Shown here in pieces: positions 1 through 64,000 of a stretch of 64,000 nt of DNA (its first letter is position 1; each line of letters opens with the position of its first letter). The translations under genes were made by a program, and so were the position numbers. Where the stretch lies: the NCBI GenBank assembly GCA_938045545.1, contig CALIBN010000015.1:20962-84961 (forward strand), written 5' to 3'. Under the pieces are notes generated by a model. That model did no database searches. It saw nothing but the letters and a program-made list of their open reading frames with translations, and was not told where the DNA came from. Origin of the DNA: an uncultured archaeon. GTDB lineage: Archaea > Thermoproteota > EX4484-205 > JAAOZP01.

Positions 1-465
1 GGTTCAAAAGCCAATTGCTTGGAGGCGGCTAATCTGTTCAACGAAATTTCTGGAAAGCTTAGGAAAGAGGGTATGAGGGTCGGCTACCATAATCACATGT
101 TAGAATTCAAAACCATTAACGGCGAGAGAATATGGGACTTGTTCTTCAGCTCCACGATCCCCGAGGTGGTGATGCAGCTGGACACTGGGAACGCGATGCA
201 TGGAGGAGTCGATGCTGAGGGCATTCTGGAGATAATCCGGAAATACCCTGGCAGAGCCGTAACCGTGCATGTGAAAGAGTATTCCTCTAAAGACCCTAAG
301 GCAGTGATTGGGGAAGGGGAAATGAAGTGGCGCGAATTCTTCGAGCTCTGTAGAACAGTGGGTGGAACCGAGTGGTATATTGTTGAGCAGGAGAGCTATG
401 CCTATTCTCCTCTCGAATGCGTTAAGCGTTGCATAGAAAACCTTAAAAGAATGAGGCTTGTATAG
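1..465 (+). CDS. Sugar phosphate isomerase/epimerase (xylose isomerase-like TIM barrel), 5'-truncated by window edge
   Basis: Motifs YHNH, MQLDTGN, VHVKE, WYIVEQE typical of the AP-endonuclease-2/IolE-like family. Confidence 0.8.
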   Translation, partial: GSKANCLEAANLFNEISGKLRKEGMRVGYHNHMLEFKTINGERIWDLFFSSTIPEVVMQLDTGNAMHGGVDAEGILEIIRKYPGRAVTVHVKEYSSKDPKAVIGEGEMKWREFFELCRTVGGTEWYIVEQESYAYSPLECVKRCIENLKRMRLV

Positions 466-727
466 CGGCCTATCCAAATCAATTTTTTAAAGGATTGCCA
501 CAAAGCCTAGATCTGTCCTATAAAGATTAAATTTAAGGCTTTACACATCAAAAATGTAACGCGTGCTAAAAGGCGAATACTAAAATTATCAAGTTGGGAA
601 TAGAAGTGGTAGAAACGACAGCTATTACTGAAGAAAAATTCCAGTTGAAATAAGAATCTAGAAGGCTAAAGTTTAAAAAGACATATAAACTTTAAAATCT
701 TAGAAAATTGGGAGGAGGAATGAGTAA

Positions 728-1516
728 ATGAAGATATTGTATGAATTTATTCCCAAAGCGAACTTTATAGATTTAGCAGAAGAAATAAAGGATCTAGTGG
801 ACGGTTTAAACATTACCGATAGCGCAGGAGGGATACCTGCTCCCAGTGCTACTGCAGTAGCCTGCGCGCTTAAGATAAAGTATCCTCAAAAAATAATGAT
901 TCCCATGCTGATTACTAATTATAAGGGACCAGTCGAAATCGCTGCTGTAGCAAGTGCTTGCGAAGCCTTAGGGATTTATGGAATGGTACCTGATCCGGGA
1001 GACGCTCCCAGATACGGATATCCAATAAGGACAAGAAAAGACGGAACCTGTGAAATTCTTTCTGATAAAGAGGAGATTGAAAGATTTAGACGCGCAACCG
1101 GTCCTGCGGAAGAAGTTAGGGAATTTCTGCGTAATATCGTAAAGATAAAAAAGTTAAAATTAGGCTGTCTCTTAACTAGTCGTAGACCTACGGAAGAGGC
1201 TATTACACGCATAAGGGATGCTTGGGATTTCTGCCTTTTTTTGCGCTTAGAAAAGACCTCTTTGCCAAAGTTAAAAGAATTAGCTTCGGAGTGTAAAAAT
1301 TTAGGAAAACCCATTTATCCGTATTTTGTAGTTGAGACGCCTAAAAATAAAAAGATTCTGGAAAGAATCGGATGGCCTTCTACAACGACCTTAGAAAAAG
1401 CAGAGGAATTCGCAGCCGAACTACAAGGTATTGTAGACGGCATAATCTCTACTTGCCTAGGAGATCTGGAGGCAGATAAAAAGCTACTTGATAAACTACA
1501 GAAATTCAGGGAATAG
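728..1516 (+). CDS. Divergent methylenetetrahydrofolate reductase (MetF-like)
   Basis: YEFIP...VDGLNITDSAGG...MIPMLI...GDAP pattern matches the MTHFR N-terminal barrel; sits directly upstream of fhs. Confidence 0.55.
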   Translation: MKILYEFIPKANFIDLAEEIKDLVDGLNITDSAGGIPAPSATAVACALKIKYPQKIMIPMLITNYKGPVEIAAVASACEALGIYGMVPDPGDAPRYGYPIRTRKDGTCEILSDKEEIERFRRATGPAEEVREFLRNIVKIKKLKLGCLLTSRRPTEEAITRIRDAWDFCLFLRLEKTSLPKLKELASECKNLGKPIYPYFVVETPKNKKILERIGWPSTTTLEKAEEFAAELQGIVDGIISTCLGDLEADKKLLDKLQKFRE

Positions 1517-1832
1517 GACGGTAAAGAGATAAGAAAACTTATTTATTTGTGAAACGCGTGGTCCTTTGCTTAGGGAAAAGAGTTATGCTGAGAAGTGTGA
1601 AAACTGCGTCGGAGAGTAAAATTTAATTAAGCGGATGCTTCTACAGGCAGACGCTAGCGCACTGAGCCATGGAGAAGATGCTCTCATAAGCTATTTTAGG
1701 CACGCCCTGTGGATTGGAAGGGACTTTAGACATATAGAAGTCATTAAAAAGCTGATGGCATAAGTCGCCCCATGATTTCAGAAAGCCTTAAATGTTAGCT
1801 ATTTGCCATCATGGGAAAAGGAGGCGTTGATA

Positions 1833-3569
1833 ATGCCGGTGAAAAAGAGCTGGCCAGTGCCTAGTGATATTGAGATCGCTTACAAAGCCGAGCTTTACCC
1901 GATTAAGAAGGTTGCAGAGCATATTGGGATTCTAGAGGAAGAGCTTGACAGTCACGGGAAATATATTGCTAAGGTTGATTACAAAAGCATTCTCAACAGG
2001 CTGAATAATAGGCCCCGCGGCAAATTGATTATCGTAACGGCAATCACCCCCACGCCCCTCGGCGAGGGGAAAACAACCGTTTCAATAGGCTTGGGCCAAG
2101 CCTTCCATGAAAGGGGTTTAAAGGTTATTAACACTCTGCGCGAACCCTCTAAGGGCGTTACCTTTGGAGTAAAAGGCGGTGCAACTGGCGGCGGCTACTC
2201 CCAAGTATTACCAATGGATAGGATTAATCTTAATTTCACGGGAGACATATCGGCCGTGGAGATTGCCCATAACCTTTGTGCAGCAGCCATAGATGCTAGC
2301 ATACTTCACGGAAATCCTTTAAGCATCGACCCCCTGTCAATCGAATGGCCCTATTGCATGGATGTGGAGGCTAGGGCTCTAAGACGAGCCGTCATAGGAT
2401 TAGGAGGAAGGTCAAACGGTTACCCTAGGGAGACGCGTTGGAGCATAACTGTGGCAACTGAAACGGCAGCCATCCATGCGTTGGCCACTGGGTTGGAAGA
2501 CTTAAGGAAAAGGCTTGGAAAAGCCGTCGTCGCCTACACCTATAGTGGGAAACCAGTAACGTGTGAAGAACTTGGAGTGGCCGGGGCCATGGCCGCTCTA
2601 CTCGTGGAAGCCATTAAGCCTAATCTAGTTCAATCCACAGAAGGCCACGCCGTTTTAGTCCATGGATTTCCGTTTGCAAACATAGCGCACGGGACCAACT
2701 CGATCATAGCTGATTTAGTGGCTTTGAAGCTTGCGGATTACGTTATCTGCGAAACCGGGTTTGGCTCTGAATGCGGCTTCTCCAAGTTCTGCGACATTGT
2801 ATGCCGCCAGTCTCCCGAGATAAGGCCCGATTGCGCCGTTATCGTCTGCACGATTAGAGCACTTAAAGAACACGGCGGTGCCTTCCTGCTTCGCCCAGGA
2901 ATGCCCTATAGGAAAGTCAAGAGGGCGGCTGAAACGGAAAATCTTCAAGCGGTCGAGAAAGGCTGCGAGAATCTGGCTAGACACATAGAAATAGTCCATA
3001 AATACGGTATTCCAGCCGTAGTTGCCATAAACAGGTTTATCACGGATACCGATAGCGAGATAAGGCTGGTGTGTGAAAAAGCCATCGAGGCTGGCGCCGA
3101 TGGTGTTGCCGTCGTAGATCCCTGGTCTAAAGGAGGCGAGGGTTGCCAGGAACTTGTTGATAAGGTTCTTGAAGCGATGAAGAAGCCGCGTGAGCTGAAG
3201 TTTCTTTATCCCGCTGAAGCCCCTATCAAGGAGAAAATCGAGACCATAGCTACTGAACTCTATGGGGCAGAAGACGTGAAATATTCGCCTGAAGCAGAGG
3301 AAAAAATAGAGTTTTACAACAGCCTTGGATACGACCGGTTTCCTGTAAACATGGCTAAAACACCCCTCTCCCTTTCTCACGACCCGCTCTGGAAAAACGT
3401 CCCTAAGAACTACACGTTTCCAGTCAACGACATACTCGCCTTCGTTGGAGCCGGTTTCCTTATCCCGATATGTGGCGAAATACAGTTGATGCCAGGCCTC
3501 CCGAGAAAACCCGCCTTCCTAAGGATCGATGTGGAAACGGAAACTGGAAGGATAAGAGGCCTCTTCTAG
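1833..3569 (+). CDS. fhs: Formate--tetrahydrofolate ligase
   Basis: VTAITPTPLGEGKTT, LREPS, KGGATGGGYSQV, PFANIAHG, MAKTPLSLS, MPGLP; probable ATG start at 1833 (track TTG 1803). Confidence 0.95.
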   Translation: MPVKKSWPVPSDIEIAYKAELYPIKKVAEHIGILEEELDSHGKYIAKVDYKSILNRLNNRPRGKLIIVTAITPTPLGEGKTTVSIGLGQAFHERGLKVINTLREPSKGVTFGVKGGATGGGYSQVLPMDRINLNFTGDISAVEIAHNLCAAAIDASILHGNPLSIDPLSIEWPYCMDVEARALRRAVIGLGGRSNGYPRETRWSITVATETAAIHALATGLEDLRKRLGKAVVAYTYSGKPVTCEELGVAGAMAALLVEAIKPNLVQSTEGHAVLVHGFPFANIAHGTNSIIADLVALKLADYVICETGFGSECGFSKFCDIVCRQSPEIRPDCAVIVCTIRALKEHGGAFLLRPGMPYRKVKRAAETENLQAVEKGCENLARHIEIVHKYGIPAVVAINRFITDTDSEIRLVCEKAIEAGADGVAVVDPWSKGGEGCQELVDKVLEAMKKPRELKFLYPAEAPIKEKIETIATELYGAEDVKYSPEAEEKIEFYNSLGYDRFPVNMAKTPLSLSHDPLWKNVPKNYTFPVNDILAFVGAGFLIPICGEIQLMPGLPRKPAFLRIDVETETGRIRGLF

Positions 3570-3723
3570 AGTATCCGGCCACGATGTCCTTCAACTTTCC
3601 GAGCTGGCTATGATGAGGTGTTAAACGACCGTTAAGAGGGCTTCCCCAGCCCAACCATTATAATTAACGTTTAGCGAGGACTCTAAAAGTATAAAAAGGT
3701 GAATAGATGAAGAGGGTGAGAAA

Positions 3724-4632
3724 ATGTTCAGGTTTAAGCAGGAGCAGAAAATCTACGATATCGCTGGCGTGAAGGTTGGCGGTCAGCCGGGTCAACTACC
3801 TACTGTAATGATAGGAAGCATATTCTATGGCAAACAGAAAATATTTGAGGACGAGAGGACTGGAGCATTCTCTAAAGAAAAGGCTGAAGAGCTGTTGAAT
3901 AAGGAGAAGGAAGTATCTGACAAAACCGGTAATCCTAGGATTGTAGACGTATGCTGCACTTGGCCCCAAGCTTTTGGGAAACTCATAGAGTTCGTGGCCG
4001 ACACGATCGACGGTCCCTTCGCTATAGATGGAACAACTGAGGAGGCGAGGATTGCAGGAGCCAAATACGTTGGTGAAGCCGGTTTATCTGAGCGCGTCGT
4101 CTACAACTCGATAATGCCGCATATTAAAGAGGCTGAGATATCTGCGATCAGGGAGGCGAGGATTAAATCCGCCGTCTTACTAACGTATAACGCTAAAAAC
4201 CCCACGATAGCCGGGCGTATGCAGATGCTTGACGAGCTTTTAGCCTTAGCCTCAAAAGCAGGCGTCGAGAGAATCCTAGTTGATACGACTGTTCTCGACA
4301 TCCCCGACCCAGGACCGGTAAGCAAAGTCGTCTACCTGGTGAAGGAGAAATACGGTCTACCGGCCGGGGCCGGAACGCATAACGCAGTCCAGAGGTGGAA
4401 CAGGATGCGCAGACTAGATAGAACACTTTTCTCCATTGCGAGTAGCGTAGCCGACGTGGCTCCCATATTCATGGGGGCGAACTTCGTAATATATGGGCCG
4501 ATAGAGAATGCTTCCAACGCGTATTTCCACTGTGCATTGGCCGACGCCTATGTGGCTTACAGCGTGCGGCAGGAGTTTGGAATAAGACCATTAACTAGCA
4601 ACCATCCGCTGTTCAAAATATTCAAAGAGTAG
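3724..4632 (+). CDS. mtrH: MtrH/MtgA-family methylcorrinoid:pterin methyltransferase
   Basis: MFRFKQEQKIYDIAGVKVGGQPGQLPTVMIGSIFY N-terminus, GxHNA, YGPIENA, C-terminal HPL; no other mtr subunits nearby. Confidence 0.9.
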   Translation: MFRFKQEQKIYDIAGVKVGGQPGQLPTVMIGSIFYGKQKIFEDERTGAFSKEKAEELLNKEKEVSDKTGNPRIVDVCCTWPQAFGKLIEFVADTIDGPFAIDGTTEEARIAGAKYVGEAGLSERVVYNSIMPHIKEAEISAIREARIKSAVLLTYNAKNPTIAGRMQMLDELLALASKAGVERILVDTTVLDIPDPGPVSKVVYLVKEKYGLPAGAGTHNAVQRWNRMRRLDRTLFSIASSVADVAPIFMGANFVIYGPIENASNAYFHCALADAYVAYSVRQEFGIRPLTSNHPLFKIFKE

Positions 4633-4754
4633 AGAACGCAGCAGAGGCAGATAGGATTAGCGTTTAACATTCGCTACTCCTGCCTAAGTTTATGCGGTTT
4701 CCCCTCCGTGTCATCACCGAGACGTGATCGTAAAGTTGTCGGTTAGGAAAACTT

Positions 4755-5402
4755 TCAATCCCTGTGGTTCGAAAGGGGTTTCGTCTCCGCTTCGCGAAGT
4801 ATCCTAGTCTTCCCCTGCTCAACTATGATTCTTCCCTCCTGGAAAAGACGGATCCCTTCCACCAAGACCTCACCCTCAGCCTCTTGAACCCTCCTCTTCA
4901 AAGACTCCTCATCGTCATCCTCCCTCACTTCAACAGCCTTCTGCAATATTATTGGTCCAGCATCCATTTTCTCATCAACGAAGTGGAGAGTACAGCCTGT
5001 AATCTTCACGCCGGATTCAAGCACCGCGCGATGGACGTTCAGGTCCCAACCTGGAAAGGCGGGTAGAAGAGAAGGATGAATGTTCATAATCCTATTCCTA
5101 AACTTTTTCACGAACTGGGGGCTTAAGAGCCTGTTATAGCCTATGAGCAGTACGAGGTCAACCTTCCTACGCTCAAGCTCTAGGGCGACCTCCATATCGT
5201 ACTCCGCAGGATCCTTACCCTTAGGATCTATGAATATCGCTTCTATACCGTTCCGTCTCGCCCGCTCCAGCGCATACGCATTCTTCTTATTGCTTATGAG
5301 GCAGACTATTTCAGCGTTTAACCTCTTGTGTCTTATCGCCTCCAAGATGGCCTCCATATCGGTGGCGCGGGTTGATGCGAGTATGCCTATCCTAAGCAAC
5401 AC
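4755..5402 (-). CDS. purN: Phosphoribosylglycinamide formyltransferase
   Basis: IGILAS, NIHPSLLPAFPG, TGCTLHFVDEKMDAGPII; probable GTG/TTG start at 5402/5399 coupled to the folD stop. Confidence 0.93.
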   Translation of the reverse strand: MLLRIGILASTRATDMEAILEAIRHKRLNAEIVCLISNKKNAYALERARRNGIEAIFIDPKGKDPAEYDMEVALELERRKVDLVLLIGYNRLLSPQFVKKFRNRIMNIHPSLLPAFPGWDLNVHRAVLESGVKITGCTLHFVDEKMDAGPIILQKAVEVREDDDEESLKRRVQEAEGEVLVEGIRLFQEGRIIVEQGKTRILREAETKPLSNHRD

Positions 5403-6235
5403 TACGAGGCCTCGGAGGCGCATTCAACCAGATTCCGTATGATGGTCGCGACCGTCACCGGGCCCACTCCACCTGGAACCGGTGTTATCGCAGACACTTT
5501 TTGGGAAACGCTTTGAAAATCCACATCCCCCACGAGAGTGCCTTCGACGAAGCTGGTTCCAGCATCGATCACTACAGAACCCTCACCGACCATTTTGTCG
5601 GTTATGAGCCTCGGGACACCGGTTGCAGAGATTAATACATCCGCTTTCAATGTCTTCTCGCTCAGGTTTTTAGTCTTGATGTGGCAAACGGTTACTGTTG
5701 CCATTCGTGAGGTAAGCATTGCAAAAAGGGGCCTTCCTACGAGTATGCTGTTGTTCACGATGACGACGTCGGCACCTTCTACGTTAATTCCATACCATTC
5801 CAAAATCCTGATCACAGCGTTTGCCGTCGCCGTGGGCTTGGCTTCCAAGCCGGATAACAATCTTCCCAGGTTTAATGGATGCAGGCCGTCAACATCCTTC
5901 TTAATGTCTAAGGCTTCCAATACGTTTAGCGTCGACACGTTTTTCGGAAGGGGTAGTTGAACAACTATCCCATGAACACCCGTATCCTTATTCAATTCCT
6001 TTATGAGCGAGATGAGCTCGGCTTCAGATGGATCGTTAAGCTCATGCACCACCGCTTTCCCCCCTACAGAGTTGCAGGCTTTAACCTTCATTTTAACGAA
6101 AGAATCCTGTGCCTTTGAACCCGAGGCCTTTATGATGTGCAGCGATGGCGTGAAGCCCAGTTTCTCGATCCTCGCCTTAGCCTCAGCTAGAATCGCGTCG
6201 GCCACGGGCTTTCCGCTCAATATCTTAGCCGCCAT
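5402..6235 (-). CDS. folD: Bifunctional methylene-THF dehydrogenase/cyclohydrolase
   Basis: VHGIVVQLPLP, KDVDG, VGRPL, TVTVCH, GDVDF, TPVPGGVGPVT. Confidence 0.95.
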   Translation of the reverse strand: MAAKILSGKPVADAILAEAKARIEKLGFTPSLHIIKASGSKAQDSFVKMKVKACNSVGGKAVVHELNDPSEAELISLIKELNKDTGVHGIVVQLPLPKNVSTLNVLEALDIKKDVDGLHPLNLGRLLSGLEAKPTATANAVIRILEWYGINVEGADVVIVNNSILVGRPLFAMLTSRMATVTVCHIKTKNLSEKTLKADVLISATGVPRLITDKMVGEGSVVIDAGTSFVEGTLVGDVDFQSVSQKVSAITPVPGGVGPVTVATIIRNLVECASEAS

Positions 6236-6565
6236 CAGGAATCACCGCAGCCCCTGTAAATCGCGACCCTCGATGCTGATGAATGCCACTTGCCACTAGG
6301 AGAGATGTGTCTACGAGTCATACTGGGGCTTACTTTCCAACAGTTGGAGTGATGCCCACTCCTAGTGTCAGCCTCATCAACCTTCACCAGTTCTCTAAAC
6401 CAGTGAGACATCGTGTCCTTCTTCAAACACATGCGTCCTTATAAATGCTTCGATTACATTGCTCCATCAGTCAAAATTTTATAAACTATTAGTCCCGGCG
6501 ATGAGTTTTAAAATATGAATTTCTAGTATTCATGAAACGTTTTTATAGGGAACTCTTTTCACAAT

Positions 6566-7921
6566 TTGAGAATGGGCGAGGAATCCGGCAACGCTAAGAA
6601 TGAATTCAGGAAATTAGCAAGAGAGAGGATTCTAGCGATGTCGGAACAGCAGAGGAAGAATAAGAGCTTGAAGGCAGTTTCCAACCTTAAAAGTCTAGAT
6701 GAGTTTTCGAGAGCAAAATGTGTCATGGTGTATGTTTCAAAGAAGGATGAAGTCGATACGATCGGGCTCATTACTGACATGTTGAAATCCGGTAAAAGAG
6801 TTGCAGTACCCTTCGTAGATGAGGAAAGAATGGAGCTGATTCCCTGTGAAATATCAAACCTCGAAGAACTAGCTGTTGGAACATTCGGTGTGATGGAGCC
6901 GGATCCCGGGAATTTGAGAATCGTTAACACTGAGGAAATAGACGTCGTTGTCGTCCCAGGTATGGCTTTCGACAGAAATTGCAACAGGCTTGGCAGAGGG
7001 AAAGGTTACTTCGACAGGTTTTTAAAGAGACTTAACGGAGGGAAGAAAGTAATCGGTTTAGCCTTCTCAGAACAGGTTTTTGACAGCATACCGGTTGAAG
7101 AGAACGATGCGAAGGTCGACATCGTGGTTACGGAATCCAGCATCATAAGGTGCGACGCTGGAGGGCCAAGATCTGGTTTAAGCAGGAAAAAATTCGACGT
7201 GCATAAACTTGCCACCTCTTCCCTGTTCATGGCACTCTTCATCGTGCTTAGGGCAGTCCCAACCTTCCCAATCATAGGGGTACCTGGAGGAAGCTTCCCG
7301 GTTTCAGATGTCATTCTGCCGCTTTACGGAGTCTTGCTCGAGCCTGTTCACGGCGCCACCGTAATCCTCTTAGGAACAATCCTAGGTTTCTTAATAAAGC
7401 CTCCCAGGTTTCTTTACCTGGACTTCCTACCGCCGCTGGTTAACACTTTGACAGTAAGTCTGCTCTGGAGGAGGAAGACGTGGTTAGCACTCCTCATCTA
7501 TGTTTCCGTATTAGCCGTTTTCATGACAGGGCCTTTTAGCCTGATACTTATACACCTCGACCTTCCAGGCTTAGAGGCAGATTTGCCATTCCACTGGCTG
7601 CACCTCACAGCAATACCCGTCTCCCTGATTCTCATCAGGCTTGGAAATTTTAAACATAAGGCTGATCCAATTGCATTGAAGTTTTCAGGATGCGCTTTAC
7701 TCGGAACCATGGGGCAACACTCTATGGGTAGTGCACTATTTGGATACGTGTTCGGTCTAACCGGGATGATAAATAGAGAGGGGTTTGAGAAAATCTGGTA
7801 TACGGTATTCTGGATATATCCTATAGAGAGGATGCTTCTAGTCTTGGTGAGCACGCTGGTTGGAGTCCCGGCCATCCGAGTATTGACAAGGATAATATGG
7901 AGGCCTCAGAACCCATCGTAA
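6566..7921 (+). CDS. 5-formyltetrahydrofolate cyclo-ligase fused to a C-terminal ECF-transporter S-component-like membrane domain
   Basis: N-terminal ~195 aa has YVSKKDEV, GTFGVMEP, VPGMAFD..NRLGRGKGYFDR; the C-terminal ~250 aa is multi-TM and begins with an S-component-like LATSSLFMALF..VPTFPIIG..LPLYGVLL pattern. Confidence 0.85.
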   Translation: MRMGEESGNAKNEFRKLARERILAMSEQQRKNKSLKAVSNLKSLDEFSRAKCVMVYVSKKDEVDTIGLITDMLKSGKRVAVPFVDEERMELIPCEISNLEELAVGTFGVMEPDPGNLRIVNTEEIDVVVVPGMAFDRNCNRLGRGKGYFDRFLKRLNGGKKVIGLAFSEQVFDSIPVEENDAKVDIVVTESSIIRCDAGGPRSGLSRKKFDVHKLATSSLFMALFIVLRAVPTFPIIGVPGGSFPVSDVILPLYGVLLEPVHGATVILLGTILGFLIKPPRFLYLDFLPPLVNTLTVSLLWRRKTWLALLIYVSVLAVFMTGPFSLILIHLDLPGLEADLPFHWLHLTAIPVSLILIRLGNFKHKADPIALKFSGCALLGTMGQHSMGSALFGYVFGLTGMINREGFEKIWYTVFWIYPIERMLLVLVSTLVGVPAIRVLTRIIWRPQNPS

Positions 7922-9234
7922 GGCTCGCCCGTCCATATCGGCCTTGCCTCCCCAACGGTGAAAACTGAGCCCGTAACAAGTATTCTACCCTCTTCCCCGG
8001 TGCACGACAAGGCTCGAGCCACCGCCTCCTTAACAGTCGGCTCAGAACTGTATTTAGCATTCAGATCCTTCAAAACATCCGCCATCCTCTCTATCGGGAG
8101 AGCTCTCCCCATGACGCCGTGCTCAGTTAAGATGAACTCATCCGTGATCCTCGCAACAGATCGGAGAATCTTATCGTATTCCTTATCCGAGGAAATACTG
8201 ACGACTGTTTTAAACCTGGCTCCCGGCAGCATTTCCTCTATGCTCGACGACAACGCTTCAGCAGCCGCCGGATCCTTTGCGCAATCCAATATGACTAGTG
8301 GTCTTTGACTAACGGGCTCCAGCCTCCCCGGCCACACAATGTTAGCAAGACCCCTTCTTATGGCATCCTCATTAAAGTCCGATTTACCAGTTAGCTCGGA
8401 AAACCTTAGATAGCTCGCTATGGCCGTCGATACGTTCGTCGCCTGAAAACTCCCCCTGAGCGAAACCTTAAGGTTCTTCAAAAGCGTCTCCCCAAGGTCA
8501 ACATCTAAAAGCATCCCGGTTAAGTCTGATCTTAAAACTCTGTGCTTAACATCCCTGGATACCAAGGTGAGCTCGGAGCCCAATTCCATGCAGCGTTCCT
8601 CTATGACTTTAAGCGCTGAACCCGAGCAAGCCGTTACGGTGGGCCGCCCCGGCCTTATTATGCCTGCTTTCTCAAAAGCTATCTTCTCAACAGTATCACC
8701 CAAGTGCTTCATATGCTCTAAAGAGACGTTTGTTATGACTGAGAGCATCGGGTCGCATGCGTTTGTCGCGTCCAGTCTACCTCCCATACCCACCTCAACG
8801 ACAGCCACGTCAACGTTTTTCACCGAGAAATACTCATATGCCATTGAGACGTTGCACTCGAAAAAGGTTGGAAAGCGTCCTAACCTTCTCGAAACCTTTT
8901 CACCAGCCTCTTTAACCACCTCATAGGTCTCCACGACTTCCCTCCTGGTTATTTCACAGCCATCCACGGCTATCCTCTCGGTGAACCTGCATAGGTGCGG
9001 CTTCGTGAACATTCCAACCTTAAGACCCTCCTCGCGTAGGATTGAGCTTATCATGGTGACAGTGGAACCCTTCCCATTAGTACCCCCTACGAGGATCACA
9101 GGATAGTCCTGCTCCGGGTTTCCAAGCTCGTTCAGAACCCCCTTGACAACATCCAAGCCTAGCTTTATCCCCCTCAGCTCGTAGAGCTCCTTTAACACCC
9201 GCACGTACTCAGCGTCATCAGTCCAAGCACTCAA
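7906..9234 (-). CDS. folC: Folylpolyglutamate synthase/dihydrofolate synthase
   Basis: VGGTNGKGST, TKPHL..FTERI, VEVGMGGRLDATN, EKAGII, WPGRLE, VTGS. Confidence 0.95.
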   Translation of the reverse strand: MSAWTDDAEYVRVLKELYELRGIKLGLDVVKGVLNELGNPEQDYPVILVGGTNGKGSTVTMISSILREEGLKVGMFTKPHLCRFTERIAVDGCEITRREVVETYEVVKEAGEKVSRRLGRFPTFFECNVSMAYEYFSVKNVDVAVVEVGMGGRLDATNACDPMLSVITNVSLEHMKHLGDTVEKIAFEKAGIIRPGRPTVTACSGSALKVIEERCMELGSELTLVSRDVKHRVLRSDLTGMLLDVDLGETLLKNLKVSLRGSFQATNVSTAIASYLRFSELTGKSDFNEDAIRRGLANIVWPGRLEPVSQRPLVILDCAKDPAAAEALSSSIEEMLPGARFKTVVSISSDKEYDKILRSVARITDEFILTEHGVMGRALPIERMADVLKDLNAKYSSEPTVKEAVARALSCTGEEGRILVTGSVFTVGEARPIWTGEPYDGF

Positions 9235-9469
9235 TTATTGAAGCACCCCTTTAGCGTGCGCTGAGGAAACCGCGTCCTCTCCATCATTTCTTAACGGTGG
9301 AAATCGTCTTGTTTAAATGTCTTACTGAGACGGATTGAAGCTCGGGAGCATGCGGGTTTACATCGTTTCCCGCTCATCGGAGACGACTATACCATGATAA
9401 GCCTGAATCGAAAGCTCCAATAGCTCGTCTACCCCAGGAGATATGCGGCCGGCTTCCTGAGCAGGAAGG

Positions 9470-9567
9470 GTCATTGAAGCAAGGTTCTAGAGGAATAACC
9501 TGGGGGTTCAGGTGTGTACGGGCTTGCCATAAAACGTCATTGAAGCAAGGTTCTAGAGGAATAACCT
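9470..9567. CRISPR. Orphan CRISPR-like mini-array: two identical 32-bp repeats and one 34-bp spacer
   Basis: GTCATTGAAGCAAGGTTCTAGAGGAATAACCT at 9470-9501 and 9536-9567; spacer 9502-9535; no cas genes in the window, only two copies seen. Confidence 0.4.
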
Positions 9568-9707
9568 TCCCATTCCTTTGTCGCAGGCAAATGGAAAAGG
9601 GGAAAGGCCTCACCAGCCATTCGTCGAGTGAAGGAGAAGCATCAGGGAAAAGCTCAAGTGCACGCGCTAAACCATGAGAAGCAATTTTCCCAAAATAAGG
9701 CTCTAAG

Positions 9708-9990
9708 TTAACGATTAAGTTTCAACCCATAATCCGGCAGAATGTCATCCGCCTTCCGTATGGCGTGAAAACGATATCCTGTGAGACTAGTAAAAACTCC
9801 TAGAACACCGATGATCATAAGCATTAATGATATACCTACATCCGGTTGCGCGCTACGGTGTAAAAATGGCTACAGCAGCTTCAGCAGCGCGCGCCATGCT
9901 TGTGTCGAGAAGCGAGAATGCCCAGCCTATCCATATTAGAGTAAACCCGAGCACGCCTGTAAAACGTCCTTTAGTATGCTGAATTCTCAT
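9708..9990 (-). pseudogene. Frameshifted small membrane protein remnant
   Basis: MRIQHTKGRFTGVLGFTLIWIGWAFSLL... continues in another frame as ...DVGISLMLMIIIGVLGVFTSL. Confidence 0.3.
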
Positions 9991-10128
9991 TATGCTGTAG
10001 ATTCTTCACATTACACGCGCTTTACGTTTTTATAATTTATCCTTTGCAATTTTTCTTACCCTGTTATAAGCCTGATTCTTAATATTCGTTGTAAAAGCTT
10101 AATAGCAGGATTAGGAATTAGTTTCTTC

Positions 10129-10986
10129 ATGGAGTATAGACGCTTAGGTAGAACAGGTTTCAAAGCAAGCATTCTAACCATAGGAGGCTGCGGCCCAGGA
10201 ATAGCTCCGAACATGGAGGACGGTTTTAAGGCTTTTGAAAAAGCGGTTGAAAAAGGCATTAACATGGTTGACGTGGCGCCCAGCTATGGAGAGGCTGAAA
10301 CTAGGCTTGGGCAATTAATAAGGAGGAACCGTGACAAGTTGATAGTAACCGAGAAAACTCTTGAGAGAACCAGGGAGGGCGCTTGGAGAGAGCTCCGGCA
10401 AACCCTGTCCCGTTTCCAAGTTGAAAACATAGACGTGTACCAGTTTCACGCAGTGAGCACGCTGGAGGAGCTTGAAAAGATTTTCAGCGAAGACGGTGCT
10501 GTGAAAGCGTTTCTGGAGGCTCGTGAACAGGGATTGATAAGACACATAGGGATAACAGCCCATTCGGACATGAGGATAGTTGTTAAAGCCCTTGAGAAAT
10601 TCGACTTCGACACAGTGCTGATACCCGTGAACGTTGGAAGCCTTATTGCACCTGCGCCCGAGAACGATTTCAACCCGGTTCTGAAAATCGCGAGAGACAG
10701 GGATATTGGAGTCATCGCAATAAAGGCGATTTCAAAAGGCAGGTGGACGGGGGAGAGGAAATACCAGACTTGGTATGAGCCGATGGATGGTCAGGAGGAT
10801 ATTGACAAGGCAGTGTGGTTCACCCTTTCCCAAGAGCCGGTTGCAACCTACTCCATGGCGTGCGACATAAGGCTTTGGTCAAAGATAATAAGTGCGGGCG
10901 AAAGGTTTAGAAAGCTCGCTTCAGAGGAGCAGGAGGCGGTTGTAAAATATTTTAAGACTAAAGGGGTGAAGCCTCTTTTCCCATAG
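10129..10986 (+). CDS. Aldo/keto reductase
   Basis: MEYRRLGRTG, GINMVDVAPSYG.AE, EKT, DVYQFH, IRHIGIT. Confidence 0.9.
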   Translation: MEYRRLGRTGFKASILTIGGCGPGIAPNMEDGFKAFEKAVEKGINMVDVAPSYGEAETRLGQLIRRNRDKLIVTEKTLERTREGAWRELRQTLSRFQVENIDVYQFHAVSTLEELEKIFSEDGAVKAFLEAREQGLIRHIGITAHSDMRIVVKALEKFDFDTVLIPVNVGSLIAPAPENDFNPVLKIARDRDIGVIAIKAISKGRWTGERKYQTWYEPMDGQEDIDKAVWFTLSQEPVATYSMACDIRLWSKIISAGERFRKLASEEQEAVVKYFKTKGVKPLFP

Positions 10987-11044
10987 TGTTTCACAACAGT
11001 CCTGGCCCGTTACTTCTCCAAGTTTAAAGGGAAACGTGCCCCAT

Positions 11045-11947
11045 TTATAGGCATGAAGCTATTTTGCTTAAAGAGGCTTCAGCATCTTTTAAGCCCAATT
11101 CAAAAACTATTGGGCCGGTGAACACCGTCTCTTTCAAAACTTTGAAAAAACTTTCAATGTTAAGGTCTCCAGCCCCCAAGGGTAAATGATCCCTGACAAC
11201 CAGCCTACCTTCCTCGACTCGCCTGTAGGCGTCGTGAAGATGTATTTCTCCAAGTCTCCCCGAACATTTTTTAAGAGCATCGTCAACGCTTACATCCCCG
11301 GAGTACCCGGCGAGAATATGGCCTGTGTCTATGCAGATCGACGTGTCGAACCTCTCAGCGATTTCAAGAGTTTTCGAAAAAGGGAACTCTATAGACTCCA
11401 AAGCTATTCTACGCGAGTCCACGCCAGCATTAGCCATGTATGAGACTATCTGCTCAACGCTCCTTAAAGCATTATTGGCAAGAAACTCGAAGAAAAGCAT
11501 CTTATATTCTTGTTTAACCCCCATCCTGTTGACCTCCGAAGCCAAGGGGCCTGCTACGTGAAGAACATACGCGAGTGGTTTAAGAACCTCCAGGATCTCA
11601 ACAGGCTTAACGACCGCGTTGACCGAAGCCACCCGAATATCCTCTACGGGGGAATCCAGCTCGATAGACCAGATGGGCAAGTGCGCAGAGAAAGTAATAC
11701 CCATGTCCCTCATGAGCATCCATTCCTCCAGGTTTTTCCTTGAGAAGGAGGCTGGAAGAATATAGTAGAGATCCGTGTTAAGCTCTACGTGATTAAAACC
11801 TTTTTCAACAATCTTCCTAACTAGCTTAGGGTAGTCAAGAAATATTGCACTATTCTCCAGCTCTAAGGCTTCCAACACTTCGTCGAGCGAGAGGGCTGTA
11901 GCGCCAAGCCTTAAGCCAGCCTGATTCCCCATGATATCGCACTGCAT
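11045..11947 (-). CDS. Xylose-isomerase-like TIM-barrel protein, possibly CbiR-like cobamide-remodelling phosphodiesterase
   Basis: LRLGAT, SAHLPIWS, YVLH, ALES, CIDTGH, EIHLHD, DHLPLG, PIVFE; start may be ATG 11932. Confidence 0.6.
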   Translation of the reverse strand: MQCDIMGNQAGLRLGATALSLDEVLEALELENSAIFLDYPKLVRKIVEKGFNHVELNTDLYYILPASFSRKNLEEWMLMRDMGITFSAHLPIWSIELDSPVEDIRVASVNAVVKPVEILEVLKPLAYVLHVAGPLASEVNRMGVKQEYKMLFFEFLANNALRSVEQIVSYMANAGVDSRRIALESIEFPFSKTLEIAERFDTSICIDTGHILAGYSGDVSVDDALKKCSGRLGEIHLHDAYRRVEEGRLVVRDHLPLGAGDLNIESFFKVLKETVFTGPIVFELGLKDAEASLSKIASCL

Positions 11948-11968
11948 GACACGGGACAGTTATAAGAC

Positions 11969-12265
11969 TTATATGATGGCCTCAGGCATTAAAACCACTC
12001 TGCTGGCCTCGTTTAAAAAAGTTGAATGAGCCTTATCCACCGGGACCACTCTTCCATTCAAGACTATCGTAAAGTCCTCTGAAAGGCTTTCTGTTCCAGC
12101 TGCGAAAACCCTTTCCTTAAACTTCATCCCATATTTATCAGCCATCTTCTTAACCAGATCGTAGACAGTACTCCCCTCCTCCATATCCACCAGCGTCTCC
12201 GTAGACCCGACGATATCTCTAAACTGGCCTACTAGCTCCACGCGGATTTTCATATTCACTAACAT
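11969..12265 (-). CDS. MoaD/ThiS (SAMP-like) beta-grasp protein lacking C-terminal GG
   Basis: MKIRVELVGQFRDIVG...GSTVYDL...IVLNGR...VVLMP; ends PEAII*. Confidence 0.7.
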   Translation of the reverse strand: MLVNMKIRVELVGQFRDIVGSTETLVDMEEGSTVYDLVKKMADKYGMKFKERVFAAGTESLSEDFTIVLNGRVVPVDKAHSTFLNEASRVVLMPEAII

Positions 12266-12305
12266 AAGCGGATAGCTTTAAAATAAATATTTCGTTCAAA
12301 GAAGT

Positions 12306-13000
12306 CTATAGTAGACCGACTAAGTCTGTTAGACTCGATATTTTTGGACACTGTTTGCCTCCGTACATCCCTCTCCTGTCGATTAGAATAGCGTTCATGC
12401 CGGCGGCACGCACACCCAGATAGTCTTCTTCATACCTGTCACCAATGTGCAGCATGTTCTCCATAGGAGTATTGGAAAGTCGGGAGGCAATACGGAATAT
12501 TTCAGCATTAGGCTTCTCGTACCCTAAATCGCCCGAAGCCACGAGCATTCCGAAATATTCTAGAAGGCCGGCTTTCCTCAAGTATGTTGCCAGGTTCCTG
12601 CTGGAGGAGACATTGGAAACAGCGATCAGCTTGAGATCATTATCCCTAAGTTTCCTTAAAGTGGGCTCAGCATCCTCATAGGCCCGGAAATCTGCTTCGG
12701 ATAGCCAGCGGTGCGCAGCTGTTCAGCCAGATCTTGGTTCGGGATGGCGAGGTTCGAAACCATTTTCCGGAGCAGCCTAGCCCAGGCATTTTCGTTCCAA
12801 ACTTCCCGGGTCCTTGCTTTCTCCTCACTCCACCATACGCACGCATCCTTCCAGGCCTCCCTAACTTTAACGGGCTCAAACCGATATCCCAACTTAAGCA
12901 GGATCTTATGGAAGACCATATGATCCTCTTCAACTTCATAGTATAGCGTTCCGCCGCAGTTGAAGGAGACAGTTTTAATGCGTTTTTTAAACAATAGCAC
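12306..13000 (-). pseudogene. HAD-superfamily hydrolase split by a frameshift near 12710
   Basis: N-part IKTVSFNCGGTL (motif I, catalytic Asp replaced by Asn); C-part in another frame has AVSN, EKP..EIF, HIGDRYEEDYLGVRAAGM. Confidence 0.75.
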
Positions 13001-13015
13001 ATCCCGCTTAATAAT

Positions 13016-13453
13016 TCAACTTTTTTCCTTCCACCAGTAGAATAGTTTTCTACTCAACTCGTGTATCTTCCTAGCATTATCTATTGCTTTTTCAGCATCC
13101 TCTTTAGAATAGAGCTCCCTGGGAGGAGTGAAGGCGCTCTCATCGCCGTAAAAAGCCGGACCTCTTTCTCCAGCAAGCCTTTTACTCACAATACTGATCG
13201 TTTCCAGCTCAAATCTAAACCAATCCGGAAGCTCTCTAACACGTGCTATTTCAACCAAAACATCGCTGACATCGTGTTGACGCGGATACTCCATGCCCAG
13301 CAGTCTGAGAACAGCCTTTAGGCTTAATTCAACACTTTCTTGCGCTCTTCTAATCGTTCTATGGTACATCTCTTTGGTGAAGGCTTCTTCAGCCTCGTAG
13401 AGAGAATACTCAGCGTCGTCAAGATACCCTTTAGCCATAGCCTCAGTATTCAA
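13016..13453 (-). CDS. HEPN domain protein (toxin/partner of MNT)
   Basis: AQESVELSLKAVL, YPRQHDV, ERGPAFYGDE; overlaps the MNT gene by 4 nt. Confidence 0.85.
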   Translation of the reverse strand: MNTEAMAKGYLDDAEYSLYEAEEAFTKEMYHRTIRRAQESVELSLKAVLRLLGMEYPRQHDVSDVLVEIARVRELPDWFRFELETISIVSKRLAGERGPAFYGDESAFTPPRELYSKEDAEKAIDNARKIHELSRKLFYWWKEKS

Positions 13454-13989
13454 ATTTCAACCGCCTCTCCACGTTTTATATCGGGTTTTAAATCCCAGAG
13501 CCATGTCCCGTTTTTGAGATAAACGCGTTTAGCTTTCAACTCATCCAGCCTTTTCCTAAGGCTCGTGAAAACAGACTCTAAAAAGCTGTCCTTGTCGACC
13601 AGGATAACAGCGTCCTCAACCATGTCCAAGTATATTGGCCTATGGATTTTCGCCTCCTCCGGAGTAAGAGGATAAAATTGTACCCACGTGTTAACGCCTT
13701 TCTTTCTAAGCTCCCTGTACGTTTGAGTATCTCTCAGCTTAATTAGGATTTTAGCCATGATCTCCATTTTCTCACTAATCCTTTTAGGAAGATTTTCAGC
13801 GACGACGAGAATATCCGTATCGCTAGACGGCTTAGCATCCCCTCTGGCTACAGAGCCGAAAACAACTACACTTATCAGTTTTTCTCCGAAAAAGCCGTTA
13901 AGGAGATTAAGAACCTCTTTAACAAACTCCCTCCTATCCGAATCAATTATATTGGATAATCCGTGTCTAAACATCGTTAACCCTTGCAT
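13450..13989 (-). CDS. Minimal nucleotidyltransferase (MNT) antitoxin
   Basis: VVFGSVARGDAKPSSDTDILV (GS-x10-DxD); C-terminal WLWDLKPD tail. Confidence 0.88.
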   Translation of the reverse strand: MQGLTMFRHGLSNIIDSDRREFVKEVLNLLNGFFGEKLISVVVFGSVARGDAKPSSDTDILVVAENLPKRISEKMEIMAKILIKLRDTQTYRELRKKGVNTWVQFYPLTPEEAKIHRPIYLDMVEDAVILVDKDSFLESVFTSLRKRLDELKAKRVYLKNGTWLWDLKPDIKRGEAVEI

Positions 13990-14138
13990 TCTGAAAATAT
14001 TTAAGCCGTTATACCTTATATACTTTTAGCAGTAAGAGAAAAAGCAGCTTCAGCGCAAGATAGAATAGGCCGACGTAATAACGATTATGAAAGAAACATG
14101 CAGCAAAGTTAATATTATTCGGAAAAAACTCCCGCAAC

Positions 14139-14540
14139 ATGAGCTATGAAATAATAGAGGTTTCGACGAAAACTAGGCAACAGCTCGTAGAAGTAACCTC
14201 GGCGATAAGGGAGCGAGTTAAAAGAAGCGGTGTGAAAAAAGGCCTCTGCTTCATCCATGTCCCCCATACAACCGCCGGAATAACTTTAAACGAGAATGCT
14301 GACCCTAGTGTAGCCAGAGACATCCTCAACACTTTAAACCGTTTAATACCTGTTGAGGGCGATTACACCCATTTAGAGGGCAATGCGCACGCCCATGTGA
14401 AAGCAAGCATTGTCGGACACAACGCGATCCTGTTCATAGAGGATGGCGAACTCATGCTGGGAACTTGGCAGGGAATTTTCCTATGCGAGTTCGACGGGCC
14501 TAGGAGGCGGAGGATTCTAATAAAGATAGTTGGAGAATAA
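14139..14540 (+). CDS. yjbQ: YjbQ/UPF0047 family protein
   Basis: [44 protein letters not shown]. Confidence 0.92.
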
Positions 14541-14648
14541 AAGTATGTGCGCTAAGCTCAGGCCATTTAAATCGCGCACCAGCATGCGACAAGCCTAATG
14601 GAAATCTTATCAGCAAGGCTTAAATAATTTTATCGCCCAATTATTATT

Positions 14649-15182
14649 GTGAAAAAGAAAATCGTGATTAAAGGCGACAGGGTTCAGGATGTAGGTTATA
14701 GGCTCTTTCTTCTAGATGCTGCCGAAGACTCGGGTTTAAAGGGTTTTCAAGCTAGGAATGTCAAGGATTACGTTGAATTCATGGTGGAAGGTGATGACGA
14801 CAGGGTGATTGAATTCGTTAAATTCGCAGAAAGCAATTACCCTGAGTTCGCCAAGGTGGATGAAGTGCGGGTGGAGGATTACGGCGGGGAAGTTATGTCT
14901 ATGGACAGGTTTTACCACAGGTTCAGCGTTGACCAGCTGGCTAAAATAGTGAGCGTGGGAATTGGCATGATTGGAAGACAGGATACAATGATAGAGAAGC
15001 AGGATTTGATGCTAGGAAAAATGGATCTAATGTTGGAGAAACAGGATGAAATGTTAAGAAAACAGGATGAAACAATAATGGAGATAAGAGCATTAAGAGA
15101 AGACTTGAGAAACTACATGGAGGAAAGGTTTGAAAAAATAGAAAGAGAGATAGCGGCGATAAAGGCTAAGATAGGTCTTTAA
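14649..15182 (+). CDS. Acylphosphatase-like protein with C-terminal KQD-heptad coiled coil
   Basis: GDRVQDVGYR...GFQARN; tail RQDTMIEKQDLMLGKMDLMLEKQDEMLRKQDET. Confidence 0.8.
   Translation: MKKKIVIKGDRVQDVGYRLFLLDAAEDSGLKGFQARNVKDYVEFMVEGDDDRVIEFVKFAESNYPEFAKVDEVRVEDYGGEVMSMDRFYHRFSVDQLAKIVSVGIGMIGRQDTMIEKQDLMLGKMDLMLEKQDEMLRKQDETIMEIRALREDLRNYMEERFEKIEREIAAIKAKIGL
14977..15075 (+). repeat. Imperfect 21-bp coding repeats (KQDxMLx heptads)
   Basis: aacaggatgaaa / agcaggatttga units spaced by multiples of 21 nt. Confidence 0.6.
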
Positions 15183-15228
15183 GAAACCTATTAAACGGTC
15201 TTCATGGGAATATGCCTCAAGGATGTGC

Positions 15229-15729
15229 TCAAGCGATGTTGATAGTTTCTCGTAGATAAACTAGACGGGAAGTCGAGTACTTTTGCTTTCTCCACGGATT
15301 TTTGTAGATCTCTATGACCTCCGATATTATGTTTGGCAATTCCTCGGGCCTGCCCATGTTGATTCCGGGGCATATGAAAGCGTATTGATTAAAGTAGACA
15401 TAGTATATCTCATCATTGTAGTAAAACTCAGCCTCCTCCAAGTTTACAGATTTTGGCTTCTTGTAGACCAAAAAGGGCCATACCTTGCAAGAGAACGGTT
15501 TCAAGCCTAGTTCCTGTAGATTACATAATCCATACTCGTTCTGAAAGATACACCTTCCGCCAATTTTTCTCAAGGAAGGCTTTACGCCAGTTACTACAGC
15601 TTCCGGCATAAGCTCGAAAATCCGTGCATATTCATAGGGACGGAGGATAACTTCAAATTTAGTGCAGCACCTTCCACAACCGAGACAAGCCCAAGATTTC
15701 ACTCTTCTCCAAGGTATTTCCTTTGTCAT
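15229..15729 (-). CDS. YkgJ/CxxCxxCC cysteine-cluster protein
   Basis: CLGCGRCC, CIF....LC, KPFSCKVWPF, CPG. Confidence 0.85.
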   Translation of the reverse strand: MTKEIPWRRVKSWACLGCGRCCTKFEVILRPYEYARIFELMPEAVVTGVKPSLRKIGGRCIFQNEYGLCNLQELGLKPFSCKVWPFLVYKKPKSVNLEEAEFYYNDEIYYVYFNQYAFICPGINMGRPEELPNIISEVIEIYKNPWRKQKYSTSRLVYLRETINIA

Positions 15730-16087
15730 GCTTTCCTACCAGACGATAATTCATGTCTGAAACATACCGGATATAAATTTTAAAAACCTAGCCATCCTTC
15801 AACAGAGCTTCACCTCCTCCCTTACATCATTCTGAAGAGAACAGGTCAGAATTGTCAACTCCTCTTAGAGCAGTAGGCGCTTAAATGTCAATTTATTATT
15901 ACCTCGTGAATAACGATTGTAGAAAAATATCTTGCTCATGTCAGTCTGAAGACCATTGGGAGTCCCCTTTAACACTTTTATCTCTCGAATAGTAGCGTTT
16001 AACAAAGAATCTTTATTTCAGCGTATGCTAAAGAAACTGTTCTGATGCTGCCGAGTAAAGGCTTTAGGATTGAGCCTAAACTTTTGG

Positions 16088-17050
16088 TTAGACTCTTAAG
16101 GGATATGGAGAAGCGCACGCTGGAGCATGGCCCAGTTGCACGTTATTTATGGCTAGCAATACCATTATTAAAAAGCCGATGCATATAGCTATTTGAATCA
16201 AAGCATCGTTCGAAACCCAAGGCGTGAGGCTTGGAGTTTCAACCCTCAGGTACATTTCAGACGGCTCCTCCGGGGGGTTTGCAAGCTCTAAGAGAACCAT
16301 AACTCTTGACTCCTGCCCTTCCATGCTGAACCGACCGAGATCAATCTGATCCACCTAGCCGCCCAGAGACAGCCTTCGAAAGAAACCCAACTTAAAACTT
16401 TTGGCGTTTCAATGTCGCTGAGAACAGTCATCTTCCCCTTGAGACACTCGGTTCCGGGGCCAATGATTTTCACATGGTAAAACCTGCTTGGCTCCAGAAC
16501 CAGATCGACTAGTGTCCTTTCCTGCGTAATTGTCTAGGCGTACACTATTGTCTTAAGTCCGCCGAACTCGGAACAATATGCATACGCCCATAACGCTAGA
16601 ACTATTAGAGACATCGCAAGCACTACTAGAGAAAACTTTCTCTTCAAGCTGCTTGCTCTGAAACCAGATCGGGATGGCTCAAGCCTCGGCGACTGTGAAA
16701 AAGTAGCATAAATCATGAGCACGATGAACATTACTACGGGTAGACTGGCATCATCCTCAAGCAAGGACACGAGTATAGAGAGAGAAGTAAGGTAAAGGGT
16801 AGCGGGCATGATATCGTCCTCCGACATTTTTAGAACTTGAAGCATAAGCTCGAGGGTCGCGCCTAGGGCGAACATCGTGAGGAAAACCCCCATTAGCCCT
16901 GGTCCAGGTAGGCTGGGCCAAGCCACGTGGAGACAAGGGTCCAGTTTTCCCCCTCGCCGTAGATCATGTGAGTTCCCAGGAAATCATGTCTTAGACCAAG
17001 GCTTATCGCTCCTTTGGCAGACCCTAAAATCGGGTCATCCACTTAAAGCA
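16088..17050 (-). pseudogene. Fragmented membrane-protein region (several short hydrophobic ORFs in shifting frames)
   Basis: ORFs 16534-16926, 16288-16473 and 16088-16354 are same-strand and partly overlapping, with TM stretches in two of them. Confidence 0.35.
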
Positions 17051-17059
17051 GGATGTGTC

Positions 17060-17386
17060 TCAACATCTGCAGGTTAATGCTCTGCCGAAACAGCCGAGTA
17101 ATGCAGGAGTAAAGTAGGAAGCTAGAAGCACTATGAAGACAAGGAACCCTACGATGAGCATCCTGCCTGTGTTTGAGCACCTGTATAAAACTACTAAGAG
17201 AAACCCTAAGCCAATCGCTAGCGCACGCACCCTGTGCACCCTTATCCCATCCAGCTCTTCAAAACTTTTTTGCTCAACGCGTATTCCTAGAGACACTGAG
17301 TGCACATCGTGCCCAAGCCGTATAAGGTTCCTCGCCAGCTCGTAGACATGGGTTGAGGCCCCTCTGAAATGGGGGGACAGCGACAT
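17060..17386 (-). pseudogene. GT4 glycosyltransferase N-terminal fragment joined to a hydrophobic tail
   Basis: SPHFRGASTHVYELARNLIRLGHDVH...EELDGIRVHRV is a GT4 N-terminus; the rest of the GT-B fold is missing. Confidence 0.6.
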
Positions 17387-17407
17387 CTACGGCAACATAA
17401 CAGATTT

Positions 17408-18200
17408 TCACAGGTCGAAGTGGAGCCGGCCAGTATATTTGGTTTTTTGGAGGGCCTCATAAGTCTTTTCCAGTAAAGCTTTATTTTGTAGAGCCGTTAT
17501 TCTACGCTTCCTCCCGAAGTGTATAAGCATGCTTACCCCGGCCACCGTGGTCGCAGCCAGCGCCAGCATCGAGTAATCCCTCCGCCATCTCGCCACCACT
17601 TTTTTCGGACTGTCCATTACGACTGTGGCGTTTAAAGCCTTTATTTCCACGTCTCCGCCCCACCCATCGAAAACCTCTGCAACCAAAAGAATCTTGGGGC
17701 TTAACTCCGAATGATGCAACCGTGCCCTCAGCATACCGGCCGCTGCCCCATGTTTCCCCATGTAGAGAAGTGACGTTAAGGTAGAACTCCTTGGTCCAAA
17801 TAGCCTTAAACGTAAGAGGTGAGTTGACGACCATCAAGAAGTTTGCGTCATAAACGCCTTTTGCCCCCTCCTATCTCAGGAAGACTAGGCGGGTCAAAGG
17901 AGACTCGTAAAACACAGTTCCTACTGAAATGTTTACCCTTGAAGACTCGTCACACCAGTCTGCTCCAACAGGATTGCCGTATGGAGAGTCTAAAGCGACG
18001 AGGTATTGTGTTTTCCAGATGGCAGTCTCGTTCACCGGTGCCTCAACTATGAGTGTCACGTTTAAACGGTCTCCAGTGTAGCTTCCCAAGCCCTCTCCAA
18101 ACCAGTAGTCGAAAACTCTCCTAGTACCGTTGCTAAAGTCTAAGATTCGAGGCTTCACAAATATGTTTACGTTTGAAGACTCGTTGCACCACCCGCCTCC
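17408..18200 (-). pseudogene. Cell-surface repeat protein remnant (divergent InlB-B-like repeats plus C-terminal TM anchor)
   Basis: TRRVFDYW.G, WKTQYLV..SPYG, YLNVTSLHGETWGSG, FDGWGGD, MDSPKKVVARW spread over three frames; DNA repeat 17929-17957 vs 18163-18191 (WCDESSRVNI/WCNESSNVNI). Confidence 0.6.
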
Positions 18201-18443
18201 ACCAGCCTGTTTTGCCCTTCCCTTAGGCTTCTAACCTCCTCCCACAGCTTACCCTGACCTTCCCATAGCCTGTTCTGTCCTTCTCTTAAACCTCTAACTT
18301 CCTCCCAAGCTTGTTCTGCCCCTCCTCAAGCCTATCCATTCTCTTCAATATTTCAGACAACCCTAAGAACCTGCTACAGTATAACGGAACTCCAAGTCCT
18401 TCTCAAGCAGCTCGATGAACTCGCGTCTGAGCTTCTCAGCCAT
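18200..18443 (-). pseudogene. paREP/DUF3782-like coiled-coil protein 5' remnant (not in ORF track)
   Basis: Manual translation across two frameshifts: MAEKLRREFIELLEKDLEFRYTVAGxLGLSEILKRMDRLEEGQNKLxEEVRGLREGQNRLWEGQGKLWEEVRSLREGQNRL. Confidence 0.65.
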
Positions 18444-18658
18444 AAACTGTTCTTTGACATCCACATATTTAAGCATGAGGCTCCCGGTTCGTCACCCTGA
18501 GGGCTCATCCTGCCGGTTAAGGATGTGTCAAGCCAGCCCCTGCCATACGCGTATATATAGCCCATGGCCGCTTCATTATGTTCATCGCGCCGTTGGAGTC
18601 AGCATCGCAGGAGTAGTTGCAACTTGGGCAATTGAAGGGGCTGCCAGTTCTGATTCCC

Positions 18659-19666
18659 TCAACGATCAGCATAGTCAAGGATTATCGGGAACCCGGGTGA
18701 AGCCTGCATCCTAGTTAGGCTGCTCGCCATCCTCCAGGCGTCTATGCTCCACTTGCGCTGGCTAGGTGTTTCCGAGCCTTCATCCTTTATCGAGAGGCTT
18801 TTCAAAAGCATCGGTGAGGAGGCTATGAGGGAAGAGACCAGGCCGCCTATTAGGCCCAGCGGAGAACTTGTTAAAGCTGTTACCAGAAGCCCCGCGAGCA
18901 AGCCTATTCCTATGATGCCTGCGGAGGCGGTTAGCATTGTTGCTCTAGACCTTGTGCTCAAAGGGTACTCGACGAAGAGAACCCTGCCGCTGGAAGCGTC
19001 TAAGAGAACCCTGAACAATCTGCCCTTGTAAACGTACTCGATGAGCCAGAAAGGGTAGTGTACGAGCCCGAGATAGTTGACTTCAACCTTCTCAAGGCTC
19101 TTTAAGCCGCTGCAGCTTCTGCCGGCCTCAGCCATCGCCTGCCCAGATATGAACCTGTAGGCAGCATTATAGGCTTCATCGTAGCTTACAGTAGGCATGT
19201 GGAACCTGCTCCTCTGAGCCTGACTCGGGTTAAAGAAGCTTCTACCCCTTACCGAGAAGGAGAGTTGTTTAGCGTGACTGTCAAGCCAGGTGCCTGTGTA
19301 TGCTGCGAGGATCGGCATGTTCCTGGTTTCAAGATAAGTGGCCTGCTTGCCACCGTGGGAGCAGGAGGAGTATGCTTTGCAGCTGAAAACATGGTAGGGA
19401 ACGTTGTAGAGCTCAGCTCTGCGAAGATTAGCCTCAGCGTTGAAATCAGCGGGGACCCCGTATCTCCTAGTTATGAACTGCATTGCTTTACGCCAGGCTG
19501 AAGGGCTCTCCACGTAGGCCGGAAACATGTAGTATGTCCAAGCCTTTCCGGTTGAGGTTTCGAAGGTGTGGCCGCAGTAGGGGCAGACAATTATCGAGGC
19601 GGAATGCGGCGCGGTTATTGAAGCGTTGCAGTTTAAGCATGTGACTGTTTTCATGCTCATTTCCAT
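18659..19666 (-). CDS. Zinc-ribbon membrane protein (YdjG-like)
   Basis: CLNCNA...CPYCG N-terminus, LVHYPFWLIEYVYKG, two C-terminal TM helices. Confidence 0.7.
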   Translation of the reverse strand: MEMSMKTVTCLNCNASITAPHSASIIVCPYCGHTFETSTGKAWTYYMFPAYVESPSAWRKAMQFITRRYGVPADFNAEANLRRAELYNVPYHVFSCKAYSSCSHGGKQATYLETRNMPILAAYTGTWLDSHAKQLSFSVRGRSFFNPSQAQRSRFHMPTVSYDEAYNAAYRFISGQAMAEAGRSCSGLKSLEKVEVNYLGLVHYPFWLIEYVYKGRLFRVLLDASSGRVLFVEYPLSTRSRATMLTASAGIIGIGLLAGLLVTALTSSPLGLIGGLVSSLIASSPMLLKSLSIKDEGSETPSQRKWSIDAWRMASSLTRMQASPGFPIILDYADR

Positions 19667-20676
19667 TTCTCCTCCCTAACGTCGCTAACAGCCCTAGTGG
19701 CCAGTAGGGCTCCGGCTCCTGAAAAAAGTATGAAGGCCATTACTGGAAACCAGTTTTCAAAGGTTGCCAGTAGGGTTAGCGCGAAGGCGCCTAGCACCAC
19801 CGTCACTATGCTCCCTATCACGTAAAGCATCCTCTGTCCGAGGAAGACTGGTTCAGAAACCCTTAGGAATTGAAGGTTGTATCCTGAGACGCTTGCCCTA
19901 TACATTCCACCCTTATACTTGTACACTAGGATCCACATCGGGGCTAGGAGTATCCAGAGCGAGTCCACGTTGGCCCGGCAGGAATAGTAGTAGAAACCGT
20001 CTAAGCCGTTTGACGAACGTATGTTCTCTCTCAACTCGTCCTCAACCATATCCTTAAGCTCGTCCTCAGCCTCCTCGGGGAGAAGCTCAGCGTTTAAAAC
20101 CTGCAGCCCAACTCTCTTCCAGTCTATAGCGACAAGTGGCTGGGGATCCTTAGCGGACTTCGCTTGGTCAACAAGCTCCTCCAAGCCGTATTCAGCAGCC
20201 TCCCTCCTAGCCTGGAACGCGAGCCTCATAGAAGTTTTGAAAGACCCGTTTTTCGTAATAGTCCTTGTCACGTATGTTTCGCTCGCCCGGGGCCCGGCGT
20301 ACCGGCGGCCGGGAGCAGCTGTAGGCGCGTAGGACATGCTTCTCCTTTCAGTAACCCTTTTGAAGCCCGACCACTCGCCGACGGCTGAAACATCTCCGAC
20401 TAGAATCGGCACGTAGAAGCCCTGAGCCTCTATCAGCTCAATGTCGCCATAAACCCTGCCCATATCCGGGTCACGCCTCATTCTGCTCCAGAAGGCGTTC
20501 ACCACCTCATCCTTACCGCGAGTCGGAAGAACGAATATCTCAAGCCTCCCGGTTGAAAACCAGTTGACCGTACCGCAGTATTCGCACACGCATACTATTG
20601 TTTCAGGAGTATAGTTTAAGGGAGCCCCGCAGTTTGAGCATTTGAAAACTTTCTCGGTGCTTGTTGTTTCAGTCAA
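19657..20676 (-). CDS. Zinc-ribbon membrane protein (YdjG-like), paralogue of the downstream gene
   Basis: CSNCGAPL...CEYCGT, GFYVP, LLAPMWILVYKYKG, two C-terminal TM helices. Confidence 0.7.
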   Translation of the reverse strand: MTETTSTEKVFKCSNCGAPLNYTPETIVCVCEYCGTVNWFSTGRLEIFVLPTRGKDEVVNAFWSRMRRDPDMGRVYGDIELIEAQGFYVPILVGDVSAVGEWSGFKRVTERRSMSYAPTAAPGRRYAGPRASETYVTRTITKNGSFKTSMRLAFQARREAAEYGLEELVDQAKSAKDPQPLVAIDWKRVGLQVLNAELLPEEAEDELKDMVEDELRENIRSSNGLDGFYYYSCRANVDSLWILLAPMWILVYKYKGGMYRASVSGYNLQFLRVSEPVFLGQRMLYVIGSIVTVVLGAFALTLLATFENWFPVMAFILFSGAGALLATRAVSDVREEKWK

Positions 20677-21000
20677 TGCTTACCAATCCTTGAAACTATT
20701 ACCCCGACCACAACGATTATTATGAGAGATGCACTCAGGTTCAGCGGTAGGTTTCCAGTGAGAATCGTCAGAAAGAGCGAGAAGCCGAGGCAGCACATTA
20801 CTAGCCCCCAAATCAGGTAGTACTTCCAGTCAGTAGCGTGAATCGAGAAGAAAACAGTGTATAATCCGAGCATGATGAGCGGCAGTGAAACTAGAATCAT
20901 GAGGTTACCGTAGCCCGTTGAAAAGAGTATGCCATCTATGCCGATTGAGACTAGCAGGACGGCCAGCGCGTAGCTTCCGTACCCGATTTTTCTACTCATC
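20673..21000 (-). CDS. Small 4-TM membrane protein
   Basis: Four hydrophobic segments; 4-nt overlap with the next gene; probable ATG start near 21000. Confidence 0.6.
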
Positions 21001-21079
21001 GCATAAGCCTCCGGAACCACAAGGCACGTTCTCAATATATAACTTTTCCCTTATTTTCATCAGCGATTAAAGAAATATT

Positions 21080-21700
21080 AAGCACCCACCTCAATTTCCC
21101 CGCTAGGTTCACTAATTCTTCGGGGCCAAGCTCCTCGTGAGAACCAGCTACTCTAGGAGGCTTCTTGCTAACACTTATAAGCCCTAGGAATCCCTTGGGA
21201 ATGAATTCAGCTCTATGGCTCTCTTAGCCTCGCTCTCGCTGATTTTCCCAATCTTAACCTCATACCCCATTATCGGAGTCCTGCCTTTCGAATCCAGGAT
21301 GACTATATCTGCATCCTCCTTCCCCTTCGGCAGAATCATGTAGCTTCTCGTCCCTCCAAGATGCTCAGCAAGCATCTCCCCTAGGCTGAACTGTAGCTCC
21401 CTGCCCAGCACGCTTAGAATCATGCCTCCCGTTCGGATGGTTAACGACAACCGAGTCCCAATGCTTATCCGACAGCCTTTGAAACTCGTCCAATATGACA
21501 ACCCTCCTGTCTCTCAAAAGTTTTCCATGCGCCTAACTGCCTCATCTGTAGTAATTTGGGAAAAAGTAATCATGAAGTAATTAGACTAAGTGAAAACTCT
21601 CTTCAACAGGAAAGTCTTCCGGTTTTCCACCTCCCATACACCAGTATCCATCCCTTTAAGCCCCTTAATTCATTTCCTCCCTCCTCCTTACTATAATATT
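21080..21700 (-). pseudogene. Archaeal ATPase (ATPase_2 plus C-terminal PD-(D/E)xK-like domain) remnant with internal deletion
   Basis: Walker-A remnant KGWILVYGRWKTGxTFLL at ~21600-21670; C-terminal DADIVIL...GYEVKIG at 21184-21501. Confidence 0.6.
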
Positions 21701-21854
21701 GGAAAAATATTCTTCATGGAATATTCTCTTTAGAATAAAACTTTAACTCATAAGAGCCGAGTAAAAATCTGGATCAATGAACCCATTCGGCCGCATGTTC
21801 CCGATCATCGAACTCGCTGGGTCTATTTGTTTAATGTTATATGTCAATCAACCA

Positions 21855-23009
21855 TTATTGCAGCTTTTCACCACAGTTGAGGCAGAACTTTGAACCAGCG
21901 GGAACTGTGGACCCGCATTTAGGACAGTTGACAATCTGAGGCTGCAACGGTGCCCCGCAGTTCATGCAGAACTTCGCGTTAGCCGGATTCTGAGAGCCGC
22001 ATTTAGGACAATTGATGGTGGCTTGCAAAGGTGTGCCGCAGCTCATGCAGAACTTTGCTGCACCCGGGTTCTGAGTCCCGCATTTCGGGCACGCTACTGT
22101 TCCAGCTGGGGGTGCGGCGGGCGGCTGTGCAGGAGGCTGTGGTGGTACTTGGATGGCTGCACCACAGTTCGGACAGAACTTGCTAGTTGAGGGAACTTGC
22201 GCCCTGCAGCTTGGGCATATTACTAGGGGTGCTCCGGCTGCAGCCTGCTGCATGAGCTGGGGCACGAGAACTATTCCTGTTCCAGCCGCCGCCCCGGGCG
22301 ACTTGCTCAGGGACTCGGCGACGCTTTTAGTCGTGTCCATCGCCAGAACCTGTGTGGCTGCGCCTCCGGTCTGCTTTATCCAGAAAAGCCTGTCCCTGTA
22401 CTCAGGCGTGGTGTCGACACCCTCGAACTTCAGGTCTACGATATCTACGCCCACGCGTTTAAACTCCTCGTCTACCGTAGCCTTAACCTTGAACGAGACC
22501 TCTTCAAGCTTTGTGAACACCGTCACTAGGTCGTATTTAGAGAGCTGCGTTATAAGCCTCTCGTTCATGTATCCCCTGAGGAAACTGTTGACCGCTTCAG
22601 TCGTGTAGGCACTCTGTCCCCCTACGACCTCCATTACGAAAGTCTTTGGGTCTCCGACTTTAAACCAGAACGCCCCGTAGAATTTAAGGGGTGCGAGCTC
22701 AACGGTCTGACCACTGGCGCCGAACAATCCTTTAAACTGTTTCGTCGAAACGAATATGACTGTAGCCCTGAAAGGCGTGGTCTCGAAGCCCGCCACCCTT
22801 GTTAAGACGCCTGTTAACAACGGGAGGTTCATGGTGGTTAAAGTATGTCTGCCAGGCCCGAAAACATCGTAAGCCTTGCCGTCTCTGAAGAATATTGCAG
22901 CCTCGTACTCGTGGACAATCAGCTGAGCTCCCCAGGTTATCTCCTCCTTAGGGTATCTCCAGACGATGTCTTCTGCGGAAGCCCCTACCCACTCTATTAT
23001 CTGAGGCAT
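21855..23009 (-). CDS. SPFH/band-7 domain protein with four double-zinc-ribbon repeats (YdjI-like)
   Basis: DIVWRYP..I..GAQLIV...AIFFRDGKAYDVFGPGRHTL; four CPxC-x11-CxxCG units. Confidence 0.88.
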   Translation of the reverse strand: MPQIIEWVGASAEDIVWRYPKEEITWGAQLIVHEYEAAIFFRDGKAYDVFGPGRHTLTTMNLPLLTGVLTRVAGFETTPFRATVIFVSTKQFKGLFGASGQTVELAPLKFYGAFWFKVGDPKTFVMEVVGGQSAYTTEAVNSFLRGYMNERLITQLSKYDLVTVFTKLEEVSFKVKATVDEEFKRVGVDIVDLKFEGVDTTPEYRDRLFWIKQTGGAATQVLAMDTTKSVAESLSKSPGAAAGTGIVLVPQLMQQAAAGAPLVICPSCRAQVPSTSKFCPNCGAAIQVPPQPPAQPPAAPPAGTVACPKCGTQNPGAAKFCMSCGTPLQATINCPKCGSQNPANAKFCMNCGAPLQPQIVNCPKCGSTVPAGSKFCLNCGEKLQ

Positions 23010-23011
23010 TG

Positions 23012-23548
23012 TTAGACACCCCTCTTAATGGAGACTATCTCCTCCTCCCTTGAAGCGAAGGCTGATTCAAGCTCCCTAGCCTTGGCTTCAAGCCTCTTCA
23101 GAAGACTCGGGAGAACATCCAGGCTTCCGGCGCCCGCAGCGTTGCCAGCCTCCTCAGCTACTCTGGAAACCTCTTCGCAAGCCCCTAGAAGCTTATAGTC
23201 ATAATTCATCAGCTTGTCAAGCTCATCCTCTCGAACCTTAACAAGGTCGAAGAACCCCGAGTAACCGTAGTCGGCATGCTCAATCTTGTTTATAACCCTG
23301 TCTAGGACCGCGGAAACCCTGTTGATCGTTTTGAACAATTCTACAGCATCGGAGTCTGCAGCCTCCCTTGAAACTGTTTTCAAGTGCGACCGGGCTGCAT
23401 CAAGCTTTTTAACCATGAAATCCCTAAGAAGCCTATCAGCTTCCCTCCTAACCTCCTTCTGCTTATACCCCCTGTATCCGGGAATATAGGAGGCTATCTT
23501 CTCAGCCAGCCCTCTTTTCTCCTCATATTCCTTTATGAACTCGCTCAT
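23012..23548 (-). CDS. Conserved helical protein upstream of the SPFH gene
   Basis: IPGYRGYKQKEVRREADRLLR, HADYGYSGFFD; 2-nt gap to the SPFH gene. Confidence 0.7.
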   Translation of the reverse strand: MSEFIKEYEEKRGLAEKIASYIPGYRGYKQKEVRREADRLLRDFMVKKLDAARSHLKTVSREAADSDAVELFKTINRVSAVLDRVINKIEHADYGYSGFFDLVKVREDELDKLMNYDYKLLGACEEVSRVAEEAGNAAGAGSLDVLPSLLKRLEAKARELESAFASREEEIVSIKRGV

Positions 23549-23612
23549 GAAAGTACAAGCTTATAACTAGCTTAAAAACATTACTTATAGAAGAATTTAA
23601 AAACAAGTTTTC

Positions 23613-24620
23613 TTACAGGGGTAGCGTAACAGGTCTGCCCTCTTTAAGCGACCTGTGCATTGCCAGGGCAACCTCCACAGCAGCCCTAGCATCCTCAGCT
23701 GAAACCAGAGGCTCCTCCTTTCCCTCAACGCAGTTTAAGAAATGAATTATCTCGTCTCTGAGATATCCCTTGACCTGTCTGTGAACAACCGGCTGATAGT
23801 AAGAAAGGGTTTCAGGCCCCTTCTCCCCCCAGAATAGGAAGCTGTCGCTAGGCTGGCTTATCCAGAGGCTGCCCCGTGTCCCCACCAGCTCAAGTTTAAA
23901 ATCGAAAGACATTGAGGAGGGTAGAATCCAAATGTTCTCCAATGCTCCAATAGTTCCCCCTTTAAACCTAAAGACAGACCAGACAGCGTCTTCGACATGG
24001 TGGAGCTTGAGAACCCTGCTTTCAGCCTCAGCGTAAACCCGGGTAATATTCCTCCCGATAATCCACCTCATTACGTCAATGTCGTGCACGCCAAGGAATA
24101 GAAGCGGCGAGGTTTCCTTAAGCCAGTTCTCCAACCTCATTGGCGAAGTTATAGAGTTGTTTCTCCTAGCCCAGATTGAAACGGGATCGCCGAGCAGCCC
24201 CCTCTCCATGTACTCCTTAGCCTTCGCATAATTGTAGTCGAACCTCACTATGTGGCCCACTAGGAAAGTGACTCCTGTTTTTCTAACCGTGTTCACAATG
24301 GCGTCCGCATCTCTCAGAGTTGTGGCAATAGGCTTCTCCAAGAGCACCGCCTTCCCAGCCTTCGCCGCCGCCACTGTAGGCTCACGGTGAAGATGGTCCG
24401 GGACAGCGATGCTGACAGCATCAATATCCGGCCTAGCCAGCAGCTCGTTGTAGTCAGTATACCATTTTTCAGCCCGGAATTCCTTCGCAGCCATCCTAGC
24501 ATTTTTCTCGACAACATCCGCGGTCGCAACGAGCTTAACCCTCGGCAGCTCCGAGTAGACTCGGGCGTGATGCTTCCCCATAACGCCGCAGCCTATTACC
24601 CCTACTCTAATCCGGTCCAT
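23613..24620 (-). CDS. Gfo/Idh/MocA oxidoreductase
   Basis: VGVIGCGVMG, LLEKPIA, GHIVRF, GVHDID. Confidence 0.9.
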   Translation of the reverse strand: MDRIRVGVIGCGVMGKHHARVYSELPRVKLVATADVVEKNARMAAKEFRAEKWYTDYNELLARPDIDAVSIAVPDHLHREPTVAAAKAGKAVLLEKPIATTLRDADAIVNTVRKTGVTFLVGHIVRFDYNYAKAKEYMERGLLGDPVSIWARRNNSITSPMRLENWLKETSPLLFLGVHDIDVMRWIIGRNITRVYAEAESRVLKLHHVEDAVWSVFRFKGGTIGALENIWILPSSMSFDFKLELVGTRGSLWISQPSDSFLFWGEKGPETLSYYQPVVHRQVKGYLRDEIIHFLNCVEGKEEPLVSAEDARAAVEVALAMHRSLKEGRPVTLPL

Positions 24621-24631
24621 CAGCCTCCACC

Positions 24632-25642
24632 TTAAAGCATCTTCACCATCTCTAAAGGCTTTACTCTCATAACCTCGGGGTTCAGAAGGCTCGGAGGAGC
24701 CTGGCCGCGGAGAACGCTCAGAATGTTTTCAGCAGCCTTCTCAGCGAGCCTCCTTCTAGCTTCGAATGTCGCGCTCGCCATGTGCGGGGTGAGGACAACG
24801 TTATCCATGCCTATGAGCGGGTTGTCAGGATCGAGAGGCTCCTTCTCGAAAACGTCGAGCGCAGCGCCAGCGATCCATCCTTCTTTCAAAGCCTTCACCA
24901 GAGCCTTCTCATCAACCACTGCCCCCCTGGAGATGTTTATCAGGTAGGAGGAGGGCTTCATGCTTCTAAGCTCCGGCTCGCCAATCATCTTAAAGGTCTC
25001 AGGGGTTAAAGCCGTCGAGAGAATGATGAAGTCAGACTCCCTGAGAAGATCTTTAAGAGGCCTGTAGGATACGCCTAGCTCAGCCTCAACATCCGGCTTC
25101 CTAGTCCTGCTGAAGTATATGACCCTCATGCCTAGACACCTGGCCCTGGTCGCCACAGCCTTTCCAATGGCTCCAAGCCCAATGATGCCGAGTGTCTTAC
25201 CGCTTATCTCAGGTCCGAGCATGAACATCGGGGACCAAGCTATCTTCCAGGAGCCTCTTCTGAGAAACCTGTCTGCCTCCACAATCCTCCTAGCAACCGA
25301 GAAGAGAAGGGCCAGCGAAAACTCTGCGACAGCGTCCGTTAAAACGCTGGGCACATTAGTAACGTAGACTCCTCGTGCAGTAGCCTCCTTCAAATCTATG
25401 TGATCATAGCCGGCGCTCATCGTGCTTACAACCCTGAGCCTCTCAGCCTTATCAAGAACCTCCCTGTCTATCGTGTCGCTGAGAAGTATGAGTGCAGCAT
25501 CCTTATCCTCGAGACTCTTAACCAGAACACTCTTGGGCGGAGGGCATTCGGAGTCGTAGAGCTCAACGTCGCAGTGTTCCCTGAGAAGCCTTAGGGCAGA
25601 GTCTTGTATTCTTCTTGAAACATAGACCCTGGGCCTAGCCAT
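24632..25642 (-). CDS. gyaR: Glyoxylate reductase / D-2-hydroxyacid dehydrogenase
   Basis: GYDHID, GKTLGIIGLGAIG, INISRG, AALDVFEKEP, TPHMASAT. Confidence 0.85.
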   Translation of the reverse strand: MARPRVYVSRRIQDSALRLLREHCDVELYDSECPPPKSVLVKSLEDKDAALILLSDTIDREVLDKAERLRVVSTMSAGYDHIDLKEATARGVYVTNVPSVLTDAVAEFSLALLFSVARRIVEADRFLRRGSWKIAWSPMFMLGPEISGKTLGIIGLGAIGKAVATRARCLGMRVIYFSRTRKPDVEAELGVSYRPLKDLLRESDFIILSTALTPETFKMIGEPELRSMKPSSYLINISRGAVVDEKALVKALKEGWIAGAALDVFEKEPLDPDNPLIGMDNVVLTPHMASATFEARRRLAEKAAENILSVLRGQAPPSLLNPEVMRVKPLEMVKML

Positions 25643-25693
25643 GCTAATAGATTTCTCTTAAGGTTTTATAAGTATTGGTGCGCACACTCATGC

Positions 25694-26722
25694 CTAAGAA
25701 GGCTTTAAAACCATTATGCTGGGGCTAGCGTCGCCGTGTCTAATGGTTCTCTCATGCTCGAGGCGTAACCCTATTTCTGAAGAGATTTCTCTCACGTAGC
25801 CCGGCTTTATGGTTATGAGCACGAGCCGCCCATCCTCGCTTAGAGTCCTCCTAATCTCAGGCAGGCACCTGCTGTAGAAAGCGCGAGGATTGATCTTCGC
25901 TATGGGCTTAGTTCCGTATGGAGGATCTGTAACTATCCTGTCTACCTTAAACCCTAATTCTTTAGAGAGCCTCCTGCAATCAACCCTCTTGAACACTATT
26001 CTGTCTGAAACACCCATAGCTTCAGCGTTAAGAGCTGCACCCTCCAGATAATATTCTGAAATGTCAAACCCATATATCTTGACGCTATTTGTTGAGAGAG
26101 CAGCCTCGATAGGTATGATTCCGCCTCCACACATCGGGTCGAGAAGAGTCATCCCAGGCTTGGGATCGGCGATCCTAACCATTCCATATGCAACTGAGGG
26201 TCTGAGGGCAGCCGGGTGAGTGAAAACAATGTACCTGCCGGAGAGATGCTCGCTTCCGGAAAGCCCGACGAAGCAGGTGTCTCCAACAATATCCAGAAAA
26301 ACATTAGCCTGAAAATTCTCTAGGTCCACTTTTAAACCATACTTGTCTACCAATGCTTGACCAGCCTTCCTTTGAACATCCATGCTTGTAAACTCATGCT
26401 CACCACGCCTCTTGCAAGTTACCCTGAACGAGGAGGCTTTGCGAAACCCGTTGGGAAACTTCATATTCATGATCCCGCTGTAAATGTCTTCCAAGCCCCT
26501 TATACTAGTATCAACTTTGAAGGCTCCAACGTATTCCAAGAACCAGTCTATGCTCCTGAGCGACATTAGCTTTGGAGAATCTGATTCAGGAATATCTATG
26601 ATGAGCCTCCCTGGGATACCCTGAGGGTTCTCCTCGACAACGATTTTAAAACTGATCTTTTCCTCCAGCTCAGACTTAACAACGTCTTCAAGACCACGCG
26701 GGAAGACTAGTTGAAACCTCAT
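25694..26722 (-). CDS. trm14: THUMP-domain tRNA (guanine-N2) methyltransferase, Trm14-like
   Basis: SFRVTCKRRGEHEFTSMDV (THUMP), HPAAL, LLDPMCGGG, VTDPPYG. Confidence 0.8.
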   Translation of the reverse strand: MRFQLVFPRGLEDVVKSELEEKISFKIVVEENPQGIPGRLIIDIPESDSPKLMSLRSIDWFLEYVGAFKVDTSIRGLEDIYSGIMNMKFPNGFRKASSFRVTCKRRGEHEFTSMDVQRKAGQALVDKYGLKVDLENFQANVFLDIVGDTCFVGLSGSEHLSGRYIVFTHPAALRPSVAYGMVRIADPKPGMTLLDPMCGGGIIPIEAALSTNSVKIYGFDISEYYLEGAALNAEAMGVSDRIVFKRVDCRRLSKELGFKVDRIVTDPPYGTKPIAKINPRAFYSRCLPEIRRTLSEDGRLVLITIKPGYVREISSEIGLRLEHERTIRHGDASPSIMVLKPS

Positions 26723-26795
26723 GGCAAAGCTCTAGCATTAGGTATTAAGATGGAGGACTTAAGCGTTAATTTTAAGCGCGCATGTGGCTAAGTTA

Positions 26796-28622
26796 CTAGC
26801 CTATAAGATTTATTTTCTTCAGGAGCTCCAAGGATAATTCTCGCGTTGGGCTTTCCGGCCTTGAGAGGCTTCTGAAGGCTTGTGAAACATAGAGCAGTGT
26901 TGCAACCTCTTCGTCGCTTAAAACTCGTATCTTAACGTTTCCAAGTGACTCCAATGCTTTCTGAAGCTCCGGGCTGACTGGGCACGTGGTCAGCATCACA
27001 ATCCTGTCGAGCTTCCTGCTCCTGGCGAAGTCTATAAGCGGCTCAATACTGCTCCTTTTAAGGCCTTCAGAAGGCTTTGGCGCTTTAATCATCACTCCAA
27101 CCTGGGCGCCTCCGCTCGTGGCGTCCGTGAAAAGCAGGTCTATCTCCCTCTTCCTGGTTAGGGAGACGCTTATCCTCTTCCTTCCTATGAGGCTCTGCTT
27201 TCCGAAAGCTGTTTCAATAAGGCTTGAAACGGCTTTTTCCATTAGGATCGCTCTCTCCGAGGGTTTCTCAATGTTGTAGAACCTTGTGATTATCTGGTTT
27301 TTAACATCGCTGTCAGGCGTAACTGGAGTTGCAAGCCTAGCCGCTGGCAGACCCATTTTCATAACGGCTTCCATCGCTATCACAGTGTCCACATAGTCGG
27401 GTTGAGTAATGCCTCTTTCAAGTCTTTCAGCAAGTATCTCGATGCAGGTGAAACACTCTGACAGCAGCCTCCTGATCTCCCCACCGGAGTTCGCCCAGAG
27501 AAGTTTAACACCGTTCATTGGAAACAGATTTGAATATGCTCTCTCACCCTTACCCAAGTAGAGGGCCTTCACATACCTGTCGATTATATCTTTAGCCTCC
27601 TCCACGCTTATCTTCTCGAGGCTTATCGGGGTTGAGGAAACCCTGCTAACTATCGCGGGTGCCACCCTGAACCTCTGCCCCTTCAACTCTTCGAACATCA
27701 CTGGCGTTAAAAGCAGAAGTATGAACAGCCCGCCTGGGCCATTGTCAACAATCCTCTTCAAAGTATGGAAGAAAAAGTCAACATTATCCTGCACCAGCGT
27801 CTCAACCTCATCTACAACGATTACGAAAGGCGTGTTGCTAACGAGCTTCGACAGATTCACGAGCGTCGTCAAGAACTTTAAAGCGTTCTCATCAGACTCT
27901 CTCAGGAAATCATTCGAATGCTTAGCGCCCCAGCTTCCGTAGTATGGGCTTGGAAGCCAAAGGATCCATTTCGCAAGGTTAAGATCGGTGAATCTCCTTG
28001 TTTTCGAGGGCTCGAACCTTGTTTCAAACATTTTTCCAAGCTCTTCAAGCTCAAGCCTTACGAGTCCAGTTATTTCCAGCGTTCCCTCTTCAACAAGTTT
28101 CCTTACAACTCTGAAATCGTTTGAAATCATGTTGAAAGCCTCTCGAGCCTTCTCAGCCTTTTTACCCAGTACTGTTGAAATCAGCCCGACGCTAACGATT
28201 TTCTGAAACAGCTCGTAGCCCATTTTAGAGATCAGTGCTTGGTGAAGCCTTAGGGAAAGTTCCATGAGAAACTCTTCGCCTCCCAGCGTTTCCACAACCT
28301 TGGAGGTGAAGAAGATTAAGGAGGGCTTATAAACAGAGTCTTGAATAGTCGGCATATATGAGAAAGGCTGACCAGGTTTCTCTTGGCTTAGAAGGTATTG
28401 CAGATGCAAGGCGAGATGCGTCTTCCCGCTTCCAGCATCCCCTATGAGAATGTCGATTTTAGGTTCCTCAAGCTTGAAAGAATAATCTATCTCCTCCCTA
28501 ATCCTTTTCAACGCATTTATTCTAGATTCTCCGCCAAGTATCCATATTCTGCTTGGGACAGGGGTTAGTGGAAAAGGATTGGCTTCAAGCATTAGGCGGG
28601 AATACTTATTTGACGATTGCAT
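26796..28622 (-). CDS. AAA+ ATPase with C-terminal Mrr-like restriction-endonuclease-fold domain
   Basis: Y..L.LEANPF, Walker A GDAGSGKTH, Walker B IVVDEVE, SRV arginine finger, SGGEIRRLL sensor 2; C-terminal MEKAV...REIDL...VGVMIK. Confidence 0.75.
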   Translation of the reverse strand: MQSSNKYSRLMLEANPFPLTPVPSRIWILGGESRINALKRIREEIDYSFKLEEPKIDILIGDAGSGKTHLALHLQYLLSQEKPGQPFSYMPTIQDSVYKPSLIFFTSKVVETLGGEEFLMELSLRLHQALISKMGYELFQKIVSVGLISTVLGKKAEKAREAFNMISNDFRVVRKLVEEGTLEITGLVRLELEELGKMFETRFEPSKTRRFTDLNLAKWILWLPSPYYGSWGAKHSNDFLRESDENALKFLTTLVNLSKLVSNTPFVIVVDEVETLVQDNVDFFFHTLKRIVDNGPGGLFILLLLTPVMFEELKGQRFRVAPAIVSRVSSTPISLEKISVEEAKDIIDRYVKALYLGKGERAYSNLFPMNGVKLLWANSGGEIRRLLSECFTCIEILAERLERGITQPDYVDTVIAMEAVMKMGLPAARLATPVTPDSDVKNQIITRFYNIEKPSERAILMEKAVSSLIETAFGKQSLIGRKRISVSLTRKREIDLLFTDATSGGAQVGVMIKAPKPSEGLKRSSIEPLIDFARSRKLDRIVMLTTCPVSPELQKALESLGNVKIRVLSDEEVATLLYVSQAFRSLSRPESPTRELSLELLKKINLIG

Positions 28623-29130
28623 AGTGGTAAACACCTCTCGCCGTCTTCAACCCATTATCTGATTCCCCGCTGCCCGCGTGAAGTTGAACGGCGTACGGAT
28701 CACTACTGTTCAACTCTATTATCCTCCTGTCGAATTCATCGCCAGTTATATTTAATTCTTCAGATACTTTAAGCCGTAGGTCGGCTATTCTCACATAGGG
28801 AGCTATTGGGCTGGTCTTCACTAGGTTATTATACTTCAATCTTAAAGTTTCGAGAAACTTCTCGGGCGATAGCTGTTCAGCCTCCTTAAGCCTAGTATAC
28901 TTTAAAACAGGAAGGCTCCAAACGTTTTCCATGAAATAGGCCCTGCCGTATTCAGAAGTCCGATACTTTTTAACAGCCTTAGTTCTCCCTTTAACCGGTT
29001 CAAGATAGCCTTCTTTAACCAGTTCTTTAAACTCTTTTTCAGTAAGCCTACCGGCCTTCTTAACCATTTTTTCCGAAACCCCTTTAGGAGTATCGGCGAA
29101 GACAAGCGCAAGCAATTGAAACTCGTTCAG
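28606..29130 (-). CDS. Tandem winged-helix DNA-binding-like protein
   Basis: ELVKEGYLEP...YRTSEYGRAYF and YVRIADLR...DEFDRRIIEL; GGTGA SD at 29137-29141 suggests a CTG start at 29130; overlaps the ATPase start. Confidence 0.6.
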   Translation of the reverse strand: MNEFQLLALVFADTPKGVSEKMVKKAGRLTEKEFKELVKEGYLEPVKGRTKAVKKYRTSEYGRAYFMENVWSLPVLKYTRLKEAEQLSPEKFLETLRLKYNNLVKTSPIAPYVRIADLRLKVSEELNITGDEFDRRIIELNSSDPYAVQLHAGSGESDNGLKTARGVYHYAIVK

Positions 29131-29305
29131 CTGGTATCACCTATTAAAAATGGGCCAAGGTGGTTTTTAAAGCTTGCCTGAGGATTGCAGAGACAGGCCG
29201 CCATCCTCGGTATGCAACAGGTTTGGATAAAGTTGAATCATATAGTCAGATGTTTTCGGTAAGGAAGGAAAACGGTTGAAGATGGGGCGAAGAAAGAAGT
29301 ATAAC

Positions 29306-29726
29306 ATGCTTTTCTCCAGAACCATGTTTAAATGCACACAGTGCGGAAAATGCTGCACGAAGACACTAAGCACGAGAGACAGATCATTCTAACGTTGAGA
29401 GACACCTCGGAAATCCTAGAGGCCATGGGAATCGGTTTAAACGAGTTCACGGAGGAAAACAATAGTGAAGCCTATCCATATGTAATAAGGCTTATCGACG
29501 GAAGATGCTTCTTCCTCCAGCCGGATGGAAAATGCAGGATCTACAGATAAGGCCCCTAGTCTACAGGTTCTACCCTTTCACGTTGTAAAGGATCGGGGAA
29601 ACAGACGTGTTTCAAGCCGATCCATCCTGCCGCGGGCTTGGAGAAGGCATGTACTTCGACGAGGAATATTTCGAAAAACTTGTAGAGCAGGCTGAGAAAC
29701 GTTTAGACATTGCTTCAAACCGCTAA
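29306..29726 (+). pseudogene. YkgJ/CxxCxxCC protein pseudogene
   Basis: FKCTQCGKCC, frameshift, GRCFFL..GKCRIY*, shifted RPLVYRFYPF, in-frame TAA, then PSCRGLGEG. Confidence 0.75.
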
Positions 29727-29941
29727 ATAGAGGTATCCTCTAAGGCCTACAACTAGGGCATCTCTCCATAGCGTGCCACCTCCCAACTAAGGAAAGAAGT
29801 TTTACTCGTCTACTGTCCAATAGTAAATCAGCTGCTATTGAATACATTATGAAGCAAGTGTGCACTATACGCGTATGGCGAGCCGGTTTGACATATTCCT
29901 CAACCCGAGTAGTGAGCATGGAAACCCGATTCTAAAGAATG

Positions 29942-30532
29942 TCAAGAGGCAGTGCGAGGTGCACCACAGTTGGGACATCTAGTCTGGTTTTGCGGGAAAA
30001 CTGTTCCACAATACTTGCATGAAACGGTTAATGGTGCTTGCTGAACCTGAGGGGGTTGAGAGACTTGTATTTCGGTAGTTTTACTAGTCGCATCTGGGCG
30101 ACCCTCTACTGCGACAACTCCCTTCAGACTCCAGACTACGATTCTATCCATACTTTTCAGAGAAGGCTGTGCTCCTGGAGGGATCAGTATTTTAAACTGG
30201 AAGCTTTGAATAAAGCCTTCTGAAATATGCAGAGGCCCTGCCAACTGTGGCCTAGCTGAAAATATTACTGCAGACTCCCAGACCTGTTGCTCAACCTCTC
30301 TTTTAAGAGCCGTGTTGTAAACCCTCTTCGTCTTGCGTACTCGCTCAATACATTCCAGCTCGCATCTGACCTCAGTACAGTCAAACTCTTCCTGAGACTC
30401 AACCTGTACTGTGCCCTCCACATTTCCACCGAGATAAAAAAGTTGATCCTTCAGAAACAAGGAGACGTTTACCCTGGGCGGAGTAACCTTCTCCCGAAGT
30501 TTTTTAAATAGGCTCATAAATGAGGATTTCAC
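29942..30532 (-). CDS. Arrestin-N/SpoOM-like protein with C-terminal zinc ribbon
   Basis: FYLGGNVEGTVQV, FQFKILIP...PS, WSLKGVVAVEGRPD; CKYCG..CPNCGA. Confidence 0.65.
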   Translation of the reverse strand: MKSSFMSLFKKLREKVTPPRVNVSLFLKDQLFYLGGNVEGTVQVESQEEFDCTEVRCELECIERVRKTKRVYNTALKREVEQQVWESAVIFSARPQLAGPLHISEGFIQSFQFKILIPPGAQPSLKSMDRIVVWSLKGVVAVEGRPDATSKTTEIQVSQPPQVQQAPLTVSCKYCGTVFPQNQTRCPNCGAPRTAS

Positions 30533-30582
30533 TTTTAGGAGGATTTAAGTTTTCAGACATGTGGAAATTTAAGATGGCAGGT

Positions 30583-31737
30583 TTACAATGGTATTAACAG
30601 GAGGTTTGAAAAAATTATTACAAGCCCCCCGATGAAAAAAGGCAAGTTTATATTTATAGAACCAGTGCATCCCGCTAAGTAGGGGCCTATAATGTTCCCC
30701 AAGGAGCTTATAAAGTTGACTACATTAAAGTCTCTCCCCCTAGTTTCATCGTTACAGTATTTTTGAACAAGGTAGCTTCTAAGAGGGAGCCATACTGAAG
30801 CGCCTGCAGGATCGTGCAGAAGCCATAGGGCTGCGGAAGTGGTGAAATCACCTGGCACAGTGGCCAGGGATGTGAAAACCCCCTGTATGCATGTGAAAAG
30901 GATGAGGGAGGACTTGTGTGAAAACTTTTTCAATCCTGTTACAATCCTGCTGCTGAACAACATGGGTATTCCCAGGCTAAGCCTGTGAACAGTCATCAGG
31001 ATTGAAAGCGTTTCCGGTGGCAACGAGAATTTCTTTGAAAAGAACATGGGTGTGATGAAGGAGTGTGTGGCAGAACCTCCGATCGTCACCACTAGACCGG
31101 AGACAGCCATTATCATAAGCCCCCTGTTTAAACCCTTGCCAACACGCTTTTCCCCGAGGTTTTTAGCGGCACGCCTTGCTGCCGGAACCTCTTGCTCAGG
31201 GAAGAAGAACACTATTGCTAAGAAACCTATTAATTGAAGAAGCCCCGAGAAAACAAGTGGAAGCCGGTAACCATAAGTGCTGATGAACAGTCCGGCGGAT
31301 GCAAGGCCCAACGCCTGAGAGGTGAATTCGAGCCCTGAAACCCTTGAATAAGATGCAATGAAGCCCCTGCGATCCTGTTCATAGACCATGGTTGCGAAAA
31401 CAGCATTTCGGATTGCGACCGCCGAGTCGAAAAGAATTTTGACGAGAACCATTACACCCACCGATTCGAATTGAGGTGTGAAGAAGTAGGAGAGCCCAGC
31501 AAGCAGCGAAGCAAGCGCCATGAAGACTTTTCTACCATACTTGTCCGATTTAGCGCCGAGAAAGATGCTTAGGAAAGCGATGAATATTGCTGAAGCTGTG
31601 AACACATATCCAATCTCCATAAGCGAGATAGAAACATGATCCATGTAGAGGGGAAAAATGATCTCGTAAAGCCCGAAGGAGAAGCCGAAGAGCCATGTAG
31701 ATACGACGAGCGCGGGGAGCCCTTTTCCGTTCAGCAT
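30583..31737 (-). CDS. MFS transporter
   Basis: GAKSDKYGRK motif A; about 12 TM segments. Confidence 0.88.
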   Translation of the reverse strand: MLNGKGLPALVVSTWLFGFSFGLYEIIFPLYMDHVSISLMEIGYVFTASAIFIAFLSIFLGAKSDKYGRKVFMALASLLAGLSYFFTPQFESVGVMVLVKILFDSAVAIRNAVFATMVYEQDRRGFIASYSRVSGLEFTSQALGLASAGLFISTYGYRLPLVFSGLLQLIGFLAIVFFFPEQEVPAARRAAKNLGEKRVGKGLNRGLMIMAVSGLVVTIGGSATHSFITPMFFSKKFSLPPETLSILMTVHRLSLGIPMLFSSRIVTGLKKFSHKSSLILFTCIQGVFTSLATVPGDFTTSAALWLLHDPAGASVWLPLRSYLVQKYCNDETRGRDFNVVNFISSLGNIIGPYLAGCTGSININLPFFIGGLVIIFSNLLLIPL

Positions 31738-31815
31738 GTGTTACCGGCCGTTAGACAAGAGGCTTATAAGCATTAACATCATTAAAGTTTTTAAGCAACC
31801 TTTCAAATAGTAAAC

Positions 31816-32364
31816 ATGGCTAAACGTAGCATAAGTATGAAATATTTTACTGAACCCGGGCCAGAGAATACTGGTAAAGTGATAAAGGCGGTTGCCGAGA
31901 GAATTAGAAAAGGAGGCTTGACGAAGGTTGTTGTTGCAAGCACCTCGGGTAGGACAGGAGTCAGATTTGCAAGGGCGTTGAAAGGTAAGGCGCAGGTTGT
32001 TGCCGTTTCCCATGAGAAGATGGATCAGAAGCTTAAGGGGAAGATAAGCAGTCTGGGGGGAATCGCTGAGGACGGTACGCATCTGCCGCTTCATGGAAGG
32101 GGGATGGATAAGGTTAGGGACACGTTCTACACTCTTGGACAAGGATTTAAAGTGGCTTTAGAGGTTATTCTAATTGCTGCTGACAAGGGGCTTGTTAAAC
32201 CGTATGAGGACGTTATAGGCATAGGCGGAAGCGGCGAAGGGGCTGACACGGCAGTGGTGGCGAGGGCAACACCAACCAGGGAGATTTTCAGCAGCGATAA
32301 GTCTAAGAGGCTTGAAGTGAGAGAAATAATCTGCATGCCTCTGAAAAAGAAGTGGTGGGATTAA
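31816..32364 (+). CDS. Pyruvate kinase C-terminal-like (MTH1675-type) protein
   Basis: YFTEPGPENT, VVVASTSGRTG, GQGFKVALE, GGSGEGADTA, EIICMP. Confidence 0.82.
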   Translation: MAKRSISMKYFTEPGPENTGKVIKAVAERIRKGGLTKVVVASTSGRTGVRFARALKGKAQVVAVSHEKMDQKLKGKISSLGGIAEDGTHLPLHGRGMDKVRDTFYTLGQGFKVALEVILIAADKGLVKPYEDVIGIGGSGEGADTAVVARATPTREIFSSDKSKRLEVREIICMPLKKKWWD

Positions 32365-32730
32365 GCGTTACTGGACAGGGCATAAGGCTGGAAAACAAAA
32401 ACCATCTTTTTTATCAAATATTAGGTAAAATATCATTATAAGCTAGGCGAATGCTTAAGAGTAACCTTTGCTTCAGAGTTCACTTTCCCCAGCATGTGGC
32501 TTCTCATAATGTAGCGTGCACTTACAGAAGTAAATTTCGAAGAAGACGTACTGATTTCTAGAGAATTTCGCAACTTTTTGAAAACAGCCACTGAGGCGCG
32601 CGAAGAGGAAAGATTTCAAAATTTTAGCAAGAAACCAGTTATGAAATTTAATAGTTTGTACATGCGAGCAGGCTCGAATCCTAAAGACTTATATCAAAGA
32701 AACAATTCCCCTGACCGGTGATAAACAAGT

Positions 32731-34137
32731 TTGAAACTCCATTATAGGCCTGCTGACGGGTTCTTCGGCGACGCCATACCTTTCTACTGGAGAGGAGTCT
32801 ACCACGTTTTTTACTTGAAGACAACCCGGGAAAAAGGAGATCGTCTTCTTTGGGCACATATCGCTTCAAACGATTTAATACACTGGAACGAAATGCCGGA
32901 TGCAATTCTGCCCGGTGAAAAAGATGCGCCTGACAGCGGAGGATGCTGGACAGGATCCGTTATAGAGAAGGATAATGTTTTTCACATGTTTTATACTGGA
33001 TGGAACCCGAGCGCACACTTTCCACAAACGATTTGCCACGCTGTCAGCAGCGACTTAATACATTGGAAGAAGGATGAACGTAATCCGATTCTTGTGCCTG
33101 ATGAACGTTGGTATGGAAAAGCCGACTGGAGAGACCCATTCGTGTTCTGGAATGCAGAAGAGAAGCGTTACTTCATGCTGATTTGTGCAACTATTAAAGG
33201 TGGACCCGCGGCAAAGAGAGGATGCATCGGACTTGCTAAATCCCGGGACTTGGAAAAATGGGAATGCCACCCGCCTTTCTACGCGCCGAATTTTTGCGGT
33301 CCAATGGAATGCCCTGATTTATTCAAGCTAGACGGGTACTGGTATCTGGTTTTCTCGGAGTTCACTGAAAAAATGCAGACGCATTATCGTGTGGCCGATG
33401 ATTTGAAAGGCCCTTGGCGGGTAGCAAAATCGGAGGTTTTCAACGGACAGCGCTTTTATGCTGCGAAGACGGCTGGAGACGGAATAAGGAGATTCTTATT
33501 CGGCTGGATACCGACGAGAGAGAATGAGAGTGACGAAGGTAAATGGCAATGGGGTGGACATTTAGCTATTCCCCATGAATTGAAAGTAGAGGTGGACAGG
33601 AGTCTTTCCGTACGGTGTCCAGAAGAAGTTGTCAACATGTTTCAGTTCAAAGACTTAGACATAGGGAAAAGTGTCTCGAGTAATCTTGGGAAATGGGTGT
33701 TTCAAGAAAACGGTGTCTATGGAGAACGTGTAGACGGGCTTGCCTACGCCACCATATCCGGCTTGAAAAACAATTTCGCACTGAAAGGCTATGTTTCCTT
33801 CCAGCCGGGTACTCGCTCATTCGGGCTGCTCATCCGAACCAGTGTTGATTTCTCCTTTGGCTATATACTTGAGTTTGAACCGGTTAGGAACAGAGTAATA
33901 TTTGACCGTTTCCCAAGAGCAGGTGATGCGGCGCCACTCGCCGAGTGTCCAATATATCTCGCACCAGATAAATCGATGCCATTCCTTATATTCGTTGAAA
34001 ACAGCATCGTAGAAGCGTTTATTGATAAACGTGTTGCACTATCTTGTCGAGCCTACGGAGGCCACGGTGAGCCAGCAGGTCTTTTCATAATCGAGGGTGC
34101 AGCAAGATATGAGAAAATACAGTTTGCTGAATTTTAG
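32731..34137 (+). CDS. GH32 glycoside hydrolase (beta-fructofuranosidase-like)
   Basis: GDAIPFY nucleophile region, WTGSV, WRDP, MECPD, FYAAK; C-terminal beta-sandwich SIVEAF. Confidence 0.88.
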   Translation: MKLHYRPADGFFGDAIPFYWRGVYHVFYLKTTREKGDRLLWAHIASNDLIHWNEMPDAILPGEKDAPDSGGCWTGSVIEKDNVFHMFYTGWNPSAHFPQTICHAVSSDLIHWKKDERNPILVPDERWYGKADWRDPFVFWNAEEKRYFMLICATIKGGPAAKRGCIGLAKSRDLEKWECHPPFYAPNFCGPMECPDLFKLDGYWYLVFSEFTEKMQTHYRVADDLKGPWRVAKSEVFNGQRFYAAKTAGDGIRRFLFGWIPTRENESDEGKWQWGGHLAIPHELKVEVDRSLSVRCPEEVVNMFQFKDLDIGKSVSSNLGKWVFQENGVYGERVDGLAYATISGLKNNFALKGYVSFQPGTRSFGLLIRTSVDFSFGYILEFEPVRNRVIFDRFPRAGDAAPLAECPIYLAPDKSMPFLIFVENSIVEAFIDKRVALSCRAYGGHGEPAGLFIIEGAARYEKIQFAEF

Positions 34138-34629
34138 CACACGCTATAGCACGCGCTGGAACATGCAGGATAAACGAATTGTTCGTAAAGCTGTAAGCAA
34201 CCACTCGCTAGGTGTTGAGCAGGCCAACTTCATGCTCAGCCTCCCCCTTGTTTTCAATTGTAGCCGTCGAAAATTTTTTGGTCCCTTAATTCTCCATTTT
34301 TTGAAAAAGTTGCTTCATGAGCATCCACGAGTTTAATAAGAGCATTTAGCACGCACGTAGTATGCACTTTAAATAATCTGCATGCCGCTAAAGAAGAAAT
34401 GGTGAGATTGAACCAATAAAGGAAGTGGCTTAGGGCTTTTTTCTCTGAACATGTTCCAGATAAGAAAAAGACTGCCGTCTTGTATAAACCCTTGTAAATC
34501 AGGTTGCGCGATGGAGCTGACTTAACACGGCGTTAACCCGCGGGATGAAGCTTTAGGCTAGGGATCAGAAGCCTCATACTTAAATATTAGGAGTTAAAAA
34601 TCCCGTTCTAGGCTAGGTGGGGTTTAGAG

Positions 34630-35304
34630 ATGGTTAGGAAGCTGCCGGATAGATTTCTTAAGTGGGCTTACTTTGACAGGGTTCGCTTCATCAAGTCAAT
34701 CCTAAACGCTGAAAAAATGGATAAGGTGATGTTCCTTATAGAGTCGACGAGGCATAACCCGGCTCTCTGCACAGCCCGCGTCAAGAATAATAAAATATTT
34801 TTGAACGCGAAGATCGTTGGCGCCGGCTTTGTTCCTAGGCAAAGTTTCCTCGAGGACGCTATTAGAGAGCTGTGGTCTCACGTGGAAACCGGGGGTTCAA
34901 TTACCAGTGAGGAGTATGCTAAAAATGGGCTTCAAATTTTGCTGAGACACCTCTATTTTGAGGATGAGAAAGAGGCGAACCATAGAGTCGACTTTACTAA
35001 AATAGCATCTCTTGAAATTAGTGTGAGAATAGCGTGGTCATCTAAGCACACATGGGAGAATATTCAGAGCTGTAGACAGGCAGTCATGCTTTACTATATG
35101 CCTCCTAACACGAGTTTCGAAGTTAGAGGTGAACTCGACGTATTGACCGAAGGAAAATATTTCGAATTCGTTAATTTAGCTCATGATGCATTTCACTACA
35201 CTCCTAGTGAAAAAAGAGCCTTTAAGCCATGTTACATCTTGAACGTCGAAGAGGTTTACGATAACAGTGCTACGGAGGAGGGTTTCGGCCGCCTTTTAGA
35301 ATAG
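34630..35304 (+). CDS. Conserved protein, PNPOx-like split-barrel family
   Basis: TRHNPAL, LNAKIVG, SKHTWEN, SFEVRG, VEEVYDNS. Confidence 0.55.
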   Translation: MVRKLPDRFLKWAYFDRVRFIKSILNAEKMDKVMFLIESTRHNPALCTARVKNNKIFLNAKIVGAGFVPRQSFLEDAIRELWSHVETGGSITSEEYAKNGLQILLRHLYFEDEKEANHRVDFTKIASLEISVRIAWSSKHTWENIQSCRQAVMLYYMPPNTSFEVRGELDVLTEGKYFEFVNLAHDAFHYTPSEKRAFKPCYILNVEEVYDNSATEEGFGRLLE

Positions 35305-35408
35305 ATGGTATAAAAGCGTTTAAACTGATGCTTCTAAGAATCCTCATCGCCTAAAGGAAAACCTATTTCTCTACAACTAGGTAGTGTGGATGCTGGAGGC
35401 AACTCACG

Positions 35409-36737
35409 TCAGGATAATTGACGCATCATCTTGGCTTCAGAGTTAACCCTACGCCAGTAGAGCTCAAACAATATGCCTGAAGACTTAGGCCTTATTTCTC
35501 TGATAAAGCTCTCTTCGAGCCTCAATGATTCTTCGAAGGCCTTGATTGTGATATTTTTCAAGTCCTCTAGAGATGCTTTACCATCAAGAAATTCTAATCT
35601 CAGTTCCTCGGCCCTAGAGTATAGCCGAGCCTCTAAAGACTCTATCTTTTTACATATCTTTGGAAAGTATTCTTTAAAGGAGCCCAGTATTCTCCTGCTT
35701 AACTTCTCATGTAGCCACCAGATTGAATTGGAGTCGTAAAGCCTATCCGGCGTTAGTTTCAAATCAGGTAGACCAGCCTCGATGAAGACCGGTTTGTAAA
35801 CACTTATGCAGGGAGTGGATGTTGCAGTAAACCAGTGGATCGGTAGTTTTTCGAAAAGCTGGCCAACGTAGGAGGCTGCAGTCTGAGAAGGCCTCGTAAG
35901 ACCCCCTGCATGCATACAGATGTCCCTCATAGATCCTTTCGGCGGTGTAAAGTTTTCACCAAGCGTATGGCTCCTCATAATATTCTTAACTAGATAAACA
36001 TCTATCTCACCCATATTTCGCTCTAAACATCCTTGTGTATACGCATGCCTCTCCCTGCCCCTGGCGAACCGAGAGTAAAACCAGTCTGAATAGCATTTTG
36101 AGAAATCAAAATCCTTATCGTCCTTGCACCAGCCTTTCTCAACAGCATGTTCAACAATGTTTTTAGAAGCCAGGTCCCACTTGTTTTTAATGGTTAAAGC
36201 GTTGGAAATACTCCTTACGTTCTTTACTTTCTCAGCAACCCAGTATTTCCCAGCGGTCTCTAAGACCCATGCTTCCCTAGGATCAGCTATTATGAAGGAG
36301 TTATGGTAATACGTTTTGCTTTTAAACCCACAGTTACCGCCTTGGCCGAATTCCTCCAAGTATTCAACTATCAGCATAAGGGCTTCGTACGAGTCTCTGC
36401 ATCTTTCCAAGGCCAGCCTTACCAAATCCATCCCGGTTAAGCCCTTCTCCAGCCTACCCTCTCTCGTGAACACTGCCTCGTTTCCAATGGCCAACCCGAA
36501 CTCGTTAACACCCATTTCAGCGCCCCACATCCAGACTGGCCTTGAAATCAGCACAGCATACGTTTGCTTTACCTGCGGAACCCTGATGTAAGTACAGTCC
36601 AAGAACTCCTCGTCATGCTCCATTCTAGGATGGAACTCCAACGCTTGAGGCTCGTTCGGCTCCCTGTCACTGTTCTTAGCGAAAATCGTAACTCCCTCCT
36701 TAGTCGAGTTCCTAAGCGCTACTAAAGTGTCGCACAT
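35409..36737 (-). CDS. C69 family dipeptidase / secernin-like Ntn hydrolase
   Basis: MCDTLVA (N-terminal Cys nucleophile), FAKNSDREPNE, WMWGAEMGVNE, GMDLVRLALER. Confidence 0.9.
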   Translation of the reverse strand: MCDTLVALRNSTKEGVTIFAKNSDREPNEPQALEFHPRMEHDEEFLDCTYIRVPQVKQTYAVLISRPVWMWGAEMGVNEFGLAIGNEAVFTREGRLEKGLTGMDLVRLALERCRDSYEALMLIVEYLEEFGQGGNCGFKSKTYYHNSFIIADPREAWVLETAGKYWVAEKVKNVRSISNALTIKNKWDLASKNIVEHAVEKGWCKDDKDFDFSKCYSDWFYSRFARGRERHAYTQGCLERNMGEIDVYLVKNIMRSHTLGENFTPPKGSMRDICMHAGGLTRPSQTAASYVGQLFEKLPIHWFTATSTPCISVYKPVFIEAGLPDLKLTPDRLYDSNSIWWLHEKLSRRILGSFKEYFPKICKKIESLEARLYSRAEELRLEFLDGKASLEDLKNITIKAFEESLRLEESFIREIRPKSSGILFELYWRRVNSEAKMMRQLS

Positions 36738-36835
36738 GCTTTTAGTTGGACTCGTTAAGGGAAAATAAACTTTTATCCAGATTTCTGGGAATTGTTTAAA
36801 ATTTTAACATGGAGAAGGGCTGCCCGCAGACATTA

Positions 36836-37834
36836 TCAGCGAGCCATTGAAGCCTCCAGGATTTTTGGGCATAACGGATCAGGATTGTTGAACGACCCGT
36901 AAAGCCTGTATGATCTGGCGTAGCATCCTCCTCTACAAGTCTCGATCAAAGGACAGTCTGGACACGTGTTACTCTCCATGATCTCCAAGATAACTCTGCT
37001 TGAACACAGCTCCCGCCATGCTTCCGAAAGACTCTTTCTGCGAACATTTGAAACAACAATGTCGAGAGTATCGCAGAGAAGCACTTCCCCTCCGGGACCG
37101 ATATCCATGTTCCTCTCAACCCTGCAAGAGTCCCATGAAACGTAGCGTGAGCTTACTATCAGGCTGGCGAACGGCATACACCATAGAGTAGTAAGGAAGC
37201 CCAGCTCATCAGCCGCCTCACAGGCCAAGCGTAAAGCCTTAATGCAGGAGTAAGCGTCAGCATGCCAATCCTTGTCTGCAGCCCTCCCAAAAGGCATTAC
37301 TGGGAGCAGTACCGCAGATGAGGCTCTCAGTCTCTCTGCAAGCCGCACAAAGTCTCCAGCCTCATTGGCGTTCAGCCGGGAAATGGAGAAGATAGGTGTG
37401 AAACTAACTTCCTCCTCCTTGAGAACCCTTATGTTCCGCATTAAAACATCCCAAGCTCCTGGGCCGCGCACGGCCTCATGCGTATTCTTAACCGCACCGT
37501 CTATGCTCGTGAAAACACGGATCCCAAGCGAGCTCAGCCTCCTTGCTTTATCCCGGGTTATTTCAGATAGGTTTGTAAAAAGAGAGACGTTGAGCCCATT
37601 GCTCGCGGCGGCAAGTATTTCGAAAATACCCTCTCTTAGAAGTGGTTCTCCACCTGTTAAATGAAGGTTTTTAACACCCATTTCACAGGCTTCCTCCACC
37701 AGTTTTAAAACTCGGTCCTTGCCGAGTTCACTGCTCCATGGACGGGAGGAAACGTAGCAATGCTCGCATCTAAAGTTGCACTTTGCCGTAAGCAGCCATG
37801 TTACGTACTCCGGAGGCCTTGGAATCGGGCTCAT
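36836..37834 (-). CDS. Radical SAM/SPASM protein
   Basis: CNFRCEHC, TGGEPLL, SPASM-like C...GEVLLC...CPDCPLIETCRGGC...DPLC. Confidence 0.9.
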   Translation of the reverse strand: MSPIPRPPEYVTWLLTAKCNFRCEHCYVSSRPWSSELGKDRVLKLVEEACEMGVKNLHLTGGEPLLREGIFEILAAASNGLNVSLFTNLSEITRDKARRLSSLGIRVFTSIDGAVKNTHEAVRGPGAWDVLMRNIRVLKEEEVSFTPIFSISRLNANEAGDFVRLAERLRASSAVLLPVMPFGRAADKDWHADAYSCIKALRLACEAADELGFLTTLWCMPFASLIVSSRYVSWDSCRVERNMDIGPGGEVLLCDTLDIVVSNVRRKSLSEAWRELCSSRVILEIMESNTCPDCPLIETCRGGCYARSYRLYGSFNNPDPLCPKILEASMAR

Positions 37835-38166
37835 AGTCTCACCTGAGAATTTTTTTGAAAGTTACAGTCGGCAATGGTGAAAAATTGGGGTATTAATGCG
37901 TTGCCGTGAAAAGAGTCCCACGTCAACCATTATGGGAGGGTTGTGGGAATAACCTTATATTGCGATTCGCCATATCCCAAGTCGGCTAAGCTTACTGTCG
38001 AAGAACGCATTTTTTAGCAGCAGTGCAACTTCTACGGTGGGAGGCGAGAGGAGCAAAGGATACTTCTATCTTAGAAGGAGCCCCGCCGCGAAGAGATTAA
38101 AGACGGGAGAAGACACTTCGCATAAGTGCCACTGGCTTCCAGCCGCGGGAGCGTAAAAAACTTATA

Positions 38167-39015
38167 TTGATGCAGAATCACCCGCCCCATGTGAACGTGG
38201 CTGAAGCCATAAGCCTCACCCTTATCGCTTTCGCATCGACAACACTGCTTTCAGCCGTCGGGTTGGCAGGTGGCGTGCTAATAGTCCCCGTCTTGGTCCT
38301 GCTTTTCGGGCTGGAGTCAAGATATGCTGCAGGCACGGGTGTTTTCGCAATAATATTCGGAATATTCTCAGCCGCATTCACGTATTTCAGGCAGAGGAGG
38401 GTCGACGTGAAGCTCGCCCTGCTCTTCGACACGCTGGACATACTTGGCGTGGTGGCAGGAGCATACTTAGTGGTTATCTTACCATCCAGGGTCACAGCTC
38501 TCCTCATGGGTGGTTTTCTACTATTTTCAGCGTGGAGGCTTTGGGCGGGCAGTGTTAAGGAGGCGATAAACGTTGAAAGGAAGAGCCGGGGGATATCTGT
38601 TAAGCGTCGTCTGACAGACAGGGATGGAAACGTCTATGAGTATGAGCTTGGCGTTCCGGAGCTCGCCTTATCACAGCTTGCAAGCATCTTAAGCGGGGTT
38701 GCCACAGGCCTGTTCGGAATAGGAGGGGGAGCGGTTGATACTACTATGATGATGCTGATCGGAGTCCCACCCCACGTAGCTGTAGCCACATCGGTTTTCG
38801 GAATGACGATAACGAAGATCACGGGTGTCATCTCGCATCTCGCATTGGGAAATGTTTTACTGGAATACGGCGTGCCGCTAGCCGTCGGAGCAACGGTGGG
38901 AGGGCAGCTTGGCCCAAGGATTTCTAGGAGGCTCCGGCCTCTGATGCTGAGGAAGGCTTTAAGCATAGTCGTCCTCCTCGTGGGTCTCAGAATGGCAACC
39001 CTATGGTTTGAATGA
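38167..39015 (+). CDS. TauE/SafE sulfite-exporter family membrane protein
   Basis: GLAGGVLIVP, GLFGIGGG, HVAVATS, GGQLG. Confidence 0.88.
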   Translation: MMQNHPPHVNVAEAISLTLIAFASTTLLSAVGLAGGVLIVPVLVLLFGLESRYAAGTGVFAIIFGIFSAAFTYFRQRRVDVKLALLFDTLDILGVVAGAYLVVILPSRVTALLMGGFLLFSAWRLWAGSVKEAINVERKSRGISVKRRLTDRDGNVYEYELGVPELALSQLASILSGVATGLFGIGGGAVDTTMMMLIGVPPHVAVATSVFGMTITKITGVISHLALGNVLLEYGVPLAVGATVGGQLGPRISRRLRPLMLRKALSIVVLLVGLRMATLWFE

Positions 39016-39028
39016 GCTGAAAAACGTT

Positions 39029-40093
39029 TCAACCATTGCATTCACCGTAATAATTCATGAAGTCCTCGAACGCTGTGCAGACTGCGTCTATGTTTTCAAG
39101 CGGAACATCCGCGTGGATCTCGGAATACATCATTAAGCCGCCTTTCTCAGAACCCAGTTTGACAACAGCCTCCTGTATATGGCTCCTGATTTTTTCAGGA
39201 CTGCCAAAGGGCACTATGAGCTGCCGGTCTATGTCTAGGTCGATGCAAACCCTTCCCTTAATCTTCTCCCTTATATTGTCTATCCCGTTAACCCTATCCT
39301 GAATGTTTAAAACTGAAACCCCGGCTTCAATCAGGGCATCCGCCACCTCCATTATGTGACCGTCAGTATGCAGGTAAACCCTTATTCCTGATCTCCTAAC
39401 CCTCTGGAATATCTTTCTGTATGAGGGGTAGATGAACCTTCTGAAGGTCTTGACGCTGACAGGCATCCTGTCTTGAAGACCCAGGTCATCCCCGAAGGAA
39501 ACCATGTCAACCTTGAGCCTGATGAGCCTCTCGACCAGGGCTAGATTATAGTCAGTCAGCATCTCTATTAGTTTTTCAAGCTGACCGGTGTTTCTAACGA
39601 AGTCAATCATTAGGTTTTCAAAGCCCCGAAGATAATAGAGTCTTTGAAAGAAGAAGCCGTGAGGCATGCTTCCGACCACGATATCATCAGTGTTTCTCGC
39701 TCTATCTATCCTCTCCTCAATCGCGTCCCAAGGGTCTACTCCACCACCCTCCTGAACAATGCCTCTCTCCGGGTCTGGCAGACTGTAGTGCACTAGGTCA
39801 GCCCAATCCTCCAAAGGATGTTTCACAACCTGCCCCTGGAGTCCGCTTATATTGAACCTCCACAAGCATCCGAAGGCATCTAGAACCTCTCTCCCCCTGA
39901 CCCTGGCTCCGAAATCATTGAAGTTAACACTCCCTCTTTTAAAATCTGGGAAAAGCCTAGTATGCTTGGCAAGCAGGTCCTCAAGCTTCTCTCTATACTT
40001 GTTCCAAGCTGTTGGGAAAACTCCTAGCCTACAAGGGATCCATCCGCAGCCATTCATGTCTATGACTCTAAGCTTCTTCTCCCTGATGCTCAA
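39029..40093 (-). CDS. UroD/MtaA-CmuA family protein
   Basis: DAFGCLW, LRGFENLM, FGDDLGLQ, HTDG, DIDRQ, GGLM. Confidence 0.82.
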   Translation of the reverse strand: MSIREKKLRVIDMNGCGWIPCRLGVFPTAWNKYREKLEDLLAKHTRLFPDFKRGSVNFNDFGARVRGREVLDAFGCLWRFNISGLQGQVVKHPLEDWADLVHYSLPDPERGIVQEGGGVDPWDAIEERIDRARNTDDIVVGSMPHGFFFQRLYYLRGFENLMIDFVRNTGQLEKLIEMLTDYNLALVERLIRLKVDMVSFGDDLGLQDRMPVSVKTFRRFIYPSYRKIFQRVRRSGIRVYLHTDGHIMEVADALIEAGVSVLNIQDRVNGIDNIREKIKGRVCIDLDIDRQLIVPFGSPEKIRSHIQEAVVKLGSEKGGLMMYSEIHADVPLENIDAVCTAFEDFMNYYGECNG

Positions 40094-40197
40094 AACTAAG
40101 AATACGGGTTTTCAATCAAGCTTTAAACCTTACTTACAACTCGTACGCTTCGCCTAAGGCTAAAAACTTAAGTATTATCTGGAAACCCTGAGGAAAC

Positions 40198-41307
40198 GTG
40201 TTGAGAAACCCGGATATAACCAGGCTGCTTAAAGTCCTTCTGAGAGAGGGAGAGCCCGATAGAGTGCCCTTCTACGAGCATTTTGTAGACAACGAGGTTA
40301 TTGAGGCTTTAACCGGTAAGCCGGTGTCTAAGGCTTTAGCCGAAGGAGGCTTAAGCTCAGAGAAATACCTGGATATCCTGGTTGACTTTTATGCCAGGCT
40401 TGGATACGACTATGTTCCAATGGAGGTTCCCCCCAAACTTCCTAGGACGAACATTCTTCAGACGAACGATGTTGCTTATCTTTCCCGTGGGAAAAGGACT
40501 TGGGAGGATGAGAACAGGGGTGTGATTGAGACAATCGAGGATTTTGAAAAATATCCTTGGCCTAACGCGGATGAGGCGCTGGATTTTTCAGTATTTGAAA
40601 GGCTGAGGAGGAAACTGCCTGAAGGCATGGGTGTTGTTGGAGGCGTTGCAGGAGGGTTCTTCGAGCATGCGAGCTGGCTTATGGGGCTTGGAAAACTCTG
40701 TAGGGCTGTGCACCTAGACAGGAGGCTTGTTGAAAAAATGTTCAGCAGGGTCTCCTCGCTCATTCTTGCTTTAGATGAGACAATAGTTAGAGAGGGGTTT
40801 GTTGATGCTCTTAGAATGGGTGACGACTTGGGCTATAAGACAGGCACATTCCTGGCGCCTAGGATTCTGAGGGAATACGTTTTCCCAAACTACAGGAGGC
40901 TGGCCGATTTGGCACATGGGCGGGGGCTTCCCTTCATAATACATTCCTGTGGAAACCTGTATACTCCTGATGAAACTGGGAGAACAGTGATGGACGACCT
41001 TGTAGAGAGCGTCAGGATAGATGCCAAACATTCTTTCGAGGACAACATAATGCCGGTATACGAGGTTAAGGAGAAGTATAGGGGGAAGATAGCGGTTTTG
41101 GGCGGTGTAGATATGAATAAGCTTGTTCAACTGCCGGAGAAAAACCTAAGGGAGCATGTTAGGCTAATAATTAAGAAGTGTGCGCCGGGAGGCGCCTATG
41201 CTCTAGGCTCTGGAAACACGATAGCTAACTATGTGCCTTTAGAAAACTATCTCGCGATGCTTGACGAAGGCTTTAGAAGAGGAACATACCCGATAGAGAT
41301 AAGTTGA
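40198..41307 (+). CDS. UroD/MtaA-CmuA family protein
   Basis: EPDRVPFYE, YPWP, GDDLGYK, HSCG, LGGVD, GGAYALGSGN. Confidence 0.85.
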   Translation: MLRNPDITRLLKVLLREGEPDRVPFYEHFVDNEVIEALTGKPVSKALAEGGLSSEKYLDILVDFYARLGYDYVPMEVPPKLPRTNILQTNDVAYLSRGKRTWEDENRGVIETIEDFEKYPWPNADEALDFSVFERLRRKLPEGMGVVGGVAGGFFEHASWLMGLGKLCRAVHLDRRLVEKMFSRVSSLILALDETIVREGFVDALRMGDDLGYKTGTFLAPRILREYVFPNYRRLADLAHGRGLPFIIHSCGNLYTPDETGRTVMDDLVESVRIDAKHSFEDNIMPVYEVKEKYRGKIAVLGGVDMNKLVQLPEKNLREHVRLIIKKCAPGGAYALGSGNTIANYVPLENYLAMLDEGFRRGTYPIEIS

Positions 41308-41318
41308 GAAACATGCTA

Positions 41319-42476
41319 TTAAGTCTTTAAAATCTTGTCTAAGTGTTTGAAGTTCTCCTTCCTGATCGGATACTTTCCAACCTTTTTAGCATATTCAACC
41401 TCGTACCTTAAGAGTTCAGGAGGAACGTTGGCATATGTTTCGCCACCGTTGTCGAAAGCATAGCCACCACCAGCTGCAGCGTGAAATATGCATTTCTCAA
41501 CCTCAAGCTCAATGTTTTCAAAAGATCCGTTGACTAGAACCCTCCAGTCAGCGTTGCCGTTGAAGAACACTTTCCCCTTAAATGCTTCAGCAATCTTTTT
41601 AATATCGTTCTCAACGCCCACATCGGCCTCATTTATCCTGTAAATGTTTACAAGTATGCCCGTTATGTGGTCCATGTGAGAATCCATGTGCAAGTAACGA
41701 TATTCAGTACCGTGCCGCTCGTAAAGCCTCAGGTTATAAGGCAGCGTGAACTCCTCGTACATATCCTTGCTCAAGTAGCCCGAATGATCGTCGGCCAGGC
41801 CGAGGCTCCCTGGTCCAGAACCAGAAATCTCATAGTAATATTCCTGAAGCTGGTTGAAGGTTTCCTCCAGTTTTCTGAAAAGCCTATGCATGTCGCTGGG
41901 ACTCTCGTAGAGCCAGCGGTACAGTTTCTCGGGACCAGTCAACGAGCCTGCAGCTGAAACCGGTGGATGTATCTGGAGCCTGCCGCCGACTGGAAGACCC
42001 TCATAGTTTTTCCTGACAAGCTCCCTAAACTTTTCAAGCTTCTCATAGTAAGCCTGAATACCCCTGTGGCGACGAGGGTCAGGAACCTCCAGCCTATCGA
42101 TATCCTCAAGGGTCTTAATCCGGGGGATTATCCATGGGCTGAGCCAAGGGTTTCTCTCATCCGGCATTTCAATCTTGCAGTCGAAAACAATGCCTTCAGA
42201 TACGGCTCCGAGGTCTAGATGCACTCGTATTTCTGTCAAATCATCCTTAAGCCATCTGAGCCTCCATTTCAACCCTTTCACCTGAGCATCCAGCATTATA
42301 CTCATGTCGTTGTAATATTCGGCAAAAGTATAGTCGAAGAGCCTAGCATAATATGGGCCTCCAAGCCCTATGACCACCGGAACCCTGTCAGACTCCTTGA
42401 ACTGGGCAGCTTCCTCCAAACGCTTCCTATTCTCCTCTAGAACGCTAGAATACTTGGCTCGGTTGAAGGGCTCCAT
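41319..42476 (-). CDS. UroD/MtaA-CmuA family protein
   Basis: SDRVPV, LADD..GYLS..MYEEF.LPY, HMDS, FNGN, GGGYAF. Confidence 0.8.
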   Translation of the reverse strand: MEPFNRAKYSSVLEENRKRLEEAAQFKESDRVPVVIGLGGPYYARLFDYTFAEYYNDMSIMLDAQVKGLKWRLRWLKDDLTEIRVHLDLGAVSEGIVFDCKIEMPDERNPWLSPWIIPRIKTLEDIDRLEVPDPRRHRGIQAYYEKLEKFRELVRKNYEGLPVGGRLQIHPPVSAAGSLTGPEKLYRWLYESPSDMHRLFRKLEETFNQLQEYYYEISGSGPGSLGLADDHSGYLSKDMYEEFTLPYNLRLYERHGTEYRYLHMDSHMDHITGILVNIYRINEADVGVENDIKKIAEAFKGKVFFNGNADWRVLVNGSFENIELEVEKCIFHAAAGGGYAFDNGGETYANVPPELLRYEVEYAKKVGKYPIRKENFKHLDKILKT

Positions 42477-42613
42477 CGGGAATGCTCAATAAAACCATCC
42501 TATTTAAAACTTAGGCTGCTAAACACTATGACCAGTAATTGCCCAAATGCTTATTTCTAAGACGACTTGCGGCGATGATCTTAAATATGTCTGCAGCAGG
42601 CGGGAGAGGTGAC

Positions 42614-44578
42614 ATGCTGATGAAGGATAGAATCTTCCCGGCTTTCAAGAGGCCCAGGAAGCTCAGGGTACTTGATGTCCGCCCATATTCTTGGCATGAA
42701 CAGATGACGATAACTTGCGCACAGGGCTTGATCAACCGTGTTATGCCAAGAGTCTATCTGGTTTTCGACGATTACGTTGACAGGCTGTGGTTGTCAATCT
42801 ACGGGAAAAGATACGGTGTTAAGCATGAGGAGGTTAACAGCCTCTACGAGCTACTGTCATACTTTAGAAAGGAAATAGCAGGGTTTGTGGTTTACGACGA
42901 GAACATGCTGCACTCTTCGAACGTGGCTATGACTTACGGGAGTATTCGCAACGCGGTTCCAGCGTCACCAGAGGTTGCGGAAAGGCTTTCTGAAGCTGGC
43001 TTCAGGAAAGTAGCCGACTTCAGGGGGAGATGGAGAAACAGGCTTGAAGCCTACGAATGGGCTTTTCAAAACTTGATGAAGCAGTGTAACAGAAGGATTG
43101 TTGGAAGTATGTGTGTAGACCCTCCTTTAACCTCCTTCACGAATAAGCATCATGTTAGAGACTATCTTGTTGCGGTGAAAGCATTCTCGTTCGACCTTTC
43201 CACCAAGATTAGGGACCGCCGGGAAGTAGAATTGTTCGACAGGATACTTGGCTCTTTCGACTCTTTAGGAGTGGTTTTAGGATGGCACTGCATCAGGGAC
43301 CTTGAGTCAGAGGCTGTTGCAAGAGCCTCTAGAAATGGTTTCTTCGTGCTTTGCAACCTGAGTTCTCCAAACTTGACTGTCCATTCGGGTATAAAGACTA
43401 ATTTCAAGTTTAAACAGAAGCACGCCAGCAAAGTAACATTGGAGGATAAGGTTTACGTGACTTTCGTACAGTCTGACGGAGACGCTATTTGGGCGATGAA
43501 CAATTTTCAAAACCTTAACTGGCTTGACAGCCAGAGGGGAAGGTTTCCATACACGTGGGAGATCCAACCCCTGTTGCTGGACCTAGCACCCGGAATGCTT
43601 GAGCACTACTATAGGACTGCTACTTCAAACGATTATTTCATAGCAGGACCTTCTGGAGCAGGCTATACGGCGCCAAGCGTTAACAAGCGCCTTGACGAGT
43701 TTCTCGTGCAGACTAGTAGGTATATGGAGGCGTGTGATTTAAGATCCATATTGATCATGAACCGTAACCCCCGGGTGGCCTATCAGGAGCTTGAAGACCC
43801 GAGGATACCTGAGGCTTTTGCCAAAGGGCTTAAAAACTGTTTCGGATTCCTACATGGTTACGCGGGGTCGGCTTTCGAGCCAGCCATCTTCGTCGACAAT
43901 ACGCCCTATTTTCACACCACGCTTTACGCTTCCGCTTCAACCGATATTCTGAAAGAGCTGAAGAGGCTTGTGGAAGGTTGTGAAACACGACCATTATTCG
44001 TCTCAATACACGTTAGAGAGGAGGTTAAAATGCCGGTTTTACGCAGCGTAATAGAAAAACTTAGTGGTGGAACATATAGGGTTGTGAAGACGGATGAGTT
44101 CATGCTTGCCTTGAAAAAGGCGTATGAAAAAGGCCTGTTTAAACAAGGCTTCTCAGAATCAGCGGGAGAGTCCCTTAAGGAGAACGGTAAAACAGTTTGG
44201 GAAAACTGTCGCCGGAGGGTTGAACGCTTAGAGAAGCTGGTTGAAATGGATGAGCAAGGGATGCTGGCGGAGTATGACTCCGGCGGATATGGTTTCACCG
44301 TGGAGGAGCTGCCGGATCTTTTGGCTTACGACGCGGTTGAGACAGCGCTACGTCTTGTCCAGGCAGCGCTGAACATTAAGGGAGTCTACGCGAACAGCAT
44401 TGAGAAGAGCGTTGAAGACTTTCTGAAGGAGTACGGCGAGCTTCCTCAGGCTCAGGTAGTTGAAACAGTTTTAGAAACCTGGAGAAGCTGGGAGAAAGCA
44501 AAGTGCAGCATGGAAGAGGCGAGGACGCTGGCGAGAAGAGTAATCGGGTTTGCGAAGGCTCTCGGTGAAAAACTTTAG
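42614..44578 (+). CDS. GxGYxYP-family putative glycoside hydrolase
   Basis: AQGLINRVMPRVY, VLGW, NLTVHS, SDGD, RGRFPYTW, DYFIAGPSGAGYTAP; SD GAGGTGA before ATG 42614/42620. Confidence 0.82.
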   Translation: MLMKDRIFPAFKRPRKLRVLDVRPYSWHEQMTITCAQGLINRVMPRVYLVFDDYVDRLWLSIYGKRYGVKHEEVNSLYELLSYFRKEIAGFVVYDENMLHSSNVAMTYGSIRNAVPASPEVAERLSEAGFRKVADFRGRWRNRLEAYEWAFQNLMKQCNRRIVGSMCVDPPLTSFTNKHHVRDYLVAVKAFSFDLSTKIRDRREVELFDRILGSFDSLGVVLGWHCIRDLESEAVARASRNGFFVLCNLSSPNLTVHSGIKTNFKFKQKHASKVTLEDKVYVTFVQSDGDAIWAMNNFQNLNWLDSQRGRFPYTWEIQPLLLDLAPGMLEHYYRTATSNDYFIAGPSGAGYTAPSVNKRLDEFLVQTSRYMEACDLRSILIMNRNPRVAYQELEDPRIPEAFAKGLKNCFGFLHGYAGSAFEPAIFVDNTPYFHTTLYASASTDILKELKRLVEGCETRPLFVSIHVREEVKMPVLRSVIEKLSGGTYRVVKTDEFMLALKKAYEKGLFKQGFSESAGESLKENGKTVWENCRRRVERLEKLVEMDEQGMLAEYDSGGYGFTVEELPDLLAYDAVETALRLVQAALNIKGVYANSIEKSVEDFLKEYGELPQAQVVETVLETWRSWEKAKCSMEEARTLARRVIGFAKALGEKL

Positions 44579-44630
44579 AAGGCTTTCAAATGGTTTACTA
44601 TGTGAGCGAGCTGAAGTCCTCCCGCTCCAG

Positions 44631-45017
44631 TCATGCGATGAGCAAGGCTACAGCTATCGCAACGTCGCTCGTCCTATCGTGGCTTAAGCTGATCAAAATG
44701 TTTCTCGCACCCTTCTCGCGAAGAATATTTAGAAGCGTTTCGCTCATAACCACCCTAGCCTCTTGGTCGACGGCCTCGACCTCAACACCCCTCCACCCAA
44801 GCCGACTCCTGCTAGCACGGCCTATTGCTTTGAAAACCGCCTCCTTAGCCGCAAACCTGACGGCCAGCTTCTCATAAGAATAGCCTGATTGAAAACAGTA
44901 TTCAAGCTCTCTTTCTGTGAAAACCCTTTTTAGAAAACTTGCGCCACATTTTTCTATAGCCTTTTTAACCCTGCTTATCGAAACAACGTCCACGCCGACC
45001 CCGATTATCAAGCCCAA
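44631..45017 (-). CDS. acpS: Holo-[acyl-carrier-protein] synthase
   Basis: IIGVGVDVV, RVFTERE, LAVRFAAKEAVFKAIG, ISLSHD. Confidence 0.93.
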   Translation of the reverse strand: MGLIIGVGVDVVSISRVKKAIEKCGASFLKRVFTERELEYCFQSGYSYEKLAVRFAAKEAVFKAIGRASRSRLGWRGVEVEAVDQEARVVMSETLLNILREKGARNILISLSHDRTSDVAIAVALLIA

Positions 45018-45026
45018 CTGGACGCG

Positions 45027-45272
45027 TTAGCGCCCTGCTTGAGCCAGCTTAGCCTTTATGTACTCGACAACCTGTCCGACCGTCTGGTTTTTCTCCGCCT
45101 CCTCCTCAGGAATCTCCAGGTTGAAAGCCTCCTCAAATGTTGCAATAAGTTCAACAGTGTCTATGGATTCAGCCATAAGGTCGTCCACGAGGGAAGTGTC
45201 ATCCCTCAAGCTGTCAACGCTTACGCGGAAGTGTTCAGCTATTATCTTCTTAACCTTCTCCTCAACCGACAT
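45027..45272 (-). CDS. acpP: Acyl carrier protein
   Basis: MSVEEKVKKIIAE...DDLMAESIDTVEL...FEEAFNLEIPEEEAEK..TVGQ; aligns with bacterial AcpP, Ppant Ser retained. Confidence 0.92.
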   Translation of the reverse strand: MSVEEKVKKIIAEHFRVSVDSLRDDTSLVDDLMAESIDTVELIATFEEAFNLEIPEEEAEKNQTVGQVVEYIKAKLAQAGR

Positions 45273-45273
45273 T

Positions 45274-46554
45274 CTATAGGCCTCCTCGCTCCAATCTTGC
45301 CTCTGCCTTCCTTATTAAAGTTTCCCTCTCCTCCCTAGTGTCCTGATATATTTTCTCAAGCATTCTGATGTAGCTCTCAGACATTACGATCGACCTCCTA
45401 GACATAACCCTCTTCTCCGCCTCAACGGTCCTTCTGAAGCCAGCCCCCCTTCTCAACCTCCCCTCGGCATACCAGGAGAAGCTTGGAATGTATTTTGGAA
45501 GAACCTCCCCGCCGAGGAGGACGCATGCTACTCCGACAACAGTCCCGGTGTTCAGCAGGCAGCCTATGCCGAACTTCGTGTGATCACCTATGAAGCTCCC
45601 TACCTTTATGTCTCCCGTGTCCATTAGCCTACCTTTAACATAGACGTCAACATTGCTATAATCGTTCTTCAAATCGCTATTAGTGGTGAGAGCGCCGATA
45701 TTAACCCACTCACCAACGTACGCATGGCCGAGGAAACCCGTGTGATACTTGTTAGAATAACCTTGGATGATGCTCGCCTCAACCTCTCCGCCAACCCGGC
45801 AGACAGGTCCTATGCTCGTCTCCTCCCTTATGTTTCCGCGAACGACCCAAGTATCCCTGCCGATGTAGCATGGGCCCTCCACGCGGCTGAACGGATATAT
45901 CCGTGCACCCTCGTCAACCATTATTGGGCCGGAGCTAGTGTCGAGCACGACGAAAGGATGTATGGCTGCACTCTTACTAACGTGAAGCATGCTCTTATCG
46001 CCGACGACAGCAATCCTCTCTTCTAACGCTTTAACCCCCTCCTTCTTAGACCAGTATGCCTCAAAATCCTCCTTGAGCAACTCGTGATTATACTGGACGA
46101 GATGCCATGGGTACTCCACCATCCGGGCATCAACCTGCTTTACGCTGAGCTCAGACCTCAGTTTTTCAATAGTCTTCTGAAGAGTATCCGAAAGGTTTTT
46201 CCTAATGGTTTCCCTCTTGACGCGAATATAAACGATATCGCCCTTACACATGGCGATAATCTCATCGTCCTCGGAAGGGAGGCGGCCGTGCTCTGGAAGC
46301 CACCTTCCGTTAACTAAAAGAGCGTCATCCCTACTCAGATCCTCAAGGCTGTTCACAGCAGCATCTCCAAGCCTTTCCCTTAGAACTAGTGCTAAGTGAT
46401 CCCTGACGAAAAAAGAGGTTTCAACACCAGGATTAATCCTCCTGATTCTCTCGACCAGCGTCATAGACCCGCATCTCAACTCGAAAGTAGCCCTTGTAAG
46501 CGTTAACGGGTAAAGAAGGTCATACTTCTCATCCTCGAATAGGCATATCTTCAA
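45274..46554 (-). CDS. Alternative-GlmU-like protein (putative sugar nucleotidyltransferase N-domain plus left-handed beta-helix acyltransferase)
   Basis: LYPLTLTRATFELRCG, YPWHL, IGPVCRVGGEVE, SNKYHTGFLGHAYVGEWVNIGA..NSDLKN, GSFIGDHTK. Confidence 0.85.
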   Translation of the reverse strand: MKICLFEDEKYDLLYPLTLTRATFELRCGSMTLVERIRRINPGVETSFFVRDHLALVLRERLGDAAVNSLEDLSRDDALLVNGRWLPEHGRLPSEDDEIIAMCKGDIVYIRVKRETIRKNLSDTLQKTIEKLRSELSVKQVDARMVEYPWHLVQYNHELLKEDFEAYWSKKEGVKALEERIAVVGDKSMLHVSKSAAIHPFVVLDTSSGPIMVDEGARIYPFSRVEGPCYIGRDTWVVRGNIREETSIGPVCRVGGEVEASIIQGYSNKYHTGFLGHAYVGEWVNIGALTTNSDLKNDYSNVDVYVKGRLMDTGDIKVGSFIGDHTKFGIGCLLNTGTVVGVACVLLGGEVLPKYIPSFSWYAEGRLRRGAGFRRTVEAEKRVMSRRSIVMSESYIRMLEKIYQDTREERETLIRKAEARLERGGL

Positions 46555-46583
46555 TCCTTCTCACCGCTGCCAGCTTTATGTTT

Positions 46584-47795
46584 TTAACGGTTTAATAAGT
46601 GTTTCCTAGTCTCCTCAGCAATAGCAAGCTCCTCATCGGTCGGTACAACTAGAACCCTAACCTTAGACTGCTCGCTGCTTATTACCCCGGTTCTGCCCAC
46701 CGTGGCCCTGTTCGCATCCTCGTCGATCTTCAACCCCAGGAAACCCAGGTTGTCGCATATCATTCCCCTTATGAGAGGATCGTTCTCACCTATCCCCCCT
46801 GTGAATACCAGTACGTCAAGCCCGCCAAGTACCGCAGCGTAGGCGCCTATATACTTCTTAGCCCTGTAAGCGAAGACCTCCAGCGCGAGCCTGGCCCTCT
46901 TGCTGCCAGCCTCAGCCTCCCTCTCCACATCCCTGATGTCGTTGCTAACGCCTGAGACACCTAGTAGACCACTCTTCTTGTTAAGCATGTCTTCAACTTC
47001 TCTAGGGGGAAAGCCTTCGCCGATAAGGTAGAAAACTATCGAAGGATCTATGTCCCCGCTCCTAGTTCCCATGACTAGTCCTTCCAGCGGAGTGAAACCC
47101 ATGCTAGTATCTATTGAGCGGCCGTTCTTAACAGCGGTGATGCTGCACCCGTTTCCGAGATGACAGGTTATCATCCTGAGTTTCTCAATAGGCTCGCCGA
47201 GGATTTCAGCAGCCTTCTGGGCAACATACTTGTGGCTTGTCCCGTGGAAACCGTATCTCCTGATTCCGAACTTCCCGTAAAGCTCATATGGTATGGCGTA
47301 GAGATAGGCTGTCTCCGGCATGGTCTGGTGGAAAGCGGTGTCGAACACGGCCACCTGGGGGACGCTTGGAAGAAGGCTTCGCGCAGCCTCTATACCAGCT
47401 ATGTTGGGAGGATTATGGAGTGGAGCCAGTTTAGCCCATTTCCTAAGAGCGCCAAGAACATTCTCGTCGACGATGGTGGATTCGAAGAAAGCATCCCCGC
47501 CGTGAACAACCCTGTGTCCAACAGCAACTATCTCCCTAAGCGAATCAATAGCCTTGGGCTCAGCTTCGAGGAGAATCCTGAGGATGATCTCAAGGCCCTG
47601 CCTATGGTTGGAAACATCGACCTCGCTCCTCGCTACTATTCCACTGACCTCATGCCTAAGTATTGCCGGCCTGCTTCCAATTCTTTCAAGCAAGCCGCTG
47701 GCAACGCCTGTCAGCGAATCGGCGTCGAAAAGTTTGTATTTTATGGAGGAGCTGCCGCAGTTTACAACGAGTATTTTTCCCGGCAACCGTGTCAC
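46584..47795 (-). CDS. ackA: Acetate kinase
   Basis: [64 protein letters not shown]. Confidence 0.96.
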
Positions 47796-48796
47796 CCGGC
47801 TGACTGCGCTAGAACAGAGACAACGGCTATAGCCCCAACAATATCTTCAACCTTAGCACCCCTTGAAAGGTCGCTGACAGGCTTCTTGAAACCCTGGAGA
47901 ATAGGTCCATAGGCCCCGGCTCCAGCCACGTGTTGAGTAAGCTTGTACGCGATGTTCCCAGCGTCAAGGTCTGGAAATATCAGGATGTTTGCCCTCCCAG
48001 CAACGGGGCCGAGGTCCCTCAGCTTCTTCCTTGCGACTTCGATCACGAGTGCCGCGTCAGCCTGAAGCTCCCCGTCAACCTTTATTTCAGGCGCTCGCCT
48101 CCTAACGATCTCCGTGGCTCTCGCCACCTTATCCACAAGAGGGTGGATCGCGCTACCCTTGGTTGAGAAGGAGAGCATCGCAACCCTCGGCTCCCAGCCT
48201 AGTAGCCTGCTGACGCTTCTGGCAGTAGATATAGCTATGTCCGCAAGCTGCTCAGGAGTGGGGTCTGGGTTTACTGCAGCGTCAGCGTAAACCAAGACGC
48301 CGTTTTCACCAATACTCTTTTTCATAGTCTCCATTATGAAGAAGCTTGAAGGTGTTTCAACCCCTTCTTCATACCCGATTACAAGATGGCTCGCCTTAAT
48401 AACGTTTGCAGTAGTGGTGGAGGCGCCGGCAACCATGGCGTCAGCCAAACCCGTTTTAACCATCATGCAAGCAAAGTAGAGCGGCCTGCTAAGTATTCTT
48501 CTCGCAACAGCCTCGCTGACGCCCTTCTCCTCCCGGATCCTGCAGTACTCCTTGACAAAACCGTCTAAATAGCCGGAGGCCGACGGGTCTACGACTTCAA
48601 CTCCGGTTAAGGATAAGCCTAATTCAGCAGCATTCTTCTCCACGGTTTCCCTAGAGCCCAGCAGTATTGGCTTTGCAACACCCTGCTCCACGGAGGCGAC
48701 AGTCGCTCTCAATATTCTCTCATCCTCAGGCTCCGGTAGAACAATCCTCATCGGCTTCTCCCTAGCCCTGTTCTTTATCAACTGGATTACCGACAA
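47792..48796 (-). CDS. pta: Phosphate acetyltransferase (short form)
   Basis: IVLPE, VSS-like [49 protein letters not shown]. Confidence 0.95.
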
Positions 48797-49001
48797 TCCG
48801 CCGGGGAAAAACTGAGGAATTTAATAAACTTTTTGCACTAGACATCTTCTATGAATACTGTTAATCAGCCTGGATTCGTGCAACGGGGCTGCGGCTCTTT
48901 AAATACGCTGGGCACAATACTGCAACGCGTTTCCCGTATTAATATGGCAAGAAATAATTAACACGAAAGCCTTTTTAAAGGAGGCATGATGATAACTTGG
49001 G

Positions 49002-50066
49002 ATGAAAATAAGATCTGTAACGCTTTTCGCAGCATCTGGAGACATGAAGAGCGTTAGGGAGCGTATCGCCAACCTGGGTTCAATGCTTTCATTCCACATG
49101 GAATCAATGTTTCTCTCGGAAAGTGTTTGGAGCACCAGGGTGGCGCTTCCACCCCTAGGCGAGCAGGAGTCACCCATGAAACGGGCCTCTCAGCTTCTGG
49201 ATCTAAATGTCGTAAACTATGTTTCGATAGGGCAGGTTGAGGACACGCATCCGGCTTTAGACGAGGCTGCGGAGGTTGCTGAAAACGGGCTCTACGTGTC
49301 GATAAACATGAGGAACGTCAGTAGAATTAAGAGCATTGTAAACGTTCTGAGGAAAGCTTGTGAAAAAAACCCTTCCAATGGAAGCCGGATATGCGTCAAT
49401 ATGGGTGGAAACATTGTTACACCCTACTTTCCTTCAGCATGCAACCTTCATGGTGAAGAAGGATTGGCGATATCCCTGCTGTATCCCAGCCTGCTTAGAC
49501 ACAAGCATTTAAGCCAGTTTCAAGACATTCTCGCCGAAGTTTACGCTTCTACCGAGAAGGTTGGGCTGAAGCTTTCAGAGAGGCTAGGGGTCAATTACTA
49601 CGGGATCGACGTCTCACTGTCGCCGTGGATGGAGGAGAGCGTTGCAGAGATCATCGAGTTCACCTCGGGGGTTAAAATGCCTCTTCCAGGAACCTTCAGC
49701 ATCATCAGGGAGATAAACAGTCTGATTGGGAACGCTGTTAAAACAGCCGGGATAAAGGCAACAGGCTATAACGAGGTAATGCTGCCGGTTGCAGAGGACA
49801 ATGTTCTGAAGGAGAGGGTTGCTGCAGGAGAAGTTAAGCTTAGGGACCTTGTACACTTGGCTTCAGCATGCGTTTCAGGGGTTGACATGGCTGTGGTTTC
49901 AGACAATGCTCCGAGCAGGATTATAGAGGGGGTTTTTAAAGACCTTTTTGAAGTAAGCATGTTGAAAGACAGGGCCACAGGGTTGAGAATAATTTTCACA
50001 CCTGCAGAACCGGGTGAAACAGTTAAACTTAATTTCTTCGGGTGGACACCAGTAATATTCCCCTAA
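49002..50066 (+). CDS. DUF711/UPF0210 family protein
   Basis: MKIRSVT, TPYFP, GIDVSLSPW..ESV, GYNEVMLPVAED, CVSGVDM. Confidence 0.8.
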   Translation: MKIRSVTLFAASGDMKSVRERIANLGSMLSFHMESMFLSESVWSTRVALPPLGEQESPMKRASQLLDLNVVNYVSIGQVEDTHPALDEAAEVAENGLYVSINMRNVSRIKSIVNVLRKACEKNPSNGSRICVNMGGNIVTPYFPSACNLHGEEGLAISLLYPSLLRHKHLSQFQDILAEVYASTEKVGLKLSERLGVNYYGIDVSLSPWMEESVAEIIEFTSGVKMPLPGTFSIIREINSLIGNAVKTAGIKATGYNEVMLPVAEDNVLKERVAAGEVKLRDLVHLASACVSGVDMAVVSDNAPSRIIEGVFKDLFEVSMLKDRATGLRIIFTPAEPGETVKLNFFGWTPVIFP

Positions 50067-50100
50067 AGCTTTATATTTCAAGCGGGAGTGTTAACTTGGT

Positions 50101-50307
50101 ATGGGGGTAGTTCATAGGCCGGATGATATTCTCAACAGGAGGAGACGCATCGAAATCGTTTTGAGAGACCTTAACCCTGGCGTTAGAGAACTCGTGCTCA
50201 ACATAGTGGACTCTTGGAAAGGCAGGGAATCCGTTGAGAATTTGAAGCGTGCTGTCGGCGAGGAGAAGGCTATGAAAATAGTTAAAGAGCTAAACCTGCA
50301 AGATTAA
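50101..50307 (+). CDS. Small hypothetical protein
   Basis: 68-aa ORF with a TATA-like tttatatt about 25 nt upstream. Confidence 0.5.
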   Translation: MGVVHRPDDILNRRRRIEIVLRDLNPGVRELVLNIVDSWKGRESVENLKRAVGEEKAMKIVKELNLQD

Positions 50308-50718
50308 CGTTTAACCATAGACGGTGAAGAGGATTCAGGCTACCTACGGCCATATTTCTTCCCAGAAAGTAACGTAGTGGCCGCCTTCGCAGCTTGCAAC
50401 CCGCCCTCCGAAGAGAGAACCCATTTCACGTTATAGTGGCAAAAATAAGAGCATGTCTCTCATTCCATTGGCAACGCCGGTCAACCCATTGTTTCATCCT
50501 TATACGCTTTTTCGGAACACTCCGTCGTGAACTTTCTCATCGTCTAGCCAAGGTGCTCAAGTAAAAAAGGATCAGTGGAAGGGCAAGATGTAATGGCCCC
50601 GTGGACTTTCATACTTCTCACTCTCCTATTATTATCTTCAACATTACACTATAAATTTAACGATGTCCTTAGTGCAGTAGAGCAGGTTTCGAGGAAAACT
50701 AATGCCGATTGGCTTCTC

Positions 50719-52206
50719 CTAGCCCGGCTTCGTAGCTATGGCGCAGAAACGGGCGTAAGCATCTTCAACGGATTCTCCACGCTCCGGTTCGAATACTCTG
50801 AAATCAAACGAATTCCTAACTATCTGCCTTATATCCTTATGGGATCTCACGAAACCCATTGCATATGCTTGCATGAGAATGTTGCCGATGGAGGTTGCCT
50901 CCACCGGCCCGGCAATTACTTTTATCCCGGTGAAGTCAGCGGTAAGCTGGTTCAGCAACCAGTTTCTAGACCCGCCCCCAATGATGTTAATCCGGTTTAT
51001 TTTTCTCCCGGTCAACTCCATTATCCTTTCTAAGACGAGCCTGTATTTGAAGGCCAGGCTTTCGAGTATTATTCTAACCATCTCACCCTCATCCCTCGGC
51101 TTCTCCTGATTAGTCTCGTCTAGGTAGCGTGTTATTTCCTCAACCATGTTCGCCGGGGCCATGAACCTCCCATCATCAGGGTCGATGAAAGCCACGAATC
51201 CTCTGGACTTGCTTGCAAGATGAGTTAGTTCATCGTAAGAGTATTCCTTGCCCTGGCTAATCCAGTTTCTCCTGCATTCCTGAAGGAGCCACAACCCTTG
51301 AACGTTGCGTAGAAACCTGAATTTTCCGAGGACACCTCCCTCATTAGTGAAGTTGTATTCCAACGAGTTCCGGCTTATGATCGGCTTATCTACTTCAATA
51401 CCCACGAGGGACCAGGTTCCGGAGCTTATGTAGGCCGACCCCTCGTCCTCGAGGAGTGCTGCTGCCACTGCAGAAGCCGTGTCGTGGCAGGCAGGAGCTA
51501 CGATCGAAACCCTACCGCTAAGTTTAAGCTCTTCAGCGAGGTACACGGAGATTTTACCGAGCACGGTTCCAGGCTTAACTATCTCAGGCAGGAAATGCGT
51601 CGGGATTCCCAGCCTCTCTAGGAGTTCATAGTCCCAGTTGTCCTTAGACGGGTTATAGAATTGTGTGGTTGTGGCGTCCGAAAACTCTGAAACCTTTACG
51701 CCGGACAGCCAGTAGTTGAACAGGTCGGGCATCATCAGGAATTTGTCCGCGGCCTTGAGCATTGAGGACTTGTTTAAGACCAGTGAATACAGCTGGTAAA
51801 GGGTGTTCAGCCTCATGAACTGGATTCCCGTCCTGAAATAGATCTCTTCCCTTGAAACCCTTTTAAAAACTTCTTCAAAGGCACGTTCCGTCCTGGGATC
51901 CCTATAGTGATGAGGGTTCCCGAGAAGCTCACCGTTGCTATCTAGGAGCGCGAAGTCCACGCCCCAAGTGTCCACGCCGATCGATTCAAGGTTTCCGTTC
52001 AACTTAGAGCTGGCGAGCGAGGCAGCGTTCTTAACCTCGCTCCATATCCTTAAAACATCCCAGAATACGCTATCCCCTATTTTCACCGGCATGTTTGGAA
52101 ACCTATAGATTTCATTCACCTCTATCTTATTCTCGGCGAGTATTCCGATTAGTGCTCTACCACTCTCCGCCCCAAGGTCAAAAGCGAGAAAGGCGGGATT
52201 ATGCAT
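50719..52206 (-). CDS. rhaB: Rhamnulokinase (FGGY family)
   Basis: FDLGAESGR, IGVDTWGVD, YRDPRT, TGIQFM, HDTASA, ISSGTWSL, FTNEGG, GPVEAT. Confidence 0.88.
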   Translation of the reverse strand: MHNPAFLAFDLGAESGRALIGILAENKIEVNEIYRFPNMPVKIGDSVFWDVLRIWSEVKNAASLASSKLNGNLESIGVDTWGVDFALLDSNGELLGNPHHYRDPRTERAFEEVFKRVSREEIYFRTGIQFMRLNTLYQLYSLVLNKSSMLKAADKFLMMPDLFNYWLSGVKVSEFSDATTTQFYNPSKDNWDYELLERLGIPTHFLPEIVKPGTVLGKISVYLAEELKLSGRVSIVAPACHDTASAVAAALLEDEGSAYISSGTWSLVGIEVDKPIISRNSLEYNFTNEGGVLGKFRFLRNVQGLWLLQECRRNWISQGKEYSYDELTHLASKSRGFVAFIDPDDGRFMAPANMVEEITRYLDETNQEKPRDEGEMVRIILESLAFKYRLVLERIMELTGRKINRINIIGGGSRNWLLNQLTADFTGIKVIAGPVEATSIGNILMQAYAMGFVRSHKDIRQIVRNSFDFRVFEPERGESVEDAYARFCAIATKPG

Positions 52207-52617
52207 GAACTCTTAAAGCATAGTAAATTTTAAGCTTTTCCCTATGGAACAATAAAAAACGTTAAACTGTAATTAACCACACGGATTGAATGGTTTTATT
52301 TCTCACTTATCGACTCTCTAACTCTATTTTCATCTCTTATATTTATAGCTTTTAAGCCTATTTTCTGCGCAGCACCAACGAGATTCTTATCACCGCTGAG
52401 TAGCGCATCAGTACCGGAATAAATACAAGTTTGAATCCGTAGGGCATCGGCCTCATAGATGTCCTTTTAAAATTAGAGGCCAAGTTTCAACAAGCATTGT
52501 ATTTTAGAATCGGAAACACCCACAATATTTTTAAGTGCAATAACCTACCAACATCCAAAGCCATGGCGACCGATCGGCATATTCCTGCTGATTCGAAGGA
52601 ATTCTCAGGATGCGCAA

Positions 52618-53160
52618 TGAATCGCATGGCTTGGTATGAAATTCATTCAATATTTCAGCCCAGTTTACTCCATGCTCCAGACATGTTCTCTAAAATGGAG
52701 CGAGTTTTGAAGGAGTATGGGGTGATGGATTGTATTTCGACGGTTGGATTGAACATCGAGATGCTTTCCAGCTGGATTACCATTTGATACGCAGCGCCCG
52801 CGCCATCTTAGGTGAACGCTTGCTTTACCTTTACTCCAGCACTGAACCTTACGCTACCTGTCGGGCACATCTTCCATTTGTCTATGCATATGCCGATTTT
52901 ATGCTCAGTGGCTAAGGGCCGCTTTGGCTTGGCCTCAAAGAGTCCTCCTGCTACGCAGTCAGCATCAGATCAGCGACTCGGTGGGAGTTTTGGTGACATT
53001 ACGGCTCGTGGAGCGATAGGCCCGGTTATCATTTTGACGTTCCTAACAACTGAGCATATAGAGATGGCTCTACGGAACTATGTTCGGATATGGCAAACGG
53101 AAGGAGCATGGCCTAAAACCCCTGGGGAATTAGAAAGGTTCGGTAGGGAGACTACGGTCG
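52618..53160 (+). pseudogene. Frameshifted TIM-barrel glycoside-hydrolase-like remnant
   Basis: KEYGx|DGLYFDG restored by a one-base shift at ~52723; further shifts and stops downstream. Confidence 0.45.
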
Positions 53161-53367
53161 TCTTGCTTAAGAGAAGCGGAAAATTCAAAGTGACAACAGT
53201 CTCACGTAAGGAAGAGCACCGCTTTGCTTATCTCGATTCAATTCCTTCTCAATCCATCTGTCGGCTATCAAACTCGCACATCGTTCTAATTAATTCTAAT
53301 TAAATGGTTTGATCGAGGTTTTACGGAGAGGATGACTTAATCATTGCTAATTGAAGTTTTTCATTCT

Positions 53368-55743
53368 TCAGCCCCATTCGACATCAAGTATATCGTTAGC
53401 CCTTAATATAACGGGTGGTGAGAATTCAACCCTAAGACGGCCCTCAGTGGGGACAGAGCGTGCAGGAATCTGGGCTCCATTTATCCTGACAGATGCTCGG
53501 CGTAAAGCTCGTCTAAGGGGTCGCGTTGACAACGAGGCCAGCTCGAGGAAGCCCCGACGTACCTCCAACTTTAAGTGTTGTGTCCTCCCGACCTCTTGCC
53601 ACAGCTTACCGTAGGCCGTCGGCGTAATCCAGGGGCCGCGCGTTTTCTCGGGGTGGAACACCGGCGCCACCGTTAGGGCCTTTTCGACGGCGTTGTATTC
53701 CCAGCCCTGCAGGATCTTAAGCAAGCTCCATAGGCATTGCGTACGCAGATAATGGTGAAACGCACGCGGATGGGGTTTCCCATTGCTGGCAAGGATGCAG
53801 TCCGGGATGTCCCATAGGCCGCCTGGGTTCGCCGCGGTGAAGGTGTCGTATATCCTTCTCAAGAGCATTAGGCCCTCCGTTAAATCGACGTTTCGAATCA
53901 AACCTATGACCGTCGGAAGCATCCAGCAGACGATTATCTGCACGCGGTCATCATCTGGTATCACGATGGAACCATCGGGCAGGGCTCCGCAGACCAAGCC
54001 GTATAGGCTCGGGGCACCGTTGTATTTGGCGATGGCCCGTAGGGCTTGCTTCGTGTGCTCGGGCGGCAACAACTCCCCGAGGCCCGTGAATTCCGCCAGC
54101 AATTCGCCGTATATCTGGTCGACCATGCAAATCGGGCTTTGGCGCCCCTCGGGATCCGCGGAAAAGGCATAGTATTCTCCATTCCACAGCTTAGCCTTTA
54201 TGGCATCCAGGCCGCGCAGGAATCGTGACCGCATCCTCTCGGCCTCCTCCTTTTCTCCCACGGCGTTGGCGAGGACCTCAGCGGCCCTCAGGCCGGCCAG
54301 CCACATGGTTGCAGTATAGCTCGGCAGGTAGCCGAGGTCCCATAGATCCCAACTGGTGCGACTCCCCCCAACATGGTCCGGCAGTCCATCGCCGTCTTCA
54401 TCGAATCGTTCGGCGTAATGAATGGCCCGCCGCACCGGGGGCCAAGTATGTTGCAAGAAGCCCTCGTCCCCGGTTTCCTTAAAACGATGCCAGACCTCCA
54501 CGGCATATTTTGGGCTCAAATCCACGAGGTCGCGACCGCCGGGATGGGTGATGGAGGGTCCAGTCGTGCTGACGTCTCCCCATTGCTCCGGCATTTGTCC
54601 ACTGGGATATTGCACGTCGGCATACCGGCTGAGGAGGTCTAATTCCAATTCCGGAAAAAGGTCTAGTAGAAGCCAGTTCGCTAGGTCGATCAGGTGAACG
54701 GGACTACAATTCGGGCAGTTGAAGGACTCGTATTGGACGAAGCGCCCATCGTGTACCCACCAGGAGCTCTTGACCAGGTTAGCTTGAATGTTAACCAGGA
54801 GGTCGCTGACCCAGCTGGGCCAGGATGCGTCGCAGATGGTATCTCGCCACGTAGCGCTCTCCGCCAGAAGAACATCGTAGCGACGGGCGAACTCCCGTAC
54901 GACCTCCCTAGCTGAGTTGAACCAGGCTTGGTAACGATGTCCGACCAGCGGACCCGTGCCGTTCTCCCTATGGTTTGGGAAGAACCAGCCGACGACCAGC
55001 CTTAAGGTCCATTCACCCCCTAGAGGAACGGCGACGGGAATCACGAGTATGAAACGCTGACCTTCTGCGGGCTCTTCATTTCCCTGAATTGCGCCTTGAG
55101 AGAAGCCCTGCCAGAAGCTGAGCAAAGATTCGGCATCGTCCTTCCCTCCGAGGACGAAGCGCGCCGGGGCATCCAAGGAAGCGGCGGCCAAGCCACCGTA
55201 GGGGCCGTCGCAAGATGCTACGAAGCCATCCGTGGTGCATACGTCCCCCAGGGGGTTGACGAAGGATGCCGCCAGCGTCACATCCAGGGGCTTATCGCCA
55301 CGGTTGCGGAAACGGAACGTTAGGCCGAATGCGGGCAATCCCGAGTCCTCGGGTCGATGGGGTATGAAGGATGAGAAGGCTTCCAACGATGCGCTCAACG
55401 GGACGTCCTCAGGTAGGGAATAACGCAGGTTGGCGAACGGAAATTTACCATCGTATTCGATCGCCCTAACCCCGGGCAAGCCGAGCGCCGGGGAGGTTTC
55501 CAGCACGAAGGCCTCGTCCCCGACCTTCAGAGCGATGAATGCATTCAATAGGTCATATGGTGGCGCATATTTCCAAATCCTTAGGACGAGGGCGTTTCCC
55601 CAATTGTTGAATATCTGCCATTCTCGGAAGGAACCATCTGCGCGTATTTCAACGGTGCCCGTCCCTAGGCCACCTAACGGTACGCCACCTACGAAAGCGC
55701 TCGCATCGCTACGCGTCGGAGCCGGCAGACTAATCTCATCCAA
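53368..55743 (-). CDS. GH116 (GBA2-like) glycoside hydrolase
   Basis: GVPLGGLGTG.VE, FPFA, QYES, DEDGDGLP, SWD.W, WLAGL, LWNGEYY, DQIYG. Confidence 0.85.
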   Translation of the reverse strand: MDEISLPAPTRSDASAFVGGVPLGGLGTGTVEIRADGSFREWQIFNNWGNALVLRIWKYAPPYDLLNAFIALKVGDEAFVLETSPALGLPGVRAIEYDGKFPFANLRYSLPEDVPLSASLEAFSSFIPHRPEDSGLPAFGLTFRFRNRGDKPLDVTLAASFVNPLGDVCTTDGFVASCDGPYGGLAAASLDAPARFVLGGKDDAESLLSFWQGFSQGAIQGNEEPAEGQRFILVIPVAVPLGGEWTLRLVVGWFFPNHRENGTGPLVGHRYQAWFNSAREVVREFARRYDVLLAESATWRDTICDASWPSWVSDLLVNIQANLVKSSWWVHDGRFVQYESFNCPNCSPVHLIDLANWLLLDLFPELELDLLSRYADVQYPSGQMPEQWGDVSTTGPSITHPGGRDLVDLSPKYAVEVWHRFKETGDEGFLQHTWPPVRRAIHYAERFDEDGDGLPDHVGGSRTSWDLWDLGYLPSYTATMWLAGLRAAEVLANAVGEKEEAERMRSRFLRGLDAIKAKLWNGEYYAFSADPEGRQSPICMVDQIYGELLAEFTGLGELLPPEHTKQALRAIAKYNGAPSLYGLVCGALPDGSIVIPDDDRVQIIVCWMLPTVIGLIRNVDLTEGLMLLRRIYDTFTAANPGGLWDIPDCILASNGKPHPRAFHHYLRTQCLWSLLKILQGWEYNAVEKALTVAPVFHPEKTRGPWITPTAYGKLWQEVGRTQHLKLEVRRGFLELASLSTRPLRRALRRASVRINGAQIPARSVPTEGRLRVEFSPPVILRANDILDVEWG

Positions 55744-55770
55744 GCCCTTTTAACCTCCGCCTCGTATTCG

Positions 55771-56571
55771 TCAACTGCTCGCCGCTCGCCGACAAGCAGC
55801 TATGAAATCATCGAGGGATACCGTGAAGCCGAGCTGTTGTTCAACCTCTCGGACTGCCATCTCGGTTACGAGAAGCCTAGGCAACGTGTCCGGGAATTCA
55901 ACCCCTGTCGTTGCCTCGCGTATCAGGATTACATTATAGCCGCGCCTCGCCATCGCACGCATACCGTAATCGCGGCCGAGTAGGCACCAGTTGGCCGCGA
56001 AGCCGACGTAGATGAGATGCAGGATACCTCGTTCTTTGCAGAGCTCATGGAGCTGCTGCCCGGTTGCGACTACGTAATCGTCGTCCAATACTTTAATCGC
56101 TGGGGATATGTCCAGGTTTTCATCCATCCCGATCCTACGCATGTGGCATTCTATGCCGGGTGGCTGATGACGTGGGCCACGGTATGCCGCATAAATTCCC
56201 CTGCGACGTCGAAACTCGGCCGGCGGCCAATCGGGTTCGGGCTCAGGGCTCGGCGGCTTAAGCTTAGCGAACTGATGATATTTCCGAGCGACCTCCGGGG
56301 AGGGGGCATGCACGATGGCAAGCCCAGCCTCGCGAGCAGCGTTCAAGGCCGGTACGATTACGGATTCCGTCACCTCGCGGGCGCGTTCAATCCAACTTTC
56401 TATGAAATGGATGTTCCACATATCAACGAGTACTAACGCCGTCTGATTTACTGGCAGGGACATTGGTATCTCGCGCCTGATGAAATTTTCTTCGCGGCAC
56501 GGTATATCGGGCGGGGTGCTATCCTGATAATACCTGACGCGTAAATTAAGGATGCGTTCGCTCTTAGCCAT
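55771..56571 (-). CDS. Isochorismatase-family (cysteine hydrolase) protein
   Basis: TALVLVDMW, IVHAPS, LIYVGFAANWC. Confidence 0.8.
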   Translation of the reverse strand: MAKSERILNLRVRYYQDSTPPDIPCREENFIRREIPMSLPVNQTALVLVDMWNIHFIESWIERAREVTESVIVPALNAAREAGLAIVHAPSPEVARKYHQFAKLKPPSPEPEPDWPPAEFRRRRGIYAAYRGPRHQPPGIECHMRRIGMDENLDISPAIKVLDDDYVVATGQQLHELCKERGILHLIYVGFAANWCLLGRDYGMRAMARRGYNVILIREATTGVEFPDTLPRLLVTEMAVREVEQQLGFTVSLDDFIAACRRAASS

Positions 56572-56578
56572 CTTTAAG

Positions 56579-57598
56579 TCACTTGACTTTAATCAACACC
56601 TTTATAAATTTTCCAGGATTTTCATCCCACTCCTTGAAGGCTTGGGGAGTTTGGACGAGGGGGTAAATGTGGCCCACCAACGCTTCAAAAGGCCACTCCT
56701 TCTTTTCCAACATATCCATGACCGCTTTAAAATCGTCCCGCAAGGCGTTGCGCGAGCCGTAGATGCTCAGCTCCTTACGTACGAACTCGGAGGTATCGTA
56801 GCATGCCTCCTCTTTAGTATATCCAACATATACTACCCGTCCAGCATAGGAAGTCGCCCCCACCGCCAGCCTGAAGGTCTGCGGCGAGCCCACGGCTTCG
56901 ATGGCCACGCTCACCCCCTCCCCCGACGTTAAGCGGAGGATTTCCTTCAAGGGATCCTGTTTAGCAGAGTTAATGACATGCTTGGCGCCGAATTTTATGG
57001 CGAACATCAGCTTATCGTCATCTATGTCGCACGCGATTACTGTTGCGTTCCTCCGTACGGCTGCTATGATCGCCCCCATCCCGACCATGCCGCAACCGAT
57101 CACCAGCACCATGTCCGATTCGCTTACCCTACCTCTGCTGACAGCATGGTGTCCAACGCTCAACGGCTCAATTAGCGCTAACTCTTCTCGGCTGAGCACT
57201 TTGTTAACGAAAACATTTGTGTAATGGATGGAGAAGAGCTCGCTTAACGCGCCGTCACGTTGCACACCCAGGGTCTGGTTAAACTGACAAGCGTTATACT
57301 GACCACGACGACAGGCGGGACATTTTCCGCAGTTTGTGTAGGGCCATACGGCTACGCTCTCGCCGACCTGAATGCTAGGGGGCACTTTTCCACCTTTAGA
57401 TATGATGACCCCGCTTACCTCGTGGCCAGGGATCCTCGGATAGGTGACGAATGGCATCTCACCTCGATATGCCTTCAGGTCTGAGCCACATAGGCCCACG
57501 TAGCGGACTTCGAGGAGCACGTCTTCATCGCCGATTCGCGGCTCGGGGATATCGACGATCCTCAGCTTCCCTGGCCCTTCTAATGAGACTGCCCTCAC
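56579..57598 (-). CDS. Zn-dependent alcohol dehydrogenase (L-galactonate dehydrogenase-like)
   Basis: GLCGSD, YPRIPGHE, CGKCPACRRG..NAC, IEPL, GCGMVG, GSRNA. Confidence 0.88.
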   Translation of the reverse strand: MRAVSLEGPGKLRIVDIPEPRIGDEDVLLEVRYVGLCGSDLKAYRGEMPFVTYPRIPGHEVSGVIISKGGKVPPSIQVGESVAVWPYTNCGKCPACRRGQYNACQFNQTLGVQRDGALSELFSIHYTNVFVNKVLSREELALIEPLSVGHHAVSRGRVSESDMVLVIGCGMVGMGAIIAAVRRNATVIACDIDDDKLMFAIKFGAKHVINSAKQDPLKEILRLTSGEGVSVAIEAVGSPQTFRLAVGATSYAGRVVYVGYTKEEACYDTSEFVRKELSIYGSRNALRDDFKAVMDMLEKKEWPFEALVGHIYPLVQTPQAFKEWDENPGKFIKVLIKVK

Positions 57599-57707
57599 GC
57601 CTTAATCAAAATGCATCCAGCATATAACGCTTCCTATGGTCCATCCCATCCCTTAACTGAGCCAAACCCGACCATAGATCTGCTAACTCCAGGGGGTATC
57701 TTGCATT

Positions 57708-60185
57708 TTACGTATTATAACTCTCTGCTACACTATACTTTGTAAACCCGGTGTGGGGATCACTGGTAAACCTTACTGACCAAGGTGTTATATCACCACT
57801 TATTATGATCGGCAACACAAGGCTATGGTTGGCAGACCGACGAATGGGAACGAACTGCCCATTCACCTGCTGGTAAACAGGTCTCATGCCATTGGTGGCG
57901 ATTACAATCACTCCGCTCTCACCAGGCGGCCGACGGATGATCCCGCTCAGGGTTAAGGAGTCAGGATCCCACCGAACGTCTTCAAGCTCCTGGCCGCAAC
58001 TTTGGTGGAAACTCGTGCCCACAACCCACGGGTGGTCCCTAGGCTTACGCAGGCAGAGCAGTTTAACTCCCGGACCAAAGAAGGCGATTTCCAAGAACCC
58101 TTGCCTTCCGCCGACTTTAAGCTCCTGGAAGTCCCCTGCATGGGAGTAGCCGCCGGGATTAAGCCGTCTGCCAGGTAGGATGCCCAAGAATTGCTGCGAC
58201 CAGAATTCGTAGCCCCAACGAGCTTCATGTTCCGGAATTCCCAGCATGTAGAAAGGAATGCAGAAACGGGATATCTTCGGTTCTTCAGCCGAAGCACCCT
58301 CATCGAAGGAGAAAACGCCAACCAAATCCCATTCATCCCAATCCGCAACTACATGCGCATGCCAGACGGTGCCCGGCGGTTGTTCTTTACATTCATCCGC
58401 CTCCCCCCTCTGCATGGCTTCATAGTCATCGTAGCTTTCGCAGACAGGTTCAAACAGGTTCACCGGACGCGCAGTATTGTTGAGCACAGGTAAACTGGCG
58501 GTTAGGATGGGCCAGCGCTCCTCCGGCAGCGTTGTCAGGTCGTCTGAAATGTCGATTTGTCCCCCGGTGAGAAACGCCACGGTAGCTCGTATCCTAGCAT
58601 CATCAACGGTCCCAGGTAGGCCTACGCATAAGCAGGATGGCTGAATTATTCCCCAGCGCTTGTTCTTGAAGAGGTGGCATGCTAACCCCAGGTAATTCTC
58701 ATACTGAAAACGGTGGCTGACGAATCCCGTGTTACCAGTGTCTTGACAAGCATAGAGGAGTGGCCACTGCCCTTTCCCCGGCATATCTGGGCCACCGCAG
58801 TTGAGTATTAACGCATCGGGCAGTGCCTCCCTAATAATTTGGGCACCTAAACGGCCGGCCTCCGTGCCACCGCCGCACACCATCCCCGCATCATAACGCC
58901 GCTTAGCAAGCGGATGGGACACCGCGTTAATGAAGTCAGCTTTGAAGTATTTAACGCCGCGTTCAGCGAGAGTCCGTATTTTCTCCCTTAACCATTGTCT
59001 TGCCCCGGGGTGTGTGAGGTCAAGGATGAACGTCTTGCCGTAGGGCTCCCAGAACCATTCGTAATAGGAGACGGGTTTACCGTCCGGCCCGTGAATCAAC
59101 CATTCTGGATGCTCCACGCTCACAGGGTCGAATTCGGATATGGAAAAAGGTGCCTTCCAGACGCCCAAGGAAAAACCGAGCTTCCCCAACTCTTCTGCAA
59201 GCCAGCGCAGCCCGTGTGGGAACCGCTCGTTCTCCGTGTAGGTGGAGGGCAGGTTTCCTTCCTCCCATCCCAGGTCCACCTCGATGATCTTCAGCCCAAG
59301 CGGCTTCAGGCGTTCGGCAGCGATGTATGCGTTAGCCAGTATCCGCTCCTCCGTCACGGATAACCGAAAGGGGTACCAGGAGCAGAAGGAAACAGGTGGC
59401 TCCTCTGGGAATTGCGGCCCATGCCGTTTTTTAACCATTTCCCCATACCAGTCCATGAGGGATAATGGGTCCCGTCCAATGGTGAGGACGAACTCCTCCA
59501 GCTCGGTGATTTGGTCGGGCGTGATGCGGGTATCCCCGCCATCGAACCATATCCTCCAAGAGGCGATCCTACCGTCGTTTTCCGTAACGATGCCAATTCG
59601 GCCCAACCAGCGCTCAGAGGTCAGGAACCCCGCGAGGAAAGCGAAACGTGCCTTCCGGTCGTAAGCGACGGAAAGAAGGTCGGAGTGGATTTGGCCAGGG
59701 CAGGTTTCACTCGTGACGTTAGCTTCACCCGCCGAAACTGGTTTCTCTTCCTTCTTTGCCCATATCAAGGAACGAATACGGCCCGTGTAGCTGGTCTGTT
59801 CCAATATTTTGACGAATCGAGCGGCGCCGAGGCTTAGACTTCCGCCATCGGCATGGCCACCGAGCAGCGTTACCTCGTTTAGGATAATGTCCCTCCCGCT
59901 CGTATTCCGCAGGGATGAGTGCACCTGGAGGAAGTCCAAGCCTGGGATAAACTTCAACGAAAGCTTTGCCACATCTGCGAAATCGTATTCCAAGATGATT
60001 GGGGCATTTTGATCGCCTTGCCGGATAACGCAGGCAGAAGGTTCTAATTCCTGCCCGTCGAGGCACAGGGAGGGACGTAGACCTTCGAGGCGGAACTTGT
60101 CCCAATGGGAGGAGGACAACTTTACGGTGCCGGTACGACTGTCCTGAATTTCGACGCGTATTTCCTTGGCTGTTAACTGAAACAT
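57708..60185 (-). CDS. Clan GH-D alpha-galactosidase (GH36/GH27-like)
   Basis: SFCSWY, IEVDLGW, RFPHGL, GVWKAPF, LDLTHP, YFKADF; probable ATG start at 60185. Confidence 0.8.
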   Translation of the reverse strand: MFQLTAKEIRVEIQDSRTGTVKLSSSHWDKFRLEGLRPSLCLDGQELEPSACVIRQGDQNAPIILEYDFADVAKLSLKFIPGLDFLQVHSSLRNTSGRDIILNEVTLLGGHADGGSLSLGAARFVKILEQTSYTGRIRSLIWAKKEEKPVSAGEANVTSETCPGQIHSDLLSVAYDRKARFAFLAGFLTSERWLGRIGIVTENDGRIASWRIWFDGGDTRITPDQITELEEFVLTIGRDPLSLMDWYGEMVKKRHGPQFPEEPPVSFCSWYPFRLSVTEERILANAYIAAERLKPLGLKIIEVDLGWEEGNLPSTYTENERFPHGLRWLAEELGKLGFSLGVWKAPFSISEFDPVSVEHPEWLIHGPDGKPVSYYEWFWEPYGKTFILDLTHPGARQWLREKIRTLAERGVKYFKADFINAVSHPLAKRRYDAGMVCGGGTEAGRLGAQIIREALPDALILNCGGPDMPGKGQWPLLYACQDTGNTGFVSHRFQYENYLGLACHLFKNKRWGIIQPSCLCVGLPGTVDDARIRATVAFLTGGQIDISDDLTTLPEERWPILTASLPVLNNTARPVNLFEPVCESYDDYEAMQRGEADECKEQPPGTVWHAHVVADWDEWDLVGVFSFDEGASAEEPKISRFCIPFYMLGIPEHEARWGYEFWSQQFLGILPGRRLNPGGYSHAGDFQELKVGGRQGFLEIAFFGPGVKLLCLRKPRDHPWVVGTSFHQSCGQELEDVRWDPDSLTLSGIIRRPPGESGVIVIATNGMRPVYQQVNGQFVPIRRSANHSLVLPIIISGDITPWSVRFTSDPHTGFTKYSVAESYNT

Positions 60186-60283
60186 ATCCACACCACCCTT
60201 CCGTAGATACGTTATGCTTAAAACCTTTCCTTTCAGGCTTCCAACGTTAAAATGCACCGTCAGGAGAAGATGGTGATGTAAAG

Positions 60284-61276
60284 ATGGATAGGGTAAGGGT
60301 CGGAATGATCGGGGCGGGCGCGAGGGCGACCTATGCGCATTATCCTTCCTTGGCCGAGATGCCAGATGTGGAGATGGCGGCGATTTGCGAGCTCAACCTC
60401 GAGAGGATGAAGGCCGTCGGGGACAAATATGGAATTCATTTGAGGTATACGGATTATAGGAAGATGTTGGAGGAGGTCGCCCTGGATGCGGTATACATCA
60501 TAATGGGCCCGGAGTTCTTAGACCCCATAGTGACGTATTGTCTCAAGAAGAACAAGAACGTCTTCATCGAGAAGCCTCCTGGCACGACGGTCGAGGAGAC
60601 GAGGAAATGGGCCAAGCTAGCTAAAGAACATGGTTGTAAAACCGCCGTCGGCTTCCAGAGGGTTTTCCATCCCCTCGTAAGGGAAGCGAAAAGGATCCTG
60701 GAGGAGAGGGGGAGGATCATACACTGCATGGCCGCCTTCCACAAGTACGGCGAATGGCAGGGGTATTTCGATAGCCTTACCAACGATGTCATCCATATAA
60801 TCGCCCTGTTAAGGTGGCTCGGAGGGGACGTTAAGAAGGTACATAGCTTAAGCGGACAATTCTATAGCAATATAGGGAAACATTTGAACCTGTATACAGC
60901 AATCCTTGAATTCAAGAGCGGGGGCATCGGGATACTCCACAGCAACAGGGTCTCGGGCGGAAGGGTCCTTTACTTCGAGGCCCATTCTAAGGGGATCTCG
61001 GTCTACGGCGATATACCCGGCATAGCGGGCGTTGACCATCTGAAGGTCGTTAAGGACAACCAGCCATATGAGGAGGCAAGGGTCATCAGGAACGAGGATA
61101 TTATAGGGAGCAACGTACCGTATACGCATATCGACGGGACCTTCCAGGTCAACAGGCATTTCATCGACTGCATAAAGAGGGATGAAGAGCCCCTTACGAA
61201 CTTTGAAGATTCCGTTAAGACCATGAAGATAGTGAGGGCGATCCTCTCGGGCCCAAGGCTGCCGCCGGTCGCTTAG
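60284..61276 (+). CDS. Gfo/Idh/MocA oxidoreductase
   Basis: VGMIGAG, FIEKPP, VGFQR, DVIHII. Confidence 0.88.
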   Translation: MDRVRVGMIGAGARATYAHYPSLAEMPDVEMAAICELNLERMKAVGDKYGIHLRYTDYRKMLEEVALDAVYIIMGPEFLDPIVTYCLKKNKNVFIEKPPGTTVEETRKWAKLAKEHGCKTAVGFQRVFHPLVREAKRILEERGRIIHCMAAFHKYGEWQGYFDSLTNDVIHIIALLRWLGGDVKKVHSLSGQFYSNIGKHLNLYTAILEFKSGGIGILHSNRVSGGRVLYFEAHSKGISVYGDIPGIAGVDHLKVVKDNQPYEEARVIRNEDIIGSNVPYTHIDGTFQVNRHFIDCIKRDEEPLTNFEDSVKTMKIVRAILSGPRLPPVA

Positions 61277-61390
61277 GCTCAATACCTAAATGAGCATAAG
61301 CCCATCTTAATGGACATCGTTGCCCATCGATTTTCGGCTTCTTTCAGTTAAACGTTATATATTGTAGTTTAGGATTAAAGGGGAGAGCGA

Positions 61391-62314
61391 TTGAGCACGT
61401 TACCTCTTCGAACTTTGGGACGGACCGGCTTTAAGGTTACGGCTTTAGGCCTGGGTGGAGCATGGCTGGGGTGGACCCCGAACGGGGTACGTAAGGACCT
61501 AGCTACCGCAACCGTCCTCAGGGCTTTGCAATCCGGAATCAACATGATCGATACATATAATCATAACGAGGGACTAGTCGGAGAAGCATTGGAGGGTTGG
61601 TTCCAGCGTGGTAGGCGAAGGGATGAACTCGTAATCTGCAGCAAGGTGGACTCCCCCGATTTCCCCGCCGAGAAAACACTTCGTCGCGTAAAACGGAGCA
61701 TGGAAAACCTCAGAACGGATTACGTCGACATCGTCCTCATCCATGACCCCGAGAGCATGGAGCCGATTTTCGCGCCAAACGGCACGCTGAGCGCCTTAAA
61801 GAGATTGAAATCGGAGGGCATCATTAGGGCCATTGGCCTGGGTGTCCGTTCGCATGACTTCCTCTGTCAAGCCATAGAGAGCGGGGAGTTCGACGTCGTG
61901 CTAACCCACCTGGATTTTAACCTACTGAACCAGAGCGCAGCGGTCAGGGTTCTGCCGCTGGCCGCCAAGCATAACGTTGGCGTTATCAATGGGTCGCCGC
62001 TCGCTATGGGGTTGCTTACGGATGAAGATCCGTTTATCGCTGCACAACGCAGGAACATTCCCCCTAATGACGAAAGAGTTCGTAAAGCCAGGGCCCTTTG
62101 GGAATGGGCTAGAGACCAGGGTCTTAGCCTGTTGGCTACTAGCCTTCGTTTCTGCCTCCTTGAGGAGCGCATTTCAACAACACTCGTCGGAGCCTCTTTC
62201 CCCGAACACGTGGACGAAGCCGTTTCCGCGCTGACGGTTGAGATCTCCCCGAAGGCTTGGGACGAGCTCCATGAACGCTTCGGAATCTTCATTCCAGGCC
62301 GTGGCCGTCAATGA
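61391..62314 (+). CDS. Aldo/keto reductase (aldose 1-dehydrogenase-like)
   Basis: RTLGRTG, LGLGG, GINMIDT, SK, VLIHDP, IGLG, SPLAMGLL. Confidence 0.85.
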   Translation: MSTLPLRTLGRTGFKVTALGLGGAWLGWTPNGVRKDLATATVLRALQSGINMIDTYNHNEGLVGEALEGWFQRGRRRDELVICSKVDSPDFPAEKTLRRVKRSMENLRTDYVDIVLIHDPESMEPIFAPNGTLSALKRLKSEGIIRAIGLGVRSHDFLCQAIESGEFDVVLTHLDFNLLNQSAAVRVLPLAAKHNVGVINGSPLAMGLLTDEDPFIAAQRRNIPPNDERVRKARALWEWARDQGLSLLATSLRFCLLEERISTTLVGASFPEHVDEAVSALTVEISPKAWDELHERFGIFIPGRGRQ

Positions 62315-62342
62315 GACGGGGAAAGGGATGGACTTTGGTTTG

Positions 62343-62615
62343 CTAAGAGAGCGAACTAATATCGGCCATCAAGAAGGCTGCTATCAAGAAAATGCCGAGG
62401 ATCAAAAGGACAGTGACTATTGTGGGTATTCTTACAGGCGTCCCAGCGGTCGACCCTAACGTTACCGTGATCTCGTTTCTTAGGGGATGAAATATTATCT
62501 CCCATGACGAACCTTCCACCATAGGATAGTACAGGAAGAACAAGAGAAGGTAGCAGAGAATCCCCATCCCTGCTATCCCTTCGAGGAGCTAAACCTTTAG
62601 GGAGCCCGTTTCCAT
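62343..62615 (-). pseudogene. Small membrane protein remnant
   Basis: Two hydrophobic segments; upstream in-frame ATG separated by a TAG. Confidence 0.3.
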
Positions 62616-62748
62616 TCTTTCATTCTACTCTTCCTAAATTTAAATTTTTGTCAACCTCAATATGACGGTTCGATTGAAAACAATTTTTTAATGAAAAAAG
62701 AAGAATCTGAGATGTTTCTGTTATCCTTGTAACCCAGAAACGCTTAAG

Positions 62749-64000
62749 TTAGAAAACCGCGCTCGGCGGGGGCAGTTCGCGACGGATCTCGTGCAAACGG
62801 TATCCGAAGCCAGGGCCTCTGATAGTCGAAAGGTCCACTTGCCCATTGCGCCGCCGATAAAGGCCGGGGTGCACAGTTTCTTCGGGTAGTGAAGCGGCAG
62901 GGTAGAATTGCATGGCGTTGGTCTCCACGCCCATAATGGTTCCCGCATGGGCAGCTAGGAGGACATGAGGGATCTGGGCCAGCATGGGGTTGGTCAGGTC
63001 CTGCACCATGAGCATCATACCATGTGCCTTGGCCCAGCAGAGGCTCAATAACGCTCCGGTCTGAGTCTTACAAGTTTTTAGCGCCACCCCAGTCCAGCCG
63101 AGCTTCCTACCAAAACGGATCAGTCGCCAATCATGGGCGCTCTCATCCAGGAAGAGGGGTTTGCGGGCTGAAACGCTATGCACGTCGATCTGGTTCCGTT
63201 CAAGGTCGTAAGGGAAGGGTTGCTCTACGTAAAGGATCATCCCATAGATACGGGGATGCTCCTCGCGCAGGTGGTCCAGAATATCGTTAACATAAGCCGG
63301 GTCAGTAACAGTACAGTTGAAATCGGCAGCCAACCAATAGACGTCCTTACGTAAGGCGATCTGGCCCACCTGCACAAGCCGGGAATAATCCCATGAAGCA
63401 TCGTTGCCACGCAGCTTCACCTTGAGGCATTTCAACCCATCGCGGTCAATCCAGTCCTCTAGGAGCACCGGATATCCGTCGTTCGGCTCATCCCCCTTCA
63501 GGTCAGCCGAGACGAGGGGGTCTAGGCCGCCGACGAGGTGCCAGGCGAGGAGCTTGTCCCTTCGAGGGAAGACTAGGTAATCCCTGGGATATTTGCCTTG
63601 GAAGGAGATATTCGTGTCCTCGGCCGGCTCCAAGTAATGACTGAGGTCGTAGCTCATGAAAGGCGAGCCGTAGAGCTCGTATATCGGCCGGCGGTGAAGT
63701 ACGCCGTAAGCGTCGTGAAGGGCTATGTCGAAAGCTGAGCAACAGACAAGCGCGGCCAGCCAGGGCATTGGCTCGCTATCGGCCCGTTTGACGTTTATTC
63801 CTTTCCAGAGTTTTGGCAGGACTTCCACCTGGAAGAGGTGCCCCACCTCTATGGGGTGGCCCCATTCCCTGAAGGAGGCCCAGGCCTCTGTCAGCATTAT
63901 GCAAAACTGCTTAAGCGTCTCGTGGCGCTCCTCGTAGGAGATTCTGCTCGGCCAAGCCCACTGCACGCTCAGGGGCGTTTCACCCCAGCCCTCGGCGACG
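62749..64000 (-). CDS. Mandelate racemase/MLE enolase-superfamily protein, 5' end beyond window
   Basis: GWGETPLSVQW, DIALHDA, WHLVGG, LKVKL, ADFN, VEQP, LDES, ALKTCK, QDLTNP. Confidence 0.85.
   Translation of the reverse strand, partial: VAEGWGETPLSVQWAWPSRISYEERHETLKQFCIMLTEAWASFREWGHPIEVGHLFQVEVLPKLWKGINVKRADSEPMPWLAALVCCSAFDIALHDAYGVLHRRPIYELYGSPFMSYDLSHYLEPAEDTNISFQGKYPRDYLVFPRRDKLLAWHLVGGLDPLVSADLKGDEPNDGYPVLLEDWIDRDGLKCLKVKLRGNDASWDYSRLVQVGQIALRKDVYWLAADFNCTVTDPAYVNDILDHLREEHPRIYGMILYVEQPFPYDLERNQIDVHSVSARKPLFLDESAHDWRLIRFGRKLGWTGVALKTCKTQTGALLSLCWAKAHGMMLMVQDLTNPMLAQIPHVLLAAHAGTIMGVETNAMQFYPAASLPEETVHPGLYRRRNGQVDLSTIRGPGFGYRLHEIRRELPPPSAVF

Follow-up and report, generated by a model that had tools for sequence, protein, structure and literature searches.

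An archaeal pta-ackA operon that combines a GlmU-like enzyme with a dedicated acyl carrier protein

Gene content of the operon and its genome

The stretch of DNA analyzed here (64,000 nucleotides; hereafter "the window") carries five adjacent minus-strand genes that form one operon in an archaeon of the Brockarchaeota/Thermoproteota type, accompanied by two short sequence elements recognized by eye.

47792..48796, minus strand: pta, phosphate acetyltransferase, operon gene 1 (PF01515, 371 bits; TIGR00651, 339.8 bits against a cut-off of 311.2)
46584..47795, minus strand: ackA, acetate/propionate kinase (PF00871, 518 bits; TIGR00016, 521.1 bits against a cut-off of 293.4)
45274..46554, minus strand: GlmU-like gene, a type-1 TIGR03991 protein (381.8 bits against a cut-off of 225.3; PF13562)
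45027..45272, minus strand: AcpP-like acyl carrier protein, ACP (PF00550, 47.3 bits; TIGR00517, 80.6 bits against a cut-off of 70.45)
44631..45017, minus strand: acpS, holo-ACP synthase (4'-phosphopantetheinyl transferase; PF01648, 65.3 bits; TIGR00516, 63.2 bits against a cut-off of 59.8)
48821..48828, minus strand: TATA-like box TTTATTAA, 25–32 nt upstream of the pta start codon (motif match by eye)
46560..46565, minus strand: Shine-Dalgarno-like GGTGAG, 6 nt before the GlmU-like start (read by eye)

The list of open reading frames (ORFs) gives the same coordinates and spacings that a first-pass annotation of this DNA had claimed for the five genes: an overlap of 4 nt between pta and ackA and gaps of 29 nt (ackA/GlmU-like), 1 nt (GlmU-like/ACP), and 9 nt (ACP/AcpS). 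All five family assignments lie above curated cut-offs. The TATA-like box may serve as an archaeal promoter from which the operon is transcribed with a short leader or none, and the GGTGAG element, located within the 29-nt gap, would fit translation of the GlmU-like gene as an internal cistron on a single mRNA. The five-gene arrangement is far beyond chance, because nine of the 12 loci retrieved for this class share it and dozens of unrelated genomes have it too. Carbohydrate-degrading genes are abundant in the window (GxGYxYP, GH32-like, GH31-like, and FGGY kinase).

The genome comprises 2.03 Mb and is 92% complete, with 1.37% contamination; several of its tRNA genes elsewhere are longer than 85 nt (ARAGORN) and may contain introns. 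Its only match to the PP-binding family is the ACP of the operon, and its only match to the ACPS family is the AcpS of the operon. Searches of the same 2.03-Mb, 92% complete genome gave no match for FabD (Acyl_transf_1), FabA/Z, or FabH (ACP_syn_III) and no true FabF; the ketoacyl-synt model returned only a thiolase-type match of 21.6 bits, and such matches are likewise present in all four archaeal control genomes. The lack of fab, PKS, and NRPS genes first noted for the window is borne out and extends to the whole genome searched, in which a full FAS II was looked for and not found. Because the genome is 92% complete, these absences are provisional. A sole ACP and AcpS in a genome in which FabD, FabH, FabZ, and FabF were not found nevertheless support the view that the ACP is independent of a fatty acid synthase (FAS).

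The GlmU-like enzyme and its carrier protein

Comparison of gene neighborhoods gives a positive result for the synteny check proposed in the first-pass annotation and supports a conserved module rather than a chance neighborhood. In 38 of the 75 loci with room for a downstream gene, the GlmU-like gene is directly followed by an ACP gene on its own strand, and pta and/or ackA lies upstream in 22 of the 80 loci used for neighbor counts, which carry at least eight bacterial phylum labels and include several archaeal lineages. Within the class, ACP occurs in 11 of 26 genomes, always as a single copy and invariably beside a TIGR03991 gene. Among 401 sampled genomes of the phylum, TIGR03991 is present in 137 and the pair with ACP in 19; all 19 strong small standalone ACPs adjoin a TIGR03991 gene. 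All archaeal type-1 loci that were inspected (L001, L002, L012, L013, and the nine type-1 loci of the class) have acpS beside ACP.

The linked ACPs of five out of five bacterial genomes are second paralogs (69.6–83.7 bits, against 93.5–118 bits for the higher-scoring AcpP, which has Pfam-confirmed FabG-like and FabF neighbors in one case and was judged by ORF sizes in the other four). A single branch separates 53 linked ACPs from five housekeeping and four other ACPs (SH-aLRT 91). The attachment serine of the operon ACP (S36, in an E-S-I context) is invariant among 47 GlmU-like-linked ACPs, as are D31 and L32. The TIGR03991 genes likewise form separate ACP-linked and ACP-free clades (98* split). 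The pairing is not universal, because an adjacent ACP accompanies only 47 of 87 type-1 TIGR03991 rows and is missing from all 20 type-1 genes of a planctomycete clade. Overall, the evidence supports a GlmU-like enzyme that is tied to a dedicated ACP, with this co-evolving pair as the core of the module. The module is widespread in bacteria, appears to be horizontally mobile, and apparently moved into archaea with AcpS attached. The operon is present in an archaeon, as proposed earlier, but the module is not an archaeal invention.

The acetyltransferase domain of the GlmU-like protein has only one significant sequence match in a PDB profile search, ST0452 of Sulfolobus tokodaii (2ggo/5z09; query residues 207–352, E = 1e-20). 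ST0452 is also the best fold match, followed by other proteins with a nucleotidyltransferase domain plus a beta-helix, although the model is poor. The two proteins share their two-domain architecture, and H271, which aligns with H308 of the ST0452 chain, is invariant among 72 sequences, together with F6, E7, H277, K296, K354, R386, R387, and others. By contrast, the G-x-G-x-R...K nucleotidyltransferase signature is absent from the N-terminal domain: the site of the glycine-rich G-x-G-x-R loop, which together with the following Lys we take to be the catalytic signature, is occupied by an invariant F-E-D motif, and the Lys is missing. To judge from the alignment, the protein probably combines an inactive-looking nucleotidyltransferase-like domain with a hexapeptide N-acetyltransferase domain of the ST0452/GlmU type that has kept its catalytic His. 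Of the original identification as GlmU, only the acetyltransferase half is credible, because the N-terminal domain lacks the signature of a full GlmU. Further differences from GlmU and ST0452, both of which use acetyl-CoA, are a conserved basic helical tail at the C-terminal end and the dedicated ACP partner. Elsewhere in the genome lies a gene for a 361-aa Arch_glmU-like protein (239 bits, below the 292-bit cut-off), which might cover ordinary UDP-GlcNAc synthesis and speaks against the reading favored below.

In keeping with the family likeness to ST0452 and GlmU, the GlmU-like genes have amino-sugar genes as neighbors. An ORF of the NagB family is present in 24 of 80 loci. Pfam or NCBIfam scans of four of these ORFs served as a check; both that were scanned against TIGR00502 (L023 and L002) pass its cut-off, as does a type-2 neighbor (L104). 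Also the ACP-free TIGR03991 paralogs adjoin NagB or a GlmS-isomerase-like gene. The recurrence of these neighbors supports a tie of the enzyme to amino-sugar metabolism. This genome encodes a canonical NagA deacetylase (312 bits, with a cut-off of 225.65), as do 18 of the 26 genomes of the class, so the module is not a simple replacement of the deacetylase.

The co-fold of ACP with the beta-helix trimer (residues 185–426, three copies), which had been suggested as a check, yielded a score of 0.55, compared to 0.00 for the best of three controls, with a partner pLDDT of 86 and at least 80% of contacts shared among runs. Of 80 solved complexes, 58 reached the mark, as did two of 110 mismatched pairs, but at scores of 0.60 or below only seven of the solved complexes and both mismatches did so; the prediction thus lends weak support to a contact between the two proteins. 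Because complexes of LpxA and LpxD with ACP are among the solved structures, the pass may partly reflect a likeness to them.

Proposed reactions and alternative readings

The evidence also supports a tie of the module to enzymes that connect acetyl-thioesters and ATP. The operon pta is the only PTA_PTB gene in this genome, and genomes G030 and G031 likewise have a single Pta. In the phylum, Pta occurs in 16 of the 401 sampled genomes. The ACP/TIGR03991 pair is present in every one of them, with 15 of the 16 Pta genes no more than ~2.3 kb from the TIGR03991 gene. In other lineages, an ADP-forming acetyl-CoA synthetase (ACD) stands in place of pta-ackA; it lies beside ACP in six loci, whose ACPs form a subclade of their own (SH-aLRT 88). 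In 13 loci, ACP is followed by an HMGL-like gene resembling isopropylmalate synthase (IPMS) and homocitrate synthase, a Claisen-type consumer of acetyl-thioesters.

The reading that we favor is a horizontally mobile, FAS-independent carrier-protein module of a type-1 TIGR03991 enzyme and a dedicated AcpP-like ACP that operates in the anabolic direction; we give it roughly an even chance of being correct. AcpS, to judge from its family, would convert apo-ACP to holo-ACP. AckA and Pta would interconvert acetate plus ATP, acetyl-phosphate, and an acetyl-thioester, a task that a single enzyme of the ADP-forming acetyl-CoA synthetase type would perform in other lineages; the thioester is proposed to be acetyl-S-ACP. 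The GlmU-like enzyme would then exchange the acetyl group between the carrier (acetyl-S-ACP) and a glucosamine phosphate, acting on the amino group of the sugar, which would tie the module to NagB and the metabolism of GlcN-6-P. In the favored direction, acetate would be converted via acetyl-ACP to an N-acetyl-hexosamine phosphate for glycan precursors. This direction is preferred because a TIGR03991 member is kept by 25 of the 26 genomes of the class and the single match in this genome is of the ACP-linked type. It leaves the need for a pool of acetyl-ACP beside acetyl-CoA unexplained, and NagB, Pta-AckA, and ACD, which are typically catabolic or ATP-yielding in fermenters, fit the reverse direction equally well.

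That Pta would load the ACP is what we infer. The operon Pta could be a normal CoA-dependent enzyme whose link to ACP is metabolic rather than physical, because its score is that of an ordinary equivalog and the genome has no other Pta (as in G030 and G031). The GlmU-like enzyme might then use its dedicated ACP with another charging route or acyl group (e.g., short-chain or hydroxyacyl groups in bacteria), and Pta-AckA or ACD would be nearby through shared acetate/acetyl-CoA metabolism and joint transfer. The lower frequency of pta/ackA beside the pair (22 of 80 loci) than of ACP (38 of 75) and the existence of long-chain ACP-dependent hexapeptide acyltransferases (LpxA and LpxD) agree with such a scenario. 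It is rather unlikely, however, given that the genome yielded no FAS, the cluster lacks an acyl-ACP synthetase, and acetyl or propionyl groups from AckA and Pta are the only acyl source encoded nearby; moreover, the LpxA and LpxD models score far under their cut-offs (19.9 vs. 242.5), every one of the 16 Pta genes in the phylum sample comes with the pair, and the separate subclade of ACD-adjacent ACPs suggests co-evolution of thioester enzyme and carrier.

In the opposite direction, the GlmU-like enzyme would transfer the N-acetyl group of a GlcNAc phosphate to holo-ACP, Pta-AckA or ACD would release acetate and form ATP, and NagB would deaminate GlcN-6-P. A private carrier pool that is nearly all de-acetylated would enable the uphill transfer from amide to thioester, which would account for a dedicated carrier apart from CoA. 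Such a catabolic role matches the recurrent partners, namely the deaminase NagB (24 of 80 loci) and ATP-yielding enzymes that are functionally equivalent in different lineages, as well as the Claisen-type consumer after ACP and the richness of the window in carbohydrate-degrading genes. Nevertheless, it is unlikely: the transfer is endergonic by ~15–25 kJ/mol (standard free energies, with large uncertainty), a net gain of ATP would require extreme metabolite ratios, the presence of NagA in this genome and in 18 of 26 class genomes is not a complementary distribution, and a housekeeping anabolic role is a better fit for the sole TIGR03991 member of the genome.

The curated NCBIfam name of TIGR03991, hypothetical equivalog for GlmU, and the lack of ACP beside most archaeal members (137 genomes with the family, 19 with the pair) would suit an ordinary acetyl-CoA-dependent "alternative GlmU", with ACP and AcpS as hitchhikers that have no role in the reaction. 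This is highly improbable in view of an adjacency that is conserved across domains and at least eight bacterial phyla, linked ACPs that form a distinct clade and keep their serine, the 98* split between ACP-linked and ACP-free genes, and archaeal AcpS whose only possible client is the linked ACP; lacking the nucleotidyltransferase signature, the enzyme is in any event not a bifunctional GlmU.

As initially claimed, the contig is archaeal; it is of the Brockarchaeota/Thermoproteota type. At a distance of 18 kb, the contig carries a tRNA-methyltransferase (Trm14-like) gene whose named relatives are archaeal, except for two nematode entries that come last among 101 listed, and an 8,229-nt contig from a different study (~95% identical) spans positions 43185–50299 and thus crosses both ends of the operon. 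Although all five genes are of bacterial type and the bin contains one bacterial contig (C20; 3,150 bp, with a 16S end, tRNA-Ile, tRNA-Ala, and bacterial 23S), contamination or a chimeric join is hardly credible in the face of this neighbor and this independent assembly, a GC content at 44–48 kb (0.50–0.51) inside the spread of the genome's contigs, and the presence of the same cluster in nine of 12 class loci and, in relatives, on contigs as long as 235 and 279 kb.

Related systems and implications

LpxA and LpxD of lipid A synthesis are left-handed beta-helix trimers that acylate glucosamine derivatives with an ACP-bound donor; in LpxD, ACP docks on a C-terminal helical extension. The co-fold of the GlmU-like trimer with ACP (0.55 vs. 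0.00) resembles this arrangement, but the LpxD models reach only 18–20 bits (cut-offs 207–242), the archaeon has neither a lipid A pathway nor FAS, and the acyl group is presumably acetyl. The chemistry proposed for Pta and ACP is that of PlsX, an acyl-ACP:phosphate transacylase in the broad fold group of Pta that interconverts acyl-ACP and acyl-phosphate, whereas the operon gene is a canonical Pta equivalog. We know of no evidence that Pta accepts ACP, and a literature search of titles and abstract openings found no paper on such an activity. Citrate lyase and malonate decarboxylase also employ FAS-independent carriers with acetyl-S-ACP as the working form. However, their carriers (CitD and MdcC) are not of the AcpP type and bear another prosthetic group, whereas the operon lacks such subunits and its ACP matches acpP models.

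Bathyarchaeota reportedly possess Pta-AckA genes for "acetogenesis". The pta-ackA pair of these related archaea is of the bacterial type found here, and the loci of B24 and B26-2 have the identical five-gene order; the literature search found no paper that brings Bathyarchaeota together with both an acyl carrier protein and acetate kinase. Because pta in the phylum sample always occurs in genomes with the GlmU-like/ACP pair, the pta-ackA genes of this type may belong to a larger module rather than to a free-standing acetate pathway. If the proposed reactions are correct, this module would represent an undescribed carrier-protein route that moves acetyl groups to or from amino sugars.

Operon structure and archaeal origin

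The first-pass annotation had placed five consecutive genes on the minus strand. Their coordinates and spacings proved to be exactly as it gave them, and all five products score above the curated cut-offs of their families.

Genes of the operon (bit score against cut-off) and two sequence elements recognized by eye
47792-48796, minus: pta (TIGR00651, 339.8 against 311.2)
46584-47795, minus: ackA, overlapping pta by 4 nt (TIGR00016, 521.1 against 293.4)
45274-46554, minus: GlmU-like gene, 426 aa, 29-nt gap after ackA (TIGR03991, 381.8 against 225.3)
45027-45272, minus: ACP gene, 81 aa, 1-nt gap after the GlmU-like gene (TIGR00517, 80.6 against 70.45)
44631-45017, minus: acpS, 128 aa, 9-nt gap after the ACP gene (TIGR00516, 63.2 against 59.8)
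25-32 nt upstream of the pta start: TTTATTAA box
6 nt upstream of the GlmU-like start: GGTGAG element

Both Pta and AckA are equivalog-level matches (TIGR00651 and TIGR00016), and the pta of the operon is the only gene of the PTA family in the genome. The TTTATTAA box and the GGTGAG element seem compatible with a single archaeal transcript that has internal ribosome-binding sites. The operon is surrounded by carbohydrate-active genes, and the window also encodes a set of folate and C1 enzymes.

Other features of the window
1803-3569: formate-tetrahydrofolate ligase
3724-4632: MtrH-family methyltransferase
6566-7921: 5-formyl-THF cyclo-ligase fused to a longer protein
7906-9234: FolC
32731-34137, plus: GH32-type beta-fructosidase-like gene
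39029-42476: three URO-D-family (MtaA-like) genes, just downstream of the operon
42539-44578, plus: GxGYxYP-family putative glycoside hydrolase, converging on acpS
53368-55743, minus: large glycosidase-like protein
57708-60257, minus: large glycosidase-like protein

Non-methanogenic methylotrophy has been described for Brockarchaeota, and the folate/C1 set (1803-9234) and the URO-D-family genes fit this metabolism. No RNA family was found by Rfam anywhere in the window. A permuted "tmRNA*" predicted by ARAGORN at 29727-30135 (+) is probably false, because it lacks an Rfam match, overlaps an ORF, and would belong to a class of RNA that archaea are not known to possess.

The assembly (GCA_938045545.1; 2.03 Mb in 51 contigs) has a completeness of 92.05% and a contamination of 1.37%. 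One short contig (C20; L125 1-3150; 3,150 bp) carries the end of a bacterial 16S rRNA gene, tRNA-Ile, tRNA-Ala, and 2.5 kb of bacterial 23S, and is a misbinned bacterial contig within an otherwise archaeal MAG. Because the bin is imperfectly clean, the contig bearing the operon (C15, of which the window covers 20962-84961) was itself checked for its origin. A Trm14-like tRNA methyltransferase encoded at 25694-26722 of the window has 101 relatives at E ≤ 1e-20, the named ones all archaeal (Brockarchaeota first, at 94%, then Thermoproteota, Nitrosocaldus, Bathyarchaeia, and Methanomethylicaceae) except for two nematode entries at the bottom of the list. The closest relatives of the GlmU-like protein are encoded by MAGs labeled "Thermoproteota archaeon" (93%), with contigs as long as 235 and 279 kb. 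Among the public contigs compared with positions 41000-52500, one of 8,229 nt from a separate study (about 95% identical; 345 differences) spans 43185-50299; one end lies within the GxGYxYP gene on the downstream side, all five genes are included, and the other end lies past the DUF711 gene on the upstream side. Another contig, of 37 kb, covers all of 41000-52500 and may be the source itself. The GC content at 44-48 kb (0.50-0.51) lies inside the spread of the contigs. The archaeal Trm14-like neighbor, the bridging contig of the other study, the archaeal nearest relatives, and the GC content together lead us to reject bacterial contamination or a chimeric join. The presence of the operon in an archaeon is upheld by the relatives of the Trm14-like protein and by an independent contig that crosses both operon ends. 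Scanned with NCBIfam, the initial 20 kb of contig C15 showed genes of metabolism alone, none of them taxon-diagnostic apart from one whose best match, below the cut-off, was an archaeal-type TldD, and a Pfam scan of further ORFs of the window found no archaeal marker.

A dedicated carrier protein apart from fatty acid synthesis

The ACP of the operon is the only PP-binding match in the entire genome, and the only ACPS match is the AcpS encoded 9 nt away from it. Searches of the whole genome, which is 92% complete, found no FabD, FabA/Z, or FabH and no true FabF; the ketoacyl-synt model reached only 21.6 bits with a 406-aa frame, and similar matches occur in all four archaeal control genomes. 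The single PP-binding match excludes NRPS and PKS as well. The absence of fatty acid synthase genes is consistent across the searches and, at this completeness, provisional. What had been noted for the window, namely that it contains no fab, PKS, or NRPS gene, extends to the whole genome. The ACP has the PP-binding fold, the attachment serine, and a score above the acpP cut-off, as is typical of AcpP-type proteins, and the genome lacks the type II FAS context (fabD/H/F/G/Z) that is equally typical of them. The AcpS is a predicted holo-ACP synthase, with an ACPS domain that scores above the cut-off and a client carrier in the genome.

The attachment serine (S36) is invariant in 47 linked ACPs, i.e., those adjoining a GlmU-like gene, and mostly stands in the motif G-A-E-S-(I/V) (alignment A2, made without the ACP of locus L010, which contains X residues). 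The attachment site of housekeeping AcpP is usually D-S-L, and the E-S context may be a signature of the linked subfamily. In all five bacterial genomes examined, the acpP model gives 69.6-83.7 bits for the ACP adjoining the GlmU-like gene and 93.5-118 bits for a second ACP encoded elsewhere. Pfam confirmed a FabG-like gene and FabF on the flanks of this second ACP in one of the genomes; the other four were judged from ORF sizes only. In a tree of 62 ACPs, which is based on few columns, has moderate support, and omits the window's own locus (L095) and a locus without a phmmer match (L122), a branch (SH-aLRT 91, not starred) separates 53 linked ACPs from five housekeeping and four other ACPs. 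Six ACPs adjacent to an ADP-forming acetyl-CoA synthetase (ACD) form their own subclade (SH-aLRT 88). The linked ACP is dedicated, set apart from the housekeeping AcpP. The proposal of a FAS-independent carrier is supported: the archaeal genome, at 92% completeness, has a sole ACP and AcpS and showed no FabD, FabA/Z, FabH, or true FabF, and the five bacterial genomes have a separate paralog.

Distribution and partners of the GlmU-like family

A pattern search of one-genome-per-species contigs yielded 585 relatives, and the best 80 loci were scanned with the five window proteins. Among these best 80 of 585, 38 of the 75 loci with at least 400 nt of room have the ACP gene immediately downstream in the same orientation, and 22 of 80 (15 of 57 with at least 2.5 kb of room) have pta and/or ackA immediately upstream, so that the gene order of the operon indeed recurs across bacteria and archaea. 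The full order pta-ackA-GlmU-like-acp is found in archaea (Bathyarchaeota B24 and B26-2 and MAGs labeled Thermofilaceae and Thermoproteales) and in bacteria (Aerophobetes, Omnitrophota, and Planctomycetota, including Brocadiia); a partial form, with pta or ackA beside the GlmU-like gene, occurs in Latescibacterota, Poribacteria, Ratteibacteria, and MAGs labeled Cytophagia and Desulfobacteraceae. Near the bacterial loci of this set, acpS is found only once.

Three further partners recur in the same best 80 of 585 loci; their counts are from BLAST clustering, with four, one, and one examples checked by Pfam or NCBIfam. NagB (glucosamine-6-phosphate deaminase) is present in 24 loci, with the examples of L023 and L002 above the TIGR00502 cut-off and two more checked by Pfam only. 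A fused ACD, always one or two genes from an ACP, is present in six, where it replaces pta-ackA beside the ACP (L005, L026, L030, L045, L068, and L074). At locus L068 there are two linked ACPs, of which one follows the GlmU-like gene and the other the ACD. Pta-AckA and ACD catalyze the same net conversion (acetyl-thioester + ADP + Pi to acetate + ATP), and their alternation beside the same pair of GlmU-like gene and ACP argues for a functional link rather than an accident. The third partner, an HMGL-like protein of 475 aa encoded directly after the linked ACP in 13 planctomycete or poribacterial loci (L047, at 9528-10949, L067, L063, L070, and nine others), shows a likeness to homocitrate and isopropylmalate synthases that falls well short of their cut-offs (128 bits against 463) and may be a Claisen-type enzyme with acetyl-ACP as its substrate.

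Within the archaeal class of the host, the TIGR03991 gene is present in 25 of 26 genomes and an ACP in 11 of 26, always exactly one and no more than a few hundred bases from a TIGR03991 gene; nine of the 12 loci fetched from the class show the order ackA-GlmU-like-acp-acpS. In an evenly drawn sample of 401 genomes of the phylum, TIGR03991 occurs in 137 and a PP-binding match of any kind in 32. Nineteen of the latter are strong, small, standalone ACPs, every one of which adjoins a TIGR03991 gene; the remaining 13 comprise three with large multidomain proteins, nine weak matches (E 3.5e-6 to 9.4e-4), and an 82-aa frame of a family shared with two of the large multidomain proteins. Pta is encoded by 16 of the 401 genomes, all among the 19 with the pair; in 15 of them, no more than about 2.3 kb separates it from the TIGR03991 gene, and in the sixteenth, the contig with the TIGR03991 gene stops inside ackA. 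AcpS is present at every archaeal ACP-linked locus examined, which suggests that the module acts as a unit that carries its own activating enzyme into ACP-free hosts.

In an unrooted tree of 102 TIGR03991 proteins (quick search, LG+G4; the window's own locus, L095, left out), a clade of 15 ACP-free genes, mostly second or sole copies in the host's class, splits off with a support of 98*. The other 87 genes, 47 of which have an adjacent ACP, form the side to which the window's protein belongs (type-1, the ACP-linked clade); it includes 20 planctomycete genes that have no ACP nearby. Archaeal ACP-linked genes appear in at least two places among the bacterial ones, a placement that would fit more than one inter-domain transfer; as the tree is unrooted, the direction is inferred solely from ACP, AcpS, Pta, and AckA being bacterial in nature. 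ACP-free archaeal copies (L104 in genome G003, L108 in G006, and L109 in G008) overlap or abut NagB and a UDP-sugar dehydrogenase or a SIS protein of 380 aa, whose two SIS domains match only the isomerase half of GlmS and which is GlmD/NagB-II-like. These neighbors tie the whole TIGR03991 family to GlcN-6-P chemistry.

In the window's protein, residues 1-403 match positions 1-394 of TIGR03991, and PF13562 reaches 88.1 bits (cut-off 27). It passes neither the canonical GlmU models (TIGR01173, 20.7 bits against 366.85; TIGR03992, 96.7 against 292.1) nor those of the LpxA/LpxD type (TIGR01853, 19.9 against 242.5; NF002060, 18.2 against 207). The sole solved relative found by sequence is ST0452 of S. 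tokodaii, a sugar-1-phosphate nucleotidylyltransferase/N-acetyltransferase, which matches in the beta-helix only (query 207-352, E = 1e-20). H271, which is invariant in the family, aligns with H308 of the ST0452 chain, which we take to be the catalytic base; the protein thus has the hexapeptide-repeat acetyltransferase domain with catalytic histidine that is typical of GlmU. In GlmU, the nucleotidyltransferase signature combines a glycine-rich loop, G-x-G-(T/S)-R, with a catalytic Lys that follows P-x-T. The first 30 residues contain no G-x-G, and F6, E7, and D8 show little or no variation among 72 sequences. The LAAGSGERL...RPK of ST0452 corresponds in the family to FEDEK...R(P/A)(V/T), in an alignment segment that is not significant alone; F-E-D stands in place of the glycine-rich loop and the following Lys is missing, whereas P-L-T...R is kept. 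These replacements make uridylyltransferase activity, and hence the name "GlmU", doubtful. Of the GlmU-like identity initially assigned, the acetyltransferase half holds (H271 and the match to ST0452), but the nucleotidyltransferase signature does not.

The helix is followed by a conserved basic C-terminal tail (K354, R386, R387, and R410), whose K354 is replaced by Glu in most ACP-free paralogs. The differences between the ACP-linked and ACP-free clades (K354/E, D298/T, Y270/Q, N335/Y, and G370/E) are at most suggestive. The AlphaFold monomer is poor (mean pLDDT 66.6, with the beta-helix at 250-337 below 50), so that fold matches reach a TM of only 0.25-0.39 and indicate no more than an ST0452/NTase-like architecture. 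When residues 185-426 in three copies were co-folded with the ACP, the score was 0.55, against 0.00 for the best of three controls, with a partner pLDDT of 86 and at least 80% of the contacts in common among the runs. In the benchmark, the mark was reached by 58 of the 80 solved complexes and by 2 of the 110 mismatched pairs; among those that reached it, only seven of the solved complexes but both mismatches did so with a score of 0.60 or below. Complexes of LpxA and LpxD with ACP have been solved, and likeness to them may contribute to the score. The model lends weak support to ACP binding by the beta-helix trimer.

A possible acetyl-ACP shuttle and its significance

Beyond the gene families, their conserved pairings, the absence of a fatty acid synthase, and the dedication of the ACP, the mechanism we propose has three steps. 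AcpS would activate the ACP of the operon; the thioester of Pta-AckA, or of ACD, would be carried by the ACP, in place of CoA or in addition to it; and the beta-helix enzyme would move the acetyl group between the ACP thioester and a glucosamine phosphate. The result would be an acetyl-ACP shuttle, in which a dedicated ACP, loaded by Pta from acetyl-phosphate or by an ACD-type ligase from acetate and ATP, exchanges acetyl groups with glucosamine phosphates via the GlmU-like enzyme, a reading that we consider possible rather than probable. Pta may instead be tied to the module only indirectly, through acetyl-CoA, which would accord with the operon's Pta being the sole Pta of the genome. In its boldest form, the shuttle would run in reverse and conserve energy, harvesting the N-acetyl groups of amino sugars as acetyl-ACP for the formation of ATP. 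This direction would account for a private carrier pool and for NagB and the ATP-yielding enzymes as partners, but it is uphill judging from approximate free energies. The near-universality of the family in the class (25 of 26) and the presence of the ACP-linked type only in the host genome let us lean toward an anabolic flux. Simple complementarity, with the module replacing NagA, is rejected: canonical NagA scores above the cut-off in the host genome and in 18 of the 26 class genomes, and the module therefore does not fill in for a missing deacetylase.

Each piece of the proposed acetyl-ACP shuttle has known counterparts: LpxA/D are ACP-dependent hexapeptide acyltransferases, citrate lyase and malonate decarboxylase are acetyl-ACP enzymes, PlsX exchanges acyl-ACP and acyl-phosphate, and Pta-AckA is already known in Bathyarchaeota. 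As the first-pass annotation had supposed, the combination appears undescribed: we found no paper on TIGR03991/PF13562, on ACP together with Pta-AckA/NagB, or on ACP and acetate kinase in Bathyarchaeota in the CC-licensed PMC and bioRxiv literature, and no relevant publication on acetyl-ACP with phosphotransacetylase in the retrieved parts of that literature. The main text of the Brockarchaeota paper (PMC8065059) does not mention acetate kinase, phosphate acetyltransferase, acyl carrier, N-acetylglucosamine, or fatty acid. The bacterial copies are annotated merely as "putative sugar nucleotidyl transferase" and generic ACP, and the module extends through little-studied phyla (Planctomycetota, including anammox relatives, Omnitrophota, Aerophobetes, Latescibacterota, Poribacteria, Elusimicrobiota, and Ratteibacteria).

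Archaea are textbook ACP-free organisms; the adjacency to one enzyme family (19 of 19 in the phylum sample) offers the archaeal ACP a concrete and testable candidate role outside lipid synthesis. Should acetyl-ACP serve as the currency, the module would represent a new carrier-protein pathway, accessible to testing with four purified proteins, that connects acetate/ATP chemistry to amino-sugar N-acetylation; if the reverse form is true, it would offer energy-starved anaerobes an energy-conserving alternative to hydrolytic deacetylation by NagA. The pta-ackA genes of related archaea are widely taken as a marker of acetogenesis. If the proposal is true, these genes would be part of the module in archaea of the Bathyarchaeia and Brockarchaeia type. 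Metabolic reconstructions of acetogenesis based on archaeal pta-ackA (16 of 16 in pair-carrying genomes of the phylum sample) may need to be revisited.
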